A DNA stretch of 61,946 bases, taken from NCBI GenBank assembly GCA_014584305.1, contig JACTND010000235.1, positions 1-61,946 of the forward strand, in the 5' to 3' direction. Source of the stretch: Planctomycetota bacterium. Its GTDB lineage: Bacteria; Planctomycetota; Planctomycetia; Pirellulales; Pirellulaceae. Numbering within the stretch: position 1 is the first letter of the stretch; every line of letters starts with the position of its first letter. Positions 1-61,946 of the stretch are shown here, one piece after another. The position numbers and the translations under genes were made by a program. Below the pieces are notes generated by a model. The model saw only the letters and a list, made by a program, of their open reading frames with translations, had not been told where the DNA came from and searched no databases.

Positions 1-908
1 TCTTGGCCCGCCACATTTTCCTCTTCCGTAAATTCAGGGTCGATCTCCGCCATCCCCGGCGGCTTTGTCGAACTGACCGTGATGAACGTGAATGGCACGG
101 GGTCCAACGAATCGAGCGCGTTGCGTTTGTCCGTCCGGCGCAGTACCGGCAGCAGCTTGTCGTCGGGGCGAATCCAAGCGGGCGAGGCCGTGTTGGTTTC
201 CGCCTCCCATTCGCCGTCTTCGTTCCGGCGGACGCGCCAACAGGAATTGATCGCCCGGGCGCGCAAGGTCACGTGATTGGACTCGGTCACATGATCAATT
301 CGGGCCAATGGCATAAATGCAATCCGCATCGCCTCGAAGACCACCGCATCGGCATGGGCCAAGGCATCCAAGTCGCGTTGAATCAAGGCGCTCCATTGCC
401 GCGTCAACACGTCAAACTCGCGGACATCGGCCTTCAACCCCGTGCCGGCCTCGCTCAGACAAACCAACACGAGTTTGTCGTCGAAGGCGGCCTCCGCCGT
501 CGCCGCAACTTCCCTCAACTGGTTGACGTCACGGACGCCATCCATGCAACGATAATTCCACCGGGCGGGCGCATGCTCCGCAAACACCTCCCAAGCGCTA
601 CCGTCCAATACTTCCGCGCGCTGTACTAATTGATCCGGCAACCAATGGGCAACGGAGGTCGCAATGGGGCTGCCGTCGGTGCACAACCACACGCGGACCC
701 GATAATGTTGGTACTCCCAAGCGCGATCGGTGGGCAAAATGCCATCTTTGGGTGCCGGCGGCGGATCTTGGATGGCCGGTGCGCGCGATGGCAATACCAC
801 CAGGCAACTGAACCAGACGACCGTTAACAAGCACCACATCCACCCGCGGCGTTGGCAAGGGGAAACGCCCAAACACAACGATTGTCCAAATCCGTGCGAG
901 GAACTCAT
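1..908 (-). CDS. hypothetical membrane-anchored protein, partial (runs off the left edge); absent from the supplied ORF track
   Basis: Manual minus-strand translation. ATG at 908-906 overlaps the TGA of the upstream gene (ATGA coupling). The frame stays open down to base 3, checked triplet by triplet: no TTA/CTA/TCA in the matching + register. N-terminus MSSSHGFGQS...RRGWMWCLLTVVWFSCLVVLPS contains one hydrophobic helix. It continues ...SAWEVFAEHAPARWNYRCMDGVRDVNQLREV... The listed 3..629 + ORF is its antisense shadow. Confidence 0.7.
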   Translation of the reverse strand, partial: MSSSHGFGQSLCLGVSPCQRRGWMWCLLTVVWFSCLVVLPSRAPAIQDPPPAPKDGILPTDRAWEYQHYRVRVWLCTDGSPIATSVAHWLPDQLVQRAEVLDGSAWEVFAEHAPARWNYRCMDGVRDVNQLREVAATAEAAFDDKLVLVCLSEAGTGLKADVREFDVLTRQWSALIQRDLDALAHADAVVFEAMRIAFMPLARIDHVTESNHVTLRARAINSCWRVRRNEDGEWEAETNTASPAWIRPDDKLLPVLRRTDKRNALDSLDPVPFTFITVSSTKPPGMAEIDPEFTEEENVAGQ

Positions 909-3394
909 TGGGACACTCCTCCCGCGATCAGCGGTTGCATCCGCCATTTGTCCACGTGCTGATACAAGTAAATCAAATCGCGACCGGTATCCCCCACATG
1001 ATTTCGATACGCGTAAAACTCGCGCATCTGATACAGGGGAATTACGGAAACGTCGTTCAACAGTTGGCGATGCATTTGCCGCAAATTGAGGCTGGCATCC
1101 CGCCAACTGCGCGAGAAACTCACGGCGCGCATGGTTTGTTCGGACGGTGCGCTGATTTTCCGGACTAAACCCTGAGGACCGAACAAGAAACTGGCCTCGA
1201 CCAACGGTTCGTTCATCATCATCTCCGTGTACAGCAAATCGTAGTCGTCGTCTTCAGGAATGGTTACTCCCGGTGGCAGCGGGCGCAGTTTGGTTTTCAC
1301 ACCAATCGCCGCCCACTGCGCTGCAATCGCCGTACAAGCCACCGTCGCCACCTCGCCGGCGGGATAGGCTAAGACCAATTCGGGAACCTCCACCACTGGG
1401 TCCTTGACTCCCGACTCGATCAATTTGTTGCGCAACATCTCGACACATGCGGCCACCATCACGCGGGCAATCACATCACTATACGGGATCGGCATCACTC
1501 GCATGTCATAGGCGTAACTGATCTGATCGTTCCCGGCCATGCCAATCGGAAACGGACCATCGATGACATCGCAACCATTTTCCGTACGCCCGCCCATCAA
1601 CATGTTTTGCAAGATCAGTTCGCGGTTAATGCCGCGATACAAGCCGGAGCGGAAGACCAACGTTTGCGAGAACTCGTTCCGTTGATTGATACATAACATG
1701 TGGACCGTGGGGACCATATAGGAACGAACTTCAATATTCGCGTTGCGTCGCAACCGCGGCAAATCGATCGGCGTAATGCGATCGACCAAATCGATTTCGC
1801 CACGGATCAACGCATCCACCGCGGCCGAAGGGCTGTCAAACAAGAATTCCACGATCTCGGGATACTGGCCCCCTGGATCGCCGGCGTAGCGCGTGTTCAC
1901 CCGAAACACATTCGTGTGATCGTCGCCCGAGACCATCGTGTAGGGGCCATCCCAGGTTTCTTCTTCTGTCAACTGGTCCGTATAGGGGAAATGGAGCAGC
2001 GCTTCGGGTTTAACAAAGGGAATTTTTAGACGAATATCGACGCGCCTTTCGTCCACAATAGCTACGGTTCCCAGTATTTTCGCCCAAGCCTCGCGGTAGT
2101 GTGGATTTTCTGGATTCGGATCGGCATGACGCAGGAGGCGATAGGCCAATTGATTGGCTGTGATCCCCGGGACCGCAAATGCCCGCTTTTCCGGGTCAAT
2201 TTCAAATCGGTACGACATTCCAATATTGTCCAAGGGGTACAGGCGTCCATTGAGAAACTCGTATTTGCCCCCTTCTTCGGACAATCCAGTCAATTCCACA
2301 ATTCGACGTTGGGTCAATCGCCCGACGCGGCGGGAAGCCCAGTCTTCCAGCCGATTGGGATCTGGACGCAAAGCGGGCTGACTCACGCCGACAAATACGA
2401 GCGGAAACTCCTCCAAAATCCTATTCAGCCACTCAACAGCCTCCGGTCGCTCCGGCAAAATCTCCCGGGCCTTCAAGGCGGCCAAGCGCGCAGCGCGCGG
2501 TTGTTGCGTCTCAAAGGCCGCGGCAGCTTGAGCAATTTCGTTGTCGTACAACGTCGTCAGCATTTCTCGGATACGGCTGATCAATCCGCGCGCCGGCGGG
2601 CCGTAGCGGTCGGCCAAGCTAACCAACGACGCCCGAGCCCCGTCGTACAAGCCTTGCTCAATGCGCTGTTTAATCGCCCGCTCATGACAATCCAATATCA
2701 GGTCGATCGAGCGCAGGTTCTCACCGGGAATCCGAAACCCCGGATCCTGACGATACACTTCCTCAAAAATCGATAGGGCGATATCGTAGTCCGCTCGGTC
2801 ATATGCCGCTTTAGCGTCCATCAACATGACCGAGCGAATCCGCGAAACAATCGCTGAGTTGCGGCCACCCTCGCGATCATAAACGCGCATCAGACTGCGA
2901 AATGCCCGGGCGAACTCGTTCTTGGCCACCATCTCGTCGGCATGTTCCAAAAGAAGCTCGTTGTATGTCTTGTAGTTAATGACGTTAGCCCAAGGAACGA
3001 TGTATTGGTTGAGTGAGTCTTCGGGCAAGTCGAAAATCAATCCACCTTCTCTAGGCAATGGTCGCGAGGGCGGATTCAGTAAGGGAACAATGTCCAGCGT
3101 TGCGAACTTGTTGAACTCATCTAAGTAAAGGCGATCAAACGGTTCGCGCTCCACTAAATCCGTGGCTTCGTTCAATCGCCGATTGCGCTCGAACGCGGCA
3201 GCTTGCTGAGAAAAGTAATCGTCACTTTTCGGAGCATCTTGTCCCACAGCCCTGGCGGCCCCGATCAGGAGCAGGGCTACCGCCGCGAGCCACCGATTGC
3301 CGATAACGCTGCACTTCCGCGGATGGTGAAGCGGTTCTTGCAGCATCTGTACCTTCATTCGATCCCCTGAATGTGTGCCCATGGGAGCCATCAT
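905..3394 (-). CDS. secreted solute-binding-protein family 5-like protein with N-terminal helical extension
   Basis: 829-aa ORF. Signal-like segment NRWLAAVALLLIGAARAVG; a more likely start is the ATG at 3358 (MKVQMLQEPL...). The C-terminal half (EIVEFLFDSPSAAVDALIRGEIDLVDRITPIDL..., VPTVHMLCINQRN..., LLYTEMMMNEPL) resembles peptide/nickel-type ABC substrate-binding proteins. It abuts the upstream gene with no gap. Confidence 0.6.
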   Translation of the reverse strand: MMAPMGTHSGDRMKVQMLQEPLHHPRKCSVIGNRWLAAVALLLIGAARAVGQDAPKSDDYFSQQAAAFERNRRLNEATDLVEREPFDRLYLDEFNKFATLDIVPLLNPPSRPLPREGGLIFDLPEDSLNQYIVPWANVINYKTYNELLLEHADEMVAKNEFARAFRSLMRVYDREGGRNSAIVSRIRSVMLMDAKAAYDRADYDIALSIFEEVYRQDPGFRIPGENLRSIDLILDCHERAIKQRIEQGLYDGARASLVSLADRYGPPARGLISRIREMLTTLYDNEIAQAAAAFETQQPRAARLAALKAREILPERPEAVEWLNRILEEFPLVFVGVSQPALRPDPNRLEDWASRRVGRLTQRRIVELTGLSEEGGKYEFLNGRLYPLDNIGMSYRFEIDPEKRAFAVPGITANQLAYRLLRHADPNPENPHYREAWAKILGTVAIVDERRVDIRLKIPFVKPEALLHFPYTDQLTEEETWDGPYTMVSGDDHTNVFRVNTRYAGDPGGQYPEIVEFLFDSPSAAVDALIRGEIDLVDRITPIDLPRLRRNANIEVRSYMVPTVHMLCINQRNEFSQTLVFRSGLYRGINRELILQNMLMGGRTENGCDVIDGPFPIGMAGNDQISYAYDMRVMPIPYSDVIARVMVAACVEMLRNKLIESGVKDPVVEVPELVLAYPAGEVATVACTAIAAQWAAIGVKTKLRPLPPGVTIPEDDDYDLLYTEMMMNEPLVEASFLFGPQGLVRKISAPSEQTMRAVSFSRSWRDASLNLRQMHRQLLNDVSVIPLYQMREFYAYRNHVGDTGRDLIYLYQHVDKWRMQPLIAGGVSQ

Positions 3395-6300
3395 TTACTG
3401 CCGATTCTTGTCCACAAAGATCAGGCCGCCATCCAACGTCCCGACGGCATAGTACTTGCCAAAGTTCACGGCGGCATGGCGAATAGGTTGTCCCAAATCG
3501 ACAGCCCCCACCACCTCGCCACTGCTGTTGATCGATACAAGCTGTCCCGATTCCCAAACGAGCAGAGTCCCGCCGTTGTCCGTGACGACGGCCGCGCTCA
3601 AGCGGCCCATGGGGGCGGGATACTTCCATTGAATCTCGCCCTGTGAATTCACTCCATAGGCGAACCCATCGTCACAGGCCAGGACGAATAGTGTGCCGGC
3701 GGACCACGGGCCAGCGACCGCACGACCTGGCAAGGCAAGTGCTTGACGCGCCGTCAACTCGGCCGAACAGTCGAACAACTGCAACGAGTCTCCTTGTTCT
3801 CCGCGGACTGCGGCGGCACCGATGTCGCCTGTAGCCGCGATGGGACCAACCAATTTACCGCTAACGGTCGCCTCAGCCGACTTTAACAAAGCGCGGTCGC
3901 CGTCAGCCCGCAACAAGTACATCATGTTATCGCCGTCACCAACCAGAACGCGCTGGTCCGGCAAAACGGCGGGTGCATTCCATTGAATTTTCTGTCCCGG
4001 CGATAAAGGAGGTTGAAAGGGCGCCCCGACCGGACGGCCGTTGATCGGGTTGACGCGCATCACTTGACCTTGCAACGACGACGCCAACAACGTGTCGCCG
4101 AGCACCGTTGGCGGGCAGGCGAGCGCATCGGCTGGACTGGCAAATCGTATTCGCTGACTATTCGATAATCCTGGCGCCAATGTCAAGACATCCACTCCGC
4201 CTTCGCCAGTGCACACGACGCGTCCGTCGGGTAATACGGTGTTGGCCAGATAAACAAACGGCGTATCCGTTTCGCTCGGTTGCAACGCGCGCGTCAAGGA
4301 CCCACCTTCGACTTCGTCCTCGGTAATGGTGAATACATCGCCTTGAGTAGAAATCGCGACCAGCCGATCGCCAGAAACGATTGGCGCTCCGGCCAACGCA
4401 CCGCCGAAATCAACCGACCACGCATCCACCAAACTGTTGGCGTCAGCACCGGCCAGCCGAATCTGGCGGGCTCCCGAGCGCTGCCGCAGGCTGACGAGTC
4501 GGTTATTCTGTTTTCCCAGAACTCCCAAGAACGTATCGAGCGGAGCAACCGCTTTTTCGCGGTTGATTTGACCTTGCGAGCGCAGGATACGAAAATGCAT
4601 GATTCCCTTCGCGGCAATAAACAAATCACTCGCTTCCGACGATACAAAAACCTCTTGCCCTCCAAAGCTATCGAACTTCTGTTCCGCCAGCACGCGCAAG
4701 GGAGTCTCCGGCTCTGTGGGTGTTAACTCGATCAATTTGATTTGCCCATTCTCCGAAACGTAGAGCACCAAGCGCCCCAATCGGATCGGCGGCAAAGTCA
4801 CTGGCCCTGACGCCAAACGGATCAATTGAACGCGTTGCAGCGCGCGACCTTCCTCCTCGACGCGCAACGCCATGATTTCGCAATAGTCGCCGCCGTTTAG
4901 TGTCGCGATCAAATGGCCGGACCAATAAACCGGGGGAATCGCCGCGGCACCGACGGCATGGCCCGTGTAATAGACATGGCGGCATTCCAGTGATTCCGCG
5001 TCCAGTACATAGATGTTTGAATCGTAGCCCACCACGAAAATGATCGGCACCTGCTCCTGGGCTTCGACGGAAACCGTCAAACGCTTGGGAATCTGCACCG
5101 CTTTCTTGGTGCGACCGCTGGCGGGATCCAGGGCGATCACCAAGCCGTCATCGGTAGCAATATAAACCGCCTGCGACGTGGCTGTCGGCTGGGCAAATTT
5201 GCGGCCAATAGTGGTTTTCCAAATCAACTCACCCGTTCGTGCGTTGATCCGCATCACGTCATGAGAACGCTGATCGCAGACCAACAAGTCACGCCTTTCA
5301 TTGGGATCCGTCCAGACGGGAAGGAGACGACTTTCCCAGCCAATCGCTCGATGCCACAACAGATTTCCATTGCCCCCCTCGGCGACATAGACATTTCCGT
5401 TCATCAGGAACGGCAACAATTCGCCAGCGTCGCCACCCGCTGCACCGCGTCGCGAGAGCAGTAAGTGCTTGGCGGCATAGGGCGGCGCCGCGTCCACATC
5501 GGTTGTGACCAAGGCAAGTTCTATGGGGCGCACCAGACGCGCTTCGCTTTCGCTGACGTTCATCATCGCTTCGCGCAGTTCTTTTCGCGCTCCGAGGTCG
5601 CCATAGGTCCGCGTCAATCGGGTATAAACTTGAAACGCGGAACCCGTCTGGCCTTGCGCCGCAAAGCGCTCGATCTCAGCTACTGAATCCCGGAAGACTT
5701 GCTCCTTGGTAATTAACCCTTCGATCGTGCGAATATTATTCTCTATTTGTTCCAAGGGCCCGGCGTTGAAAGGCATGCGCCGTTGGACCGATGTCACATA
5801 AACCGGATTCTCGACCAATTGATTCGCTTCTTGCGCCCGGGCCAATTCGCGTTTCACGTCTTCGATATTTCTTTGTGCCATCGCAATTTGCGTCATGCGA
5901 TAGGTCGTTTGGATCAGAACCCGCGCCAAATCCTCTTGGATGTCGGAGAATTCCGGTAAGTCCTCCAGTTGTGGCAACCATTCCTTGGCCAACGTCAATA
6001 CTTCACCATAGTTTTTCATGCCAAAAGGAATCACCAATCGGCAATGGAATGCACGGACCCGCGCATAGTTGACTTTATCGCTTCTGGGAAAACGCTGGAT
6101 AAACTGCTCGTACGTCGGGCCCGCCGACGAAAAGTTGTTCTGGAAGTATTCTTGGTCCGCTTGACCCAGCATTTGGTCGGCGCTGATGTGCGTCATGTAC
6201 CAGGCCAGCACTCCGAGCGCGATGAGCAACAGCGCTAACGCACCCGTGCCGACATACATCCATCGCGTCTTCCACTGGTTGGATTTGTCAATCTTGCCCT

Positions 6301-6847
6301 TAAACGTCAGTTTCTCATGATGTGCCTCCTCTTGCGCGGAGGAACTCCACGGGTCGTCCAGCCCCGTGGCTGCGTATCCGGCTTGCGGCTGCCCGTACAG
6401 AGGAGCATCTAAATCGTTTGGGATCGCGACTGCCATCGGAGCGTCAGCCAAGTTATGGGCCGAAGCTGTCTTACCCTGCAGTTCCAGCGGACGGTATTGG
6501 CGCGTCGGCCCCGAAGGTACTGGCGAGCCTCCATTGCGATTAGCAGGTGACGCCGGCGTCGCCACTGGTTTGGCCACTCGAATCCCCGTCAAATCATCGG
6601 TGTCGAACTCCTTTTCAGCAGCTTGTTGGACGGCAAACTCTCCCCCGTCCGTTCCCCGTAAGGGGATGTCGCCAGCCAAGAACACTTCTCCTTCTTCCTC
6701 AGTCAAGTGTCCCTTGGCGACCAAGTACTTGATGACCGCCTTCGGCTTGTGGCCCTTGCCTTGTATTTCACGACGCAGCTTGATCAAGGTTTTGATTTCG
6801 ACCAAACCCGAACGCTCAATTCGATCAAGCAGTTCTTTGGCAGTCAT
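3395..6847 (-). CDS. membrane-anchored PQQ-like (BamB-type) beta-propeller repeat protein
   Basis: 1150-aa ORF. One TM helix (WMYVGTGALALLLIALGVLAWYM). The C-terminal ~650 aa is built of repeated GxV(Y/F)(V/I)xxxDGxL(I/Y)ALD-type blades, for example VYIATDDGLVIALDPASG, NIYVLDAESL, MMYLLRADGD, GLIFVDKN. Confidence 0.7.
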   Translation of the reverse strand: MTAKELLDRIERSGLVEIKTLIKLRREIQGKGHKPKAVIKYLVAKGHLTEEEGEVFLAGDIPLRGTDGGEFAVQQAAEKEFDTDDLTGIRVAKPVATPASPANRNGGSPVPSGPTRQYRPLELQGKTASAHNLADAPMAVAIPNDLDAPLYGQPQAGYAATGLDDPWSSSAQEEAHHEKLTFKGKIDKSNQWKTRWMYVGTGALALLLIALGVLAWYMTHISADQMLGQADQEYFQNNFSSAGPTYEQFIQRFPRSDKVNYARVRAFHCRLVIPFGMKNYGEVLTLAKEWLPQLEDLPEFSDIQEDLARVLIQTTYRMTQIAMAQRNIEDVKRELARAQEANQLVENPVYVTSVQRRMPFNAGPLEQIENNIRTIEGLITKEQVFRDSVAEIERFAAQGQTGSAFQVYTRLTRTYGDLGARKELREAMMNVSESEARLVRPIELALVTTDVDAAPPYAAKHLLLSRRGAAGGDAGELLPFLMNGNVYVAEGGNGNLLWHRAIGWESRLLPVWTDPNERRDLLVCDQRSHDVMRINARTGELIWKTTIGRKFAQPTATSQAVYIATDDGLVIALDPASGRTKKAVQIPKRLTVSVEAQEQVPIIFVVGYDSNIYVLDAESLECRHVYYTGHAVGAAAIPPVYWSGHLIATLNGGDYCEIMALRVEEEGRALQRVQLIRLASGPVTLPPIRLGRLVLYVSENGQIKLIELTPTEPETPLRVLAEQKFDSFGGQEVFVSSEASDLFIAAKGIMHFRILRSQGQINREKAVAPLDTFLGVLGKQNNRLVSLRQRSGARQIRLAGADANSLVDAWSVDFGGALAGAPIVSGDRLVAISTQGDVFTITEDEVEGGSLTRALQPSETDTPFVYLANTVLPDGRVVCTGEGGVDVLTLAPGLSNSQRIRFASPADALACPPTVLGDTLLASSLQGQVMRVNPINGRPVGAPFQPPLSPGQKIQWNAPAVLPDQRVLVGDGDNMMYLLRADGDRALLKSAEATVSGKLVGPIAATGDIGAAAVRGEQGDSLQLFDCSAELTARQALALPGRAVAGPWSAGTLFVLACDDGFAYGVNSQGEIQWKYPAPMGRLSAAVVTDNGGTLLVWESGQLVSINSSGEVVGAVDLGQPIRHAAVNFGKYYAVGTLDGGLIFVDKNRQ

Positions 6848-6912
6848 GCTGTTCCTCTAACAACTAGCTCTCTGATGGTCCGAACAGTATCTATGATGTC
6901 GAATGGCACTGG

Positions 6913-7614
6913 CTAAAAGTCTTCTTCCGTCGTTCGCAAGATGATCTGATCCATGCCAATGGCTATACCGGAATCCCAGACGGCCGTCACACGACCATGC
7001 GTCGATTCGGTGTGCGCGCGGATCTTCAGCACACGCGCGCCAAAATCAGTCTTGGCCTGCTTAATCCGTTCGCGCATTTCGCGTTCTGTTGGCGCTTCCA
7101 CGTCGCCCTGACTGCGGGTAGTAACAAAATACGAGTTGTTTTGATCGACGATCACTTCCACATACTCATCTTCTTCCGTGGGATCTTCGATTTGCGTGAA
7201 GGCCGGATCCTCAGTCATTGCGGGGGGCGTTTCGATGGTCTGCTGCAACGTGAACGACGCCGTCACCATGAAAAAGATCAACAGCAAAAACACGACATCG
7301 ACCATCGGCGTCATATCCATGTCGTCAGCGGGGAGCGGCCCCTTCTGTGAAAAATCGACCGGCGGTTCTTCGTCGCCATCGTCCGGGTCATCTTCCTCCA
7401 AGCCTTTCCAGGCCATGCGCCGTGCCCGGTCGTCGTCACGGAGGGCCGGGATCTCGCGTGTGATTGGCGTGCCGGGAATCGGAATCGACTCCAGCGGCGG
7501 TCGGTCTCCCTGTGGCAATTGAGCCAACTCACCTGACGGCGGCATAAGCTCAAATCCGCCATCACCGGTGTCGTCGGCCTGCGAAGAACTTGATAGATCG
7601 GTGTCGCTGCTCAT
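6913..7614 (-). CDS. exbD: ExbD/TolR-family biopolymer transport protein with long acidic N-terminal extension
   Basis: 233 aa. Characteristic ExbD TM motif DMTPMVDVVFLLLIFFMVTASF followed by a periplasmic domain. Sits in a row with a second exbD and exbB. Confidence 0.8.
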   Translation of the reverse strand: MSSDTDLSSSSQADDTGDGGFELMPPSGELAQLPQGDRPPLESIPIPGTPITREIPALRDDDRARRMAWKGLEEDDPDDGDEEPPVDFSQKGPLPADDMDMTPMVDVVFLLLIFFMVTASFTLQQTIETPPAMTEDPAFTQIEDPTEEDEYVEVIVDQNNSYFVTTRSQGDVEAPTEREMRERIKQAKTDFGARVLKIRAHTESTHGRVTAVWDSGIAIGMDQIILRTTEEDF

Positions 7615-7621
7615 TTTTGGG

Positions 7622-8113
7622 CTACCGCAACTGTTCCACGCCGATGAAAATCTGCCGGGTTTGCGCCATCGCCGAATTGCCGACCCCGCGCTTGATCATC
7701 TCAATCACGCCGGTTTTCACCTCGCGATCCCCTTTGATCATGACGCCAATCGCGTCAGGTTTCCGCGTGTATTCGCTTTCGACGTACTGACCAATTTCCT
7801 CTTCAATGGCGATCGGATCGGAAGCGCGCACTAATTGATTTTCGTCCTTGGACCGCCCCTTGTAAATCAAGCTGCTTCCCGGCGTCGGCCCGGGAACTGC
7901 AACCAGCACAATGCAGTTTTTCTCCGGGATGGTCGAACCGTATTGGGCCTTGGGCATGGCCACGGGATCCGACGGATCCATCTTCGAGCACATCACGAAG
8001 AACGCCAACAACAAGAAGACGATATCGATCATCGGCGTGATGTCGAGATCAGCCTCCTCGGTTTTGACCTTCTTCGGTCGCACATCAACCAGGTCCGCTA
8101 CCACGTCGGTCAT
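7622..8113 (-). CDS. exbD: ExbD/TolR-family biopolymer transport protein
   Basis: 163 aa. Motif DITPMIDIVFLLLAFFVM. 18 nt downstream of exbB. Confidence 0.85.
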   Translation of the reverse strand: MTDVVADLVDVRPKKVKTEEADLDITPMIDIVFLLLAFFVMCSKMDPSDPVAMPKAQYGSTIPEKNCIVLVAVPGPTPGSSLIYKGRSKDENQLVRASDPIAIEEEIGQYVESEYTRKPDAIGVMIKGDREVKTGVIEMIKRGVGNSAMAQTRQIFIGVEQLR

Positions 8114-8131
8114 TTCGTTGCCGCCCTGCTG

Positions 8132-8773
8132 CTACTTGTTTGGAAATCGCGTCAACGTGTTGCGGAAAATTTCCAGGAATTGGTTGATCCCGTAAGAAAT
8201 CAGGTCATCCATTTTGCGAATCTGGACGTTGATGTAAGCCGTACACAGCACCAAGGGAATGGCGATGGCCAAACCCAACGCGGTGGTAATCAACGCGAAT
8301 TGGATATCGCCGGCCAATTTATCCGGTTCCACGGTTTTCGCCGCCGCCAACTTCGCGAAGGCCGCCATCATACCCATCACCGTACCCAACAATCCCAACA
8401 TGGGGGCCGCCTTGATGACGGTATAGACCCAACTCAAACGAAAATCCAAATCTTGGAGGACGTCGCGGTGGAAGCGATCGACGACGAGTTGTTTGACCTT
8501 GGAGAAGCTGAGTTCGCGATTTTCCAAGGCGAGTTGCGCCAACTGACACACGGCCCGCCGATCCCCCTCGCAAACTTCCACGGCGCCCTTGTAATCGCCT
8601 CGCCCGAGCGGCTGCTCAATCGCTTCCAAAAAGGCGATTTGCGCTTCCTCATTGGGAAATTGTTTCTGTTTCACGCGGTTCCAGACCACGATCACACAGT
8701 ACGCTCCCCAAGCGGCAACGACGCCGATGATCACATAGATCAAATTGCCTAAAGCCGAAAAAATCGTGTCCAT
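8132..8773 (-). CDS. exbB: MotA/TolQ/ExbB proton-channel family protein
   Basis: 213 aa, three TM segments. Conserved AAPMLGLLGTVMGMMAAF and ALITTALGLAIAIPLV motifs. Confidence 0.85.
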   Translation of the reverse strand: MDTIFSALGNLIYVIIGVVAAWGAYCVIVVWNRVKQKQFPNEEAQIAFLEAIEQPLGRGDYKGAVEVCEGDRRAVCQLAQLALENRELSFSKVKQLVVDRFHRDVLQDLDFRLSWVYTVIKAAPMLGLLGTVMGMMAAFAKLAAAKTVEPDKLAGDIQFALITTALGLAIAIPLVLCTAYINVQIRKMDDLISYGINQFLEIFRNTLTRFPNK

Positions 8774-8846
8774 AGTCCCTGTAACTTGTGTTGATTGCTG
8801 ACTGTCTGGAAAACCCCATTATGATCGGCCGCGGCCGATTCGCCAA

Positions 8847-9734
8847 TCAATTGCGATAGGTTTGATTGGAAACCTCAAATCGATAACCGCCGCCAACTTC
8901 CTTGATTTTGAAAAATGTGTTCTTGACCTCCAGTAACGTACGCCCCTGCTGTTTCAGGTACTCCGCTTCCACGGCCCGCAATTGGCTCAACGTCTCCTCG
9001 TTGAAAAACTGAACGATCAAAGAACTCTCGGCGTCGCGGCCTACCGTGTCGCGTATCATCCGTTCATCCCACCTCTGCATACGCGGCTGCTGATGGCCAA
9101 AATAGACGCTTCCTTTGTCGTTTTCTGTTTTGCGATCGGTGCGTATCACGCGCCGCGCGCCGCCAGGGTCGCCAATCCGAATGATCTGATTGTTCGTTTC
9201 GCTGACTGCCCCCAGATCGATTTTAAAATAGCTCAACTGCCGAGCATACGTATTGATGTCGTTCGCCTCATAGATGACCTTCCATCGCTTGTGTTCTGGA
9301 ATGACCCCATCGCCCCCCTTTCCGCCACCGTCGCGCGACCCTAATCCGCGGCCGCGCCCCATTGCTTCCGCAGACCCATCCCGGACATCCAGGTGCGCTT
9401 GGACTGACGACACGCTCACGACGGCTTCCAACGCATCTCGGAGTTGCGGCACCTCGACCTCGGGAAACTCCTCGACACCAGGTTCCAGAATGTCGTCCGC
9501 TTCACCTAAGGGCTTGTCTTCACCCGGATCCTCTTCCGAATACATCATCGGCGGAGTTTGCCGTGAGGAAAATCGCAACGTAGTCAACCACAGCATGAAT
9601 AACACCGAGACCAGAAAAGTAACGATGATCAACATCGTCACCAACCAGCCGTTGACGCGATCATACCTGGAGACCCTGGTTTCCACATGGTCCCGCGGTC
9701 GTATCAATACGGAATCGGTTGTACTCATCGTCAT
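8847..9734 (-). CDS. hypothetical single-pass membrane protein (paralog 1), in the position where a TonB-like partner would be expected
   Basis: 295 aa. N-terminal TM (WLVTMLIIVTFLVSVLFMLWL), an acidic/Pro linker, then a C-terminal domain homologous to the next gene (HKRWKVIYEANDINTYARQLSYFKIDLGAV vs HKRWMLEYRVADSATYAQLLSQFGIAIGVV). Confidence 0.7.
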   Translation of the reverse strand: MTMSTTDSVLIRPRDHVETRVSRYDRVNGWLVTMLIIVTFLVSVLFMLWLTTLRFSSRQTPPMMYSEEDPGEDKPLGEADDILEPGVEEFPEVEVPQLRDALEAVVSVSSVQAHLDVRDGSAEAMGRGRGLGSRDGGGKGGDGVIPEHKRWKVIYEANDINTYARQLSYFKIDLGAVSETNNQIIRIGDPGGARRVIRTDRKTENDKGSVYFGHQQPRMQRWDERMIRDTVGRDAESSLIVQFFNEETLSQLRAVEAEYLKQQGRTLLEVKNTFFKIKEVGGGYRFEVSNQTYRN

Positions 9735-9750
9735 ATACTCCTCAACGCGA

Positions 9751-10644
9751 TCACCGCGACGTCATAGCCGGTTGGCACCGCTGATCGGTGACAGCCACGC
9801 CAAAGCCGCTTTCGCCGCCTGTCAACTCGAATACCGTGGTCCGAATTTCGTCCAGCGATCGCCCCGCGTTCGCTGCAAACGTGGTCGCCAGTTGTTTCAA
9901 CAATTCGACAATTCTCACGGGCGAGAACTGCACAATCAGACATTCCTCAGTATCAACTCCGGGGCGGGGCGCCGATTCGGTATCCCACCGCCGCAGCGAC
10001 ACGTGCCGATGGCCAAAACAGCTCGCATTCCTCTTATTTTCCTGTTGACGGGAACTCTCGATCACGCGCCCTTCGCCACCTGGATCCGCCACCTTCCAAA
10101 TCGCATGTACCGTCCGAGGTACCACCCCGATCGCGATGCCGAATTGACTGAGCAACTGCGCGTAAGTAGCCGAATCCGCGACCCGATATTCTAGCATCCA
10201 ACGCTTATGAGGCGGGCGAACGCCACAGACAACGCCGAGATCACCACTACTCGGACCAGCGCCCCGAATGACCGTGAGCCCGGTTCCGGTTGAGATCGGC
10301 TGATCCGTGATTTGATCGACCGCCAGAACGACCGATTCCAGGATCTTAGACAATGTCGTCACCGCCAGTTCCGGGAGCGATACTTCTTTGGGATTCGCCA
10401 ACGGCGCCTGGCCGCCATTTGTCGAATTGTCCCCCGCATGCTGCTCCATAATCAACAGCGCTGACCCTGACCTTACGCTGGGTGATTGGTTCACAACCAT
10501 GATGACCAGGGTGAAGGTCAAGAATCCGACAATGACCAAACTGGTGACCAGCCAGGCGTTGCATCGGTGGTAAGATAGGACAGTCGAATTCGATTCGAAG
10601 GTTCTTGAAACCGCGGATTCCAACCGCCATTCATCATTGCGCAT
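9751..10644 (-). CDS. hypothetical single-pass membrane protein (paralog 2)
   Basis: 297 aa. Same architecture as 8847..9734 and clear sequence similarity to it, i.e. a tandem duplication. Confidence 0.7.
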   Translation of the reverse strand: MRNDEWRLESAVSRTFESNSTVLSYHRCNAWLVTSLVIVGFLTFTLVIMVVNQSPSVRSGSALLIMEQHAGDNSTNGGQAPLANPKEVSLPELAVTTLSKILESVVLAVDQITDQPISTGTGLTVIRGAGPSSGDLGVVCGVRPPHKRWMLEYRVADSATYAQLLSQFGIAIGVVPRTVHAIWKVADPGGEGRVIESSRQQENKRNASCFGHRHVSLRRWDTESAPRPGVDTEECLIVQFSPVRIVELLKQLATTFAANAGRSLDEIRTTVFELTGGESGFGVAVTDQRCQPAMTSR

Positions 10645-10654
10645 CCCCTACCTC

Positions 10655-12394
10655 CTAGTCTTCGACATCTGGCCACAGCTCTGCGCCGGGACGAACGGAC
10701 AAATACCATTCCTCCCACATCTTCTTGACGGTTTTGAAGTCGTCGCGCGTTGGGTTGGGGGGCAACGGCACTGCGTCCATTTTGCGGCTGGTCATCCGCA
10801 ATCCTTGATGTGCTTCCCTGGCAACCGCCACACTGGGATCGGAAAGAGCGAACAGCAAGGCCGGGACGTTGTCCATATCTTGCTGGGTGGCCAATATCTT
10901 CACGGCAAACCAACGACGGTCGCCGTCCGGGTCCGTCACCATACCACGCAAGAACGCCATTTGTTCGCCGCGCGATTTGCCGTCCTTTTCTTGAAACTCC
11001 TTGAGGGCCATTCCGATCGAATCGTTGATCCGCTCAAAATTGGTCTGGCCTCCTTCTTCTTGAAGTAGCTGCATAATCTCGGCCAGGTTGTGCACATCCG
11101 ATTCGGATTTGATCGCGCCGCTTTCGTTTGCCAAGCGCGTGTTTTCCGTAAACCCTTTGTTGCCGATCACGGTCCCCATATTCGGTTCGCGCATCAACAA
11201 CTGACTGCTGCGCACTAAAAATAACACCGCGAAACAGGTCGAATTCACGCGGTTTTCCACACCCTCGCTGCTATCAAAACCGCCGTCGCCGAGTTGCTTG
11301 GTCCGCAAAAAGTCCACACCCAGGTCATACCACGTGGGATGCTCGGCGAGAACTCCCTCCGATTTTTCGCGGAAATAGGCATAGCGCTCGAACCCATAGA
11401 TGTAGTAATAATTCCATTCATGGCGGCTGTCGAAAGTGAAATTGTCTTGCATCCAGCGCTTGGCTTTCTGTTTCACGTTTGCAAGTCGTTGCCCATCGAA
11501 ATCAACGCGCGGTCCGTCGCGGCGCTCGATACCATCCCGGGGTTTGACATAGACCGCTACGGAAGGAGGCAAACCCACGAGATTTCTGGTGCGCGAATCA
11601 GAACCTCGCAGTTTGGGGTTCAGATTGAGGACATCCCCCAGTACGTAAATCGCACTCAGTCCGCAGATATGTAGCGAATGCCGCCGAATCTCTTGCTCCG
11701 GTTGCATGTCGAAGCGGTAATGGTAGGTCCAACTGCCGTTTTCCAACTGTGCGCGACAAAACCACTCGAGCAAGTTTTTGGCCCGATTGTAATCAAAGGA
11801 AAACTCGTGCAGGTTGGCAACGGCCAAGGCCAACGCGATGTACTGCGACTGGCTGCTATCGCCGAACCGTGACAAATCCGATGGAGGCGAATAACCGTAG
11901 GCGCCCAGCCGTTGCTGACTGTTTAGCAATTGGTTTAAGATCGCGCGGATGTCGTCGTAGTATTTGATTTTGTCCAGTTCGCAGAGGAATATGATAGTCA
12001 AACAGGGCAAATACGTCGATCCGTTGAATATCTCGCTTTCCCTCCCTTCGCGGACTTTCGCCAGTTCAGGAGTTAATTGTCCTATCGCGGTCCGGACCAC
12101 CGGATTGTCCGCGGGCACCTCGTTGTCGTACCGCTTGGAAACTTCAATGATGGTCATCGCCGACAAGACAGACTCGCCCAGCCGTGTTTGGCGTCGATTC
12201 TCCAGAAAACGTGCTCCAGCTCGAGCCATTTCTTCTACGACGGGATGGTCCGGGTTAAAGCGTTCCTGGGCGCTAACCTGCCCACCAACACAGAACAACA
12301 AAACACAGGCGACGAACAACCCAATCGAACAATCGTACAATCGAGAGAAAGAGACGATCAACCGAATCTGCGGTTGCCGCTGATGCGCGCCCAT
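10655..12394 (-). CDS. secreted prenyltransferase/squalene-cyclase-repeat-like protein with C-terminal HEAT-like repeats
   Basis: 579 aa. Signal-like N-terminus (LFVACVLLFCVGGQVSAQE). Alpha/alpha-toroid-type repeats (QLENGSWTYHY, KQLGDGGFDSSEG, QQRLGAYGY). C-terminal ALLFALSDPSVAVAREAHQGL is HEAT-like. Confidence 0.55.
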   Translation of the reverse strand: MGAHQRQPQIRLIVSFSRLYDCSIGLFVACVLLFCVGGQVSAQERFNPDHPVVEEMARAGARFLENRRQTRLGESVLSAMTIIEVSKRYDNEVPADNPVVRTAIGQLTPELAKVREGRESEIFNGSTYLPCLTIIFLCELDKIKYYDDIRAILNQLLNSQQRLGAYGYSPPSDLSRFGDSSQSQYIALALAVANLHEFSFDYNRAKNLLEWFCRAQLENGSWTYHYRFDMQPEQEIRRHSLHICGLSAIYVLGDVLNLNPKLRGSDSRTRNLVGLPPSVAVYVKPRDGIERRDGPRVDFDGQRLANVKQKAKRWMQDNFTFDSRHEWNYYYIYGFERYAYFREKSEGVLAEHPTWYDLGVDFLRTKQLGDGGFDSSEGVENRVNSTCFAVLFLVRSSQLLMREPNMGTVIGNKGFTENTRLANESGAIKSESDVHNLAEIMQLLQEEGGQTNFERINDSIGMALKEFQEKDGKSRGEQMAFLRGMVTDPDGDRRWFAVKILATQQDMDNVPALLFALSDPSVAVAREAHQGLRMTSRKMDAVPLPPNPTRDDFKTVKKMWEEWYLSVRPGAELWPDVED

Positions 12395-12778
12395 TTGAAT
12401 TGCCCCCGTTCAATCGCCTTCACTTACCGCGGATTATCGACTCAAGATACCGCTCGCGTGTGAATGTGAAAGCTCTCCCCTACGAACCGCTCTAGAAATC
12501 TGTTGATATTTGACCAACTTTTGAACGAGGCTGTTATTAGCCTATACGCGGTTACAGTGGTTGTCAATTCGGCGTCGGGGCCAATTGACAAATTCAGCGA
12601 AATCGTCAAGATGTTGCGCGAGTCGGCCTCCGACTTTCCTGCCCCATTTGAACCTTCGCATTGGGGCTGTCGTCCCCAATGACGATTGTTCAAAATGGTG
12701 TTACTGAACCGCTTCGGCCTTTGGCGTGTCGGAAGGAACGTGATCGTTGCTGGAGGAACGTGCGGCAGAGGCAATACT

Positions 12779-12851
12779 GGTCAGGTAGCTCAGTTGGTAG
12801 AGCAATGGACTGAAAATCCATGTGTCGCCGGTTCGATCCCGGCCCTGACCA
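12779..12851 (+). tRNA. tRNA-Phe(GAA): tRNA-Phe (anticodon GAA)
   Basis: Hand-folded 73-nt cloverleaf: acceptor GGTCAGG/CCTGACC, D stem GCTC/GAGC, anticodon stem ATGGA/TCCAT with loop CTGAAAA, 5-nt variable loop GTGTC, T stem GCCGG/CCGGC with loop TTCGATC, discriminator A. No encoded CCA. Confidence 0.93.
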
Positions 12852-14133
12852 CTTCGCAATTTGAAGCAACCATCGGAAAGACCCGGCAATGGCCGGGCTT
12901 TTTTGTTGCTTCGTCCTCGGCCGCCCTCTCCCCCGCCGAGTCACTTTCCCCGTCCTGCGACTCCGTGCCCGGCTTTACTGCTGCGCTTTCTGCTGCGCTT
13001 TCTGCTGCGCGCAGTCCATGTGTCGTTCCTTCGGTATTCCCGGTGATTCTCTGGAAAAGCTCGTCGGTGACCTGTAAGTAATGCCGGGCCGAGACCAGCT
13101 CACTGTGGCCGATCCAGGCACTGACCGCATGTTGGGGGACGGTCATCGCCATCTGGGTCTCGCAACTTCGCCGAAGCGTCTGGAACAAGTCGGGCCACGG
13201 CTCAAGGCCCGCCGCGTCGATAATCTTCGTCATCTGCCGGTGCCGGTTGTGGCCTGAGAGAGCCACAATCGGTTGAGAATGGTCCGTCACCTTTCGGGCT
13301 GCTTCATCAAGGAGTTTGGCGAGTTTGGGGAAGATTGGGACAACCCGTGTCGTGCTGGTTTTTGGGGCAAAAACCCTAAGTCTTTTGAGATTCCAGTCGA
13401 TGTCTTGCCACGTAACGGCATGGGACTCAGAGGGAACCCGAAGGCCAGCAAACCTTGCCAGACCTACGAGGCACTTCCAGTTGTCGTCGGGACAGGATGC
13501 AAGGATCTTGTCCGTTTCGGCTTCCGTCACAAACCTGGATCGTTCAGCGGCAATCGAACTGCTGGCCAGCGCGAAGAACGGATTCTCGGCAATGTGTTTA
13601 CGTTCCACGGCGTCTCGAAAAACCGACTTCGCATTTCTGGCGTTGGTCCGGATGGAAGCTTCACTAAGCCCGGCCTTCAGCATTTCGGTTCGCCAGTCCT
13701 TGGCCTTAGTCGTTGTAATCTGATCGATCAACGTCCTTCCCTTGAAAAACTGCTTCATGGCTTCAAAGGTGTGCTCAAGGCGTTTAATGCTGGAGGGCTT
13801 TAGCTCGTATCGCTTCCACTCCAGGTAGTCATCGAGCAGAACGGCAAGAGTGGGAACGGCGGGTTCAGCCTCTGGCAATTCGCACAAGTCAAACTGTGCA
13901 ATCTTGATTTTGATCTCAAGGCACAAACCTGTCAGCCAATGCACCGTCTCAGGATCAAGCGACTGGTTCAGCCGTTTGGCGTTAACCAGTTTTTCGACTC
14001 GACGCTTGAACTCATGCGCCACATCGTGTGTGACTTTACCGATGCGAAGCCTTTGCCGCTTGCTCCGATGGTCAAAAAAGTCGATCGCCCGAGGGGGTTG
14101 TTTCCCGGGGCCAAGTTTCACAATGCTCGCCAT
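12790..14133 (-). CDS. int: tyrosine recombinase / phage-type integrase
   Basis: 447 aa. Catalytic region ...LRRSCETQMAM...WIGHSELVSARHYLQV (His...Tyr). Sits immediately 3' of tRNA-Phe. The last ~20 codons (..VVRAGIEPATHGFSVHCSTN) are the reverse translation of the tRNA itself. Confidence 0.85.
   Translation of the reverse strand: MASIVKLGPGKQPPRAIDFFDHRSKRQRLRIGKVTHDVAHEFKRRVEKLVNAKRLNQSLDPETVHWLTGLCLEIKIKIAQFDLCELPEAEPAVPTLAVLLDDYLEWKRYELKPSSIKRLEHTFEAMKQFFKGRTLIDQITTTKAKDWRTEMLKAGLSEASIRTNARNAKSVFRDAVERKHIAENPFFALASSSIAAERSRFVTEAETDKILASCPDDNWKCLVGLARFAGLRVPSESHAVTWQDIDWNLKRLRVFAPKTSTTRVVPIFPKLAKLLDEAARKVTDHSQPIVALSGHNRHRQMTKIIDAAGLEPWPDLFQTLRRSCETQMAMTVPQHAVSAWIGHSELVSARHYLQVTDELFQRITGNTEGTTHGLRAAESAAESAAVKPGTESQDGESDSAGERAAEDEATKKPGHCRVFPMVASNCEVVRAGIEPATHGFSVHCSTN
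12978..13010. repeat. 12-bp tandem repeat (ctgctgcgcttt x 2.75)
   Basis: Read directly from the sequence. It encodes the AAESAAESAA tract in the integrase C-terminal tail. Confidence 0.9.
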
Positions 14134-14201
14134 ATCTCACCTGCTGCCGACAGCCTAAAGAACACTTCACCGGTGGTCGATCCGATCGTATTGGCCTCAG
14201 C

Positions 14202-14510
14202 TCAGCGAGGCAAATTCGGTCGACGCCGTTTGTTCTTTTCTTCAATCCAGGCTTTGAGTGCCTCGACCGAATAGCGAACGCATTTTCCAATTCGAAGAAA
14301 CGGGATCCGGGCTTCGTTTCTGAGCGTCCAAAGGGTACGGCGGCTGATCCCCAAGGCCTTAGCAGCCTCCCCTTCGGTCAACAAAAGTTTTTCTGGGTCG
14401 TTGAGTGACGGAACGTTAGGCGTGTTCGAACCTATCGGCTCGTGCAGCAAACGGTTTGAGTTTTGAATTGTCATGTGATGACTCCAATTGAATTTGAGTT
14501 CGGGTCTCAA
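14202..14510 (-). CDS. xis: excisionase/AlpA-type helix-turn-helix DNA-binding protein
   Basis: 102 aa. LTEGEAAKALGISRRTLWTLRNEARIPFLRIGKCVRYSVEALKAWIEE is a typical MerR-superfamily excisionase HTH. Probable true start is the ATG at 14474 (MTIQNS...). Confidence 0.7.
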   Translation of the reverse strand: MRPELKFNWSHHMTIQNSNRLLHEPIGSNTPNVPSLNDPEKLLLTEGEAAKALGISRRTLWTLRNEARIPFLRIGKCVRYSVEALKAWIEEKNKRRRPNLPR

Positions 14511-16075
14511 TCAAACAGTTGATCGAGGTCTTGGTTGATGAGGTCGTTGTTAAGTTCTCGCATTGGCACACCCTCAGCCATGGCTTTTTTCGGCACGGCA
14601 AAAACTTCGATGTCTTCGTCGGTCCAAGGGTCCAGGTACTGACAATCAACCGGACGAGGGATAAATGCTGGAACATTTGGATCGGGCGGGATCAAGCAAT
14701 GCTCGAACAATAGTTCGGGAATGATTTCCACAAACGCGCAACCGAGACCCCGGATGGTTACAATCCCCACCAGTCCATTCTGAAGACCGCAGACAGGGAG
14801 CGACATGAATTCCGATGCGAGAATCGCGCGAGCGATCACGTGGTTGTAGCTCGTTGTCGTCGACGAATCCTTGGAATTCGTGTAACTGACGTTTCGTTGA
14901 ATAAACTCGGTTTCACCGACCAACTTCGAACACCATTCCGCAGTCTCCGCGCATTCGATACGTCCAAGAAAGCGGTTGGCAATCTGCCCGAGAATTTCGT
15001 CGGTTTCGTAAGGTCCGTAGACCTTTTCGTTTCGAAGCGAGCTAATCGTTTGAAAGGAAAGTGCTGCGCGAGCACCTTTCGACCGACCTTTTTTCATGAC
15101 GGACGAGAGCCCGTCCAGTCGCCCTGCATCCCCTAGCTCGTCAATGAAAATCCACGTGCGATCATCGGTTCCTTCGGGCTTGGATAGAATCAGGTCACAG
15201 GCGCGCTTGAAAAACAGTCGGTTGATGGCTTGAACTGTAGATCTGGATGCCTCCGAGTTTCCAAGCACCAGAGTCATTTCGCTGTTTAAGAAATCGTGAA
15301 TGCTGATTTCTTCCTGCGCGGCCTCCCAGCAGGCCACGACGGGGCGGATCTCCAGCATTTTGGAATTGATTGTTGAGAATACGTCGGCACACTGTCGTTT
15401 GCTGCGAAAGTACGTGCCGATGAGTTGCATCGACTGAGGGTGTTTTTTGAGAATGCGAAGCGTTGTCGCCGGGCTAGAAACGGCGCGTACGATGTCCCCA
15501 AGGGTCCAGGGCTTCCCAGAATGGACGAACGAGATGATGACGGCGGTAATGACCTCTCGCGCCGCGTCGATAAAGAACCGGGACTGCTCCTGACTGTCGC
15601 TGATCAGAACTTTGGCGAGTTCGACTGCATAACGGGGCTCGTTGATGTCCCGATGGATGGCCCAAGCGACGCCCCGTTCGTCAAAGGGATTGAGAGTGAC
15701 TGTCCGCTTGGTGTCAACGAATGCGGCCAGTATTGGAAGAAGGTCCTCCTTGGCGTCATAAACGATGGCCCGCAAACCCGGAGTTTTCCCGACTTGCGGG
15801 AGGACTGACTGCATCAGGAGTCGCTGTACGGTTGTCTTTCCACTGCCCGTTGCCCCGACAGACAGAAAATGTCCCTCGGCGTGGGAATCATCGAGTGGAT
15901 ACAAGAGCCAGTTAATCTGTTCAGGGTCCGAAGGGTCATAACACAGGAATCGATCCGGCACTGGCGGTGGCAGATTCGGTGACGATTCCGAATTTCGCTC
16001 CGTGAAAAAGTTATAGATAACCTCAAAGGCCACTTGAATCCAATGGAGAATACGTTCGAACATTTTGAACCTCAT
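14507..16075 (-). CDS. type IV coupling protein (TraD/TraG/VirD4-like) ATPase domain, no TM region
   Basis: 522 aa. Walker A GATGSGKT, Walker B TWIFIDELGDAG. Located between the relaxase remnant and the excisionase. Confidence 0.65.
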   Translation of the reverse strand: MRFKMFERILHWIQVAFEVIYNFFTERNSESSPNLPPPVPDRFLCYDPSDPEQINWLLYPLDDSHAEGHFLSVGATGSGKTTVQRLLMQSVLPQVGKTPGLRAIVYDAKEDLLPILAAFVDTKRTVTLNPFDERGVAWAIHRDINEPRYAVELAKVLISDSQEQSRFFIDAAREVITAVIISFVHSGKPWTLGDIVRAVSSPATTLRILKKHPQSMQLIGTYFRSKRQCADVFSTINSKMLEIRPVVACWEAAQEEISIHDFLNSEMTLVLGNSEASRSTVQAINRLFFKRACDLILSKPEGTDDRTWIFIDELGDAGRLDGLSSVMKKGRSKGARAALSFQTISSLRNEKVYGPYETDEILGQIANRFLGRIECAETAEWCSKLVGETEFIQRNVSYTNSKDSSTTTSYNHVIARAILASEFMSLPVCGLQNGLVGIVTIRGLGCAFVEIIPELLFEHCLIPPDPNVPAFIPRPVDCQYLDPWTDEDIEVFAVPKKAMAEGVPMRELNNDLINQDLDQLFD

Positions 16076-16492
16076 TTATCGTTGGTTGATTCGGCGGTGG
16101 GCGTTAGTGCCAGGACCACGGAGTGTCATTCGCCTTGAACCGAGTTGTTGACGGAGCCGATAGTCGTTGTGCAACTCGCGGCCGCGAATAAAGTTGCAGT
16201 CGTTTTCATGCCAACCAAACATGATTTGCATGAAGGGAGTCCAGTCGCAGCGCGCCAAATACCAAACCAGGAATGCGCCGATAACGGCCGATACCATGAG
16301 GAGTGGATTGAGAAGCAGCGACAGCAAATAGGACGGAACCTTAACCGTCCAGAACGCCACCAAGTCGAGGATGGTCTTGTGCACAAAGTCGGTGGCAGCC
16401 ATCACGGCCATGATCGGCAGGTGAATAATCACCAGCACCCAAAACACTTTCACGGGCCAATTGGGTGGGGGGCGGTTTCCAAGCAAACGCAT
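16076..16492 (-). CDS. small polytopic membrane protein, possibly the detached TM module of the adjacent T4CP
   Basis: 138 aa with three hydrophobic helices. Its stop directly abuts the T4CP ATG (..GATAAATGAGG..). Confidence 0.55.
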   Translation of the reverse strand: MRLLGNRPPPNWPVKVFWVLVIIHLPIMAVMAATDFVHKTILDLVAFWTVKVPSYLLSLLLNPLLMVSAVIGAFLVWYLARCDWTPFMQIMFGWHENDCNFIRGRELHNDYRLRQQLGSRRMTLRGPGTNAHRRINQR

Positions 16493-16510
16493 GATTTAGT
16501 CTCCAGTTGT

Positions 16511-17713
16511 TCATTGGGTCGGATTCAATTGAGCCATGTCGTGGGCCAGTAGCTTGAGCTTTGATTTGGCGATCTCTTTTTCGATCAACTCGAGTTCCCT
16601 CCCGGCATGCGCCCGGTCGATGAACAACTTGGTGTTCTCGCGAGCGCGGGTTACCTGCACGTAAGCCATCTCTTGACTGGTCATCGGCCCGCCCATCAGG
16701 ACATAAGAGCGTTGGGAAGTCTGTCCCTGAAGCTTGTGGGTCGTGGAGGCGTAGGCCAGCTTCGCTTCGGCCTGTTTCATCTGGTCATAAGTAAGGGTCA
16801 CGGTCTGCTGCCCTTCGATAGTTCCGAAACAAAAAGCGGGCTTTCGGTCCAAACAAATCGTGACTTCGCGGCGGCGGCGATCGATTCGAACCACGGTGGC
16901 TTGAAAACCGTTCTCAATTCCCCGCAATCGAAAGGGCTTGTGAAACATGATGCGGTCGCGTTCATGTATTCGCTCAGTGCCAACCATCACGAGCTTTTTG
17001 GAAAGTGCGCCCGAAAGCAGGCGACTCAATTGGCAGTATTGGTTGAGTTCCTTCGCTTCCGCGCGGGTTTGCGTGAGAATGATGCTCCCCTTCGGATCCT
17101 TGATTGCCCCGTCTTTCGACCATTCATCAACCAATTGCTTCGCGGCCTCGGAGCGATCTGCCGCCACAAAAAGACGTCCGCGTTCAAGGTAATCTTGAAG
17201 GGCCTCCTTGGTCTTTCCTTCGCGAATTAGGCTCGTTGCGCGAATGTCGGCAGGGTCTTTGAGTCGGCGGTTCTCGCTAAGCCGCGCAGGGCGCACTTCG
17301 CGAAGAATGTGTTCAAACGGCCCCCCTGCCTCGATGGGTGAGAGTTGTTTCGCATCGCCCACGAGCACAACCGTGGCCCCCGCCTTTTCGACGTACCCAA
17401 GGAGTTTGGTCATGGTGCGGGAACCAATCATCCCCGCCTCATCGACAACAAGAACTGTTTTTTTGTTGAGCTTTGGCTTGTTTGGCGAGTAGGTCGATTT
17501 ACCCTGGGCAGCTCGCATCAACATGCGAAGGTCATGCTTGAGCCGGTCGATGGCCCTTTGCTTCAGAGTCTTGTCGAAGTGATATCGGTAGCTGGCGATT
17601 GTTCGCGATTTGATGTTGGCTTGACTTGCCAGCTCCTCCTTGGCCACACCGGAAAACGTCTGGTTCCTATTACACGCCCGACTCGTTGGTGCAATGCCTT
17701 CTCGATTCCGCAC
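16511..17713 (-). pseudogene. 5'-truncated relaxase-associated SF1 helicase (TraA/TrwC/RecD-like C-terminal part)
   Basis: Helicase motifs are present: VLVVDEAGMIGS (II), VVLVGDAKQLSPIEAGGPF (III), AYASTTHKLQGQT (V), YVQVTRARENTKLFID (VI). There is no Walker A and no relaxase domain. The first ~25 codons are antisense to the methyltransferase 5' end, so the real homology starts around 17650. Confidence 0.6.
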
Positions 17714-20700
17714 TAGAGCCGGTCGTTGCGGAACGGATCGCGGAAGCGCGGGAATTGGCCCAACTCAAGCACAAGAACGATATCGACAAGCTGGAAACAA
17801 TGAAGGCGTTTGCTCGGGCGTTGGACAACAACACGGAGTTGGCCAAGGGGACTTGGAAACAAGTCGAGAGTGGGAATTCGGAGAGAATTGCGAATTCGGT
17901 TCCATTCGAGAAATCGGTTGAGCGGATTCCGACTTTGCAACGTCAACAATTGCTCGCAGAAAGTTCCATTCTCAATTTGAAAGTCTGCGACCCGGCGTCA
18001 GGATCTGGGCATTTCCTGATCGCTGCCGCGCATCGGCTGACCCGACATTTGGCAAGAATTCGAACGGGTGAAGCTGAACCCACGCCCGATGAATACCAAT
18101 CGGCGCTTCGAGACATCATCGGCCGCTGCATTTATGGCGTCGACATCAATCCAATGGCTGTCGAGCTTTGCAAAGTCAGCCTTTGGATGGAGGCGATTGA
18201 CCCCGGAAAGCCGCTTTCGTTCCTCGACCACCATATTCAGTGCGGCAACAGTCTGTTGGGCTCAACGCCTAGGCTACTTGCCCAGGGCATTCCCAACGAG
18301 GCATTCGCCGCGATTGAGGGCGATGACAAGAAGGTCGTAAAATCGCTTAAAGCCGATAACAAACGGGAGCGAGACGATCGGGCCAGCGGGCAGCTCAGTT
18401 TCTTTGAGACCTTTTTCCCACTTGGCAATTTGCCATCTGTTTTCGCTAATCTCAACATTGCGAACGACGACACGGTTGACGACGTATTGGCGACGGAGAA
18501 GCGATACTCCGAGGCAGTTTCAGGAGCGGAATATGCCAACGCCCGGCTTTTGGCCGATACGTGGTGTGCTGCGTTCGTCTGGAAGAAAGATGACTCCGAG
18601 CTCGGCAAGCTGTGCCCCACCGAGCGCAACTTCCGCAAGGTCGAATCGCACGCAGCCACCGGTCTGTTGCCGCACGTCCGCGCCGAAGTCGAACGCCTGC
18701 GCGACCAATACCAATTCTTCCACTGGCACCTGGCCTTCCCCGACGTGTTCCGCTTGCCGGGCAAGGACGAGCAACCGGAGAACGAGCCAACCGGCTGGAG
18801 CGGCGGCTTCGATGTCGTGCTCGGCAATCCGCCGTGGGAGCACGTTGAATTGAAAGAGAAGGAATGGTTTGCAGAGCGTTGTCCCGAAATCGCAAATGCG
18901 CGTACAGGAGCCGAGCGCAAACGTATGATTGAAAGACTCGCGCAGAGAGATCCGGCGTTGTATTTCCAATTTGTCGATGCGAAACGCGGTCGGGAGGGGC
19001 GAAGTCTGTTTCTTGGAAACTCCGATCGCTTCCCATTGTGCGGGCGCGGGCGAATCAATCTTTATGCTGTATTTGCTGAGAACATGCGAACGCTGATTAG
19101 TCGAACAGGCAGTGCAGGAAGTGTGCTTCCTACCGGAATCGCAACTGACGATACCACCAAGCATTTCTTTCAGAGTCTCGTCCAGCGAATGTCGCTCGTT
19201 CGATTATCCAGTTTTGAGAACGAAGAGTTTCTGTTTCCCGGAGTCGATCACACAACCAAGTTCTGTCTCCTCACAGTCACCGGCGACGCGCGACCCTGCC
19301 TATCCTCAGATTTTTTCTTCTTTGCACGCCAAGCAACGGAGCTTTCCGAAGAGCACCGCCATTTCACGCTTTCGCCGTCCGAATTTGCAATGCTCAATCC
19401 GAATTCCGGAACGTGCCCAATTTTCCGCACTGATACGGATGCCGGCCTGACGAAAGCGATTTACCGCCGCGTACCAATCCTGATCAAAGAGGGTGGCAAT
19501 ACTATCAATCCTTGGCGAGTCGGATTTCGGCAAGGTCTTTTCAATATGACAACCGACTCAGGATTGTTTCGATCGGCGGAGGAGTTGAACGGGAACGGCC
19601 TGAAAGTGAAAGGCAATGTCTTCGCCGATGAGGAACGTACGTACTTGCCTTTGTTTGAAGCAAAGATGTTCCATCATTTCGACCATCGCTACTCGACTTA
19701 TGAGGGGGCAACGCAGGCGAATCTGAATGTTGGAATTCTTCCGGCAACAACCGTCGAGCAGAAACAGAATTCAAAATGCGTTATTCAACCGTTGCACTGG
19801 GTGCCGGCCAGCGAAGTCAAAAATGTTTTGAATACGCGCTGGAATTGCGATTGGATAATCAGCTTTCGGCTCATCACGAAGGCGACAAACGAGCGGACTT
19901 TTCTTCCGACAATCATGCCGCTGGCGGGATTTGGCAATAGCGTCGCAGTGGTCGTACTGGAAAGCGACACCGTGCATGACGGTCATTGTCTTCTCGCTGA
20001 CCTGAGCAGCTTCGTTTTCGACTACGTCGTCCGGCAGAAGCTCGGTGGCAACAACATGACGTTCGGTACTACGCAACAGTTGCCCGTTTTGCCGCCCAAC
20101 ACCTACTTGCAGCCGCTCACTTGGGCAGGCGCGGACTCGCGAGGGGCGGCGGGGTCGTCCCTCTCCGCCTGGCTGCTGCCGCGCGTGCTGGAGCTGACGT
20201 TCACGGCGTGGGACTTGGAACCGTTCGCGCGGGATTGCGGGTACGCCGGGCCGCCGTTCCGCTGGGACGAGGACCGTCGCTTCCGGCTCCGCGCGGAACT
20301 CGACGCAGCCTTCTTCCACCTTTACCTTCCCGCCGACAAAGACGGCGACTGGATTCCCGCACGCCAGTCCGATGGATGCCCCCACGACGAATCCCCTGAA
20401 GACCTTGCGCGCCTAAAGGCCAGCTTCCTAACGCCTCGCCATGCTGTTGAGTACATTATGGAAACGTTCCCGATCGTCAAACGCAAAGACATCGAGCGAA
20501 CCCTAATCAAAGATGCCCAGGGCAACATCATCCAAGCCGGACGCTACATCACCAAAGACACCATCCTCGAAATCTACGACGCCATGCAAACCGCCATCCG
20601 CACCGACCAGCCCTACCAAACCCGCCTCAACCCACCCCCCGGCCCGCCAACCGACACCGAAGGCAACTTCATCCCAATGGCCCAATGGGATCAGAACAAC

Positions 20701-21183
20701 TGGCCATCGCACGTTCACCTGCCTCGCCAGGCGACAGTTGAGATCCCAATAGAGATTGCAGCGGTCCGCATCGAACGTGGGCGTGTGGTGCTCGACATCT
20801 TGCTACTCCTGGAGGCGTGGGACAAGCCAGTCTCCATTTCCGCACTGGAACCTGCGTTAGTGTTGATGCGAAATGAAGCAGCACGGCGAAGCCTGTTGAG
20901 CAGTGGAACAGCAGTCGTTTTGAACGTAGATTTGTTGGAAGAGCCGCAGTTTGTGAGAGGATTAGACCTGATCTATCAGGGCTTAGAGGCCAATGGAGCC
21001 ATACGCCGAGTCGGGCAATCCGCGTTCGAACTGGCAGCTGGCAATTTTGTTACGGACGCACCCCATACGGACCGTGAGCGAGTAGCGGAGACGTTGCAAG
21101 CGATCAACAGCCTTCGCGATATCCGGACATTACCGCAGGTCGTGGCATCACTGACTAATGAGCGATACGAAGTCACTGTTTAA
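17626..21183 (+). CDS. Eco57I-family gamma-class N6-adenine DNA methyltransferase with large C-terminal region; apparently N-terminally truncated
   Basis: 1185 aa. RKTSGSYYTPDSLVQCLLD at residues 9-27, SAM motif VCDPASGSGHFL, catalytic VVLGNPPWE. Family-typical C-terminal stretch LELTFTAWDLEPF...FRWDEDRRFRLRAELDAAFFHLY...ETFPIVKRKD...ILEIYDAM. TTG start; an in-frame TGA at 17611-17613 rules out any longer N-terminus. Confidence 0.75.
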   Translation: MPAPPWPHRKTSGSYYTPDSLVQCLLDSALEPVVAERIAEARELAQLKHKNDIDKLETMKAFARALDNNTELAKGTWKQVESGNSERIANSVPFEKSVERIPTLQRQQLLAESSILNLKVCDPASGSGHFLIAAAHRLTRHLARIRTGEAEPTPDEYQSALRDIIGRCIYGVDINPMAVELCKVSLWMEAIDPGKPLSFLDHHIQCGNSLLGSTPRLLAQGIPNEAFAAIEGDDKKVVKSLKADNKRERDDRASGQLSFFETFFPLGNLPSVFANLNIANDDTVDDVLATEKRYSEAVSGAEYANARLLADTWCAAFVWKKDDSELGKLCPTERNFRKVESHAATGLLPHVRAEVERLRDQYQFFHWHLAFPDVFRLPGKDEQPENEPTGWSGGFDVVLGNPPWEHVELKEKEWFAERCPEIANARTGAERKRMIERLAQRDPALYFQFVDAKRGREGRSLFLGNSDRFPLCGRGRINLYAVFAENMRTLISRTGSAGSVLPTGIATDDTTKHFFQSLVQRMSLVRLSSFENEEFLFPGVDHTTKFCLLTVTGDARPCLSSDFFFFARQATELSEEHRHFTLSPSEFAMLNPNSGTCPIFRTDTDAGLTKAIYRRVPILIKEGGNTINPWRVGFRQGLFNMTTDSGLFRSAEELNGNGLKVKGNVFADEERTYLPLFEAKMFHHFDHRYSTYEGATQANLNVGILPATTVEQKQNSKCVIQPLHWVPASEVKNVLNTRWNCDWIISFRLITKATNERTFLPTIMPLAGFGNSVAVVVLESDTVHDGHCLLADLSSFVFDYVVRQKLGGNNMTFGTTQQLPVLPPNTYLQPLTWAGADSRGAAGSSLSAWLLPRVLELTFTAWDLEPFARDCGYAGPPFRWDEDRRFRLRAELDAAFFHLYLPADKDGDWIPARQSDGCPHDESPEDLARLKASFLTPRHAVEYIMETFPIVKRKDIERTLIKDAQGNIIQAGRYITKDTILEIYDAMQTAIRTDQPYQTRLNPPPGPPTDTEGNFIPMAQWDQNNWPSHVHLPRQATVEIPIEIAAVRIERGRVVLDILLLLEAWDKPVSISALEPALVLMRNEAARRSLLSSGTAVVLNVDLLEEPQFVRGLDLIYQGLEANGAIRRVGQSAFELAAGNFVTDAPHTDRERVAETLQAINSLRDIRTLPQVVASLTNERYEVTV

Positions 21184-23116
21184 CGATGAACCGGACGAGG
21201 ATTTCCTTCCGGCCAACGATCGACCGAATCCACTCGTCTGGATTCGGAGGCTTGTACTCGTTGAACAGCTCAATCCTGATGTCAAACCGTTAAGGGAGGT
21301 TGAATTTCGTCGTGGCTTGAACATCGTAGCCACGGCTCGCCCCGACGATGTGACTGACGGCCCGGTCGGCCACAACGTTGGCAAGACATTGTTGACGAGA
21401 CTGCTTCGATACTGTCTCGGGGAACAATATTTTGCTCGCGAAACCGTGCGAGCTGCTATTGGCAGGGCATTGAGCGCGGCACACGTAATTTGTGAGATTT
21501 GCGTCGATGGCACTTGGTGGGTAGTCTCACGACCGATAGGAGTTGACCGTGCCACAACGGCAAGGTGTCTGGCATCGGATTCCTGGCGTTCCATTCTTAC
21601 GGAAAACGCCAACACAGAACGATTCAGTAGATTTAGCGAGGTCCTGGATCAGGTCACAATTGCAAGGTACTCTGAAACCACTCTTCCGCACGCCAATCGT
21701 CCGGTACGGTGGATCGAATTACTTGCTTGGCTTAGTCGCGATCAATACTGCCGGTACCGTCATCCGTTGGAGTGGCGGGCCACATGGACCGAATCCGGAA
21801 CCGCCGACTTGCACAATGAGGATGCGAGCGTTTTGATTCGCCTCGTGATGGATATGCTGGATGACGAGGAAGGCAAGCTAATTCAGCTTCACAAGCAATT
21901 ATTGGACAGCAAAAAAGCAACGATGAGTGAAGTTGAGCGCATTGAACGCCGCCTCGCCCAGGCGCGTGGGTTCCTTCAGGAGCGCCTGAATATGGAGTCT
22001 GAGGCGTTGAGCGACGATCTTTTTGGGGGCATCGCCCGCGAAAAGGCGAAGCAATTGGTAAAAGACCTTCAACAGAAACTCGTCGAACTGGACGACGACC
22101 GCGACTGGCAGGCTTTGCTCGACGAAGTCGACCAGGCAAAACACGCTGTCGCTAGAAAGGAACAAGAAATTGCGACTCGTCAAGCTGACCGACAAACTGC
22201 GGAGGGCGAGAAGAAGCAGCAAGAGTCCGCATCGAGTGACGATTTGGCTCAATCACTCTCAGTCCTCGCTAACCCGTGTCCATCTGCCGCCGAGGACTGC
22301 ATATTCAAAAGGTCGACGGGTAAACCGGGAGAAGTTGACCCCCTGCGGCAGATGAGAATTGAGGAACTGACGCGCCACCTTCAAAGACTCGATCAAGCGA
22401 TAGCTGGGCTACAGAGTGAATTGGAGGCGCTGAAAGAGTGCCGCGACGAAGCCCTCGAAAAGCTTCGAAACTTAAGCAACCTTCGCCGCGATACTGAGCG
22501 ACGGTTCCGGCGTGACCTATCGGTCGCCGAAGCCCAAGTTCAAGAGGCCGAAATGTATGTCGCGTCGCTGACCGATATTCAAAAGGCCACAGGCAGTTTG
22601 GCTCGTATTGAACGCAAGATTGAGGAAAGCCGAAACACACAGAGTTCGGCGCGGGAACTGATTGCCAGTCGCACCAAGTTCCTCAATCGCCATTTCAGTC
22701 GTGCGCTTCATTCGTTGATTGCACAAAGTGTCGATGGCGAGATCAAGCTGGATATGCGGGGGTTGCACTTGTCGTTCGGGGACGAATCATCTCTTGGTGA
22801 AGCACTTGCCACATCCGAACGAGTTCTCAGCCTTGATATTGCGTGTCTGAGCGCTGCTATATGTGGCCTTGGTTTCCTCCCACGATTCACGATTCATGAC
22901 AGCCCACGTGAAGCAGACCTTGAGCCGCATATTTACGCAAGGCTGTTCAGATATTTGAAGTCGCTCGAAGATGCATTCGGCGACTGTGAACCATCGTTCC
23001 AGTACATTGTTACAACCACAACTCCGCCACCGGCCGAACTAAATCGACGTCCATTTCTGCGGCTCGAATTGGATGGGCGGTCGATCGATGGCCTACTACT
23101 TCGAAAACGTTTCTGA
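21158..23116 (+). CDS. SMC-like ABC ATPase of the Lamassu LmuB / DUF2326 (ABC-3C) type
   Basis: 652 aa. N-terminal head with P-loop-like GPVGHNVGKT followed by LLTRLLRYCLGE (the xxYCLG signature I associate with LmuB/DUF2326 ATPases). About 250 aa of coiled coil (KQLLDSKKATMSEVERIERRLAQARGFLQERL ... EALEKLRNLSNLRRDTERRF). C-terminal Walker B-like FLPRFTIHDSPREADLEP. The start overlaps the methyltransferase stop by 26 nt. Confidence 0.6.
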   Translation: MSDTKSLFNDEPDEDFLPANDRPNPLVWIRRLVLVEQLNPDVKPLREVEFRRGLNIVATARPDDVTDGPVGHNVGKTLLTRLLRYCLGEQYFARETVRAAIGRALSAAHVICEICVDGTWWVVSRPIGVDRATTARCLASDSWRSILTENANTERFSRFSEVLDQVTIARYSETTLPHANRPVRWIELLAWLSRDQYCRYRHPLEWRATWTESGTADLHNEDASVLIRLVMDMLDDEEGKLIQLHKQLLDSKKATMSEVERIERRLAQARGFLQERLNMESEALSDDLFGGIAREKAKQLVKDLQQKLVELDDDRDWQALLDEVDQAKHAVARKEQEIATRQADRQTAEGEKKQQESASSDDLAQSLSVLANPCPSAAEDCIFKRSTGKPGEVDPLRQMRIEELTRHLQRLDQAIAGLQSELEALKECRDEALEKLRNLSNLRRDTERRFRRDLSVAEAQVQEAEMYVASLTDIQKATGSLARIERKIEESRNTQSSARELIASRTKFLNRHFSRALHSLIAQSVDGEIKLDMRGLHLSFGDESSLGEALATSERVLSLDIACLSAAICGLGFLPRFTIHDSPREADLEPHIYARLFRYLKSLEDAFGDCEPSFQYIVTTTTPPPAELNRRPFLRLELDGRSIDGLLLRKRF

Positions 23117-23130
23117 GCCATAGAAAGCGA

Positions 23131-23667
23131 TTGCCCATGATCCTTAAGCAATTCGAATTGCGGCAACTGGCACCAGAATACCGAATCATTCGTGAGCATT
23201 ATTCGGTCAAGGCAGCGGCTGCGGCAGGTCGCACGACTGCGTTTTTGAGCCATAGCCACAAAGACAAGACCCTTGCCGAGGGCGTGCAAGTCTATCTCAA
23301 AAGGCAAGGGTGGGATGTTTATATCGATTGGCTGGATGAGGAAATGCCTGAGGCGATCAGTGCCGCGACAGCGACGAACTTACAAGCAAAGATAATGAAT
23401 ACAGAGTTTTTCTTGTTCCTCGCCACGCAGAACTCATGCAAAGTGTCACGTTGGTGCCCGTGGGAAATCGGATACGCAGATGGCAAGAAGGAAAGATCCA
23501 AGATCTTGATTATTCCAACGCAAGATGATAACGGGTACCAGTACGGCAGCGAATACCTCGGCCTCTATCGGCGCATCGAGAAGGCTACACCCGAAGGTGG
23601 CGGTGAATTTGCGGCTGCGGCGATTCCGCCATCAGGTAAAGGCGTCTGGATTAGGGCGCTGGGATAA
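23131..23667 (+). CDS. thsB: TIR-domain protein (Thoeris ThsB-type)
   Basis: 178 aa. TTAFLSHSHKDKTLAEGVQVYLKRQGWDVYIDWLD..., WCPWEIGYADG (conserved Glu). The ORF-track start is TTG at 23131; the ATG at 23137 is more likely. Confidence 0.75.
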   Translation: MPMILKQFELRQLAPEYRIIREHYSVKAAAAAGRTTAFLSHSHKDKTLAEGVQVYLKRQGWDVYIDWLDEEMPEAISAATATNLQAKIMNTEFFLFLATQNSCKVSRWCPWEIGYADGKKERSKILIIPTQDDNGYQYGSEYLGLYRRIEKATPEGGGEFAAAAIPPSGKGVWIRALG

Positions 23668-23692
23668 TGTAACGTTTCTATAAAGATGAACC

Positions 23693-25141
23693 ATGACCCC
23701 ACCGCCAAACGATGAAGACGTACTCGTCCGCGAGTTCACGAAGGAGCTGCACAATCACAACGCTGCCGTTTTCGTAGGCGCAGGATTGTCGGTTGGTGCA
23801 GGATATGTTGACTGGCTCGGGTTGCTGCGCGACCTAATTGTCGACTTGGGCTTGGATCCAAATGCAGAAACCGATTTGGTTACGTTGGCTCAGTACCATT
23901 GCAATAAAGTCGGAGGCAGGGGAAGGCTCACGCAAGTTGTATTCGACAAGTTCAGGGAAACAAATGAGCCAACGATCAACCACCGACTACTATCCCGACT
24001 ACCAATTCATACGTATTGGACCACCAATTACGACAAGCTTCTAGAAACCGCGTTGACCCAAGAGAAAAGGATCGCGGATGTGAAGTACACGGCGAATCAT
24101 CTCGCGATAACGCGCCTCGATCGCGATGTTTACGTTTACAAGATGCATGGGGACATAGATCATCCGGCCGACGCCGTTTTGACAAGGGACGACTATGAGC
24201 AGTACTCGTTCAAGATGGCTCCATTTTTGTCAGCATTAAAAGGAAACCTAATTGAAAAGACGTTTCTGTTCCTCGGATTCAGTTTTACGGACCCGAATAT
24301 CGACTACATATTAAGTCGGGTTCGGATTCAATACGGGCAGAATCAACGAGTGCATTACGCAATTCAGAAGCGCGTTACGCAGAACGCGGGCGAGAGCGGC
24401 GAAGTATTTCAGCGGCGGCAGCTCAAGCAGGATTATTTCATCGAGGACTTGAAACGCTTTGGAATACAGACGGTCCTTGTTGATGATTACACCGACATCA
24501 CGAGAGTCTTGCGTCGCATCGAAAATCGCTTCCGCCGTGCTTCAATTTTTGTTTCGGGCTCGGCCCACGAGTACGGCGGGTTCGCAGATCCGAAAGAATT
24601 CTTGCACAATCTGGCGTATAGAATTGCGGAGGAAAAAAACCGCGTAATCACTGGCTTTGGCTTGGGTGTCGGTGACGCCGTTATCAATGGTGCGGTCAGC
24701 TGGCTTGATCAAGCTGGCAAAACCATTTCAGACGAGGACGTGATGCTTCGTCCGTTCCCGCAGTTTGCAACTGGTGGCACTAGTTTGCCAGATCGATGGG
24801 AAGCATATCGGAAACTGATGATTCAACACGCGGGAATTGCCGTGTTCGTGTTTGGTAACAAGATCGATCATTCAAGCGGAGTAATCGTAAGTGCAAATGG
24901 CATGCGGCGCGAGTTTGAGCTGTGTCTTGAAAGGGAGGTAAAGGTTTTGCCAATCGGGGCTACCGGCTATTTAGCGGAAGAGCTCTGGAATGACGTTAAC
25001 GCACGGTTCGACACATGTTTTCCGGGAGCCAGTGGCGCCTTTCGGAATAATTTTGGGTTGATAGGGAATCGGTCGACGCCAGCTGATCAATTGATTCGCG
25101 CGGTAGTCGAAATGATCCGGGAGTTACAAAGGGGGGAATGA
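23693..25141 (+). CDS. thsA: Thoeris ThsA: N-terminal SIR2 (NADase) plus C-terminal SLOG-like ligand-binding domain
   Basis: 482 aa. SIR2_2-type motifs AAVFVGAGLSVGAGYVDWLGLL, WTTNYDKLLE, YKMHGDIDHP, FLFLGFSFTDPNIDYIL. C-terminal Rossmann-like SLOG signature IFVSGSAHEYGG...VITGFGLGVGDAVINGA...AGIAVFVFGNK. Confidence 0.8.
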   Translation: MTPPPNDEDVLVREFTKELHNHNAAVFVGAGLSVGAGYVDWLGLLRDLIVDLGLDPNAETDLVTLAQYHCNKVGGRGRLTQVVFDKFRETNEPTINHRLLSRLPIHTYWTTNYDKLLETALTQEKRIADVKYTANHLAITRLDRDVYVYKMHGDIDHPADAVLTRDDYEQYSFKMAPFLSALKGNLIEKTFLFLGFSFTDPNIDYILSRVRIQYGQNQRVHYAIQKRVTQNAGESGEVFQRRQLKQDYFIEDLKRFGIQTVLVDDYTDITRVLRRIENRFRRASIFVSGSAHEYGGFADPKEFLHNLAYRIAEEKNRVITGFGLGVGDAVINGAVSWLDQAGKTISDEDVMLRPFPQFATGGTSLPDRWEAYRKLMIQHAGIAVFVFGNKIDHSSGVIVSANGMRREFELCLEREVKVLPIGATGYLAEELWNDVNARFDTCFPGASGAFRNNFGLIGNRSTPADQLIRAVVEMIRELQRGE

Positions 25142-25716
25142 TGGCAAAACGTGTTTACTTTGCATTCCATTATAAGGACGTCGCGGAATTTCGTGCTAAC
25201 GTAATTCGCCAACACGGGGCCTTGCAATCATCGGATAAGTCTGGTTTCTTCGATTGGTCGATCTGGGAGGAGGCAAAGAAGCAGAGCACAATGGCTCTCA
25301 AGAGAATGATCAATCAAGAGTTGGAGGGCACATCGGTGACCGCCGTGTTAATCGGATCGGAGACTTGGTTTAGGCCATGGGTGCGTTACGAGATCTTCAA
25401 GAGTCTCGAGCGCGGCAATAAGCTGTTGGGAATCCACATTAACGGAATAAAGGGAAGAGACGGCCTGACCAAGGTGATTGGGCCTAATCCTTTCGATTTT
25501 TTGGCGGTCAAGCCTTCTCGAAATGGGAACGCTGAATGCTTGCAATGTGACGGTAAGACTTGGGCTGGGTTCAGTGAGGTCGAACCCTTTAGCTTCAATC
25601 ATTTTGACCTCCGGCAACATCCAAATGGGATCAAGTTGTCTGCGTTTAATGGCATTAGCGTATACGATTGGGTTCGCGACGACGGTTTCAATCGGTTTCG
25701 GTATTGGATTCAGTGA
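25138..25716 (+). CDS. thsB: DUF1863-type TIR-like protein (second ThsB)
   Basis: 192 aa. VYFAFHYKDVAEFRANVIRQHG..., SVTAVLIGSETWFRPWVRYEIFKSLERGNKLLGIHINGIK. Its ATG overlaps the thsA stop (ATGA). Confidence 0.7.
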   Translation: MMAKRVYFAFHYKDVAEFRANVIRQHGALQSSDKSGFFDWSIWEEAKKQSTMALKRMINQELEGTSVTAVLIGSETWFRPWVRYEIFKSLERGNKLLGIHINGIKGRDGLTKVIGPNPFDFLAVKPSRNGNAECLQCDGKTWAGFSEVEPFSFNHFDLRQHPNGIKLSAFNGISVYDWVRDDGFNRFRYWIQ

Positions 25717-26256
25717 ATGACTGGACCTGAGAAGAATCGAACGAAACCATTGGGCACAAGGGCTTGTGGTTTGTGCGTCAATTGCTTGCTACAGGTCCAG
25801 CAGGGCAAATTTCAACCACGCTTTTGGTTTCGGTGCAAAAGCGGCTCACGATGCCCCGACGAATGCCTGTAAAAACACCATTCCCTGTCGGCCGAACAGG
25901 CCACGAAACCCTAAGTTGACTCAAGGCGCCGAGGCCGCATCCGGCAGGCAAAATAACCTCTGTCCGATTCTCCCAGTCCATACCTGTTTTATGGCCCAGC
26001 AGCGGACAAGCGTGACTTAACTCAAAAAGGCCAAAGTTCGCTGCCTTGGGTCAATCCGGGGCCGGTCGCTCGGCATTTCGGGTGCAGAAGCAAACTCGCC
26101 GCAATTGCAGAATGGTTAACGGCTTACGCGTCTTGGTAAACGCTTAAGAAACCAGTCACAGATTGGTCTATCCCAAGTGCGACCGACCCGTTCATCCGGG
26201 TTGATGTGCATTGCAGGTCGCCGCTCTAAGCCGAAACACGTGTCGGCCCCGCACTC

Positions 26257-28170
26257 GTGATGGGTTGCAATGCACTTTGTAAGTTGAACGCAATGTCGAA
26301 GACGACCGCATTGTCCCATACGCCATCTACCACCTTGATCCACATGGCAAGGCTAAGACGCGGCCATCGACGGCTTTTGACTGTGGGCATTGTTCTCGTC
26401 GCCGCATTCGCAATAACGATGACCTGGCGTGCCAATCCAACCAACTATCGTGAGTCGCTGACCGCGATGGTCACGCGGGACCCGAAGGGCACATCGCCGC
26501 TCGTCCATGCAATCGATGGTTACCGCACATGGCTGGCGGACCGAAGCGGTTCAACTCAAGTTCTTATCTTCGAGTCACTTCTGTCGCTCTCCATCAATGG
26601 CGGGTTGCTAATCCATGACTTTCGAAGCGGCGAATCCGAAACACAAATCCCGATTGCAGGCTGGAACCTTGGAACAATCGGCGTCATCGCACGGTGCGCG
26701 TTCGTGATTCTAGCAGGGTTCAAATTGTGGATTACAGCTGCGTTGCTGACAGTGCTTTTGAAGTGGCTGTTACTTCGACCGTACTCCGGAAATGACATTC
26801 TGGGACAAACCGGAAATGGAAGGCCTTTTTTCTCGGGCATGCAAGTTCCGATCGAGCTCACAGAAGTGGCAGGATCTCCCAGTCTGCACGTCCGAGGTTT
26901 GGCCTGCCTTCCGAAAGGCTCAACCAAGTCAGCCTCGTCCAGAAATCTCTTGCGATGCCTTGATCAGTTTGAGGCGTCAAACGCGACCAACCGGGAGCTG
27001 GTCGCTGTTTTGGCAGGCGCGCCAACGATTCCCAAACAACCGGTCGAGCTCGCTGATTATGCGGAGGTACTTTTGGCCTCGTCTTTGTTGGCTCACCGGG
27101 ATATGTCTGCCCCAGAAAGTGGCGAATTCAAGGCCGACCAATCCAACTTCGTACCAGACAAGCTAAACACTGAAATCGCAAGCGTCTTTCGCCGAGTCAT
27201 TACTCCTGATCTGCGACCGCACTTGGCTGGTGTTGCTCCTGGCGAAATCGCAACCTTGGTTCTCTCTGTTCAGGCCGGGAAAATCCTGGCGTCAACGCAA
27301 ACAGAGAATGGCTGGATTCAAAACAGTTCGTATCCAAATCTTTCGGCACGAGCTGTCTTGCATTCGCTGGAAAACTACCCAACGGACTACAGCGCGAACC
27401 AACGACAACGACTACGGCAAGCACTCGTGTTTGCCATTCGCCAAACGGACTTCGGCCAAGTCTGTCTGCCCGCGGGGTTTTCGCCAGACTTTCAAGCTTT
27501 GAGGTCTTGGAGCGAGCTGTGCTTGGCGTCGCCAAATGAGCTTGACCAGAAGGCCAATGCCGTTGAGAGCACGAATTGGCAGAACCTGATTCACCAGAGG
27601 TTTCAAGAGTCGCTTGGTGGGTTGATGGATAGCCCACAAGGATCGGACGCATTGGCGGCCTGCTGTTGCGGCAACGTCGTGCTGATTCCGCAATCGAGGA
27701 TCGTCAATGTCTTTTCGGCTTCGATTAACCCGACTGACTTGCGGCGCATGGTCGAACTCGCGCAGGTTATAGATCCCGACATCAAAGACGTACCGGGCAC
27801 CGCGCCCGATTCGCCTCATGCCACTTGGCGCGTGATTCATCGGGCATTGTCCCAACATGGCTGGCTTTGCCAGAAAGTGGGGACTTCATCGGTGCCAACA
27901 GGTGGAGTGGTCACGGTCGTTGTGGAGCCGGAGGCAAATGGACTCGAGGGAACTCCCGGAAAACTCATCGTGCTTAAGGACGTGGTGCCGATTCGAGCGT
28001 CTTTGGTTACTCGTTCCCTCGGCGACGAATGGCGACGGCGTGTCGCGTGCGTGCGGGGGCTTAGCGTCATCACGTCCGAAAGTGAATTGCAAGAAGTTTT
28101 GAGCGGGAATCGACCGCTCGATGTTCGTTGGCTTGATGTTCAATCGCGTGAAGTGTCAATGGCGGGGTAA
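26257..28170 (+). CDS. large polytopic membrane protein of unknown function
   Basis: 637-aa ORF. Likely start is the ATG at 26344 (MARLRRGHRRLLTVGIVLVAAFAITM). Further hydrophobic helices at IGVIARCAFVILAGFKLWITAALLTVLLKWLLL. The ~430-aa soluble C-terminal region has no motif I recognise. Its stop lies 2 nt before the next ATG. Confidence 0.6.
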   Translation: MMGCNALCKLNAMSKTTALSHTPSTTLIHMARLRRGHRRLLTVGIVLVAAFAITMTWRANPTNYRESLTAMVTRDPKGTSPLVHAIDGYRTWLADRSGSTQVLIFESLLSLSINGGLLIHDFRSGESETQIPIAGWNLGTIGVIARCAFVILAGFKLWITAALLTVLLKWLLLRPYSGNDILGQTGNGRPFFSGMQVPIELTEVAGSPSLHVRGLACLPKGSTKSASSRNLLRCLDQFEASNATNRELVAVLAGAPTIPKQPVELADYAEVLLASSLLAHRDMSAPESGEFKADQSNFVPDKLNTEIASVFRRVITPDLRPHLAGVAPGEIATLVLSVQAGKILASTQTENGWIQNSSYPNLSARAVLHSLENYPTDYSANQRQRLRQALVFAIRQTDFGQVCLPAGFSPDFQALRSWSELCLASPNELDQKANAVESTNWQNLIHQRFQESLGGLMDSPQGSDALAACCCGNVVLIPQSRIVNVFSASINPTDLRRMVELAQVIDPDIKDVPGTAPDSPHATWRVIHRALSQHGWLCQKVGTSSVPTGGVVTVVVEPEANGLEGTPGKLIVLKDVVPIRASLVTRSLGDEWRRRVACVRGLSVITSESELQEVLSGNRPLDVRWLDVQSREVSMAG

Positions 28171-28172
28171 GG

Positions 28173-30305
28173 ATGGCACGGGATTACAAAAGAACCTCCG
28201 CTGAAGAGATCCGAAATAGCCAACGGCGGTCGGCGCTTACCGGAATTGGCCTGGCTATCCTTTGCACCCTGGCGTTAGCAGCGAGTCCGATGGGAGCAGT
28301 TATTGATCCCGGCTGGCTCTACGCGCTGGGAACCTTGCCAATGATTGCCGTCGCTAATGGAGCAAGCGTTCTAACGAGAGAAAGGTGGGTCGAGGTTCAC
28401 CGTCGGCGTGAGGTGGCACGAAGGTTCGGAAAGCCGGTATTGGGCGAGCCACCCGATCGCGGCTGCTTCCAGGAGGTCATGAACCAACTACGGGCCGAGG
28501 GCAAAACCATGATCGACCGGTACCTGGTAGGTTTTGAGTTAGCAACTGGGAAACCACTATGGGTTAGCGACGAGGACATGTGCAGCCATGGTTGCGTGTT
28601 CGCGAAAACAGGGGTGGGTAAGACGCTGATGCTGGAAGCCTTGATGTTCCAGCAAATGCTTCGTGGCCGTGCGAGCGGCTGCACGTTCATCGATGCCAAA
28701 CGTGATTCAGGCACGTTGGCACAGATCATCCTGATGGCTCAGGTGGCGGGCCGAATTGAAGACTTGATCGTGATTGACCCGTTCGATCCCGTGCACGCCT
28801 ATAACTTCGTGCTGACCAATCAACGCTCGGACGTGAAGGCTCGAAAAGTGTTGCGTGCTGGCTTGCCGCCCACTTCGGATCAGAGCACCACCAAGCACTA
28901 CGATCGATTGGCCGCCGACGCCGTGGCCCGCATGGTGCGGGCCTTGGAAAGCATCGGATTGTCCTGGTCGATTCACGACGTGGCGGTGGCTCTCTCCGCA
29001 TTCAATCTGTCCTATCCGCATCTGAAGAAAATGCTGCAAAGCATCGGAGCTACGCAAGCGTTGATCGAACTTGGGCACCTTGCGTCAAGTTACCGGGGGA
29101 CACGCGGTGCTATTGACGCTGCCAAACTGACGGACAATTTGCGCGGAATCGCTTCAGAGCTTCATGCCATTTCCGGCAGTTCCATGGGACCAGTGTTCTG
29201 TGCAAACTATACGGATCTCGTCCTTACGGATGCGATGCTGAGGGGGAAGATTGTTTACTTCATGCTCCCACGGCTGGAAGAGGCCGAGGGTGCGGCGCGC
29301 ATGGTCAAACTGTTTCGTGAGGACCTGGAAGTCTCAATCGGCGAAATCACATCGTCTCGACACCATCGGTTGGAGGATCCGCATCTGGTCATCATCGACG
29401 AGGGATCGTCGACCTTTGGTCCAACCTGGGCCAATTTGTTTGAACTGGCTAGAAAGGGTCGATTTGCGCTTTTTTTTGGCGCTCAATCGACGGGAGGATT
29501 GACCGACACTTCACTTGGTCTCAGTGAGGCGTTCTTTGAACGCGTTATGGCCAACGTCGGCCTGAAAGTGATGATGCGAGTTGGCGACAATCGCACCGCA
29601 CAAGAAATGGCCGAGTGGTTCGGAAAAGTGTCAACGGTCCGAACGTCTTTTGGGATGGGAGTTTCGAAGAACACTTCTGGTCGAGCGTTGCACGGCGGGA
29701 TGGATCCCCAAGCCAGATCTGGCGACGGCGAGTCGCGAACCGTTAACGTCGCAGAAGATGAGGACTATATCGTGAGCCCGGAGGAACTGAAGCACGAGAT
29801 GTCCAGCGAAAAGGGACTGGCGTGGTTTGACCTTGGGGACGGGAATATCGTGAAGGGCCGGGCAGTCTGGTTCAATGCCGAGATTCCCAGCAACTGGGAT
29901 GGCCGCGAGCACTTGGTTCGCCTGGAGCGTCGCGAAACAGATGAACTCGCGCTCGCGGCCTGGGTTGATCAACAAATCCTGTTGGAAGAAGCCGCAGCCA
30001 CGGCATACACGGGCAGGGAGCCACAGGCAGTGCAAGGAGAGGGAGTTAATCCAAATCGAAGTGATGGCGGAAGTCCGAAAGCTCCGGGAGGCGTGGACAC
30101 CACGTCCGACAAGTCTGAAAGCAAACCCTTCAAGATTGATACAAGCTTGAGCAAGCGAGTGTCTGGGGCTGTTCGTGAACTCCAGGCTGCCAGCCTTGCC
30201 GATTCATCGACGACCAAAAACGCAGAAAGGCAAAAGTTCAAGCCAGGCTCGATTCCCAAGGGTCGATTCCGGTTAGGTCGGTCAAAATCGATAGGCAGGG
30301 CATAG
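28173..30305 (+). CDS. second T4CP-like (TraD/VirD4/DotL-type, FtsK-HerA superfamily) membrane ATPase
   Basis: 710 aa. Two N-terminal TM helices. Walker A FAKTGVGKT, then TFIDAKRDSG...LIVIDPFDP...YNF (T4CP-like), Walker B HLVIIDEGSS. Charged low-complexity tail. Confidence 0.65.
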   Translation: MARDYKRTSAEEIRNSQRRSALTGIGLAILCTLALAASPMGAVIDPGWLYALGTLPMIAVANGASVLTRERWVEVHRRREVARRFGKPVLGEPPDRGCFQEVMNQLRAEGKTMIDRYLVGFELATGKPLWVSDEDMCSHGCVFAKTGVGKTLMLEALMFQQMLRGRASGCTFIDAKRDSGTLAQIILMAQVAGRIEDLIVIDPFDPVHAYNFVLTNQRSDVKARKVLRAGLPPTSDQSTTKHYDRLAADAVARMVRALESIGLSWSIHDVAVALSAFNLSYPHLKKMLQSIGATQALIELGHLASSYRGTRGAIDAAKLTDNLRGIASELHAISGSSMGPVFCANYTDLVLTDAMLRGKIVYFMLPRLEEAEGAARMVKLFREDLEVSIGEITSSRHHRLEDPHLVIIDEGSSTFGPTWANLFELARKGRFALFFGAQSTGGLTDTSLGLSEAFFERVMANVGLKVMMRVGDNRTAQEMAEWFGKVSTVRTSFGMGVSKNTSGRALHGGMDPQARSGDGESRTVNVAEDEDYIVSPEELKHEMSSEKGLAWFDLGDGNIVKGRAVWFNAEIPSNWDGREHLVRLERRETDELALAAWVDQQILLEEAAATAYTGREPQAVQGEGVNPNRSDGGSPKAPGGVDTTSDKSESKPFKIDTSLSKRVSGAVRELQAASLADSSTTKNAERQKFKPGSIPKGRFRLGRSKSIGRA

Positions 30306-30317
30306 GAATTCGAGAAC

Positions 30318-31292
30318 TCAAATGCGAATCCTTTCAACCTCATCCAAAGTGATTTCGTCGCTTGTCCGGTCGTAAAGCTTGGTGGTTCGAGGCGACTCAT
30401 GTGCGGCAATGGCTTGGGCGTTTTCGATGGTGCCTCCGTTTTCCAGGTAGGCCGTGATCCCCGTTGCTCGAAAAGTATGGCAGCCAATTCGAGCCTTGAT
30501 TCCCGCTGCTCGGGCACGGCGTCGGACCATTCGATAGGCATCATGCCGCGAGAGCGGCCGCGATGTTAATTGGCCAGCCTTCCCCTGCACACTCCGGAAG
30601 AGGGGAGCTTCCCGGTCAACGCCGATTCCAGCCGCTTGAATGTAGGCGTCGAGATATTCGACGACCTTGTGATGAGCCGGAACCTCGTGGTCTTTGCCTC
30701 CTTTTTCATGAAGCCGCAACGAATGTCGTTTTCCGATCTGCAAGTAGTCGCCGACTCGCATCTTGACCACGGCACTGACTCGGGCGAACGAGTAAATCAT
30801 CACCCCAATCAAAGCCCGGTCGCGCAGCCCGACCAACTGGTCGATTTTGATGCTCTCCAGCAACCTGCGGGCTTCGTCGGCCGTCAAAACCGGCGTCTTG
30901 CCACGTTTGACCACATATTTCGGTCCGCGAACCGACGAGGCCGGGTTCATCGGCAGGATTTGACCGACAACCAGCCAATCGAAACACATGCGGATCGCAG
31001 CCAGGTTCTGCTTTACGGTCGGCTTGGAATAATCGGCGCTAAGTTGTTCCACGTACGCCGCCACGATCATCGGCTCGATATCGAGCAATTCAATCCGCCG
31101 CTCATCGCACCAAGCAAAGAACTCGGTCAACGCCCGATGGTACGCTTCCCGGGTATTCCGGTTCCGAATGTTGGCCGTGAAGAACTCAAAGTACCGCTTG
31201 ACCGCCTTGGCCCCCGACTGGCGGATCAACCCCGGCGCCGCCATCGCCAGGCGGGTAGAAACAGCATTTGAAGTGGTCGGAAGTCGGCTCAA
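30318..31292 (-). CDS. tyrosine recombinase (XerC/D-like site-specific integrase)
   Basis: 324 aa. YFEFFTANIRNRNTREAYHRAL (SAM-like N-domain). Catalytic residues in LRDRAL, HEKGGKDHEVP, CHTFRATGIT, AHESPRTTKLY. TTG start at 31292; alternative ATG at MAAPGLIR. Confidence 0.8.
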   Translation of the reverse strand: MSRLPTTSNAVSTRLAMAAPGLIRQSGAKAVKRYFEFFTANIRNRNTREAYHRALTEFFAWCDERRIELLDIEPMIVAAYVEQLSADYSKPTVKQNLAAIRMCFDWLVVGQILPMNPASSVRGPKYVVKRGKTPVLTADEARRLLESIKIDQLVGLRDRALIGVMIYSFARVSAVVKMRVGDYLQIGKRHSLRLHEKGGKDHEVPAHHKVVEYLDAYIQAAGIGVDREAPLFRSVQGKAGQLTSRPLSRHDAYRMVRRRARAAGIKARIGCHTFRATGITAYLENGGTIENAQAIAAHESPRTTKLYDRTSDEITLDEVERIRI

Positions 31293-31306
31293 TTACCTCC
31301 TATAGA

Positions 31307-31338
31307 TCGTGAACCATAACGTCCTTTAGGGTTCACGA
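31307..31338. promoter_or_regulatory. 9-bp inverted repeat (TCGTGAACC N14 GGTTCACGA) just upstream of the recombinase start
   Basis: Read directly from the sequence. It sits 15-46 nt upstream of the TTG start at 31292. Candidate operator or recombinase-binding site. Confidence 0.4.
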
Positions 31339-31431
31339 AAATCGCCGCTTTGGCAAGATAGAATTACTGAAGCGAACACAGTTAGGCAGCTGTAATTCTT
31401 ATTGGACAGGCCGAACAACGAGAATCGCCGG

Positions 31432-31719
31432 TCATCGTCGGCGTTTGGCGTCGTTGACTGCTTCACTAATCGCCGACTCCATGTCGGAATCTGTAACGCC
31501 CCTGTCGCAAGCATTTCCATGGGCCTTTTCGAGAATGGCGTTAATGATCTGCTTGGCGCTCCTTTTGTTTCCGGGCGTCGGCAACCGGCTTGGAAAGTAA
31601 CCCGAAATGAAAACGCGTTGGCCTTTGCTTACAGGCTTGTCGAACAAACGTTCCAAGGCCGCGCGGTCGACTGCCGAAAGCTCCTCTACCCTGATGTCGT
31701 TAAAGAGTTGTCTTTCCAT
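31432..31719 (-). CDS. hypothetical small protein
   Basis: 95-aa ORF with a plausible composition (MERQLFNDIRVEELSAVDRAALERLFDKP...). No recognised motif. Confidence 0.4.
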   Translation of the reverse strand: MERQLFNDIRVEELSAVDRAALERLFDKPVSKGQRVFISGYFPSRLPTPGNKRSAKQIINAILEKAHGNACDRGVTDSDMESAISEAVNDAKRRR

Positions 31720-31797
31720 GGCCGGATTTTAGCAGGATCCGGTCGGAAACTCACGGCAATTCGAGTTTCGCAATCGGGGAATCACCGTCTGGGAAAT

Positions 31798-31868
31798 CGC
31801 CAACAGGTCACGAGGCAGGCTAAATCCGCCTCAAGGGGCTTGGTACCGATGGAGCCCCGCTATTGGCG
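31798..31868. repeat. structured ~70-nt repeat, copy A (three-helix junction)
   Basis: CGCCAACAGGTCACGAGGCAGGCTAAATCCGCCTCAAGGGGCTTGGTACCGATGGAGCCCCGCTATTGGCG. Shares its fold and junction sequence with copies at 33312-33390 and 39487-39561. Confidence 0.7.
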
Positions 31869-31937
31869 AAAAAGAGAGCGAACAATCGACCGCTCTGCGG
31901 CGGTTTCCAGCCATGATGCTTGGCTAAAACGTCATGC

Positions 31938-31966
31938 TTGACAAATATGTCACGTTATCGTATGAT
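31938..31966 (+). promoter_or_regulatory. sigma70-like promoter (TTGACA - 17 nt - TATGAT) for the 31986 operon
   Basis: -35 TTGACA at 31938-31943, 17-nt spacer, -10 TATGAT at 31961-31966. AAGGA Shine-Dalgarno immediately before the ATG at 31986. Confidence 0.45.
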
Positions 31967-31985
31967 TGTTGTCGAGGATTAAGGA

Positions 31986-32525
31986 ATGGTGCCACAGTTT
32001 GACGAAAACGGCGTGTTGCCTCCGGGTGATTACCCGCTGACGCTCGACCAGCTTCGGGAATCCTTGTTAGTGGAAGGATCACAACTCTCCTCGCATTGGG
32101 ATCGCGACTGGCGTTTGGCTTTGGTCGAAAACCTGTCGGTAATGTGTCGGCAGCTCTGGCAAGTTGGCATCGTGGAGATATTCGTCAACGGGTCGTTCGT
32201 GGAAGACAAAGATCATCCCAATGACATCGACGGCTACTTCGTTTGTGATTTTCGGCGCCTTGCCAGCGGCGACTTGCAACGCGAGTTGAACGTGCTCGAT
32301 CCGCACAAGATCTGGACCTGGGACCCTGCTTCACGGCGGCCCTATCGTGGGTACCCCAAGAAGCAATTGCCCATGTGGCATATTTATCGCGTCGAGCTAT
32401 ATCCGCATTACGGCCAATCGTCTGGGATCCGCGACAAGTTTGGGCACGAGTTGGAATTTCCTTCCGCTTTTCGGCAATCCCGCCGGGACGGAAAGCCCAA
32501 AGGAATCGTGCAAATCGTGAGGTGA
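31986..32525 (+). CDS. minimal nucleotidyltransferase-fold protein (DUF6932-like)
   Basis: 179 aa. VPQFDENGVLPPGDYPLTLDQLRESL... and the NTase-like IFVNGSFVEDKDHPNDIDGYF motif (GS...D.D). Confidence 0.55.
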   Translation: MVPQFDENGVLPPGDYPLTLDQLRESLLVEGSQLSSHWDRDWRLALVENLSVMCRQLWQVGIVEIFVNGSFVEDKDHPNDIDGYFVCDFRRLASGDLQRELNVLDPHKIWTWDPASRRPYRGYPKKQLPMWHIYRVELYPHYGQSSGIRDKFGHELEFPSAFRQSRRDGKPKGIVQIVR

Positions 32526-32528
32526 TTT

Positions 32529-32990
32529 ATGATTAAGAGCGAAACAGAGTATCAACAAGCCGTTGAGCGAATTAAGGATGAGGCGCAGCGAATCAAGGCA
32601 CAGCAAAAGGAGCTACAGGGGCTAGATCTATCCAAGGAGGAGATCAAGCGAGTCCTTGACCCGATGCGATCATTTCATGAGCAGCTCAAGGAAGAAGTCG
32701 ACAGTTATGAGAAGCTGAAACGCGGCGAATTTGAGGAAGTCCGCAACTTTGAAGGGATGGGCCGATTGTTGGTCGCCTTGCGAATCGCTCAAGGACTTTC
32801 TCAGCGTGAACTGGCCGAGCGACTAAACGTACACGAGTCTCAAGTCTCCCGCGATGAACGGAACGAGTACCACGGTATCTCGGTCGATCGTATCAAGCGA
32901 ATCCTCGACGCTCTGGGTGCGGAGGTTCGTACATCAGTCGTTACTTTTGGCGAAAGCGTCGCCACCGGCCGCGAGCCCGTTTCGACTTAA
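32529..32990 (+). CDS. XRE-family helix-turn-helix protein with N-terminal coiled coil
   Basis: 153 aa. LRIAQGLSQRELAERLNVHESQVSRDERNEYHGISVDRIKRILDALG. Starts 3 nt after the preceding stop. Confidence 0.7.
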   Translation: MIKSETEYQQAVERIKDEAQRIKAQQKELQGLDLSKEEIKRVLDPMRSFHEQLKEEVDSYEKLKRGEFEEVRNFEGMGRLLVALRIAQGLSQRELAERLNVHESQVSRDERNEYHGISVDRIKRILDALGAEVRTSVVTFGESVATGREPVST

Positions 32991-33023
32991 TTGAGTCGGC
33001 TCGCTGGGGACAGGATGTGTTAG

Positions 33024-33239
33024 TCACTCCTCAGGCGGGCCCGACCTCTCCTGTGCAGCGTCGTCGGCAATTGGGTACATTCCCAAACGACAAAGCAGCC
33101 CACCTACGCTGATTGAGGGGTACCGATCCTCCTCTGCAGCAACGCGCCGCAGCCAGTCTTCGCTGGGCACGAGATTGATTTCTTTTGGATCCGGGTCGCT
33201 TTTCTCGTATGTCATGTTACAGCCAATTATGCTTTGCAA
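33024..33239 (-). CDS. hypothetical small protein (weak call)
   Basis: 71-aa ORF with no motif. It may be spurious. Confidence 0.25.
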   Translation of the reverse strand: MQSIIGCNMTYEKSDPDPKEINLVPSEDWLRRVAAEEDRYPSISVGGLLCRLGMYPIADDAAQERSGPPEE

Positions 33240-33311
33240 TTGGCGGCAAAGTCAATTCTGATTGTAATCGAAACGGTCCGAAGGGCCGCAGTGTAGCCTC
33301 GAACTGTTCAG

Positions 33312-33390
33312 CCACTTTTCGCCAACAGGTTACGAGGCAGGCAAAGGCCTCCTCAAGGGGCTTTGAATCGGTGGAGCCCCACTGGCAAAG
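33312..33390. repeat. structured ~70-nt repeat, copy B
   Basis: ..CTTTTCGCCAACAGGTTACGAGGCAGGCAAAGGCCTCCTCAAGGGGCTTTGAATCGGTGGAGCCCCACTGGCAAAG.. The helices are retained with different sequence. Confidence 0.65.
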
Positions 33391-33517
33391 AAACCAATAC
33401 GCTGTTAGTCAGGCACGCACGATTCGAGAATGCGGACTGCTCGCTTTGGTTGATGCGAACGCTGCGAGTTGCAGCGTTGGCGAATCGACAGCGATGGCAT
33501 CGCCTCAGCGAAAAAGT

Positions 33518-33545
33518 TTGCCGATTCTTACACTCTCGCTAGAAT
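33518..33545 (+). promoter_or_regulatory. possible promoter (TTGCCG - 16 nt - TAGAAT) for the 33573 gene
   Basis: Read directly from the sequence. The -10 element ends 28 nt before the ATG. Confidence 0.3.
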
Positions 33546-33572
33546 GACCACGTCTTTAGATTTAGTAACGGA

Positions 33573-34238
33573 GTGACCATGTTCGACGAAATATTGCGCG
33601 AATTGCGACGGATGCCAAAAACATTCACTATTCCAATTGAATTGCCTCTTGATGAAAAGGGCTACCTTGACCGAGCGTGTCATCAGCGTGAATGTACATG
33701 CCAATTCAAGGTCATGGAGCAGGATTGGATTAACAAAGTGAGAGATGAAGCCGCGTTTTGCCCCAAATGCGGCGGAGCATCCCCGGCAGACGAATTCAAT
33801 ACGGAAGCCCAGCAGAGATTCATCAAAAAGGTGGGCGAGAGGTTTGCGGCTGAACAACTCGACAAGACCATGAAAAGGGCAATTAGGCGGACACGACCGC
33901 AGAAGGTTAGCGCGGGCCTTTTCAACATTGAAATGACTCTGTCGTATACATCCGAGCGGGTCCAAAGGCCGATCGCCCACAAAGCCAATGAGGTACTGCG
34001 GCAAGATTTTGAGTGTTCGGAATGCAATTGTAGGTATTCGACGATTGGCGCTGGATATTTCTGCCCGGCGTGCGGGCACAACTCGGCAGAGCGAGACTTT
34101 GCACAGACGGTGGAAACGACGCTGAGGGCAGTTGACTTGCTGGGGCAAATCAAGGCAACGGTTATTGAGCATGCCGATGCTGATGTCGCCGAAGATCTTC
34201 AGCAGCAAATGATGAAAGTCAAATCGAAAATCTCGTGA
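33573..34238 (+). CDS. double zinc-ribbon protein, function unknown
   Basis: 221 aa. CHQRECTC...CPKCGG and CSECNC...CPACGH Cys4 pairs. GGAG 9 nt upstream of the ATG. The 33528..34208 minus ORF is its shadow. Confidence 0.6.
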   Translation: MTMFDEILRELRRMPKTFTIPIELPLDEKGYLDRACHQRECTCQFKVMEQDWINKVRDEAAFCPKCGGASPADEFNTEAQQRFIKKVGERFAAEQLDKTMKRAIRRTRPQKVSAGLFNIEMTLSYTSERVQRPIAHKANEVLRQDFECSECNCRYSTIGAGYFCPACGHNSAERDFAQTVETTLRAVDLLGQIKATVIEHADADVAEDLQQQMMKVKSKIS

Positions 34239-34600
34239 CGGCGCTGCAGCGAGTAACGGAATCGATGTACGAAAAACTCCCCGGCATCTCAGCTGCGCCG
34301 TTCAATGTGTTCCAGCGGATGGATGAAGCTTCTGAGCTTTGGCAATCCGCGATTGGGCGAGGTTATGGCGACATTCTCAACGCGACCGAATTTGTGTTTT
34401 TGAAGAAGATGGTGCAACGCCGTCATAAACTTGGGCACTCGCAGGGAATGATTGATAGTAGGTATGTTCGAAATACCGGAGATTCCAATTACCAACCGGG
34501 GCAGCGGCTTGTGGTCAACCAGGCGGATGTTCGTGAACTCGCGAAAGTAGCGACAAAGCTGGTGGCCGGACTTATGCAACACCGGTTAGAAACTCAATGA
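34235..34600 (+). CDS. hypothetical protein; either GTGA-coupled to, or frameshifted from, the preceding zinc-ribbon gene
   Basis: 121 aa with a GTG start overlapping the upstream TGA. Its frame is already open from 34184 (…NDESQIENLVTALQRVTE). Confidence 0.5.
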   Translation: MTALQRVTESMYEKLPGISAAPFNVFQRMDEASELWQSAIGRGYGDILNATEFVFLKKMVQRRHKLGHSQGMIDSRYVRNTGDSNYQPGQRLVVNQADVRELAKVATKLVAGLMQHRLETQ

Positions 34601-34608
34601 GGTTTCGG

Positions 34609-34643
34609 TCAATGCTGGCCGTCGATCTGAGCAGCCAGCATTG
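34609..34643. terminator. hairpin between convergent genes (11-bp stem TCAATGCTGGC / GCCAGCATTGA, 13-nt loop)
   Basis: Read directly from the sequence. Lies between the stop at 34600 (+) and the stop at 34655 (-). Confidence 0.5.
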
Positions 34644-34654
34644 AGCCGAATACT

Positions 34655-35122
34655 TCAGAAGGATTCGTTGTTGAGCACGGAATGGGCGCCAGCTGCGGTG
34701 ACGATCAAAGAGTCGATTAGCGTAATTCCCATCAGCTCACCGGCCTTGGAAAGGCGTTGCGTAATGTCCAGATCTTCGCGGCTTGGCGTCAAGGATCCCG
34801 ACGGGTGATTGTGAGCCACGATAAAAGCACGGGCCCCGACAAGGACGGCACGTTGAAACACTTCCCGGGGATGAACGAGCGACGAATTCGCAGTGCCGGT
34901 CGAGATCACAGAGAAGCTCGCGACTTGATTTGCTCCATCCAGATATAACGCGACAAAATGCTCGCGGCTGTTGTCCGGCAGTACGTCCCGAATAAACTGC
35001 ACGGCATCGCCAGGGGCAGTCACTTTGAAAGGCGACTCCGTGGACGGCCGATAATTGACGATTACCTCGCGAATGAATTTGTCGGTAAAGCCAGGGTTTG
35101 AGTTCTGAAGTACTTGAAACAT
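34655..35122 (-). CDS. radC: RadC-like JAB/MPN domain protein
   Basis: JAB motif FIVAHNHPSGSLTPSREDLDIT. I place the start at the ATG at 35122, preceded by GGAGGA, rather than at the ORF-track start 35269. Confidence 0.8.
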   Translation of the reverse strand: MFQVLQNSNPGFTDKFIREVIVNYRPSTESPFKVTAPGDAVQFIRDVLPDNSREHFVALYLDGANQVASFSVISTGTANSSLVHPREVFQRAVLVGARAFIVAHNHPSGSLTPSREDLDITQRLSKAGELMGITLIDSLIVTAAGAHSVLNNESF

Positions 35123-35210
35123 GTTCCTCCATGTCTGAAATAGGCAATTTGCCAAGCCTCGACTGGAAGCGAATTCTTCCAAGTCGCCCTTGGCTGGGAG
35201 GAACGTCCAG

Positions 35211-35295
35211 CACGGCAAGTCAAGGTGGAGCCTCGCCGCAGGCGAGCAGCAGCCGCTAAGCCCAGTCAAAATATGCGGCGGACCTTGACGCCGTG
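35211..35295 (-). ncRNA. structured element upstream of radC (copy 1; candidate radC-motif RNA or ssDNA promoter)
   Basis: Long closing helix CACGGCaaGTCAAGGT / ACCTTGACgCCGTG enclosing the hairpin CTCGCC-tgc-GGCGAG (minus-strand sense). Homologous to 37957-38048. Ends 88 nt before the radC ATG. Confidence 0.5.
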
Positions 35296-35328
35296 CTATG
35301 ATCGAAAGACAAGCAAGACCGAGTTAAC

Positions 35329-36195
35329 TTACGATAGCCGCTTTTTCAATTTGCGGACGACTCGTTTTGCAGGTTTGCCTTTAACCCCGGCTCGGTGATC
35401 TCGGACTGAAGCGGCGACCGCCAAAGTGTCATCAGTGAGTTTTCGATTGGGCCACGGACAGAGGTGCTTTTTCGACATTGGGCACTTTGAACAATTGGGC
35501 TCAGTTTCGAGGCAATAATTGCGACCCAGATTCCAAGCAGGCGAGTCCAGGAGTCCGGGAAACTCGGGGTTAAGCGAGCGGGCGAGATATGTGATCGAGT
35601 CAATTGATTCATTACGTTCCGAGAGGCCAAGACGCCAAAAAACCCGTCGCACCTGAACGTCGACGGAGATGTCTATCGAGAAGTAGTCAGAGAACGGGAC
35701 TTTTAGGTTGCGGGCCAAAATATTGGCTGCCATCGTGGCGATCTTTGGGCCGACGCCTCGAAACTGCAGGAACCGATATACGACTTGAGCACTCGAAGGC
35801 TTGTTGGTCCAGATTCGCGAAGCATCGCCTCCCCAATTCGATCCGATTAGTTGGATGGCGTCGTAGAAATTCCTGCTCATGTCCTCGGCGAAACGATGCA
35901 GTGAGCGCGGCTTCGTCATCAATTTGTAGATGCGAGCCTGCGAGAGCGCCGAGAGTGTGGCAAAAGAAAAGTCTCCAAGCACTCGTGCGAACTCGTAAGG
36001 TATGATCCATGCCCGCTCGGCTTTGACCTGGCGATCCATGATGCAACCAATCACAAAAGCGTGCGGGAAACGTTCAAGATCGTTCAATAACGCATCCGCA
36101 TCAGCGTTGCCGGTAAACTCGTGAAACGCGCTGGAGGAATCTAGCAGTCGTTTCCCCTGCGCAACGAGCTCTTTGACGATTGCTTCCTTGGTCAT
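35329..36195 (-). CDS. HhH-GPD superfamily (endonuclease III-like) DNA glycosylase-like protein
   Basis: 288 aa. Helix-hairpin-helix FLQFRGVGPKIATMAANIL. C-terminal Cys cluster CLETEPNCSKCPMSKKHLC resembles the EndoIII 4Fe-4S loop. Confidence 0.55.
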   Translation of the reverse strand: MTKEAIVKELVAQGKRLLDSSSAFHEFTGNADADALLNDLERFPHAFVIGCIMDRQVKAERAWIIPYEFARVLGDFSFATLSALSQARIYKLMTKPRSLHRFAEDMSRNFYDAIQLIGSNWGGDASRIWTNKPSSAQVVYRFLQFRGVGPKIATMAANILARNLKVPFSDYFSIDISVDVQVRRVFWRLGLSERNESIDSITYLARSLNPEFPGLLDSPAWNLGRNYCLETEPNCSKCPMSKKHLCPWPNRKLTDDTLAVAASVRDHRAGVKGKPAKRVVRKLKKRLS

Positions 36196-36236
36196 ACGTA
36201 GATCCTCTCATTCCGAGCAGTCTGCTTTAACTCTAC

Positions 36237-36278
36237 AAAAAAATGAGGCCTTTGTGGCGTGCATGGAGCAAAGACCTC
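36237..36278 (-). terminator. rho-independent terminator on the minus strand
   Basis: Minus-strand GAGGTCTTTG-(14 nt)-CAAAGGCCTC followed by a run of seven T, 21 nt after the stop at 36299. Confidence 0.6.
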
Positions 36279-36298
36279 TTGGGAAAACCTCGGTTCGA

Positions 36299-36664
36299 TT
36301 ACCAGCGTCGACTTTTGCGACAGCAGGTGATCGAACAAAACAATTCTCCCATGTAACCGTACGTCTCATCCCCCACCCCCATCGGATAACCGCAGAATCC
36401 GCAGTTGCCCTCCTCGGTGATGTGGTTGATGCGGTACTTCTCCGGAAGCGGACCAGGGTCCGAACCGGTGATTGCCTGAAGCCAGTCGCGAACCGCGAGC
36501 GAATCAGTCAATCCAATTTCCCTCACGTTGCGAATCCGCTTTTGCGAAATCCCCAAGCGAAAAGAAAGTCCTTCAATGGTCACATGGTGCTTTCGCATCA
36601 GTCGTACCACGTCAGGGCCCGTGAACTTTGGAGACATGTTACTCAGGTTGCTTAGATCTGACAT
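36299..36664 (-). CDS. hypothetical protein with C-terminal Cys-rich (zinc-finger-like) segment
   Basis: Start placed at the ATG at 36664, preceded by GGAGG (ORF-track start is 36694). CGFCGYP...CSITCC. Confidence 0.5.
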   Translation of the reverse strand: MSDLSNLSNMSPKFTGPDVVRLMRKHHVTIEGLSFRLGISQKRIRNVREIGLTDSLAVRDWLQAITGSDPGPLPEKYRINHITEEGNCGFCGYPMGVGDETYGYMGELFCSITCCRKSRRW

Positions 36665-36675
36665 AACGCCTCCTT

Positions 36676-37068
36676 TCAAACGCAGAGATGGCAAGAACCG
36701 TGTTCCGCAGCCGTCTGAAAACGAATTGCCGGAACCTTTGCCAAAAGCTGCGAGTCGAATTCGTTGGCGTTAATCTGTTGGATCAGCGCCAATGCGCGAT
36801 CTTCGCTGCACCACGAGAACGTGATCGTCTCGACTTGAACGAGCAGATCGGACCGAGTGAAGGAACGAAGTACGGCGTATTCCTGAGCGCCGTCAGGACC
36901 TGTTGCATCGTTTGTATAGACGTAAGTTCCCAAACGAAACGCGGTGCAACCTGTCCAGGTTTGCTGAGTCAGCTTGTAAGCCAACGCCTCGGCCACAGCC
37001 ACATCAACGACTGACCAAAAGCGACTCCTATGCAACATGGGCCACCTCCTCGGATACGACGGACTCAA
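36676..37068 (-). CDS. hypothetical protein
   Basis: 130-aa ORF; a more likely start is the ATG at 37038 (MLHRSRFWSV...). Overlaps the ardC stop. No motif recognised. Confidence 0.45.
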   Translation of the reverse strand: MSPSYPRRWPMLHRSRFWSVVDVAVAEALAYKLTQQTWTGCTAFRLGTYVYTNDATGPDGAQEYAVLRSFTRSDLLVQVETITFSWCSEDRALALIQQINANEFDSQLLAKVPAIRFQTAAEHGSCHLCV

Positions 37069-37873
37069 GTTCCGTGATGATCTTGGCGGAGATGTCGCGA
37101 ATCAGCTCAAGCGATTGTGCCAAGAGCGGCAGATCCCCGTTCCAAAGTTGGATGTAATCGGACGAGGATTTCGTCGCGGGCAATCCAACCGAACGGCAGA
37201 CCACAAAAGCCACCGCCTCGGCTTCCGTTTCGCGCATGGCCTTGGTCGTTTCCGACCGACGGTCACCGCGATGCAAAAGCTCATGAGCCAATTCGTGGGC
37301 CAAAACGGAAAACGTTTGGGCCTTGGGCAATTCAGCCAGGATGGAGATTCGGTTGCCGTGGGACAATCCGAATGCACCACCCAGATCGGTCGCATAGTTC
37401 AACTCGATTCCCTTGCCGCGAATGATGGCCTCCAGCCGCTCGACTTTGTCGCCGGGATCACCCTCGACAGAAGAAAGCGTTGGAAGCTCAGCTCCATCGG
37501 TTTGGGAAACATCGAACACGCAGACGACTTTGAAGCCCTTGATATAAGGAGCTTCGCGGTCGTCCGGTTCCTCATCTTGACTTGCGGCCTGGTCCTTCTT
37601 CTTGGAACGAACCATCAGGGGGGCCAAAATGCCAATCCCCTTTTCGCCCTTCTTCACGAAGCGATTCAGTTCTTTCCAGCGATTAAAACCAGCCACCATC
37701 GTGGCATTCGGAAACTGCAAGGCGATGAGCATGCAGTTGCCGAACGAGTACTTGTGAAACCGGGAGCAAAAGTCCAGGTACTTCACCAGCTCATCGCTGC
37801 GGCCATTTTGCAACGCTTCGGCAAGTTCCTTCAGCGCTGCGTCACTCTTTTTGAGAGCTTCATCTCGATTCAT
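37028..37873 (-). CDS. ardC: ArdC-like antirestriction protein (ssDNA-binding N-domain plus zincin metalloprotease)
   Basis: FHKYSFGNCMLIALQFPNATMVAGFNRWKELNRFVKKGEKGIGILAP (DUF1738-like) and HELAHELLH. Start placed at the ATG at 37873, preceded by GGAGGA (ORF-track start is 37966). Confidence 0.8.
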   Translation of the reverse strand: MNRDEALKKSDAALKELAEALQNGRSDELVKYLDFCSRFHKYSFGNCMLIALQFPNATMVAGFNRWKELNRFVKKGEKGIGILAPLMVRSKKKDQAASQDEEPDDREAPYIKGFKVVCVFDVSQTDGAELPTLSSVEGDPGDKVERLEAIIRGKGIELNYATDLGGAFGLSHGNRISILAELPKAQTFSVLAHELAHELLHRGDRRSETTKAMRETEAEAVAFVVCRSVGLPATKSSSDYIQLWNGDLPLLAQSLELIRDISAKIITELESVVSEEVAHVA

Positions 37874-37956
37874 ACAATCCTCCTTGGTACGAGCCGACTG
37901 TCTCGACCTTGAAAGGGGGTAAAAGAAGAAAACCCGTCGGCGGTCAGATCGCGACC

Positions 37957-38048
37957 AACGCGGCAAGTCAATGTGGAGCCTCGCCTGAGAAGGCGAGCAG
38001 CAGCCGCTACGACCCAGAGATGGGAGCGGCGGACATTGACGCCGCGTT
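37957..38048 (-). ncRNA. structured element upstream of ardC (copy 2 of the radC-upstream element)
   Basis: Closing helix AACGCGGCaaGTCAATGT / ACATTGACgCCGCGTT. Shared core GTGGAGCCTCGCC..GGCGAGCAGCAGCCGCT. Ends 83 nt before the ardC ATG. Confidence 0.5.
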
Positions 38049-38405
38049 AAGCTCGGACAAGCCGATGACGGGAAGTAAAGAAAACCATTGGATGCACGCC
38101 ACTTGCCTCCGTTGGCAGCGGCTGCATTTCGGAGCCGGTCAACGGAAGCCAGTGGGGTTGTGTCTTCTACCCGACCAGATTGTCGAAAAAGGTGAGAGAC
38201 TGGTGATGCGTGCAGTCATTATTGGGAAAACCCCTTCTCACCAAGAAAAACTTCAACTTCGTTCGAAAGACACCCAGAGGGCAAGTCAATTTCGAAGCCA
38301 AGTTGAATCAAACGCCAATTGGCCAAATGCAATCGAGGGAAGTCATCGGGGACCATCAACCTTCGAATGCAAATGGAGAAAAGGCGCTAAATGTGGCAGA
38401 AGCCA

Positions 38406-38702
38406 CTACCGGGAACGAGGCGACTCACGCTTTCGCGAGCCGTTTTTGTTGCGTTCTCCATCTTCGGGTTCATCGCGATCGTTGGCATGCAGGAAAATCC
38501 AAGTGTGTGCCAGGTCGGCTACCTTGGAAACCAGCGGCAACTCATCGCGACTAAACGAGTTCGACGTCTCCCAACCCTCCTCGGTCTTGTAGATCCGAGT
38601 GATTTGGACGCTGAACCAGCTACCCGAGTCGTTTTCATTACGCCAGATCGCAGCTTTCACCCGACCCATGCGAATTTCGTGAACAGGACGATCCTGATTC
38701 AT
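38406..38702 (-). CDS. possible PC4/YdbC-like ssDNA-binding protein
   Basis: 98 aa. VKAAIWRNENDSGSWFSVQITRIYKTEEGWETSNSFSRDELPLVSKVADLAH matches my recollection of the bacterial PC4-like pattern (IW.N....G..y..v.i.r.Yk...G.W..t.sf...dL). Confidence 0.4.
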   Translation of the reverse strand: MNQDRPVHEIRMGRVKAAIWRNENDSGSWFSVQITRIYKTEEGWETSNSFSRDELPLVSKVADLAHTWIFLHANDRDEPEDGERNKNGSRKRESPRSR

Positions 38703-38988
38703 ACAGCACCATTTACCTTTCTATGGGCTAAAAGTCAGAACAAACCTTTTCACGCATCACCGTCTCTCTCGGTCAGTGCTGCCAATTGCGCGTTGGTGCA
38801 AGATTTGGCAACTACTCACCGGGGGAGATGTGGCGATTTCGTTTCGTGGCATCCGGAGCCTCAAAACGGTCGGAAAGCCGATCGTGCCACGATTTGGATC
38901 GCTAATCAAATGTGCGCGGTGCCGCCAATGTGGCTCGCCCCGGGTCAAGCACTAATCAAGATCAACGATGCGAAGGGAATGGTGATTT

Positions 38989-39480
38989 ATGGGAATCTTG
39001 TATCTGAGGAAGGCATCTGACCTTTTGGTTTCAGGCTGCCGCTGTGGGGACGGGCGAATCACCTATCCACCACAAATGGGTTGCCCGTGGTGCGGGTGCG
39101 GTTGGCTTTTTTCGTGCATCACGTGCCGCATAGCCTTTACGATTGCGGAGGCCGTCGAGCTTGATACGAGCTGGGAGGAGCTGGCTCGCCAGGATCTCTG
39201 GGGGTTTAAGGGCGTCAAAGCGTCGAAGAGTGAGTGCGCCCGCTGGGCGATGTCCATGCGGGCTTTACTTCGCGACATTTCCCTTGGCCCCTTGTATGTC
39301 ATCCTGGATGGTCGCGTTTTTCCCGTGACAGCACAGAACATCGAATTTCATGGAATTCGCACCAAGCACACGTTGGCCTCCATGCCGCAGGCAGCAGCGT
39401 TGCAAGACCCGTCCATACTCGATCGCGTACTTCGCAACCCATCGTACTGGGACTCCGAGCTCGCCAAGAGTTATGGCTGA
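38989..39480 (+). CDS. hypothetical Cys-rich protein
   Basis: 163 aa. CRCGDG...CPWCGCGWLFSCITC N-terminal cluster. Composition is consistent with a real gene. Confidence 0.5.
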   Translation: MGILYLRKASDLLVSGCRCGDGRITYPPQMGCPWCGCGWLFSCITCRIAFTIAEAVELDTSWEELARQDLWGFKGVKASKSECARWAMSMRALLRDISLGPLYVILDGRVFPVTAQNIEFHGIRTKHTLASMPQAAALQDPSILDRVLRNPSYWDSELAKSYG

Positions 39481-39486
39481 GACGCG

Positions 39487-39561
39487 ATTGCCAACAGGTC
39501 ACATGGCGGGTAGCGCCCGCCTTTAGGGGCTTGGTACCGGTGGAGCCCCGCTATTGGCAAT
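39487..39561. repeat. structured ~70-nt repeat, copy C
   Basis: ATTGCCAACAGGTCACATGGCGGGTAGCGCCCGCCTTTAGGGGCTTGGTACCGGTGGAGCCCCGCTATTGGCAAT. Lies between two convergent stops (39480 and 39576). Confidence 0.7.
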
Positions 39562-39575
39562 CTGGTGTGATCGAG

Positions 39576-41420
39576 TTAGCTCGATTCAAGATCCGGACGA
39601 CCTGCACCGTAAAGATAGAATCGCTCGACTCGTTTTGAGAAACGTCGCCATTCGTCGTTAACGAACGATGAGGGGCACTTGCCATCGAGGAACTCGTTAA
39701 ATTGGGTCCAAATGTCTTGTGGCAGTTCGGCAAGCTCAGCAAGTCCCTTAATCCGAATTTGCCTGGACATAATGCTTTTAGGCAGTGTTGCCGCCACCCC
39801 AAGCTCAAAGATGGCGCGCGTCGATTTCGGTTCTTGGCAGAGGAACTCTTGCACTTGTGTACAGGTGTCCTCCAGCCAACGCATGGCAGTTTGGGACGCC
39901 GCCTCAAGCGCGGGCAAATCTTCTGAGGTCAATTTGCTCGAAGTGTAAAAGAGCCTTGAAATAACATCGTGTTCGAAACTAGGCCATTCTCGGTAATCAG
40001 TCACCAACTTTCCAAGTTGAATACGAGTGTGGCGAATCTCTTCACTCACCATAAACAGGGAGCCGACTGCAAATCGTAGTGCATCTGAGTCGTACGGTGC
40101 AGCTTCAAAGTAATGGTTGAATGCGTCAACGTGGCATTGAGCCTCACCAAGCTCGCGGCCAATTCGAAAGGCCAGAAGCGGAATTCGATCGACTGGCTGC
40201 GTCGGGGTGGATGGATCAATAAACCTTCGCAGGTCGTGGCTCACCTCCAGCGCAGTGTCGTAACGACCGATTGGATTGGCTTGAACACATTTTAGGATGA
40301 CTAAATTGAGTTCATCGGGAACCGATGAGTCGTCCTTGGGCAAAACGGCCGCGACGATGGCACTGGTAAGGGCATCTTCAACACCATCGGGGTTGAAAAG
40401 TGATCGCCCGGTCAAGCACTCGTACAGCAAGGGTCCAAGAGCCCAAACATCGCTTCGGGCATCCATGTCCGGAACATTGCCGAGAATCGCGTCGGGGCTC
40501 TGGTGACCCAGGGTGCCTGCAACCTGTCCTTCCAAGTCAATCACTTGCTCGTCATCAACAGCAAATCCAAAATCCAAGACGACAGCACTGCCATCGTCGC
40601 GGACCATCACGTTCGCCGGTTTAACATCTCTGTGAATTAGGCCCTTGGTATGCGCGTGGAACAGCGCCTCAGCCACATCGGCAACGATCGATGCCGCAAT
40701 CTTCGGGTCAAGTGGTTGAGATTTCAGAATCGCCTTGAGGCTTTGCCCTTCGATCAGCACGGTTAGCAAACTTGAGCGTCCTTTCTCTTCGATCCAGCCA
40801 ACAAACCTTGGAAAAAACCGGCCGGAAAGTAGCTGGGCCGCATTTGCCTCGGCGCGAAGCAACTCGTTGTGCAAGGCGGCTCGTGCCTCGTTTCGTGTTC
40901 GAAATGGCGATTTGATTGCGACACGATGTCCTGTGGGCGATTTTCCTTCGAAGACGACTCCGAAAGCTCCAGCGCCAAGGCGCCGATTGATCAGGAAGTC
41001 GCCGCAGTGATCCCCAAGTGCAAACGGGTCATCCCGCCCGCGGAGCGATACCAAACTAAGGTCAAAGTCTTGAAACTCGTCCAGCGAAGGATTCTCGCCA
41101 CATTCAACTCGATCTGCGTACACGCCTTCCAATATTGACTTGCAGGTAGGCCCGTCGGGATCCACTTCGTTGGCAAACTTGAGAATCTGAGCCAATCGAC
41201 TGGTCCGCCAGTTGCAGAAATAGAGTTCAGCTCTGGCCAGATCGGAAATCAGCTCCGGCCTTTGTTCCTCGGGTGGCAACGAAGCATAAAACTCCTCCAC
41301 TCCGCTGATCTGGTTTGGAACCAGGCCAGCTTCGAACTGTGTAAGAACGTCTTTTTTCGACCGCGACATCGGAGACGGTGACTCCGCAACTGGGTATTCG
41401 AAATGGCATCCGATCGACAA
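39576..41420 (-). CDS. Ser/Thr protein kinase with ~300-aa uncharacterised C-terminal domain
   Basis: 614 aa. GAGAFGVVFEG...VAIK, HRDVKPANVMV, DFGFA, and activation-loop/APE-like regions. Confidence 0.8.
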   Translation of the reverse strand: MSIGCHFEYPVAESPSPMSRSKKDVLTQFEAGLVPNQISGVEEFYASLPPEEQRPELISDLARAELYFCNWRTSRLAQILKFANEVDPDGPTCKSILEGVYADRVECGENPSLDEFQDFDLSLVSLRGRDDPFALGDHCGDFLINRRLGAGAFGVVFEGKSPTGHRVAIKSPFRTRNEARAALHNELLRAEANAAQLLSGRFFPRFVGWIEEKGRSSLLTVLIEGQSLKAILKSQPLDPKIAASIVADVAEALFHAHTKGLIHRDVKPANVMVRDDGSAVVLDFGFAVDDEQVIDLEGQVAGTLGHQSPDAILGNVPDMDARSDVWALGPLLYECLTGRSLFNPDGVEDALTSAIVAAVLPKDDSSVPDELNLVILKCVQANPIGRYDTALEVSHDLRRFIDPSTPTQPVDRIPLLAFRIGRELGEAQCHVDAFNHYFEAAPYDSDALRFAVGSLFMVSEEIRHTRIQLGKLVTDYREWPSFEHDVISRLFYTSSKLTSEDLPALEAASQTAMRWLEDTCTQVQEFLCQEPKSTRAIFELGVAATLPKSIMSRQIRIKGLAELAELPQDIWTQFNEFLDGKCPSSFVNDEWRRFSKRVERFYLYGAGRPDLESS

Positions 41421-41908
41421 TGGTCGAATGAGAATATCGCCATTGTATCACCGAGTTAAGCAAACCGGTCCCAATCGGCATGGAGCCCAAGTTTCCAAGG
41501 TCGAACCCGCAAGGAAGGGCTGCCACGGATTATCGTTGACAATTCAATCGCGTTGATCCACCCTTTCCATTGCTTGGTGAAACGGAAGCGAGCTCTGCGG
41601 GGACGCAACGTGCCAGGGATAGCGAGCCGAAGCGTCGACTTGAAGGTTCTTCGATTCTGGCAGCCTCATTCGGCCAAGGGGTTGGGAACAATCTCCTCCT
41701 TGCCGCTTGAGCGTTTTGGGTCGGGATGATTTGAGTGGGCATAGATTGCAAGGCCTAAAGTTGCCAATCAGCCTGACGAGATGGCATTGAAACTCGGCAT
41801 CGATGGACCAAATGTCGGTTGCGGTCGCCGAGCACCTGAACCTAAATTTCTGAAGGTCCTCTCGAACCGCCGTCGAAAGCCACCCGTTTCAAAACTATTG
41901 CCAATTCA

Positions 41909-42262
41909 CTAATCCATAATGGGTGGCGGCTGTTTGCCGTATTTGGCTTCGTAAAGCTTTGCGTATTTCTCAGCCCGCTTGGGATCGCATTTGAAGCACT
42001 GCGATTCGGCTCGATTGTGTTCCTCGCACCAATCGCCCTTAGCCTTGAATTCCGCCGCTGCTTTGGCACTGCACATGCTGCATTCCTCTTCCGGGATTCC
42101 ATGCTCCTTGCACCACCAACCCGAATGATCGTCGACAGTCGAAACACTTTCATTCCCGGAAGGGCTTGTGGTATCCGGCTTCCCCGAACAGCCGCATAGA
42201 CCCAGAACGCCAACAAATCCCACAATCAGAATTGAGCACGACAACTTTCTTAACATTTTCAA
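41909..42262 (-). CDS. Cys-rich lipoprotein (putative metal chaperone) with two WC-x-EH...C-x2-C motifs
   Basis: 117 aa. Lipobox VLGLCGCSG. WWCKEHGIPEEECSMC and DWCEEHNRAESQCFKC. Lies downstream of the RND pump gene. Confidence 0.65.
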   Translation of the reverse strand: MKMLRKLSCSILIVGFVGVLGLCGCSGKPDTTSPSGNESVSTVDDHSGWWCKEHGIPEEECSMCSAKAAAEFKAKGDWCEEHNRAESQCFKCDPKRAEKYAKLYEAKYGKQPPPIMD

Positions 42263-42316
42263 TCTCCGAAAAAAAGTAAAACGCCGAATGAAATCAAGTC
42301 GGTCAATGACCGATCG

Positions 42317-45300
42317 TCATGTACATCCGGCGGAGGACACGATCTTTGGACCGTGCTGGAGTTCATCGGTAGCAACATTGCTGCCGATAGTCCCCGCAAA
42401 AACCATGTATAGGACTCGCAAAACGAGCAAGGACATCAGCATTGCGCTGATCACTCCACCAATCACGACCGTTGCCAGCGGCCGCTGAACTTCCGAGCCC
42501 ATGCTGGTGTTGAAAGCCATTGGAATGAACCCGACGGCGGCCACCAAAGTGGTCATCAACACGGGGCGAAGACGGACGATGGCAGCCGTCTCAACGGCCT
42601 GCTCCAGTTCCATTCCGCGTTTTCTCAGCGATCGTATGGTCGAAACCAGCAGCATGTCGTCGAGTACGGCAACACCGGAGAGAGCGATAAAACCGATGGC
42701 CGCCGAGATCGAGAACGGCATGTCCCGCATCCAAAGCGCGATAATCCCGCCGGTCCAGGCAAACGGAATGCCTGTCGCCACCCGGAATGTGTCAACGAGG
42801 TTTCCATAAGTCATGTAGAGGAGCACGAAGATCAATGCGAGCGCCAGTGGCACGACAATCATCAGTCGCTGTTGCGCGCGGATCAAGTTCTCAAACTGAC
42901 CACCCCATTCAATGTGGTAACGTCCTCTTGGCAACTGAACCTCATTTTTAACTCTGGCTTGTGCCTCAGCGACAAAACTGCCAAGGTCCCGGCCGCGAAC
43001 ATTGGCCGAAATCGTGATTCGCCGGTATCCCCATTCGCGCGTGATGGTCGAAGGACCTTCGACGACGCGAATTTCTGCCAGGCGGCCAATTGGAATGCGA
43101 TCTCCGGCGGCCGAAATAATTTCAATGTTGCCGATGGAGCTTGGACTCTCCCGGTACGATTCAGACAATCTGACAATCAGGGGAAAGTGGATCTGCCCTT
43201 CGAAGACTTGACCAACTTGGAAACTCCCAACCGATTCCACCAGATTGAGTACGTCCGTGGCTGATACTCCATATCTGGCGATTTCGTCCTGCCTGATTCG
43301 GATTTGAACCACGGGTTGGCCCGTGATCTGTTCGACATTGACGTCGGCATTCCCGGGAATGGACTTCAATACCCGTTCTATATCCCTCGCTTTTTCTTCC
43401 AGTATCCCGAAGTCATCACCAAACAGCTTGACGCCGACATCGGAGCGGACACCACTGATCATTTCATTCAGCCGCATTTCGATCGGCTGGGTCATGGCAA
43501 TCCGTTGGCCGGGCAATTCTCTAAGTGCCTTGTGAACCAGCACGGTCAAATCGTCTTGAGTCTTTGCGCGTTTCCATTGGGCGCGCGGTTTGAGCGTGAT
43601 AAATATGTCCGTCAACTCAATTCCCATCGGATCCGTGGCAACCTCGGCGCTTCCGATGCGGCTCCAGGCATGGTCGACTTCATCCGGAAACGTTCTGAGA
43701 ATCGTACGCTCCATTTCGGTATTTAGCCTGATTGATTCGCTCAAATCCGTGCCGGCCAAACGCACCACATTGATGGCGAGTGCTCCCTCCGAGAGCTTCG
43801 GGACAAATTCCGAACCGAGGTGAGGGGCAATCATCCCAAAGGAATACGCCAGAACCGTTCCGGCGAGGCAAATCACAGCAAACTTGTATTGGATGGTCAA
43901 TCTCAGGATTGGCAAATACAGCCATTTAGCCACGCGCAGCAGGACCGGCTCCTCATGTTCCATCCGGCGCGGAAGAAGATAGCTGGCCAGTACGGGCATC
44001 AACGTCACTGACATGAGCATTGATCCAGCCAAAGCAAAGATTACGGTAAGCGCCATCGGGCGGAACAGTTTGCCTTCGATACCTTCCAGGGTCAGGATGG
44101 GCAAGTAAACGATCATGATGATCAATTCGCCAAACATCGTGGGCTTCCGGACTTCTACGGCGGCGTCCCGGATAATCTCCAATCTTGTCTTGTCCGGTGA
44201 TGCACCCAATGACAAACGACGAACACAGTTTTCAACCATCACGACGGAACTGTCGACAACAAGTCCAAAGTCAATCGCGCCCAGGCTCAACAGACTCGCC
44301 GCAATTCCAACCTTGAGCATTCCGGAGAAAGCGAAAAGCATCGATAAAGGTATCGCCAGCGCAACAATCAGGCCTGCGCGAAAGTTTCCCAGAAACATGA
44401 ACAGTACGGCAACGACCAATAACCCCCCTTCAAACAGGTTGCGCTGCACGGTATCGATGACATGGTCAATCAGCTCAGTCCGGTCGTAAACCGTTACAAT
44501 TTCCATCCCGGGAGGAAGATTTCCAGACGCCTCGGCAAGTTTTTCTTTCAGTTCGCGGGTCACGTGATGGCTGTTTTCGCCCATCAACATGAATCCCAGT
44601 CCGTAAACCACTTCTCCGCGCCCATCCGCCGTCACCGCGCCGCGCCGAATTTCGTGACCGATCTGGACGTCCGCAACATCGCGGATGCGAATCGGCGACC
44701 CATCAATAGCCTTGATCACAATGTTCCGAATTTCATCGATTGTCGCCGGTCGCCCAAGGCCGTGAATCAACAGGGCCTCGGTATTTTGCGAAATACTCCC
44801 GCCCCCGACATTCCGATTGTTTGCCCTCAGCGCATCGACAACCTCGTCAAAAGCAAGTTGGTGCTTCAGGAGCTTGTTTGGATCGAGCCGGACTTGAAAC
44901 TGCTTCTCGAAGCCGCCCCAGGAGTTGATTTCCGCGGTGCCGGGCACCGTCCTCATTTGCGGTTTGACGATCCAGTCGTGGACCGTTCGCAGTTCAGTCA
45001 ACTTCTCCTGCGCTTGATCCAGGGAGAGGGTCGTGAGATCGACATCTTTCAGTCTCATTACATAATGAAAGACTTCTCCCAGGCCGGTCGAGACGGGACC
45101 GAGGCGCGGGCGCTCAATTCCTTCGGGTAATTCCAAAGCTGCAAGGCGTTCGTTGACGAGTTGCCGCGCAAAGTAAATGTCCATCCCATCTTCGAACGTC
45201 ACTACAACCTGTGAAAGCCCAAATTTGGAAATGGATCTCATGGCGTGCAGTCTCGGAAGTCCTCCGATTACCTGCTCGACCGGAAACGTGATCTGTCGTT

Positions 45301-45571
45301 CAACTTCCTCGGGCGACAACGCAGCGGCCGTCGTATTGATCTGAACCATTACGGGTGTTGTGTCGGGAAACGCATCGACGTTCAAGTAACGCAGCGATAA
45401 CGATCCAACGACAATGACGACCAATGCGCCGATTAGTATTACGACGCGATTGCGAAGCGAAAACTCGATGATCCAATTCAGCACTTTGGAAATCCTTCCT
45501 GATCGTTTGCGAACAATTCCGTTTTTGTTAGTGGGGGATCGCGGTTCGACCGAACCGCTTAATGCTCGCAA
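42317..45571 (-). CDS. CusA/CzcA-family heavy-metal efflux RND transporter
   Basis: 1084 aa. N-terminus LNWIIEFSLRNRVVILIGALVV. Twelve-TM RND organisation with typical motifs (AIDFGLVVDSSVVMVEN, ALSGVAVLDDMLLV). The true start is probably downstream of the listed ATG. Confidence 0.9.
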   Translation of the reverse strand: MRALSGSVEPRSPTNKNGIVRKRSGRISKVLNWIIEFSLRNRVVILIGALVVIVVGSLSLRYLNVDAFPDTTPVMVQINTTAAALSPEEVERQITFPVEQVIGGLPRLHAMRSISKFGLSQVVVTFEDGMDIYFARQLVNERLAALELPEGIERPRLGPVSTGLGEVFHYVMRLKDVDLTTLSLDQAQEKLTELRTVHDWIVKPQMRTVPGTAEINSWGGFEKQFQVRLDPNKLLKHQLAFDEVVDALRANNRNVGGGSISQNTEALLIHGLGRPATIDEIRNIVIKAIDGSPIRIRDVADVQIGHEIRRGAVTADGRGEVVYGLGFMLMGENSHHVTRELKEKLAEASGNLPPGMEIVTVYDRTELIDHVIDTVQRNLFEGGLLVVAVLFMFLGNFRAGLIVALAIPLSMLFAFSGMLKVGIAASLLSLGAIDFGLVVDSSVVMVENCVRRLSLGASPDKTRLEIIRDAAVEVRKPTMFGELIIMIVYLPILTLEGIEGKLFRPMALTVIFALAGSMLMSVTLMPVLASYLLPRRMEHEEPVLLRVAKWLYLPILRLTIQYKFAVICLAGTVLAYSFGMIAPHLGSEFVPKLSEGALAINVVRLAGTDLSESIRLNTEMERTILRTFPDEVDHAWSRIGSAEVATDPMGIELTDIFITLKPRAQWKRAKTQDDLTVLVHKALRELPGQRIAMTQPIEMRLNEMISGVRSDVGVKLFGDDFGILEEKARDIERVLKSIPGNADVNVEQITGQPVVQIRIRQDEIARYGVSATDVLNLVESVGSFQVGQVFEGQIHFPLIVRLSESYRESPSSIGNIEIISAAGDRIPIGRLAEIRVVEGPSTITREWGYRRITISANVRGRDLGSFVAEAQARVKNEVQLPRGRYHIEWGGQFENLIRAQQRLMIVVPLALALIFVLLYMTYGNLVDTFRVATGIPFAWTGGIIALWMRDMPFSISAAIGFIALSGVAVLDDMLLVSTIRSLRKRGMELEQAVETAAIVRLRPVLMTTLVAAVGFIPMAFNTSMGSEVQRPLATVVIGGVISAMLMSLLVLRVLYMVFAGTIGSNVATDELQHGPKIVSSAGCT

Positions 45572-45573
45572 AG

Positions 45574-47248
45574 TCAGCCCGCACCGAGATTGCCTTTGAG
45601 CAATTCGGCTCGCAAGACACCGCTCCCTTTGGTGACCACAACTTCACCGGGCAGGAGTCCGGCAATCACCTCCGTCTTGCCATTTGCCTTGATTCCAGGT
45701 CGAATCGAACGAGTGTGAAACACCTTGAATGAATTTTCCGCAAAGTAATTTTTGTCGCGAACAAAGGCGACGTGGCAACAGCCTTCCCAATGAACGGCTT
45801 CGTCGGGGACGAGTATGGCCAAAGGTTCGGAGCGAAGAGTGACTTCTCCCGTTCCAAAGGTCTCATTTCGGATCGGAATCGACATCTGTACTGATCCAGG
45901 TGACTGTCCCCGCAACCTCAGCATCAGCTCCGTCCGCCCGAAACTGGATAGTCTGCCCGGTGCGGATGTATTTGGCCTCCTCTAATTGCACGTCCAGAAA
46001 CACGTACATTTGACTGGCGTCGGCGATGGTAAACAATGAATCGTCCCGTCCGACAACCTCACCGGGGACGGCATCACGATCGATGACAACTCCATCCCGA
46101 CTTGCCACCACAGGCATCAAGTTTGAATTGACGACCGATGGGCTGATCGATTCGCGAACCGTTTGCGGAATGCCCAGAAATTGAAGCATCGAACTCAACT
46201 CTTCGGGAGATTTCCCCGCAAATTCCAACCCATCGATCGGGAGCCCAAGTGACACGAGCTTCTGACGACACTGGATCACCGCCACTTTGGATTTGGAAAG
46301 TGCGGCTTCGGCATCAATGATCCGAGTGCCTGGAACCGCTCCTGCCGCCAGCCCAGACAATCGGTTCATGGTCTTCTGATTAAGTTCCTGCTCGACAAGC
46401 GCCTGAAGTAGGTCAGTCTTGGCCTTGCCCACTTCGGGGGAATCCACCAATGCCAGGACATCGCCTGCGAAAACGCGGTCGCCTACGTTCTTCTCCACCC
46501 GCCAGATGGAGCCTTCGCTCCTTGACATCAAATGTGCGACCCGGGTGGGATCGTAAACTATCTCCCCAGGCGCTTTGATCGATTCGAGCACTGGACCTTG
46601 CTCCACCAGCGCAATATCAATGCCCGCTCGATCAACAGCTTCAATCGACTGGAACTGGATTCGTCGCAAGTGCATTTGGCAAGCTGGGTCGTTGGCGAGG
46701 CGAGGCCTAAGTTCCAGGGCGTGCGATGCCCGTTCGAGGTCTTCCGGAGTGACGTGAACCGGATCGGCGAGTTGGGCCAATTGCGGATGCTCCAAAAGAC
46801 ATTCGTGAACGCCATGGACCTTGCACCAGCCAAACAGTTTCCCCTTGGGCATCAGGTCGGCGTTGCACGAAACGCAAATAGCTTCAGGAACTCCATGCTC
46901 GTCGCACCAGGGCTCATCTGTTGTTTTCGCGCTGCCGGCCAATTCGGAGAACCGGGGGATCTTCCATTCCAACCGGTGCCCCAACCATGCTGCACCTCCG
47001 AGACCAAGCAACACCGCAAGGGTGGAAAACCTGCGGAGAAACCAAACGAGAATTCCTCGGAAACGTAATGACAAAGTGAGGTTCGTTGCTGAAGATCGCG
47101 AAGGATCTTGCGACCCGTCCAGCGTCGTCGAACCGGACGTAAGCCAATTCGAATTATCATTCATCGGTGCTACCACGGTATACGACCAGGAATACTCGCC
47201 GCCTGCATCAGGAATCACAGGCGGTTGCTCAGCGGCGAAACGTGTCAA
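45574..47248 (-). pseudogene. RND periplasmic adaptor (HlyD/CzcB family) with Cys-rich N-terminus, interrupted by a frameshift at 45863-45868
   Basis: Two ORFs: 45863..47248 (ends ..VTWISTDVDSDPK*) and 45574..45924 (..IRNETFGTGEVTLRSEPLAILVPDEAVHWEGCCHVAFV..). Removing one A from the AAA run just before the TGA joins them as ..DVDSDPNETFGTGEV.. The junction also looks short compared with typical adaptors. Confidence 0.65.
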
Positions 47249-47309
47249 AAGACAAACACTGCACAGCAGTCGGGATTCGACACGCCGTCAGAATCAAGAC
47301 GTCAGGGTC

Positions 47310-47735
47310 TTATATTTGCCAAGAAGAAAGCGCAGCGCGGACGCAATGCCCGGACGCTAATAGGGGCAAAAACAGAGAATTGGCCGGCAGCTGGCCACAT
47401 CGACACGATTTACATGCTGCCGAAGCGACGTCCATGAAACTGAATTGGAGCCGAACATCAGTTTCCATAACCGACGGTGGGTCGACAGATGAAGTTGTAA
47501 TTGCCCCGTTGCAAAAACAATCGCCACAGGGACATTGGTCTGAAGACTTGGGTGCCGAGGGATCCGAGTCGTCTCGGGGTCCGTCAAGATCGGATCCATC
47601 AAATTCGTCGGGGTTGCCGCAACTACAGGTTTCAACAGATGCTCGCGAACAACAACGGTCGCCGACCCAACACTGGAATGGGCATTGGACCACCAGAAAA
47701 GCAAGCACGTATTGGACCAGACGCTGCTTTGACAT
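47310..47735 (-). CDS. small Cys-rich acidic protein with N-terminal hydrophobic helix
   Basis: Start placed at MSKQRLVQYVLAFLVVQCPFQCW. Contains CSCG, DQCPCGDCFC. Resembles the divergent 48354..48863 gene (shared CPCG, acidic middle). Confidence 0.45.
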   Translation of the reverse strand: MSKQRLVQYVLAFLVVQCPFQCWVGDRCCSRASVETCSCGNPDEFDGSDLDGPRDDSDPSAPKSSDQCPCGDCFCNGAITTSSVDPPSVMETDVRLQFSFMDVASAACKSCRCGQLPANSLFLPLLASGHCVRAALSSWQI

Positions 47736-47976
47736 CACGACGCGATTATGGATAGCTGGAAACCTGACCGCAATTCTAGGCCACGGAAAGCCAATGGTCA
47801 ATCTCGAAACCCCGTCAATTCAAGTTACAAGTCTGGAGTCCTGGGTCAAGCAGCGTCTGCTCGGGATAATCGCTATTTCTGGCTGAACACCCTTTCGCGG
47901 TTGCTGTCGTCGGCATCAAAATCGTCGGCGGGATCGAGACCCCCTTCTAACAAGAACCCGTCAATTTTTGCCCGCG

Positions 47977-48022
47977 CTTGCGCGAGTTCCGACAACGAGC
48001 TTGCGCGAGTTCCGACAACGAG
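47977..48022. repeat. perfect 23-bp tandem duplication (cttgcgcgagttccgacaacgag x2)
   Basis: Read directly from the sequence. Lies in the divergent intergenic region between the two Cys-rich genes. Confidence 0.9.
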
Positions 48023-48353
48023 TCGTTTTGACGTTTCTGCAGGCGCCATCGATGAGCGAAATCAGGTCTATCAGGCTTGCTAGCTCCCGTCAAATATCCT
48101 TTCTTTCGCGTCCACCCAGAGTTGGACACGGGGCAGAATTCGGGACCAATCGACGCTCGCCAAAAGTCGCATTTTCCGGAAACTGCGACAAAAAATCCAC
48201 GAATTCGGGAACAAAGCTGCGGAATCGGCGTAATTCTCGAACGCATCTTCCGTCCTATCATCTGATGATCTGGGTGGATCCTTCGATGGCATTGTCACGA
48301 GAGTCTGAACTGTGTACGCTTTCTGGAAGGCCCAACACCATTTCGATTCGATA

Positions 48354-48863
48354 ATGTTCCGATTCCTTCTGATCTCGTATCTAACCATTTCAACAGCGCT
48401 GGGGCCAGCGTTCTGTTGCTGCCAACTTGGTCGCATTCTGCCGGGACTCAATTCATCGGCTTGTTGCGGACAACACGGTACTTCGCACTCGCATGATTTC
48501 ATTCCGCAAAAGCAGGATCACGAATCGCATGTCGGCCATTGCCATCACGACGATTCGGCCAGCGTGTTGTCGGGCAATCATGAGTCGACATCAAGTGAAT
48601 CGGCGGATGAGCAAGAATCTCGCGGTCCCTGCGAATCGTCTTGCCCATGCGGGCGACACGATCCCGTCCTGGTAAACGGAACGTTTGAACTGTCCGCCGT
48701 CGTTGTGGCTGGTGTGCTGAACTTTTTGCAGCCGATTGACCAGACACCTATCGTTCAGGCGGCGTTCTCCAATTTGGCCTATCTCTCGGCTTCAATCGAA
48801 GAAAGAACTGCCAGTCTAAGTGGCAGGGAGATACTGCGCGCTTATCAAATCTGGCGCTGCTAA
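48354..48863 (+). CDS. small Cys/His-rich protein with N-terminal hydrophobic helix
   Basis: MFRFLLISYLTISTALGPAFCCCQ..., HSHDF..HESHVGHCHHDD..., SSCPCGRHD. The ORF-track start is 48312. Confidence 0.5.
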   Translation: MFRFLLISYLTISTALGPAFCCCQLGRILPGLNSSACCGQHGTSHSHDFIPQKQDHESHVGHCHHDDSASVLSGNHESTSSESADEQESRGPCESSCPCGRHDPVLVNGTFELSAVVVAGVLNFLQPIDQTPIVQAAFSNLAYLSASIEERTASLSGREILRAYQIWRC

Positions 48864-49051
48864 TTTTCTAAGTCCAATTCGCGGCCCTGTCGCCAGGTCT
48901 TGAGGTCTGGCAACCTTGTTGCTGCGAAGGGAAATGCGTTGCCGCTATCCCGTCCCGTGATTCACATTGTTCCCGGTTTCATCATTCGTCCGAATTCGAG
49001 CGGACTGGTTTGTACATACATCAATCAACAGTTTTCTCTACGGAGTATTCA

Positions 49052-49957
49052 ATGACTACGTCTCAGTTACTTCGCGTTTCACTTGGACTCATCGGAGTCC
49101 TGTTCTTCGTCGCCATGACCGCCTGCTCAAAGTCGCCGACCGCGAATACCGCGGCATCTACTTCGCAAGGCGACAACAAAGTCGCCGCCAACAATCAGCA
49201 ACCATCAACCAAGTCAGGTGGATTGCAGAATGAAAAAGGGGATGACGAAGAACACGGCCACGTTCCGGGTTCCCATGGCGGGATCATCGTTTCGCTTGGA
49301 CGTGACAGTTATCACGTTGAAGCAATCGTCACCAGCGCCGGGGAATTACAACTCTACACGCTGGGCAGCGATGAAACGCGTGTGATTGATATCGACGCTC
49401 AGGAAATGACGGCCTACGTGAAATCGCCGACGGGAACGGATTCGACTTCGATCACCGTCAAACCCCAGCCGCAACCCGGAGACGGGTCCGGCAAGGCCTC
49501 CTTGTTTACCGGGAAAATGCCGGAAGCTTTCAAGGGGCAGGCCGTCAACGTCACGATCCCTAACATAACCATTGCCGGAGAGCGATTCCGACTCGGCTTT
49601 ACCACAGAATCCGCCGAACACGGACTGGAAGGAATGCCCGCCAAGGTTAGCAATGAGGCAGAAAGAGAGCTCTATCTGACTCCCGGCGGAATTTACACCC
49701 AATCTGACATCGAAGCCAATGGAAACGTCACGGCTTCTGAAAAGTTCCAGGGATTCATGGCGGCGCACGACATGAACCCCAAGCCCGGTGACAAGATCTG
49801 CCCGGTTACTTTCACAAAAGCGAACGCCAAATGTTCGTGGATCGTCGGCGGCAAGAAATACGAGTTCTGCTGCCCTCCCTGCGTTGACGAATTCGTGACG
49901 CTTGCCAAGACCAATCCGGATGAAGTCAAGGCACCCGAGGAGTACGTCAAAAAATAG
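49052..49957 (+). CDS. lipoprotein with C-terminal YHS/TRASH-like metal-binding domain
   Basis: Start placed at MTTSQLLRVSLGLIGVLFFVAMTAC (lipobox). C-terminus GDKICPVTFTKANAKCSWIVGGKKYEFCCPPCVDEF. Confidence 0.65.
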   Translation: MTTSQLLRVSLGLIGVLFFVAMTACSKSPTANTAASTSQGDNKVAANNQQPSTKSGGLQNEKGDDEEHGHVPGSHGGIIVSLGRDSYHVEAIVTSAGELQLYTLGSDETRVIDIDAQEMTAYVKSPTGTDSTSITVKPQPQPGDGSGKASLFTGKMPEAFKGQAVNVTIPNITIAGERFRLGFTTESAEHGLEGMPAKVSNEAERELYLTPGGIYTQSDIEANGNVTASEKFQGFMAAHDMNPKPGDKICPVTFTKANAKCSWIVGGKKYEFCCPPCVDEFVTLAKTNPDEVKAPEEYVKK

Positions 49958-50039
49958 AAGCGTTGTTTGGTCGCGGCTGCCGACGTTCGTCGCGACGGTT
50001 TTTCGTTCCAGTTTATCGGTAATGAAAGGAGTCTCGCCG

Positions 50040-50177
50040 ATGAAAAAGTACATAGTTGGAGTTGATCTGGTTTTGGTTTTGTTAATGGTTGGATTACTGG
50101 TCGCAAGCGGCTGCGCAACAGACCGCTACTCCAGTAACAGATCGGGGGCGTCCGGTTGCAGCAGTTGCTCGCGTTAA
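50040..50177 (+). CDS. 45-aa lipoprotein
   Basis: AAGGAG 10 nt upstream of the ATG at 50040. MKKYIVGVDLVLVLLMVGLLVASGC has a classical lipobox. C-terminal CSSC. Confidence 0.5.
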   Translation: MKKYIVGVDLVLVLLMVGLLVASGCATDRYSSNRSGASGCSSCSR

Positions 50178-50278
50178 GCGGCCTTGGAGGTTTCGGTGAC
50201 GTGGTGGGATCACTCGATTGTCTTCCCCTGGGGCAATTGCCACCACGTCGCCGGAGTTTATTGAAAATCGAGAAAACT

Positions 50279-50874
50279 ATGATTCGTTCAAGCACGGTGA
50301 AATTAACATTCGGATTTCTCGTCGCGGCCAAATCGACGGCGATGGGCCAGTCCGTCGAAGTCGCACGAGGGACGGTTCAGGACAAGCCGATTCAGCCTCA
50401 GGTTGCAATTGGGCTACTGGGGACCATTCACGATGCCTTCGGCCGGCGTGGTCACGTTTGCTACAGCCATTCATACGACGGCGGAAAGACATTCACGGAG
50501 GCAAAGGAAATTTCCGGTGAAATGGAGATCGCCACTGGAATGCGGCGAGGTCCCTGAATCGCCGTGACGGAAAACGCGGTCTGCGTTACCTTACTGGGAG
50601 GGAAACAAGGCAAAGGTCGCGATGGTGACTTGCCTGCCCAGACATCTTCAGACGGGGGAAAGACCTGGAACGCGGCAGTGTCAGTCAACGACGCCAAGGA
50701 CTACTGCATCGCCCGGATGTCGCCAAAACGGAATCTCTTGCCACGCATGCAAATGACCCGGTCATTGCTGCAAACGCTGAAGGAAAGTGCATCGTCGCAG
50801 CTTGGGAAAACGTGGATAACGACACGTACACAATTCAATGTCAGGTAATCAAGAGTGAAAAATGAGCACGAGAA
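50279..50874 (+). pseudogene. decayed BNR/Asp-box (sialidase-like beta-propeller) gene
   Basis: Asp-boxes SYDGGKTF and SSDGGKTW. In-frame TGA at 50555-50557 (..GMRRGP*IAVTENAV..). A frame change around 50700-50715: the frame ending at 50874 reads ..HANDPVIAANAEGKCIVAAWENVDNDTYTIQCQVIKSEK*. Total length is far shorter than a propeller. Confidence 0.6.
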
Positions 50875-51767
50875 ATCACTTAGGAATATGGCTAAGCCTT
50901 GTTCTCCTCGGCACTGGTGTGATTGTATCCGGGTGTGCGCGGCAGCCGCACGGCCCTGAAGTTCATTCGACATCGAATCCTTCCGGCGAACATTCCAAAT
51001 CGCACGATTCGAATAGCCAAACGGAACCACATGCAGAACACCAAAGCGGCGCTTCGTCTGAGAACCCGCTTGCAGCTACCTTGCATCTACAAACCAGCCC
51101 TACAAGTCCGAAAGCAGGTGAGGCGACAGAGATCCGGGGGATGTTGCACGACACGTCGGGAAAGATGCTGAAAGACTTCGAGGTTGTACACGACAAGAAA
51201 ATTCACCTGATAGTCGTTCGCGATGGCCTGGACGAATTTTCTCATTTGCATCCGACGCTTGACCTTGATGGCAAGCTTTCGGTCGGCCACACGTTCGCCA
51301 AAGGGGGCACGCACCACGTCTTTGTCGACTACAAACCGGTGGGCAAGTCCCAAGCAACGGCACAAGGAACCTTGACAGTTGGGGGTGACTCCCCAACCGC
51401 TGAGCGATTGAAGCCCAATGTGCCGGGGCGCGTTGAAAGTGGTGGCCTGCTTGCAGATGTATCGATGGAGGCGTCAGATTCAAGTGCCGTCGTGAGGTTT
51501 TCCCTTCTTAATTTGTCCGGGCAGCCCGTTGCTGATTTGCAGCCGTACCTCGGAGCGATGGGCCACCTTGTTGTGATTGGCGCGGAGGCGGACCAATACG
51601 TTCACGCACACCCATTAGAGTCGGAGCCCAACACCAATGTCGTCGAGTTCGAAGTGCATTTTCCCAGGGCCGGTGTCTACAAGCTTTGGGGACAGTTTCA
51701 GCGAAACGGCCAGGTCCATACGATTCCGGCAGTAGTCGAATTTAGCGGCAAGGTCCACCAACACTAG
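50862..51767 (+). CDS. His-rich periplasmic lipoprotein, function unknown (metal-related by context)
   Basis: 301 aa. LVLLGTGVIVSGC lipobox. HLIVVRDGLDEFSHLHP, GAMGHLVVIGAEADQYVHAHP. ATGA overlap with the end of the upstream reading frame. Confidence 0.6.
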   Translation: MSTRNHLGIWLSLVLLGTGVIVSGCARQPHGPEVHSTSNPSGEHSKSHDSNSQTEPHAEHQSGASSENPLAATLHLQTSPTSPKAGEATEIRGMLHDTSGKMLKDFEVVHDKKIHLIVVRDGLDEFSHLHPTLDLDGKLSVGHTFAKGGTHHVFVDYKPVGKSQATAQGTLTVGGDSPTAERLKPNVPGRVESGGLLADVSMEASDSSAVVRFSLLNLSGQPVADLQPYLGAMGHLVVIGAEADQYVHAHPLESEPNTNVVEFEVHFPRAGVYKLWGQFQRNGQVHTIPAVVEFSGKVHQH

Positions 51768-51792
51768 GCGGCAGTTTTCAAGGAATTCAGTA

Positions 51793-54048
51793 ATGTTCTC
51801 CAGACCAATCCGCAACAGACCACATTCGGCGACATTAGCCCTGGTTGCGTTCCTGTCCGTCGTGTTCGTGGCCGACATTGCAACCACGCATGAAGGCCAC
51901 GCTCCCTTGCCCACCAAGGGTGTGGAAGTCGACATCAAGAAGGGACTCCTTACACTCAGTCCCGACGCTCAGAAGTCCCTGGGATTATTGACCACTCCTG
52001 CGGACATGCAAATTCTCGAACAGGAATCGCTTGCTTACGCCACGTTGGTAACTCCCTGGAATCAGCAAAACTTCGTTAGTACTCAAGTTGCGGGACGGAT
52101 CACTGCGCTACACGTCAATAGTGGTGATAGCGTTGAAGCCGGGCAGGTGTTGGCGGAAATCGAAAGTCCGGAGCTTGAGAACCTCCGATTGGAGCTGCGC
52201 AATGCGGCGAATGCAGTCGATCTATCGCAACGTCAGGTAGACCGACTTGGCGGCCTCGCGCGCAACCAGGCGATACCAGGTCGCGAGCTGATGGAGGCCG
52301 TTACCGCACTGGAACAGGACAAGATTGCCTTGCAGGTCGCATCCAGCAAACTCGCTAGTTTAGGGCTCAGTGAAACAACGATAGCCAGTCTCCAGGCTGC
52401 CGATGCCGATGCGAGTTCCCCATTGCGGTTGCCACTGGTCAGCCCCATTCGCGGCAGCGTCAGTCATGCTGATCTCGCCGTTGGCAAGGTAGTCATGGCC
52501 AATGAACACCTGTTCGAAATCAACGACATCTCCAAATTGTGGGTTCAGATCGGGGTGCTCGAAACCGACTTGATGCGAATCAATGTCGGCCAGCCTGTCG
52601 AACTTGAATTCACCGCCATCCCGGGCCAAACATTCCAATCGACGATCGCCATTGTGGGTAATTATGTCGATCCCGTAACTCACGTTGCGACGGTTTGGGC
52701 TGAGGTCTTGAACGATCCGGATTCGCCCGATTTGCTTCCGGGAATGTACGGGACGGCCAAAATCAGTACGGCGAACCAGTCCAAACTGCTCACCATTCCC
52801 GCGGCATCACTTTTGGGTAGTGGCGCGGAGCGTTATGTGCTGGTCGAAGTCGCCGCCACGGCCAAGGGCCATGAGTTCCGGAAGCAGAACGTCGTCGTTG
52901 TCTCGGAGAACACGGTCGTCGCACAGGTCGGAGAAGGCTCCCTGTTTCCCGGTGATCGCGTGGTCAGTCGAGGGGGACAAGTCCTTTCTTCGTTTTTTGT
53001 CCTGGGGTCGCTTCGCCTGAGTCCGGAGGGAATCCGCAATGTTGGACTCCAAATCGAACCGGTGTCCGAACAATTGGTTTCGCGAGTCGTCTCGATCGAT
53101 GGGATGATCGACCTCCCACCAGGAAGGATCGCCAACGTCACCTCACAAGTTCCCGGTACGCTTCGTCGAGTGCTCGTCGATCGTGATGAGCCGGTAGCCA
53201 TTGGCGACGTTATCGCCGAGGTCACCAGTCTTGAGTTCCTGACTACTCAGTTGGAAATGCTGAAAGCCGATCGCGAATACCAGCTACTGAAAGAAATGCT
53301 GGAAAAGATCTCCCAAACGGGATCGGAGGGAATCGTTCCCACCAAACGAATTTGGGAAATGGAGTCGTCCCGAGCGGACTCCCTCAATCGCCGAAAATCG
53401 CACAGCCAGCGATTGGCGTCGATGGGGCTGATCGCGCAAGAAATCGACGAGATCATGCAATCGGGGCGACCCAGGGAAACCCTCCCGATCCGTTCCCCCA
53501 TCAATGGAACCGTGGTCAAGTTGAACAAAGTTCTTGGAGAGCAGGTCGGCCCGGATGAATCGGTTTTCGAGATCCACGACTTGAGCCACGTGCTGGCCAA
53601 GGGCTTTCTGTCCGAGCGCGATGCCGGATTGGTTCAAACCGGGGCCTCGGCACGTGTCCGTTTAACCGCCGATCCCAGCCTTGTGGTAAACGGAAAAATT
53701 GTGAGATCGACACGACAGCTCAGCGAATTAAACCGGACGCTGGTGGTCTGGGTTGAATTGGAAACAGGTGGCATTCCGACGTTGCAACGCAATTTGCTCG
53801 CACGGATTTCAACAATTTTCGGCGAGCCACAAACCGCCATTGCTGTTCCCTTAACAGCAATTGCTACCGACGGAACTCGCAATTTCGTTTTTGTCCAGAA
53901 AGAAGATGGATTGATTGAAAGGCGTAATGTGGAAACGGGGCAGGCGGACGACCGGTTTGTCGTCATCCAATCAGGCCTGAACTCCGGAGAAATGATCGCC
54001 GTGCAAGGGACCGCCGAACTGCAAACTACATATGCATCTGTGAGATAG
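51793..54048 (+). CDS. tandemly duplicated (two-in-one) RND periplasmic adaptor
   Basis: 751 aa. Residues ~40-400 and ~400-751 each contain a full lipoyl / alpha-hairpin / beta-barrel adaptor pattern (VAGRITALHVNSGDSVEAGQVLAEIES... and VPGTLRRVLVDRDEPVAIGDVIAEVTS...). Confidence 0.8.
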   Translation: MFSRPIRNRPHSATLALVAFLSVVFVADIATTHEGHAPLPTKGVEVDIKKGLLTLSPDAQKSLGLLTTPADMQILEQESLAYATLVTPWNQQNFVSTQVAGRITALHVNSGDSVEAGQVLAEIESPELENLRLELRNAANAVDLSQRQVDRLGGLARNQAIPGRELMEAVTALEQDKIALQVASSKLASLGLSETTIASLQAADADASSPLRLPLVSPIRGSVSHADLAVGKVVMANEHLFEINDISKLWVQIGVLETDLMRINVGQPVELEFTAIPGQTFQSTIAIVGNYVDPVTHVATVWAEVLNDPDSPDLLPGMYGTAKISTANQSKLLTIPAASLLGSGAERYVLVEVAATAKGHEFRKQNVVVVSENTVVAQVGEGSLFPGDRVVSRGGQVLSSFFVLGSLRLSPEGIRNVGLQIEPVSEQLVSRVVSIDGMIDLPPGRIANVTSQVPGTLRRVLVDRDEPVAIGDVIAEVTSLEFLTTQLEMLKADREYQLLKEMLEKISQTGSEGIVPTKRIWEMESSRADSLNRRKSHSQRLASMGLIAQEIDEIMQSGRPRETLPIRSPINGTVVKLNKVLGEQVGPDESVFEIHDLSHVLAKGFLSERDAGLVQTGASARVRLTADPSLVVNGKIVRSTRQLSELNRTLVVWVELETGGIPTLQRNLLARISTIFGEPQTAIAVPLTAIATDGTRNFVFVQKEDGLIERRNVETGQADDRFVVIQSGLNSGEMIAVQGTAELQTTYASVR

Positions 54049-54051
54049 AAC

Positions 54052-57000
54052 ATGCTCAATCAGGTTATTGCATTCTCGCTACGCAACCGTGCATTGGTTG
54101 CCGCTTTGGCCGTCGTGGCAATGCTGTTCGGCTTGTATCAACTGCGGGAAATGCCGCTTGACGTATTTCCCGATCTTAATCGCCCCACCGTGACGGTCAT
54201 GACCGAGGCCCCCGGACTCGCGCCGGAAGAAGTCGAAGTCCTCGTCACCCGACAGATTGAATACCTGGTCAACGGGGCGACCGGAGTCAAACGCGTCCGC
54301 TCCGCTTCGGGAATCGGACTCTCAATCGTCTGGGTGGAGTTTGAATGGGGAACGGACATCTACAAGGATAGGCAAATCGTCGCTGAAAAGCTGCAACTTG
54401 CACGCGAGCGTTTACCCCAGGGTACTAATCCAGTGATGGCGCCTATTTCTTCGATCATGGGCGAAATCATGCTTTTGGGGTTGCGTTCGAACGCACCGGC
54501 CGCAACGGAAACAGAACGCGCCGACCAGTTGATGGAGTTGCGGACACTGGCAGAGTTCACCATCCGCAATCGCTTGCTGGCTGTGGAGGGTATCTCCCAG
54601 GTCACGGTCATGGGTGGCATCCTCAAACAGTTTCAAGTCATCACATCCCCCCAACGACTTGCCGCCCAGAACGTGACGTTGCAACAACTTACGGAAGCTG
54701 CAGAAAAGGCCAATGTCATGACCGGCGGCGGCATCATGGAACGCGGCGAGAAAGAATCTCTCATACGAATCAGCGGACAAAGCTTCGCAATCGAGCAGAT
54801 TCAGAACACTGTCGTCGCCTGGAGGGATCCCCGACCAGTCTTGCTGCGCGATGTTGCCGACGTTCGCCTGGGAGGGCCAGTCCGGCGGGGAGATGGGAGT
54901 GTTTGGGTCAAGGAGAACGGCCAAGCCGTCGGCGGCGACGCCGTGATCCTGGCAGTTCAGAAACAGCCCAATGCCGACACGCTCAAACTTGACGATCAAC
55001 TGGAGATCGTGCTCGACGCGCTCCAGGAAGACCTTCCTTCAAACGTGGTGATCGAACGGCGCATCTTCAAACAGGCCGACTTTATTAACGCCGCTATCAA
55101 CAATGTCGTGGAAGCGGTCCGTGACGGAGCGCTCTGGGTCGTCGTAATCCTGTTCCTGTTCATGTGGAATTTCCGGGTTAGCATCAGTTCGCTGACGGCG
55201 ATGCCGTTGTCGATTCTGCTCACTATCATTGTCTTTCGCGTGATGGGTATCTCCATCAACACCATGACCATGGGTGGAATTGCCGTGGCCATCGGAGACC
55301 TTGTCGACGACTCCATCGTCGATATCGAGAACATCCTCCGCAGACTGAAACTGAATCGGCAGTCTGCAAATCCCCAGAACCCGCTCAAGATTGTCTTCCT
55401 TGCATCAAGCGAAGTGCGGAATTCCATCGTCTATGCCACCCTGATTGTCACGTTGGTGGTTTTGCCGTTGTTCGCGCTGGAAGGGCTCGAAGGACGCATG
55501 TTTGCACCGCTGGGAATCGCGTACATCGTTTCCCTTTTGTGTTCGCTGCTGGTTTCGCTAACCGTCACGCCGGTACTCGGCTCACTTCTCCTCCCACGAG
55601 CGAAATTCCTGGAAGAGCGAAGGGATCCCCTTTTGTTGCGTGGCCTGAAATCGGCTGCAACTAGCGTATTGCGAACCACGTTGCGGCACGCGAACGCGAT
55701 TCTGATTGCAGTTGCCGTCCTGTGCGCTGTTTCGATCACATCGATACTCTGGATGGGAGGCGAGTTTCTCCCACCCTTCAACGAAGGGACGTTGACGATC
55801 AACGTTCAGGCTGAACCGGGGACAAGTTTGGCAGAAAGCAATCGCGTCGCCCGCCAGGTCGAGAGCCTGCTGCTGGAGGTTCCCGAAGTTGCTTCCGTAT
55901 CGCGACGAACGGGCAGGGCTGAACTGGATGAACACGCCGAAGGGGTTAATTCGTCGGAGATCGATGTCCGGTTATACCCTCACGAAGTCCAGAAACCCGG
56001 AATGCTGTTTTTCGTGTTCCGACTCACCCCGATTGCCCACTACTGGGGCTACGACCGGCAGGGACGCGAGCGTGAAGAAGTGCTCGTCGACATTCGCGAC
56101 AAGGTCACCAGCGTACCAGGTGTCAAAGTTAATGTCGGCCAGCCGATTTCACACCGGCTCGACCACATCATGTCAGGCGTGCGAGCCCAGATCGCCGTCA
56201 AGATTTTCGGCAACGATTTGCGTGAGCTCCGAACCGCCGCCCAGGAAGTCTACGAACAAATGGCGCAGGTCGAGGGGGTGGTGGATTTGCAAATCGAACC
56301 GCAGATCGAGATTTCACAACTCCGCTTGCGTGTCCGGCACGAGGAAGCGGCTCGCTACGGATTGGCTCCAGGCGATATCGCCCAGATGCTGGAGACAGCC
56401 TACAAGGGTCGCCGAGTTTCACAGATTCTGGAGGAGGATCGCTATTTCGATCTGATCGTCTGGTTCGACGAGAATTCCCGGAATGATCCTGTACAGATAA
56501 ACCGTACGATTCTCGATACGCCTTCCGGTCGCAAAGTTGCTTTGGGTACCGTGGCCGAAGTTCTCGACACCAGTGGTCCGAACACTCTCAACCGGGAAAA
56601 CGTGCAACGACGGATCGTAGTGTTTTGCAACGTCCACGGTCGTGATCTTTCCAGCGTCGTGGCCGATATCAAGGCGAGACTGACGTCGATCGAGTCTTCA
56701 ATTCGCAATCTCCCCGGCGACTACCGGATCGAACTTGGCGGACAATTTGAAGCCCAGCAACAGGCCAATTTCCGACTTGCCATTCTCGGAACGGCCGCTG
56801 TCTTTGGAGTGTTTCTGCTTCTCTGCAAGGCCGTTCATTCATGGGTGGCGGCATTGCAGGTATTGGCAAATATCCCGCTTGCCGCAATGGGTTCGGTCAT
56901 CGCCTTGCTTCTAACCAATTGGCCGGATTGGCAACCCTTGCAAGCAGCCAATTGGTGGGAATGGCCAAAGGTCTGGATTCAGGCTACGAGTTTGTCCGTT

Positions 57001-57651
57001 GCGCATTGGGTTGGCTTTATCACGCTCATCGGGATCGTCAGCCGGAACGGGATCATGATGATCTCACACTACATCCACTTGGTGCAGCACGAAGGGGAGA
57101 CGTTCAGCGAGCAGATGATCATTCGCGGCAGCCTTGAGCGACTGGCCCCCGTAATGATGACTGCAACGACGAGCTTTGTTGGATTGCTTCCACTTTTGTT
57201 TGGGGCCGGTCAGACGGGGAAGGAAATCCTGTATCCACTGGCTGTTGTCGTGTTTGGCGGAATGTTGGCCTCAACACTCCTCGATCAGATCGTAACCCCA
57301 GCTTTGTTCTACAAGTTTGGCGGGCGGGTGTTTCTCAAGGAGTCCGACTTTGCACTCATTGACAACGAATTGGAAGAAAAAGCAGAGAAGTGGTTTCCCA
57401 CGCGAATAACGAACAGACAGTCTAACATTGCAAGCTCAACAATCTTGACGAACAACGCGCCCCTGGAAAGCCATGTACCGGTTTCGTCCAATCCTGAAAG
57501 ATCCGGTGATTCGGAAACCGCCAATCCCGTTTCCACGGATTCGCCGGGCGATTCGCAGTTTCGTGTAGGAAACGAGCCGGACACAAAATCCGACGGAAAT
57601 CAACTGTCTTCGGACCAAGATACGAATTCAGCTCAGGAACCCAATCCATGA
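54052..57651 (+). CDS. CusA/CzcA-family heavy-metal efflux RND transporter with ~110-aa low-complexity C-terminal tail
   Basis: 1199 aa. MLNQVIAFSLRNRALVAALAVV..., AIGDLVDDSIVDIENI, and an RND 12-TM pattern. Confidence 0.9.
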   Translation: MLNQVIAFSLRNRALVAALAVVAMLFGLYQLREMPLDVFPDLNRPTVTVMTEAPGLAPEEVEVLVTRQIEYLVNGATGVKRVRSASGIGLSIVWVEFEWGTDIYKDRQIVAEKLQLARERLPQGTNPVMAPISSIMGEIMLLGLRSNAPAATETERADQLMELRTLAEFTIRNRLLAVEGISQVTVMGGILKQFQVITSPQRLAAQNVTLQQLTEAAEKANVMTGGGIMERGEKESLIRISGQSFAIEQIQNTVVAWRDPRPVLLRDVADVRLGGPVRRGDGSVWVKENGQAVGGDAVILAVQKQPNADTLKLDDQLEIVLDALQEDLPSNVVIERRIFKQADFINAAINNVVEAVRDGALWVVVILFLFMWNFRVSISSLTAMPLSILLTIIVFRVMGISINTMTMGGIAVAIGDLVDDSIVDIENILRRLKLNRQSANPQNPLKIVFLASSEVRNSIVYATLIVTLVVLPLFALEGLEGRMFAPLGIAYIVSLLCSLLVSLTVTPVLGSLLLPRAKFLEERRDPLLLRGLKSAATSVLRTTLRHANAILIAVAVLCAVSITSILWMGGEFLPPFNEGTLTINVQAEPGTSLAESNRVARQVESLLLEVPEVASVSRRTGRAELDEHAEGVNSSEIDVRLYPHEVQKPGMLFFVFRLTPIAHYWGYDRQGREREEVLVDIRDKVTSVPGVKVNVGQPISHRLDHIMSGVRAQIAVKIFGNDLRELRTAAQEVYEQMAQVEGVVDLQIEPQIEISQLRLRVRHEEAARYGLAPGDIAQMLETAYKGRRVSQILEEDRYFDLIVWFDENSRNDPVQINRTILDTPSGRKVALGTVAEVLDTSGPNTLNRENVQRRIVVFCNVHGRDLSSVVADIKARLTSIESSIRNLPGDYRIELGGQFEAQQQANFRLAILGTAAVFGVFLLLCKAVHSWVAALQVLANIPLAAMGSVIALLLTNWPDWQPLQAANWWEWPKVWIQATSLSVAHWVGFITLIGIVSRNGIMMISHYIHLVQHEGETFSEQMIIRGSLERLAPVMMTATTSFVGLLPLLFGAGQTGKEILYPLAVVVFGGMLASTLLDQIVTPALFYKFGGRVFLKESDFALIDNELEEKAEKWFPTRITNRQSNIASSTILTNNAPLESHVPVSSNPERSGDSETANPVSTDSPGDSQFRVGNEPDTKSDGNQLSSDQDTNSAQEPNP

Positions 57652-57779
57652 TGCCCGGAACGCAAGACGTGCGCACTGAACACGGTTCAATTGAAAGGAA
57701 GCCTATGCCCGAACTGATTTAGATCCAATCAACCAACCGATTTTTTTGAATGAGTTTTGTACACTTTTGGAGAATTACG

Positions 57780-58652
57780 ATGAAACAACTCTTGTCCCTG
57801 TTCATGATCGCATTGTTTACCAATTTCGCCGCTGCCCAATCGCCAACTCCGGCGCAACTTTCCCCTTCCGACCAGTTACTGGCGTCTGTTCAGGGAATCT
57901 GTCCCGTCATGGGGGAAAAGCTCGGCGCAATGGGTGACCTGATCAAAATCCAGGTCGAGGGAGAAACGGCATTCCTTTGCTGCGAAGACTGCATGGGTAA
58001 GGCCATCAACCCCGAACACTGGAAGACCATCCAGGCCAATATGGCCAAGGCCCAGGGGATTTGCCCCGTGATGAAACGTGAGTTGCCGGAAAACGCCTCG
58101 TCGACAGTCGTCAATGGGCGACGAATCTTCGTTTGCTGTCCTCCTTGCTCGAAAAAAATCGCGGCCGACCCCGCCACTTTCACGGCGATGGTGGATGAAA
58201 AATACACGGCATACGTCGCTGCAACCGCCGCCCACGAAGCGGTCCACCTTCGCATAACTGCCCAGAAAATCTGTCCTGTTTCGGGCAACGAACTCGGTTC
58301 AATGGGCGAACCCGTTTCGGTCAAAACTGCGGAAGGCGAGGAAGTGTTCCTGTGCTGCAAGGGCTGCGAGGGGAAAGCTGCGGATGCGAACCATTGGGCT
58401 TCCATTCAATCCAACTTGCGAGCAGCGCAAGGAAAATGCCCTGTCATGGACAAGGCTCTGACCGAGAACGCCAAATCGGTGGTCGTGAATGGCCGTCGCG
58501 TCTTCATTTGCTGTCCCGGCTGCGAAAAAAAATTGGCCGCCGACCCGAGGACGTTTCTGTCGAAGGTTGACCAACTCTACGCAGCAAACGTGCATTCGGG
58601 CCATCATGCCGAGGCGCACGCGGAACCACACGGTCATGGACACGACAAATAG
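57780..58652 (+). CDS. secreted protein with four tandem YHS/TRASH-like Cys motifs and a His-rich tail
   Basis: Start placed at MKQLLSLFMIALFTNFAAAQ. Four repeats of the (I/K)CPV(M/S)...(F/V)(L/V/I)CC..C pattern. C-terminus HSGHHAEAHAEPHGHGHDK. Confidence 0.7.
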   Translation: MKQLLSLFMIALFTNFAAAQSPTPAQLSPSDQLLASVQGICPVMGEKLGAMGDLIKIQVEGETAFLCCEDCMGKAINPEHWKTIQANMAKAQGICPVMKRELPENASSTVVNGRRIFVCCPPCSKKIAADPATFTAMVDEKYTAYVAATAAHEAVHLRITAQKICPVSGNELGSMGEPVSVKTAEGEEVFLCCKGCEGKAADANHWASIQSNLRAAQGKCPVMDKALTENAKSVVVNGRRVFICCPGCEKKLAADPRTFLSKVDQLYAANVHSGHHAEAHAEPHGHGHDK

Positions 58653-58807
58653 TCCGGTTGAATCGCTCCTGCCTGATTGAGTCAACACAAATTCTCCGTA
58701 ATCGCGGTCAGCATCGCTGATTCGCGATTACGGGGGCTCTATTTTCATGACCCTCATCAATCCGTCACCACGCTGAAGCTTTGAATTGCCCGGCAAATGC
58801 GGATTGC

Positions 58808-60421
58808 TCAGTCCTTGCTCGGACTGGATTGTTGCGGGGCGCTGATCTTTTCCGACGACACGACATGGCCAATTTCCATGTTCGCCCCTCCAAAGATCGC
58901 AAAATTACCTTCGGCCAACACGATAAGCCGATGAAAGAAACGGGGAGTCTTCGCCCGACCACAAAGTTCCCAGGCCGAGAAGTCGTCGGACAATCGGTAG
59001 AGTCCGCCGTCATTGGAATTAACGAACAAGCCGTGTTTATTCCAGCAACAGGCGGCACCAAAACCTGCCATCTCACTCTGGTCCGGAAGGCCTGGACCCG
59101 CTTTCCAAACCTGTCGGTCGATATCGAACAATTCGACAGTATTCACAGGCTCACCATTCTCTGCCATCCCACCGACCGATACCAAATGCCTCTCCCAAAT
59201 GCCAATCGACAACGCTCGACGCCTGGTTGGCGGGGACGCCATTTCCATCCACTCCGAATCGGGATTCGCCAAGTCAAAACTCAAAGTCGGCTCTGGCCAA
59301 ACAGCGTTCATGTCTCCCCTCAATTCCCATCCACCGACGACATAAACCGTGTTGTCCACCACAACCGCGTCAAAAGATGAGCGGCCTGACGGGAGATTCG
59401 GAAGCGGAATCCAGACTTTCGACTCAAAATCAAATCGGGCGAATTCGGACGACGAATGTAAGTCCTGGTCCGCCGAGAGTTGATTGCGCGCTTCCATCCC
59501 TCCTATTCGATAGAGGTTGCCGCGATGCGCCACCAACGCCAGGCCCTGTAGCCGCGGTCCTCGCCCAATTGATCGCCACGCGACCGGATTTCTTAAATCC
59601 AGTTCAAGCAGGTCGTCGCTTTGCGTCTCGACCGAGTATTCGTGGGCTTGGCCGAAATGTCCGCCAAAGACAAACAATCGTTCCTCAATTCGTGCGCAAC
59701 CAAAACTGGTCAATCCCATTGGCAAGTCCCCCAAAGGATTGGTATCTGCCTCAAACGCGGGATCGACAACGCTTACCACCAGCGTGCAGTAGTAAGCCTG
59801 CTCAGGTTGGGAACCTGAGGCTGGAACCACGTGTTTTGCAATCAAGGCAACTTCGCCGGTTTGCGGCTGGATACTGAACTCTCCTGGTGCGATGGGTTCG
59901 ACCACTTGAGGATCGTTGTCCGATCGAAGCCGTTTCAACAGTACGGGCGTTCGACCACCATTGTAGTACGAACAGATCTTGAGCTGTCCCTCCTCGATCT
60001 GTGGGACCAACGAAAGTGCTCCACGACTTGGCACTTCAGATTCCCGATCGGAACGTAACCGAATGTTTTGCGCAAAATAGCGCAAATGAGTAGTTTTGCC
60101 ATTTCGCTCGAAAGTGCCATAGTCGTGCTCGACAAAAATGTCGTTTGTCGAATCGACGCCCACTACATCCAACCAGCCTAGAGAATCCCTGGTAACCAGC
60201 TTGATTTGGCTCGCAGCGACAGGTAGTTCCCCACACCAAACGGAAAATAGCTCGGGACCTTTCAAAAACTCCGCCTTATCCGGTTCTGGACGCTCCCCAA
60301 AACAGATTCTCGTTTCCCCGTCTACCCTAACAATCCAAACGTAATGTGCCGATGCACTGCTAACGAAAATGGAGAGGAAAACCGCAGCTGCCGCAAACGC
60401 GGATTGGAGTCGTTTTGACAT
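58808..60421 (-). CDS. secreted Kelch-repeat beta-propeller protein
   Basis: 537 aa. Signal peptide AAAAVFLSIFVSSASA. Kelch-like blades (LFVFGGHFG, NLYRIGGMEA, VYVVGGWEL, LVSVGGMAENGEP, FAIFGGAN). Confidence 0.7.
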   Translation of the reverse strand: MSKRLQSAFAAAAVFLSIFVSSASAHYVWIVRVDGETRICFGERPEPDKAEFLKGPELFSVWCGELPVAASQIKLVTRDSLGWLDVVGVDSTNDIFVEHDYGTFERNGKTTHLRYFAQNIRLRSDRESEVPSRGALSLVPQIEEGQLKICSYYNGGRTPVLLKRLRSDNDPQVVEPIAPGEFSIQPQTGEVALIAKHVVPASGSQPEQAYYCTLVVSVVDPAFEADTNPLGDLPMGLTSFGCARIEERLFVFGGHFGQAHEYSVETQSDDLLELDLRNPVAWRSIGRGPRLQGLALVAHRGNLYRIGGMEARNQLSADQDLHSSSEFARFDFESKVWIPLPNLPSGRSSFDAVVVDNTVYVVGGWELRGDMNAVWPEPTLSFDLANPDSEWMEMASPPTRRRALSIGIWERHLVSVGGMAENGEPVNTVELFDIDRQVWKAGPGLPDQSEMAGFGAACCWNKHGLFVNSNDGGLYRLSDDFSAWELCGRAKTPRFFHRLIVLAEGNFAIFGGANMEIGHVVSSEKISAPQQSSPSKD

Positions 60422-60574
60422 TGGGAAACCCTGAAAAGTCTCGCGAATTGCCTGTAAAATGGCGAGAAATCCGCTGGTTAGTACTTAAGATCAAAGACGA
60501 ATAATAGACGGCGAAATTAAGCCAGACAAGCGGGGCGCAACTTGCCTGAACACAGCAATTCGCCGGACGTGAAC

Positions 60575-61771
60575 TTAGCCCGCCTGCCGCGCTATAGGGA
60601 CAAGCCTCTGAAACGGGTTTATTGATCTCGATGTGTTCCAAGGCCGTTCCACGTACTTAAACATCAGCCATGACGCGGCGTAAGTCACCGGATAAACGGT
60701 AAGGCAGCCGACAACAGCGACGGCGATTCTGTTATCGACGCCGGGCCACCACGTAAAGAAGTTAAACAGGCAGACCTCGATCACGACCCAGTGGACGAGG
60801 TAACTGGAGTACGAAATCTTGCCGAGGAAGTTGATCGGCGTGCAATTCAGAACCCAACGCCCGAATTCAAGCGGCCAAACCCGGTGCGAATGAACCCGAT
60901 CATAAAGAATCACCGCCAGCGTGGCGAACCACAGTTTAAAAGGTAAAGAGGTTAATGCCATCTCGATCCCAAGCAATCCCCAAAAGAGACCGATTGCGAA
61001 CCATTGCCGCCGACCCCGTATCCGAGGCAACTTTTTCCACACAAAGTAACTCACGATGCCTGTCAGAAAATAGCTCCCCGTTGCGAGGCTCATGGAAGAG
61101 TTGATTCTCGTCAACGGCTCGTGGCACAATGCTATTCCGGCGACCAGTGCGGCCAATCCCAAACTTTTGATCCACCATCGCTGGCGGTAAAGACCAATCA
61201 AAAAAGGCATGACCAAATAGAACATCCACTCCAGGGACAAACTCCAGGTCGGCGGCAGAAAGGTCTCGTGAGCATTCGGAAAAATGGCCCGCGGCAGCAG
61301 GCTTTGAACCAACAACGAATCTGCCAACGCATAGAGCCAGAAATTCTCGCCGACTTCATCCAAACGCGCCTCGGTCTCATGGCCAAATGAGACGCCCGGA
61401 TGCTTTAATGCCACGTCTCGTGACACATCCGACAGCCCGATCGCAAGCAAAATGCAAATTACATAAACCGGATAGATCCGGAAGAACCTGCGTCGCATAA
61501 ACTCCAACCAGTTCACTAAGCCTGATTCCAGTGCATAAGTCACGACAAATCCACTCAGCATCATGAAAACGTAGACGCCCAGCACGGGTGAAAAAATGAT
61601 CCCAAATAGGCCATCGGTATAGGTGAACCCGCTGAACAACAAGATGTGACCAAAGATCACCCAGGCGGCGAGAATCCCCCGCAACCCTTCAAACTCAGGG
61701 ATGCGACTCGTCTTGATCAGCCGTTTGGATTCTGTCGGAAGGTCCTGACTGTTTTCGCACTTGTTCAACAT
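60575..61771 (-). CDS. membrane acyltransferase family 3 protein
   Basis: 398 aa with about ten hydrophobic helices. N-terminal FEGLRGILAAWVIFGHIL motif. Confidence 0.75.
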   Translation of the reverse strand: MLNKCENSQDLPTESKRLIKTSRIPEFEGLRGILAAWVIFGHILLFSGFTYTDGLFGIIFSPVLGVYVFMMLSGFVVTYALESGLVNWLEFMRRRFFRIYPVYVICILLAIGLSDVSRDVALKHPGVSFGHETEARLDEVGENFWLYALADSLLVQSLLPRAIFPNAHETFLPPTWSLSLEWMFYLVMPFLIGLYRQRWWIKSLGLAALVAGIALCHEPLTRINSSMSLATGSYFLTGIVSYFVWKKLPRIRGRRQWFAIGLFWGLLGIEMALTSLPFKLWFATLAVILYDRVHSHRVWPLEFGRWVLNCTPINFLGKISYSSYLVHWVVIEVCLFNFFTWWPGVDNRIAVAVVGCLTVYPVTYAASWLMFKYVERPWNTSRSINPFQRLVPIARQAG

Positions 61772-61847
61772 GATGGTCCCAATTGCCCTTCTCTCCGGTC
61801 CAGAAATAATCCGCCAGCCCTATTTAGGTCGAGGCCGGCATCGAAAG

Positions 61848-61946
61848 GGCAACAGCCTTCCCAATGAACGGCTTCGTCGGGGACGAGTATGGCCAAAGGT
61901 TCGGAGCGAAGAGTGACTTCTCCCGTTCCAAAGGTCTCATTTCGGA
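61848..61946. repeat. exact direct repeat of 45774..45872 (interior of the frameshifted adaptor gene), truncated by the window end
   Basis: Aligned by eye base for base: 99/99 identical. Identity begins at ggcaacagcc and runs to the last base of the window. Confidence 0.9.

Follow-up and report, generated by a model that had tools for sequence, protein, structure and literature searches.

Genes A and B, adjacent in the window (the whole 61,946-nucleotide stretch of planctomycete DNA that was analysed), encode a divergent type IV coupling ATPase (B) and its obligate partner (A), and are displaced DNA-transfer machinery rather than a proven anti-phage system. We infer a coupling function for the pair, and give about an even chance to the reading in which it still works as a coupling module, through a channel whose genes lie elsewhere, and is not part of Thoeris or of another defence system. 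The features discussed below are as follows.

25717..26343, no strand, non-coding stretch between ThsB and A, which sets the pair apart from Thoeris
26344..28170, plus strand, gene A, 608 aa from the ATG at 26344 (the alternative GTG at 26257 gives 637 aa)
28173..30305, plus strand, gene B, 710 aa, divergent VirD4/TraD-type type IV coupling ATPase
30318..31292, minus strand, Xer-like tyrosine recombinase, 324 aa from a TTG (308 aa from the ATG at 31244)
31309..31336, no strand, 28-bp dif-like site with an 11-6-11 layout: GTGAACCATAA CGTCCT TTAGGGTTCAC

The two genes and their encoded proteins

The open reading frames of A and B were present as first described, with a spacer of 2 nt, and form one operon. 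The gap of 12 nt between the B stop, ending at 30305, and the convergent recombinase frame from 30318 was likewise confirmed, as was the non-coding DNA before A, which measures 540 nt from the end of ThsB (25716) to the GTG and 627 nt to the ATG. Gene calls in other assemblies start A at the ATG at 26344 (608 aa) or at the GTG plus one codon (636 aa). Searches of 25717..26343 returned no Rfam match and no sigma-70 consensus promoter on the plus strand, and the sequence is not conserved in its counterpart in the related lineage L001.

Type IV coupling proteins (T4CPs) are membrane-anchored, hexameric P-loop ATPases of the FtsK/HerA superfamily that pass DNA or nucleoprotein to a type IV secretion channel. 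B is one such protein, intact, very divergent and of the VirD4/TraD type. It combines the N-terminal transmembrane anchor and the P-loop NTPase with Walker motifs that characterise these proteins, and has all three elements that the first-pass annotation had named: two hydrophobic helices (residues 21-43 and 48-67; 28233-28301 and 28314-28373), Walker A AKTGVGKT (residues 144-151; 28602-28625) and Walker B VIIDEGSS (residues 406-413; 29388-29411). The tail is basic and of low complexity, and carries a conserved FK[LI] motif at 30123-30140. B scored 25.7 bits against PF12696 (TraG-D_C), exceeding the cutoff of 22, and 17.3 bits against the Pfam family TrwB_AAD_bind, under the threshold of 20.5. 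The best NCBIfam matches were the coupling proteins SXT_TraD (1e-18) and TrbC (4e-14), both far under their cutoffs, and none of the NCBIfam T4CP models reached its cutoff; B therefore lies outside all curated T4CP subfamilies and belongs to the superfamily only. The B profile found a single match in the PDB, DotL (6sz9, 1e-12), confined to the Walker A region. Foldseek, run on a poor model of B (pLDDT 56, TM-scores 0.2-0.46), was reported as ranking DotL, TrwB and Cag-beta before HerA (E-values 8e-7, 1e-5, 8e-4 and 4.5e-4, respectively). More than 400 proteins share 60-75% identity with B, and in an alignment of 26 proteins the invariant columns are, by definition, all kept in the B of the window.

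Protein A had been described as large and polytopic. Instead, in the 608-aa numbering, it has one N-terminal transmembrane helix (residues 11-28; 26374-26427) and one hydrophobic segment of 34-40 residues (residues 111-144; 26674-26775), followed by a soluble part of approximately 460 residues; the family motif LGQTGNGRPFFSG lies at 26800-26838. A is an obligate partner of B: in 71 of 71 loci it is the gene immediately 5' of B, read from the same strand, and the two are separated by a median of 10 nt. No match to A was obtained in Pfam, NCBIfam, PADLOC or the PDB profiles, and no nuclease or other effector domain could be detected. The soluble domain has a confidently predicted fold (AlphaFold2 model, pLDDT 82.7, pTM 0.73) without a solved relative, the best match among PDB folds having an E-value of only 0.79. 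The positive-inside rule weakly favours a cytoplasmic location for this domain, and from position and co-occurrence alone A is most likely the adaptor or receptor subunit of a coupling complex. A is 34% identical where B stands at 74-75% and the recombinase at 85%; identity between planctomycete and Bdellovibrionota A is 19-27%, the planctomycete form being about 80 aa shorter.

Home of the pair and comparison with known transfer systems

The home of A and B is the chromosome of more than 100 Bdellovibrionota species, where they accompany a reduced F-like type IV secretion system (T4SS) locus encoding TraL-like, TraE, TraK, TraB, TraV and TraC proteins; the pair is the coupling module of this distinct lineage. 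Both protein families, their order and their equally tight coupling are the same there as in the window (80 loci), and Bdellovibrionota B proteins are 58-71% identical to the B of the window over the best-matching segment. Of the 61 loci whose upstream sequence extends to 5 kb or more, 44 have a divergent T4SS operon next to the pair. This operon runs in the order 129-aa gene, TraL-like, TraE, TraK, TraB, lipoprotein gene, TraV and TraC (Pfam PF05309 TraE, PF23536 TraK_C, PF03743 TrbI, PF09676 TraV and PF11130 TraC_F_IV), and no relaxase was found within 10 kb beyond TraC. In Bdellovibrionota the pair usually adjoins the operon and is followed by a third gene of 163 aa, both of which are missing in the window, where the pair abuts the Xer-like recombinase gene instead. 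No paper on this reduced chromosomal T4SS of Bdellovibrionota was found. As a rule, coupling proteins change quickly and move together with their channel and relaxase; B is unusual in that its copies in Planctomycetota, Cyanobacteriota and Bdellovibrionota retain 60-75% identity, and in being under strong selection even without a channel gene nearby. The copies of B detached from mating-pair-formation (MPF) genes form the longest branches of the tree, which hints at a changed role. A and B offer a way into a T4SS lineage that has yet to be characterised, and into what a coupling ATPase may be able to do by itself.

Among known systems, the conjugative MPF_F plasmid pHN39-SIM of Pseudomonas aeruginosa (T4CP WP_023662247.1) has a T4CP operon divergent from traL-E-K-B-V-A-C, as in the home loci. 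Its T4CP, like B, matches the NCBIfam model SXT_TraD first and then TOL_TraD and TrbC, in a slightly different order, and is preceded by a hypothetical gene. However, it shares only about 28% identity with B, hhalign showed no homology between A and the hypothetical proteins encoded on either side of it and, unlike the window, the plasmid encodes a MOBF relaxase together with a complete MPF set. TrwB of R388 (1e9r, 1gl6), which works with the relaxase and VirB-type channel of the same plasmid, was the second-best structural match to the poor B model (E = 1e-5, 474 aligned columns), at 14-17% identity.

The first-pass annotation had proposed that the pair is the relic of a DotM/DotL-like coupling complex left by a second, nested element. 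What survives of that proposal is a coupling pair of a lineage other than that of the island's own T4CP. The Legionella DotL-DotM (IcmO-IcmP) and IncI R64 TrbC-TrbA pairs do resemble A and B in that the membrane-partner gene precedes that of the T4CP; among solved proteins the B profile reaches DotL alone, which is also the top fold match (at a model pLDDT of 56), and TrbC_conju matches B at 4e-14. However, the neighbours of the family are TraE, TraK, TraB, TraV and TraC, its closest plasmid T4CPs lie on MPF_F megaplasmids, and A has no similarity to DotM/IcmP (TrbA) by sequence profile or by fold (model pLDDT 82.7), the A profile against PDB sequences, including 6sz9, giving a best E-value of 0.33 with DotM absent. 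No DotN, IcmS/W or LvgA-like genes are present. Assignment to Dot/Icm (MPF_I, type IVB) was therefore rejected, since the family's channel genes are F-type and its partner shows no likeness to DotM.

Retention without a local channel and the defence neighbourhood

The island carries a second T4CP, as noted at first pass, of the TrwB/TraD-like type (14507-16075), together with a relaxase remnant (16511-17713) that keeps the helicase part alone; A-B and this other T4CP belong to different transfer system lineages. The co-encoded channel and relaxase expected of a T4CP are lacking in the window: it has no channel genes, and the truncated relaxase belongs with the other T4CP. The earlier statement that no further T4SS gene accompanies the pair held for the window in a Pfam screen of 30 of the larger frames and in a six-frame search with family HMMs (TraE, TraK, TraB, TraV, TraC, TraL-like and the third gene), which gave nothing at E<=1. 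The 61.9-kb window yielded neither an MPF gene nor a homologue of the third gene, and nor did 44.3 kb of the L001 contig (45.9 kb) or the initial 12 kb of the contig of L095, a 91%-identical relative; the gene table of L101, the L095 contig, lists no T4SS families in its first 20 kb. No relaxase of the pair's own was found.

In planctomycetes the pair is limited to three lineages, and both frames are intact in all of them. B is under strong purifying selection, with a dN/dS of 0.045 against L095 (dS 0.38), the corresponding value for the recombinase being 0.071. In L001 neither A nor B is truncated although synonymous sites are saturated, and together these observations indicate that function is retained here. 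Taken literally, the proposal of a relic holds that the pair is a decaying, functionless remnant of a second conjugative element, in keeping with the missing channel and third genes, the visible decay of the island's other transfer module with its truncated relaxase, and the shorter planctomycete A. However, given the dN/dS of B, its intact catalytic motifs and the persistence of both frames through saturated divergence, B is not a relic and we regard this reading as hardly credible.

The other original proposal was a stand-alone module in defence or exclusion, acting against incoming phage or plasmid DNA. In both lineages with a visible left flank, defence systems lie directly upstream: Thoeris and restriction-modification here, and BREX and others in L001, the window lineage and L001 being the only ones in which the pair has defence-gene neighbours. 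ThsA (SIR2-STALD) is part of a complete Thoeris system at least 540 nt upstream of A; because of the gap of 540-627 nt, and because BREX and other systems replace Thoeris upstream of the same pair in L001, the pair is separate from Thoeris. A also evolves very fast, as is typical of conflict genes, and PADLOC matched B to mad8 (8e-13, 46.6 bits). MAD7 and MAD8 make up the ATPase-nuclease module of MADS, a genuine defence system encoded by an eight-gene mad1-mad8 operon that includes a methyltransferase, a kinase and the MAD7 partner (PMC13662399). However, the remaining MADS genes are absent, A has no PADLOC match and the neighbours are Thoeris and the recombinase, so that assignment to MADS on the generic mad8 match was rejected. 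A HerA-type module (SIR2-HerA and the like) was set aside as well, since T4CP profiles, and T4CP structures on the poor model of B, rank over HerA and other defence ATPases and A has no detectable nuclease or effector domain. Moreover, in the more than 100 Bdellovibrionota species the pair stands beside T4SS or housekeeping genes and not in defence islands, and the survey of its association with T4SS operons went largely against a defence role. No positive support for such a role emerged, adjacency alone tying the pair to defence, and we consider it highly improbable; those who annotate defence islands can take from it that a place beside Thoeris or BREX does not count as evidence that a gene serves in defence.

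In the preferred reading, that of a coupling module using a channel encoded elsewhere, B would receive DNA or nucleoprotein and feed it to a channel whose genes lie at another place in the genome or on another element, and A would serve B as adaptor or receptor subunit. Lacking a local channel and third gene, the module has been inherited beside the Xer-type recombinase and the dif-like site under purifying selection.

The adjacent recombinase, the dif-like site and an orphan B

The recombinase matches the Pfam families Phage_integrase and SAM_1 and scores 130 bits against the XerD model, under the cutoff of 330. At least 7,998 homologues were found at E<=1e-30; the best 120 of these are 67-85% identical, and those among them that bear names come from Pirellulaceae, Pirellula, Pirellulales, Botrimarina and Aeoliella. 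The enzyme thus looks like an order-wide Xer-type recombinase, which weakens the notion of a nested element. In both L001 and L095/L101, B is followed by the same recombinase gene, the linkage being kept in all three related lineages. A private integrase for A-B was rejected, given at least 7,998 homologues of the recombinase against three lineages with the pair.

The dif-like site lies just upstream of the recombinase start and marks the end of the block common to the relatives: homology to the 91%-identical relative stops at 31364 and restarts at 34603. The site occurs once in the window, with 0 copies expected by chance, and L095 and L001 carry its 19-nt core unchanged. A second copy was not found, and an integrative mobilizable element was rejected as the source of the module, private recombinase, relaxase and second site all being absent.

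This arrangement could point to a membrane DNA pump independent of MPF genes, acting alone or with the recombinase, either in the manner of FtsK-XerCD/dif (dimer or telomere resolution, segregation) or with the recombinase as an atypical relaxase. B belongs to the FtsK/HerA superfamily, and, as in FtsK-XerCD/dif, the gene of a membrane-anchored ATPase of that superfamily stands beside that of an Xer-like recombinase, here 12 nt away. The two genes are linked in all three lineages, and the recombinase gene is linked to the putative 28-bp, 11-6-11 dif site. A recombinase gene linked to its site also occurs in single-recombinase systems such as XerS/difSL (PMC2731167, PMC5357621), and tyrosine-recombinase-like relaxases exist (MpsA, TcpM and MobK; PMC6414798, PMC8152469). 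No MPF genes were found in approximately 120 kb of related contigs. An independent orphan B, 63% identical, lies on the linear plasmid pLBX of Leptolyngbya boryana, 214 nt from a protelomerase gene; A was found in none of the plasmid records and no close TraC match was among the top plasmid matches, so that B can evidently persist without a channel encoded nearby.

However, recombinase homologues number in the thousands whereas A-B is known from three lineages, and the recombinase therefore needs no A-B; they may be neighbours simply because both have been passed on vertically since a single insertion. No search detected FtsK-type domains in B, a gamma-like domain included, and both chromosomal flanks show a negative GC skew, so that the locus is unlike a replication terminus. 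In addition, recombinases are common on mobile DNA and two adjacencies could be chance. On balance, a pump of this kind is unlikely. Broader still, and decidedly doubtful, is the idea that the B family comprises T4CP-derived DNA pumps recruited, independently of a channel, to enzymes of the tyrosine-recombinase fold, Xer/dif-like in the Pirellulales clade and a protelomerase on the cyanobacterial linear plasmid. If true, these pumps would allow DNA to be resolved, segregated or exported in an FtsK-like or relaxase-free way, and the recruitment would explain substrate handling by the 'relaxase-less' Bdellovibrionota F-like system. L. boryana is a cultured cyanobacterium with finished plasmid records and thus a tractable host for the orphan B.

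The A-B pair and its products

The two genes described by the first-pass annotation, a membrane-anchored partner (A) and, directly downstream of it, a VirD4/TraD-type coupling ATPase (T4CP; B), were recovered as open reading frames at the positions it had given. The 2-nt spacer between them, the 12-nt gap between B and the convergent recombinase gene at 30318-31292, and the non-coding DNA preceding the pair (540-627 nt between ThsB and A) were likewise confirmed, as were a second T4CP and a relaxase remnant in the same island.

14507-16075, second T4CP, TrwB/TraD-like
16511-17713, helicase half of a TraA-type relaxase
26257-28170, gene A, from a GTG start
28173-30305, gene B, downstream of A

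In the gene calls of 19 other contigs encoding an identical B protein, A starts at ATG 26344 (608 aa) or one codon past the GTG (636 aa). No recognisable or conserved non-coding signal was found in the 540-627-nt stretch upstream of A.

The two N-terminal hydrophobic helices, Walker A motif (AKTGVGKT) and Walker B motif (VIIDEGSS) previously read from B are all present. B matched Pfam TraG-D_C above threshold, and its top NCBIfam models were those of coupling proteins (SXT_TraD, TrbC and TOL TraD), every score lying far under the cutoff. A profile built from 26 members of the B family retrieved one solved protein, DotL, and the AF2 model of B, which is poor (pLDDT 56), was closest to the structures of DotL, TrwB and Cag-beta, before HerA. 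B is therefore a member of the T4CP superfamily that falls outside every curated subfamily. A PADLOC mad8 match on B reflects the generic ATPase core; MAD8 belongs to an eight-gene system, and membership of MADS was ruled out because no other gene of that system is present at this locus (PMC13662399).

A had been described as polytopic; it was found to consist of one TM helix and one hydrophobic segment of 34-40 residues, followed by ~460 soluble residues. Counts of Lys and Arg around the hydrophobic segments weakly favour an N-in, C-in topology. No match to A was obtained in Pfam, NCBIfam, PADLOC or PDB sequences. The AF2 model of A was good (pLDDT 82.7, pTM 0.73), and its comparison with solved structures gave nothing better than E=0.79, indicating that A belongs to a family whose predicted fold has no solved relative. 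DotM structures have been solved (PMC5802825), and the structure library compared with A included the coupling complex 6sz9. The proposed identity of the partner as DotM was left unsupported by profile and fold searches and was rejected, as neither matched and no Pfam match recurred across 39 A-family members. A evolves much faster than B: compared across one set of organisms, identity is 19-34% for A and 60-75% for B.

The family in Bdellovibrionota and on plasmids

When one genome per species was scanned with an alignment, 111 B relatives were obtained, the best 80 of which were examined by calling and then clustering the ORFs of their loci; scanning genome contigs with a single protein as the query recovered no relatives. 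Nearly all of these best 80 of 111 derive from Bdellovibrionota MAGs. In 71/71 loci A immediately precedes B (median gap 10 nt), and B is followed in 57 loci by a gene of 163 aa. Whether the pair recurs in defence islands without T4SS genes had been raised as a check; it adjoins a divergent T4SS operon in 44 of the 61 loci having enough upstream DNA. This operon encodes a 129-aa protein, a TraL-like protein, TraE, TraK, TraB (TrbI), a lipoprotein, TraV and TraC (VirB4). The loci are flanked by housekeeping genes (aminoacyl-tRNA synthetase-like, GidB, homoserine dehydrogenase, GcpE, PNPase, GluRS, XseA and DnaJ), and the 10 kb past TraC examined in one locus contained neither a relaxase nor any match to TraW, TraU, TraN, TraF, TraH or TraG. 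The home of the A-B family is thus a chromosomally fixed, reduced F-like T4SS. In the Bdellovibrionota locus L094 (12748-18331), TraC is followed by two 100-aa genes together with genes for one bPH_2 and one SH3 protein, an M23 peptidase and a reprolysin-type metalloprotease of 719 aa, and then by housekeeping GcpE.

The conjugative MPF_F plasmid pHN39-SIM has the same divergent T4CP/channel layout as the Bdellovibrionota loci, and its T4CP is ~28% identical to B; the flanking proteins of that T4CP were compared with A, and homology was rejected. The earlier reading of the pair as a DotM/DotL-like coupling complex fails on both the lack of a DotM profile or fold match to A and the F-like character of the family's channel genes. 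We regard it as settled that A-B is a T4CP with a dedicated partner, of a distinct F-like lineage, and in no testable sense DotL/DotM.

The linear Leptolyngbya boryana plasmid pLBX carries a full-length B, recovered by tblastn against plasmids, with 63% identity across 535 residues.

NZ_AP014640.1, 9745-13812, orphan B (WP_017291638.1) and protelomerase (WP_017291636.1), divergent and 214 nt apart, on the 505-kb linear plasmid

No A homologue was found in any plasmid record and no close TraC relative among the top plasmid matches, so B can persist without A or a nearby channel. In a midpoint-rooted tree, the copies of the window and of a second planctomycete lineage (L001) group with other long-branch copies lacking a neighbouring T4SS operon (L010, L022), and B copies detached from the operon tend to have the longest branches. 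With plasmid T4CPs as the outgroup, the base of the B family does not resolve and gives no direction of transfer between phyla.

Planctomycete copies, selection and possible role

Only three lineages resemble the window: that of the window itself, which is present in many sludge and wastewater metagenomes, a relative whose B shows 97% protein and 91% DNA identity (L095/L101), and L001, in which B is 74-75% and A 33-34% identical to the window's copies. The DNA upstream of A carries RM and Thoeris in the window; in L001 it has a type-1 BREX, which includes extra genes, and a Metallophos/HATPase pair. A-B thus belongs to no single defence system. The suggestion of a defence module, made from the position after Thoeris, gained no positive support; that the pair is separate from Thoeris, is intact under selection and is not a known defence system is considered settled. 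The BREX of L001 (L097/L096/L091; logan SRR17720540_12137) comprises BrxE, A, B, C, PglX, PglZ and BrxL, with a DUF3800 gene between BrxC and PglX and an AAA ATPase and an S8 peptidase between PglX and PglZ. It is followed by the Metallophos and HATPase_c_3 pair, immediately upstream of A-B.

The pair had also been proposed as a possible relic. B evolves under strong purifying selection (dN/dS 0.045 at dS 0.38), and in L001 both A and B are intact despite saturated synonymous sites; A-B is therefore functional and not a relic. Evidence of expression was sought in "RNA-Seq" runs X1, X13 and X14 (window 17000-36000) and rejected, as these gave one 28,776-bp contig of flat depth across genes on both strands; the runs behave like DNA and say nothing about transcription.

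Six-frame searches at E<=1 found no channel genes and no 163-aa gene in the window, in 44.3 kb of the 45.9-kb L001 contig or in the first 12 kb of the L095 contig, and the gene table of the first 20 kb of the L095/L101 contig holds no T4SS families. The pair would, with about an even chance, feed a channel encoded elsewhere, a reading favoured because B keeps 60-75% identity to copies sitting with a channel. We consider it unlikely that the pair has become an autonomous pump of DNA, perhaps with a link to the adjacent recombinase.

The recombinase, its dif-like site and the island limits

30318-31292, Xer-like recombinase gene, convergent to B, with an Xer-like score under the XerC and XerD cutoffs
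31309-31336, single 28-bp dif-like site (11-6-11), 17 nt upstream of the recombinase start, GTGAACCATAA-CGTCCT-TTAGGGTTCAC

The recombinase convergent to B is the same gene in 3/3 lineages and is under strong purifying selection (dN/dS 0.071); the 19-nt core of the dif-like site is identical in all three. Neither half-sites nor a further copy of the 28-bp sequence turned up near A. Homologues of the recombinase number at least 7998 at E<=1e-30; among the best 120, identity is 67-85% and the length is the same. Named sources are Pirellulaceae, Pirellula, Pirellulales, Botrimarina and Aeoliella, with contigs of up to 7.05 Mb, which also lends support to a Pirellulales host. XerS/difSL is a precedent for linkage between a recombinase gene and a dif-like site of its own (PMC2731167). 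Together, the homologues, the site and this precedent make the recombinase look like a host gene, and not the integrase of the nested element that had been postulated. A private mobilisation module of A, B and the recombinase is weakened by the same abundance of close, where named Pirellulales, homologues. A-B was probably inserted once beside the recombinase and then inherited.

Small ORFs upstream of the recombinase are unrelated between the window and L001, and homology with the 91%-identical relative ends ~25 nt past the dif-like site, resuming 3 kb on, at 34603. The site and recombinase resemble an Xer/dif-type locus served by a single recombinase, to the right of which would lie an IMEX- or integron-like recombination hotspot. 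Both chromosomal flanks show negative GC skew, so a replication terminus here is not supported and the dif reading of the 28-bp site is only a lead. Immediately right of the site, L101 (3246-5710) carries hemC, hemB and a methyltransferase, and the window an NTase/HTH pair; housekeeping-type genes thus lie within the variable block.

The left end of the island is marked by a tRNA-Phe gene.

12779-12855, tRNA-Phe gene, overlapping the end of the integrase ORF

The window contains a single copy of the 49-nt 3' half of this gene, and so the island attR lies beyond the window or at another genomic site. In four assemblies this 3' half is at double depth, with a second entry and a second exit contig, and a 23-nt motif at 12990-13012 recurs 81 nt from its second copy; the motif copies could be arm-type sites. 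All assemblies end ~106 nt beyond the start of the window's last gene. A 38-nt sequence at 41572-41609 is also at double depth in four assemblies, where a second, equally deep contig enters, and Logan contigs of the island end within it, at 41601.

Follow-up and report, generated by a model that had tools for sequence, protein, structure and literature searches.

A covarying three-way-junction element dispersed through an anti-restriction module of Pirellulales mobile elements, possibly a structured sense-strand RNA

The module and its recombinase locus

The window analysed here is a 61,946-nt stretch of Pirellulaceae DNA. It carries an 'establishment / anti-restriction' mobile-element module of Pirellulales, which lies beside a dif/Xer locus and contains a 98-aa protein, ArdC, RadC, an HTH/DUF6932 pair and variable cargo; the repeated element described below, E1, belongs to this module. 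The first gene of the ArdC module (38406..38702, minus strand) encodes the conserved 98-aa protein, which has four strands and a helix. No Pfam family was found for it, and its confidently modelled fold gave no significant match in the PDB, with PUR-alpha and PC4 appearing only at E values of 0.6–1; that it might bind single-stranded DNA is a guess. Also on the minus strand are an ArdC-like anti-restriction protein with ArdcN and M78 peptidase domains (37028..37966), a RadC-like JAB protein (34655..35269) and a 95-aa ORF (31432..31719) downstream of the first E1 copy, a homologue of which follows E1 copy 6c in locus L006.

Planctomycete mobile elements are almost unstudied, and this one module holds three covarying elements, E1, R2 and R3, which surround the anti-restriction genes. 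R2 is a second three-way-junction element that forms the leader of radC (35204..35302, minus strand, 106.6 bits) and, as a further copy, of the ArdC-like gene (37952..38053, minus strand, 104 bits); it lies 45–90 nt upstream of ardC or radC. R3 is a conserved leader hairpin upstream of the 98-aa gene, where alignments also delineate a promoter-like block, TTGATT-17-CACGAT, that may be the promoter of this gene (38703..38960, minus strand). R2 and R3 both covary and keep a fixed distance from start codons; they are two further unreported structured leaders of the module. A sigma-70 promoter of the Frpo type within E1 or R2 was considered and rejected: the R2 stem contains TTGAC, with no −10 box at a workable spacing.

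The tyrosine recombinase of the locus (30318..31292, minus strand) is Xer-like rather than IntI, as judged from profile scores and its closest structural relative. It scores 130 bits with the XerD model and 55.9 bits with the IntI model TIGR02249 (cutoff 265), and XerD is also its closest relative among solved structures. It aligns without interruption to XerD 1a0p (269 versus 263 residues), which indicates that the enzyme lacks the ~20-aa IntI-specific insertion; IntI4 matches it at residues 253–312 only. The inverted repeat at 31307–31338 is a conventional 11+6+11 dif-like site, with the 28-bp core GTGAACCCTAA-AGGACG-TTATGGTTCAC (31309..31336, minus strand), and is separate from E1. This site is invariant upstream of every recombinase homologue, including those of two loci without E1 (L028 and L029). 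An earlier note on this DNA had tentatively linked E1 to the recombinase, a proposal that is unsupported because the enzyme has its own dif-like site, which is also present in relatives that lack E1. The resemblance then drawn between the E1 junction GGTCACG and a half-site of the inverted repeat amounts to 6 nt (GTGA-CC versus GTGAACC). Xer/dif sites comprise two 11-bp recombinase-binding arms and a 6–8-bp spacer, as a duplex or one continuous stem; the E1 stem is only 12 bp, and E1 is neither such a core nor a folded dif mimic of the CTX-phage type.

Copies, fold and functional strand of E1

A covariance-model scan of the 62 kb recovered three E1 copies in the same orientation and none elsewhere (E values of 1e-20 to 1e-26; next match, E > 0.7). 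These are exactly the same-strand copies listed in the earlier note, whose coordinates were correct to within 1–3 nt. The helix-3 pattern AGGGGCTTNGNAYCGRTGGAGCCCC occurs three times against 0.00 expected, and a search of the window for extra decayed copies or core fragments returned chance-level matches only. Copy A (31797..31869, minus strand, 96 bits) is flanked by two gene starts, one of the 95-aa ORF (31719, minus strand) and one of the DUF6932 gene (31986, plus strand). In plus-strand coordinates, its helix 1 pairs 31797–31806 with 31860–31869 and encloses a junction strand (31807–31811), helix 2 (31812–31832) and helix 3 (31835–31858, with a 12-nt loop). Copy B (33315..33390, minus strand, 80 bits) is decayed: small deletions have damaged one helix-1 arm, and helices 2 and 3 are intact. 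In another model search it gave the lowest score of any full-length copy, 69.8 bits. Copy C (39486..39562, minus strand, 96 bits) begins its helix 1 13 nt past the stop codon of a minus-strand Ser/Thr kinase gene. The copies are spaced 1.5 and 6.1 kb apart, all within 8 kb, and are separated by multi-gene modules on both strands.

Each of the three copies folds on either strand as the three-way junction proposed in the note, and this fold is strongly supported by covariation. In an alignment of 20 copies, 91.6% of cells are paired and both sides have changed in 16 of the 25 pairs. The covariation score is 0.307, compared with 0.115 in shuffled alignments, none of which (0 of 500) reached the observed value, and with at most 0.096 in slid controls. 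The suggestion that a fold is maintained through compensatory changes was thus borne out, decisively by the 16–17 copies from other genomes, with which all three helices covary; helix 3, for example, changes from GGGGCU/AGCCCC to GUUGC/GCAAC and GUCC/GGAC. The covariation noted in helix 1 is real across genomes but thin within the window, where copies A and C differ by one true compensatory pair. Similarly, helix 2 covaries across genomes but is not rebuilt in each copy, as had been claimed: the window copies share a GGC/GCC core, and what separates them is a handful of substitutions or a shift in register. These patterns support selection on E1 as a folded single strand.

The element had been drawn on the plus strand, which is probably the wrong one. 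A conserved C/A 'mismatch' of that drawing corresponds on the minus strand to a U·G wobble, kept in 19 of 20 copies, and the rest of helix 1 contains eight G·U/U·G cells versus two A·C cells when read in this way. Together, these wobbles indicate that the functional strand is the minus strand of the window, which is the sense strand for ArdC, RadC and the recombinase. On this strand, the closing helix is 12 bp long, with an inner 7 bp of fixed sequence (CCAAUAG/CUGUUGG, including the U·G pair). One hairpin carries a conserved 12–13-nt loop, CCAYCGGUNCCAA, and the other is conserved in structure and not in sequence. The junction strands read C/U, NNAA and GUGACC on the minus strand (GGUCAC, UYAA and G on the plus strand), GUGACC being a conserved strand of 6–7 nt. 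E1 combines ~30 highly conserved nucleotides within a multi-helix junction, a 1-nt junction that permits coaxial stacking, an A-rich junction strand of 3–4 nt, and a long conserved junction strand that adjoins invariant base pairs and the wobble. Such a layout is typical of RNA three-way junctions. On the favoured strand, none of the helix-2 loops in the alignment is a stable RNA tetraloop; a few GNRA loops occur on the other. A pseudoknot between GGU of the helix-3 loop and ACC of the junction fits some copies and not others, and when every alignment column was compared with every other, no tertiary pair was supported.

E1 in other genomes

E1 was recovered in 19–20 copies on at least 10 Pirellulales contigs, every copy co-oriented with the ArdC, RadC and recombinase genes. 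A strict E1 pattern gave three true matches in 2 of 185,579 representative genomes and two matches, both on one contig, in metagenomes. Scans of viral contigs with E1, and BLAST searches of a plasmid database with E1 and R2, gave no match. Each element carries one to three copies, which are intergenic and may be present or absent at orthologous sites. A partial copy lies at 14763–14824 of L017, and a stray CGCCAATAG fragment adjoins a full copy in L008. Orthologues of E1-C occupy the same position in L006, L017, L015, L009 and L007.

The distance from E1 to the next start codon ranges from ~75 to more than 700 nt, and a stop codon closely precedes many copies, in agreement with the view that E1 is not a fixed-distance 5′-UTR riboswitch. 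At least nine copies lie 3–150 nt past co-oriented stop codons. Some copies stand 18–93 nt upstream of an R2 leader, an interval into which a promoter would not fit (E1 followed by R2 at 9076–9156 and 9174 in L020, at 16742 and 16925 in L017, and at 6482 and 6639 in L006). Some copies are thus likely to be transcribed, as suggested by the stop codons just before them and by the close R2 leaders without room for a promoter. By contrast, the 300 nt upstream of the intact copies A, L015, L009 and L020-9076 contain no gene in their orientation. E1-C and its orthologues precede the promoter-like block, at ~100 nt from its −35 in L006, L017, L015 and L009; given this position, E1-C and copies 6a, L017a, L015 and L009 may be untranscribed in loci that lack the kinase gene. 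No conserved promoter upstream of E1 or terminator downstream of it was found.

The placement of E1 at module junctions, also proposed in the note, is seen in the order of modules around it, which differs between the window and L006, and in a ~490-nt cargo insertion that begins exactly where helix 1 of E1-C ends. This insertion (38990..39478), present in the window and in L007, contains a 163-aa plus-strand ORF and abuts the 3′ end of E1-C in minus orientation. In alignments, homology with L006, L017 and L015 breaks off immediately past ...CCTGTTGGCAA and picks up again close to the promoter-like block, and no second E1 lies beyond the insertion. Flanking sequences part precisely at the base of helix 1, and one-gene units flanked by E1 are found in L006 (E1-95aa-E1) and L020 (E1-RadC-E1).

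Comparable known elements and candidate functions

With Rfam 15, the whole window gave only tRNA at the gathering threshold, and E1-A and E1-C, searched at E values up to 10, gave either sX11 at 15.7 bits (cutoff 70) or nothing. E1 is therefore an undescribed element that matches no Rfam family; the note had matched it to no ribozyme or riboswitch consensus. Its genetic niche is that of two unexplained proteobacterial motifs, STAXI and radC. STAXI (RF01728; Weinberg et al. 2010, PMC2864571) is, like E1, a structured, repeated element near anti-restriction and recombinase genes; it has a conserved structure and lies near genes for single-strand-binding protein, anti-restriction proteins and XerDC-type integrases on mobile DNA, and its authors were undecided between RNA and single-stranded DNA (PMC2864571). 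However, STAXI is a small tandem pseudoknot of Enterobacteria, whereas E1 is a single ~75-nt three-way junction of Pirellulales, dispersed at 1.5–6 kb, and the STAXI model does not match E1 even at E values up to 10. The radC motif (RF01754) has the same neighbourhood of radC, anti-restriction genes, integrases and DNA methyltransferases, but it is a 5′-UTR element of Proteobacteria, and the position of E1 is not tied to start codons; here it is R2 that behaves like the radC motif. The radC model matched neither E1 nor R2.

The Frpo/ssi single-stranded-DNA promoters and the sso origins of plasmids and ICEs resemble E1 as orientation-specific folded elements, repeated a few times, intergenic and located in the region with anti-restriction and ssb genes (PMC11541004). 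Frpo is ~300 nt long and has a long stem that holds −35 and −10 boxes; E1 is 75 nt long, its helix 1 is only 12 bp, and a promoter scan within it found no site. Similarly, E1 recalls attC in being a folded single strand with structure conserved over sequence, located at gene 3′ ends in one orientation, with a tyrosine recombinase nearby and reshuffled cargo. It differs from attC in its three-way junction, its sequence-conserved loop and the absence of an RYYYAAC/GTTRRRY pair and of IntI. E1 reads YRCCAAC...ATTGGYR on the plus strand and ...CCAAT...GTTGG... on the minus strand, so AAC and GTT occur together on neither. In place of a cassette array, the window has three sites, with multi-gene modules between them and no cryptic copies. 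An integron was accordingly rejected on the grounds of the Xer-like recombinase and the missing core and array, as was the promisingly named Rhodopirellula-1 motif (Weinberg 2010), the alignment of which consists of attC-type AAC...GTT hairpins unrelated to E1 in sequence. REP/BIME, ERIC and MITE-type repeats are also short, discrete, structured and intergenic, with presence/absence polymorphism, but a genome carries tens to hundreds of them, in either orientation; E1, at one to three copies in one orientation and in this module family only among the contigs searched, is not a plain repeat of this type. A hammerhead ribozyme, defined by the catalytic core CUGANGA...GAAA around a three-way junction, was dismissed as well: the plus-strand junction lengths (7, 4, 1) match in order, the sequences do not, and no small self-cleaving ribozyme model in Rfam matched E1.

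The fold, strand, orientation, optional intergenic placement and low copy number of E1 are established by these results; its active form is most likely RNA. We propose, with a probability of about 0.45, that E1 is a structured sense-strand RNA recognised by a conserved factor. E1 would act as a folded single strand with the polarity of the module mRNAs (the minus strand of the window), transcribed within intergenic or UTR parts of module transcripts. Bound by a conserved protein or RNA-processing factor, it could mark where transcripts end between cargo modules, or protect or insulate those ends. The wobbles, the uniform orientation, the likely transcription of some copies, the junction layout and the presence of the leaders R2 and R3 in the module speak for RNA. 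Speaking against it are the copies with doubtful transcription, the helix-2 loops, the variable position relative to genes, and simple GC hairpins, one of them with a U-run, that adjoin some E1 copies on the 5′ side. Nearly as likely is a single-stranded-DNA signal, folded on the strand displaced or transferred in replication or mobilisation. It would either recruit primase or RNA polymerase, as an sso/ssi signal, or be an oriT-like hairpin at which an HUH relaxase or Rep makes a nick. The free position of E1 relative to genes suits such a signal equally well, and the uniform orientation and one to three intergenic copies per element match the behaviour of the repeated ssi/Frpo elements of plasmid leading regions (PMC11541004). 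The neighbours, ArdC, RadC and the dif/Xer locus, are classic single-strand-phase genes; the STAXI authors raised the same idea for a motif in a similar setting (PMC2864571). Intact copies also occur where sense transcription is doubtful, and the insertion at the 3′ foot of helix 1 and the CGCCAATAG fragment of L008 would be compatible with nicking or crossover immediately 3′ of the hairpin. Against this, E1 lacks the −35/−10 pair of an Frpo-type promoter, the small islands share no conserved primase, relaxase or Rep, and multiple copies per element are unusual for oriT. In addition, leading-region genes of proteobacterial plasmids use the transferred strand as template (PMC11541004), and if this holds here the better-folding strand of E1 is the wrong one.

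Module permutation between the window and L006, the E1-flanked one-gene units of L006 and L020, presence or absence at orthologous sites, divergence at the helix-1 foot and the partial copy in L017 would also fit a folded recombination site of the attC kind, or a miniature mobile element dependent on structure, either of which would shuffle cargo modules beside the dif/Xer hotspot. This explanation is nonetheless improbable: the Xer-like recombinase has a conserved dif-like site of its own and is found in loci that lack E1, the AAC...GTT inverse core is absent, no second E1 follows the insertion beside E1-C, and three strict-pattern matches in 2 of 185,579 genomes is a very low number. Moreover, the outermost helix-1 pairs vary between copies and remain complementary within each, which argues against routine crossover between arms, and homologous recombination between direct repeats accounts for the permutations equally well. 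More improbable still is a stand-alone small RNA, for instance a decoy or regulator in anti-defence, or one with self-cleaving or processing activity; the conserved nucleotides of the multi-helix junction, the anti-defence setting and the position between cistrons are compatible with it, but the missing conserved promoter and terminator, the lack of Rfam ribozyme matches or, on inspection, of a hammerhead-like core, and the unsupported pseudoknot and tertiary covariation argue otherwise.

Whichever form is active, E1 would provide an independent system for the role of folded RNA or ssDNA signals in establishing incoming mobile DNA. Somewhat speculatively, and with only a small chance for its two forms taken jointly, E1 might represent a folded single strand of a new class, catalytic or targeted by an enzyme, that sets off the modules of mobile elements from one another, as a self-cleaving or processing RNA that cuts polycistronic transcripts at module borders or as an ssDNA hairpin nicked just 3′ of helix 1. 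In the latter form, E1-bounded cargo could be excised and re-inserted next to the dif/Xer hotspot, an integron-like shuffling without an integron integrase. A cleavage, nicking or priming site would explain cargo exchange in these islands and offer a handle for genetic tools in Planctomycetota.

Selection on the fold of a three-helix element

The earlier note had described three copies of a three-helix element, here called E1 (~75 nt), all on one strand, and both the positions and the shared strand were confirmed in the sequence. Copies A (31797–31869), B (33315–33390; decayed) and C (39486–39562) have in common CCAACAGGTYAC, GGGGCT-12 nt-AGCCCC and CTATTGG. The helix-3 pattern occurs three times in the window against 0.00 expected from shuffles, and an E1 covariance model searched against the 62 kb returned exactly A, B and C (E = 1e-20 to 1e-26), with no other match below E = 0.7. 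Each copy forms the proposed three-way junction on both strands, whether folded as RNA or as DNA, with energies 1–3.8 SD under those of shuffles. The covariation reported within the window is present, but it is thinner than had been described: helix 1 of A and C differs by a single true compensatory pair; helix 2 varies among the copies by a few substitutions or a register shift; and in B one helix-1 arm is partly missing.

Relatives of E1 were sought with a strict pattern scanned over 185,579 representative genomes. Three matches are true and come from two MAGs, L003 (Pirellulaceae) and L006 (Planctomycetaceae); the remaining four are due to chance. A metagenome scan with the helix-3 hairpin gave two matches on one contig (L007 and L008) that is 95% identical to 34.6–40.5 kb of the window and carries different cargo. 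Homologues of the recombinase and a 98-aa protein led to further loci, which were searched with E1 models R1 and R3 (the latter not the leader R3 described below); in all, this gave 19 full copies and a partial one, spread over at least 10 distinct Pirellulales contigs. Diverged copies replace the GGGGCU/AGCCCC of helix 3 by GUUGC/GCAAC, GUCC/GGAC or GGGCU/AGCCC, and the 12–13-nt loop of this helix (CCAYCGGUNCCAA) is kept despite these changes. Helix 2 differs in sequence nearly everywhere among copies, and the outer 3–5 pairs of helix 1 covary. Standard pairs occupy 91.6% of alignment cells versus 80% in shuffles, with both sides changed in 16 of 25 pairs. The covariation score is 0.307, versus 0.115 ± 0.012 in shuffled alignments (0/500 reach 0.307), and sliding the partner by 1–3 columns gave at most 0.096. 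Because pairing and covariation exceed their controls, the E1 fold is under selection; the covariation analysis proposed in the earlier note thereby removes a plain repeat without covariation.

E1 has no match in Rfam 15, whether gathering thresholds are applied or E-values up to 10 admitted, in agreement with the earlier impression that it fits no ribozyme or riboswitch consensus. STAXI and radC motifs occupy the niche of single-strand-binding protein, anti-restriction and XerDC integrase genes (PMC2864571); E1 shares this genetic niche but is a member of neither family, nor of the attC, Frpo/ssi, REP/MITE or ribozyme families. E1 is a new family among structured elements on mobile DNA, a loosely known kind. 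The original observation is thus confirmed and considerably strengthened. As for its interpretation, a selected single-strand fold at module junctions that is not a riboswitch holds up, but the strand and the recombinase link do not.

Strand and placement of E1

E1 had been drawn on the plus strand, with a C/A mismatch in helix 1. On the window's minus strand this pair is a U·G wobble, found in 19 of 20 copies, and the rest of helix 1 contains eight G·U/U·G cells versus two A·C cells. The minus strand is therefore the better-paired strand, leaving the plus-strand drawing wrong or unsupported. At all loci, every copy has the orientation in which ArdC, RadC, the 98-aa gene and the recombinase are encoded.

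Every copy is intergenic, and its position relative to genes varies. In at least nine copies, helix 1 begins 3–150 nt past a co-oriented stop codon, the preceding gene being a kinase (window, L006, L017), RadC (L006, L019, L023, L020), a ParB-like gene (L011) or an ATPase (L017). Copies A and B and those in L015 and L020 (L020-9076) lie in divergent intergenic regions, and three copies stand 18–93 nt upstream of an R2 leader (see below). E1 is also optional: five loci have it ahead of the 98-aa gene, and it is absent there in L019, L020 and L023, where it follows radC instead; the L019 copy, from the cultured Pirellulaceae SH449, spans 12865–12950. With no such fixed relation to genes, the earlier rejection of a riboswitch was right.

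The flanks of E1 lose similarity to each other precisely at the foot of helix 1, and a ~490-nt window-specific insertion (163-aa plus-strand ORF) begins right after helix 1 of copy C. The siting at module junctions was likewise correct, and module order around the copies differs between the window, C-[ArdC...RadC]-B-[HTH/DUF6932]-A-[95 aa], and L006, 6a-[ArdC...RadC]-6c-[95 aa]-6b-[R2...HTH/DUF6932], in which 6a–6c are the E1 copies.

Other structures were seen nearby. At L008 170–200, beside a complete E1, a stray fragment CGCCAATAG, preceded by GTGACC, equals the 5′ arm of helix 1 and may be the scar of a rearrangement at E1. A hairpin with a U-run (31875–31896) lies directly 5′ of copy A on the minus strand, and a perfect 10-bp hairpin (CAATGCTGGC...GCCAGCATTG; 34603–34648) separates the convergent radC and 121-aa genes. 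Comparable GC hairpins lie ahead of copies 6b and 6c in L006.

The recombinase and the surrounding module

The recombinase (30318–31292) obtains 130 bits with the XerD model and 56 bits with the IntI model (IntI cutoff 265), and its best solved relative is XerD, to which it aligns without an inserted domain; these two observations rule out an integron integrase. It is 67–85% identical across Pirellulales genera. The inverted repeat previously seen at 31307–31338 is an 11+6+11 dif-like site (31309–31336; GTGAACCCTAA-AGGACG-TTATGGTTCAC), present once per locus. In aligned homologue loci, including L028 and L029, the core of this site, CATAAAGGACGTTATG, does not vary and immediately precedes the recombinase gene; the window's own core has one substitution (CCTAA). 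The arrangement is like that of single-recombinase Xer systems such as xerS/difSL, suggesting a system of this type in Pirellulales. Upstream of the site, some genomes have ArdC/RadC modules, L028 and L029 have MT-A70/PcfJ/BREX neighbours, and we suggest that this DNA is an integration hotspot. Since the recombinase has its own dif-like site, E1 is not needed as its substrate, and the tie proposed between them is unsupported: L028 and L029 carry recombinase and site and no E1. The likeness of GGTCAC to GGTTCAC is not evidence for it, being six bases in a single-stranded junction.

On the minus strand, the order is a Ser/Thr kinase, copy C, the 98-aa gene (38406–38702), an ArdC-like gene (37028–37966), HhH-GPD, RadC (34655–35269) and copy B, followed by an HTH/DUF6932 pair on the opposite strand, copy A, a 95-aa ORF and the Xer-like recombinase. 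The block 98-aa/ArdC/(RadC)/HTH-DUF6932/recombinase recurs with variable cargo in L006, L009, L017, L019, L020 and L023, and in L011–L013 the same ArdC block adjoins RepA/ParA genes. The DUF6932 and Xre-type HTH genes (31986–32990, plus strand), conserved in this opposite orientation in L006, L017 and L023, have a near-consensus promoter (TTGACA-17-TATGAT, 31938–31966) and may be a toxin–antitoxin-like or regulatory pair of the module. The window's island, flanked by a tRNA (12779–12851), carries an integrase (12790–14133) and two coupling-protein-like genes (14507–16075 and 28173–30305); no T4SS or relaxase was recognised on it. On the same island, an 1185-aa Eco57I/MmeI-type methylase (17626–21183, plus strand) adjoins a plus-strand Thoeris defence system (23131–25716) composed of ThsB TIR (23131–23667), ThsA SIR2-STALD (23693–25141) and ThsB TIR (25138–25716).

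The 98-aa protein (minus strand), with 557 homologues, falls in no Pfam family, and its gene is always first in the ArdC module. A confident model has four strands and a long helix; matches in the PDB are weak (PUR-alpha, PC4 homologue), so a role in binding single-stranded DNA or RNA can only be guessed. The gene has a conserved leader, R3 (~38703–38960, minus strand), identified in two alignments of relative loci and found even in loci without E1. Its hairpin, CCUCGGUGAAC...CUGACCGAGAG, contains a variable insert and is followed by GAUCGUGAUGCGUG and a AAAGAAAGG ribosome-binding-site region, with a promoter-like TTGATT-17-CA(A/C)(A/G)(A/C)T block upstream. R2, a ~100-nt three-way junction unrelated to E1 (35204–35302 and 37952–38053, minus strand), also occurs in L006, L009, L017, L019, L020 and L023, with sixteen copies in all, always preceding the start of ardC, radC or one other gene by 45–90 nt. 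Pairing holds in 95.1% of its cells, both sides have changed in 15 of 28 pairs, and Rfam gave no match. R2 is a functional counterpart of the proteobacterial radC motif.

Possible roles of E1

A stand-alone small RNA or ribozyme is very improbable: E1 has no promoter, terminator or ribozyme core, and no tertiary covariation was found in its alignment, which also counts against this role. The modules permuted around E1 would fit an attC-like recombination site or miniature mobile element, but homologous recombination between direct repeats explains the permutations equally. Moreover, outer helix-1 pairs differ between copies yet are complementary within each, no second E1 accompanies the insertion beside copy C, and copy number is very low, making such an element unlikely. 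Folded single-stranded DNA, as an sso/ssi-type priming signal or oriT-like nicking hairpin, is a possibility that we hold tentatively. It accounts for the free position, uniform orientation and one to three copies of E1, as well as for the ArdC/RadC/Xer neighbours and the breakpoint at the 3′ foot of helix 1. However, promoter boxes are absent from E1, there is no conserved primase or relaxase, and, were the transferred strand to serve as template, as it does in proteobacterial leading regions (PMC11541004), the strand favoured here would be the wrong one.

We favour a sense-strand RNA, at a probability of roughly 0.45. Two points weigh against it: the position of E1 is not fixed relative to genes, and, in loci without an upstream co-oriented gene, intact copies precede the promoter-like TTGATT-17-CAAAAT of the 98-aa gene by ~100 nt, a position that makes their sense transcription doubtful. 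A sense-strand RNA is nevertheless consistent with the sense orientation and wobble pairs of E1 and with its location within probable polycistronic transcripts, the E1–R2 gap in L020 being too short for a promoter. The junction has a 1-nt strand, an A-rich one of 3–4 nt and a long conserved one adjoining invariant pairs and the wobble, a layout that appears typical of RNA three-way junctions, and E1 is accompanied by two further leader structures, R2 and R3.
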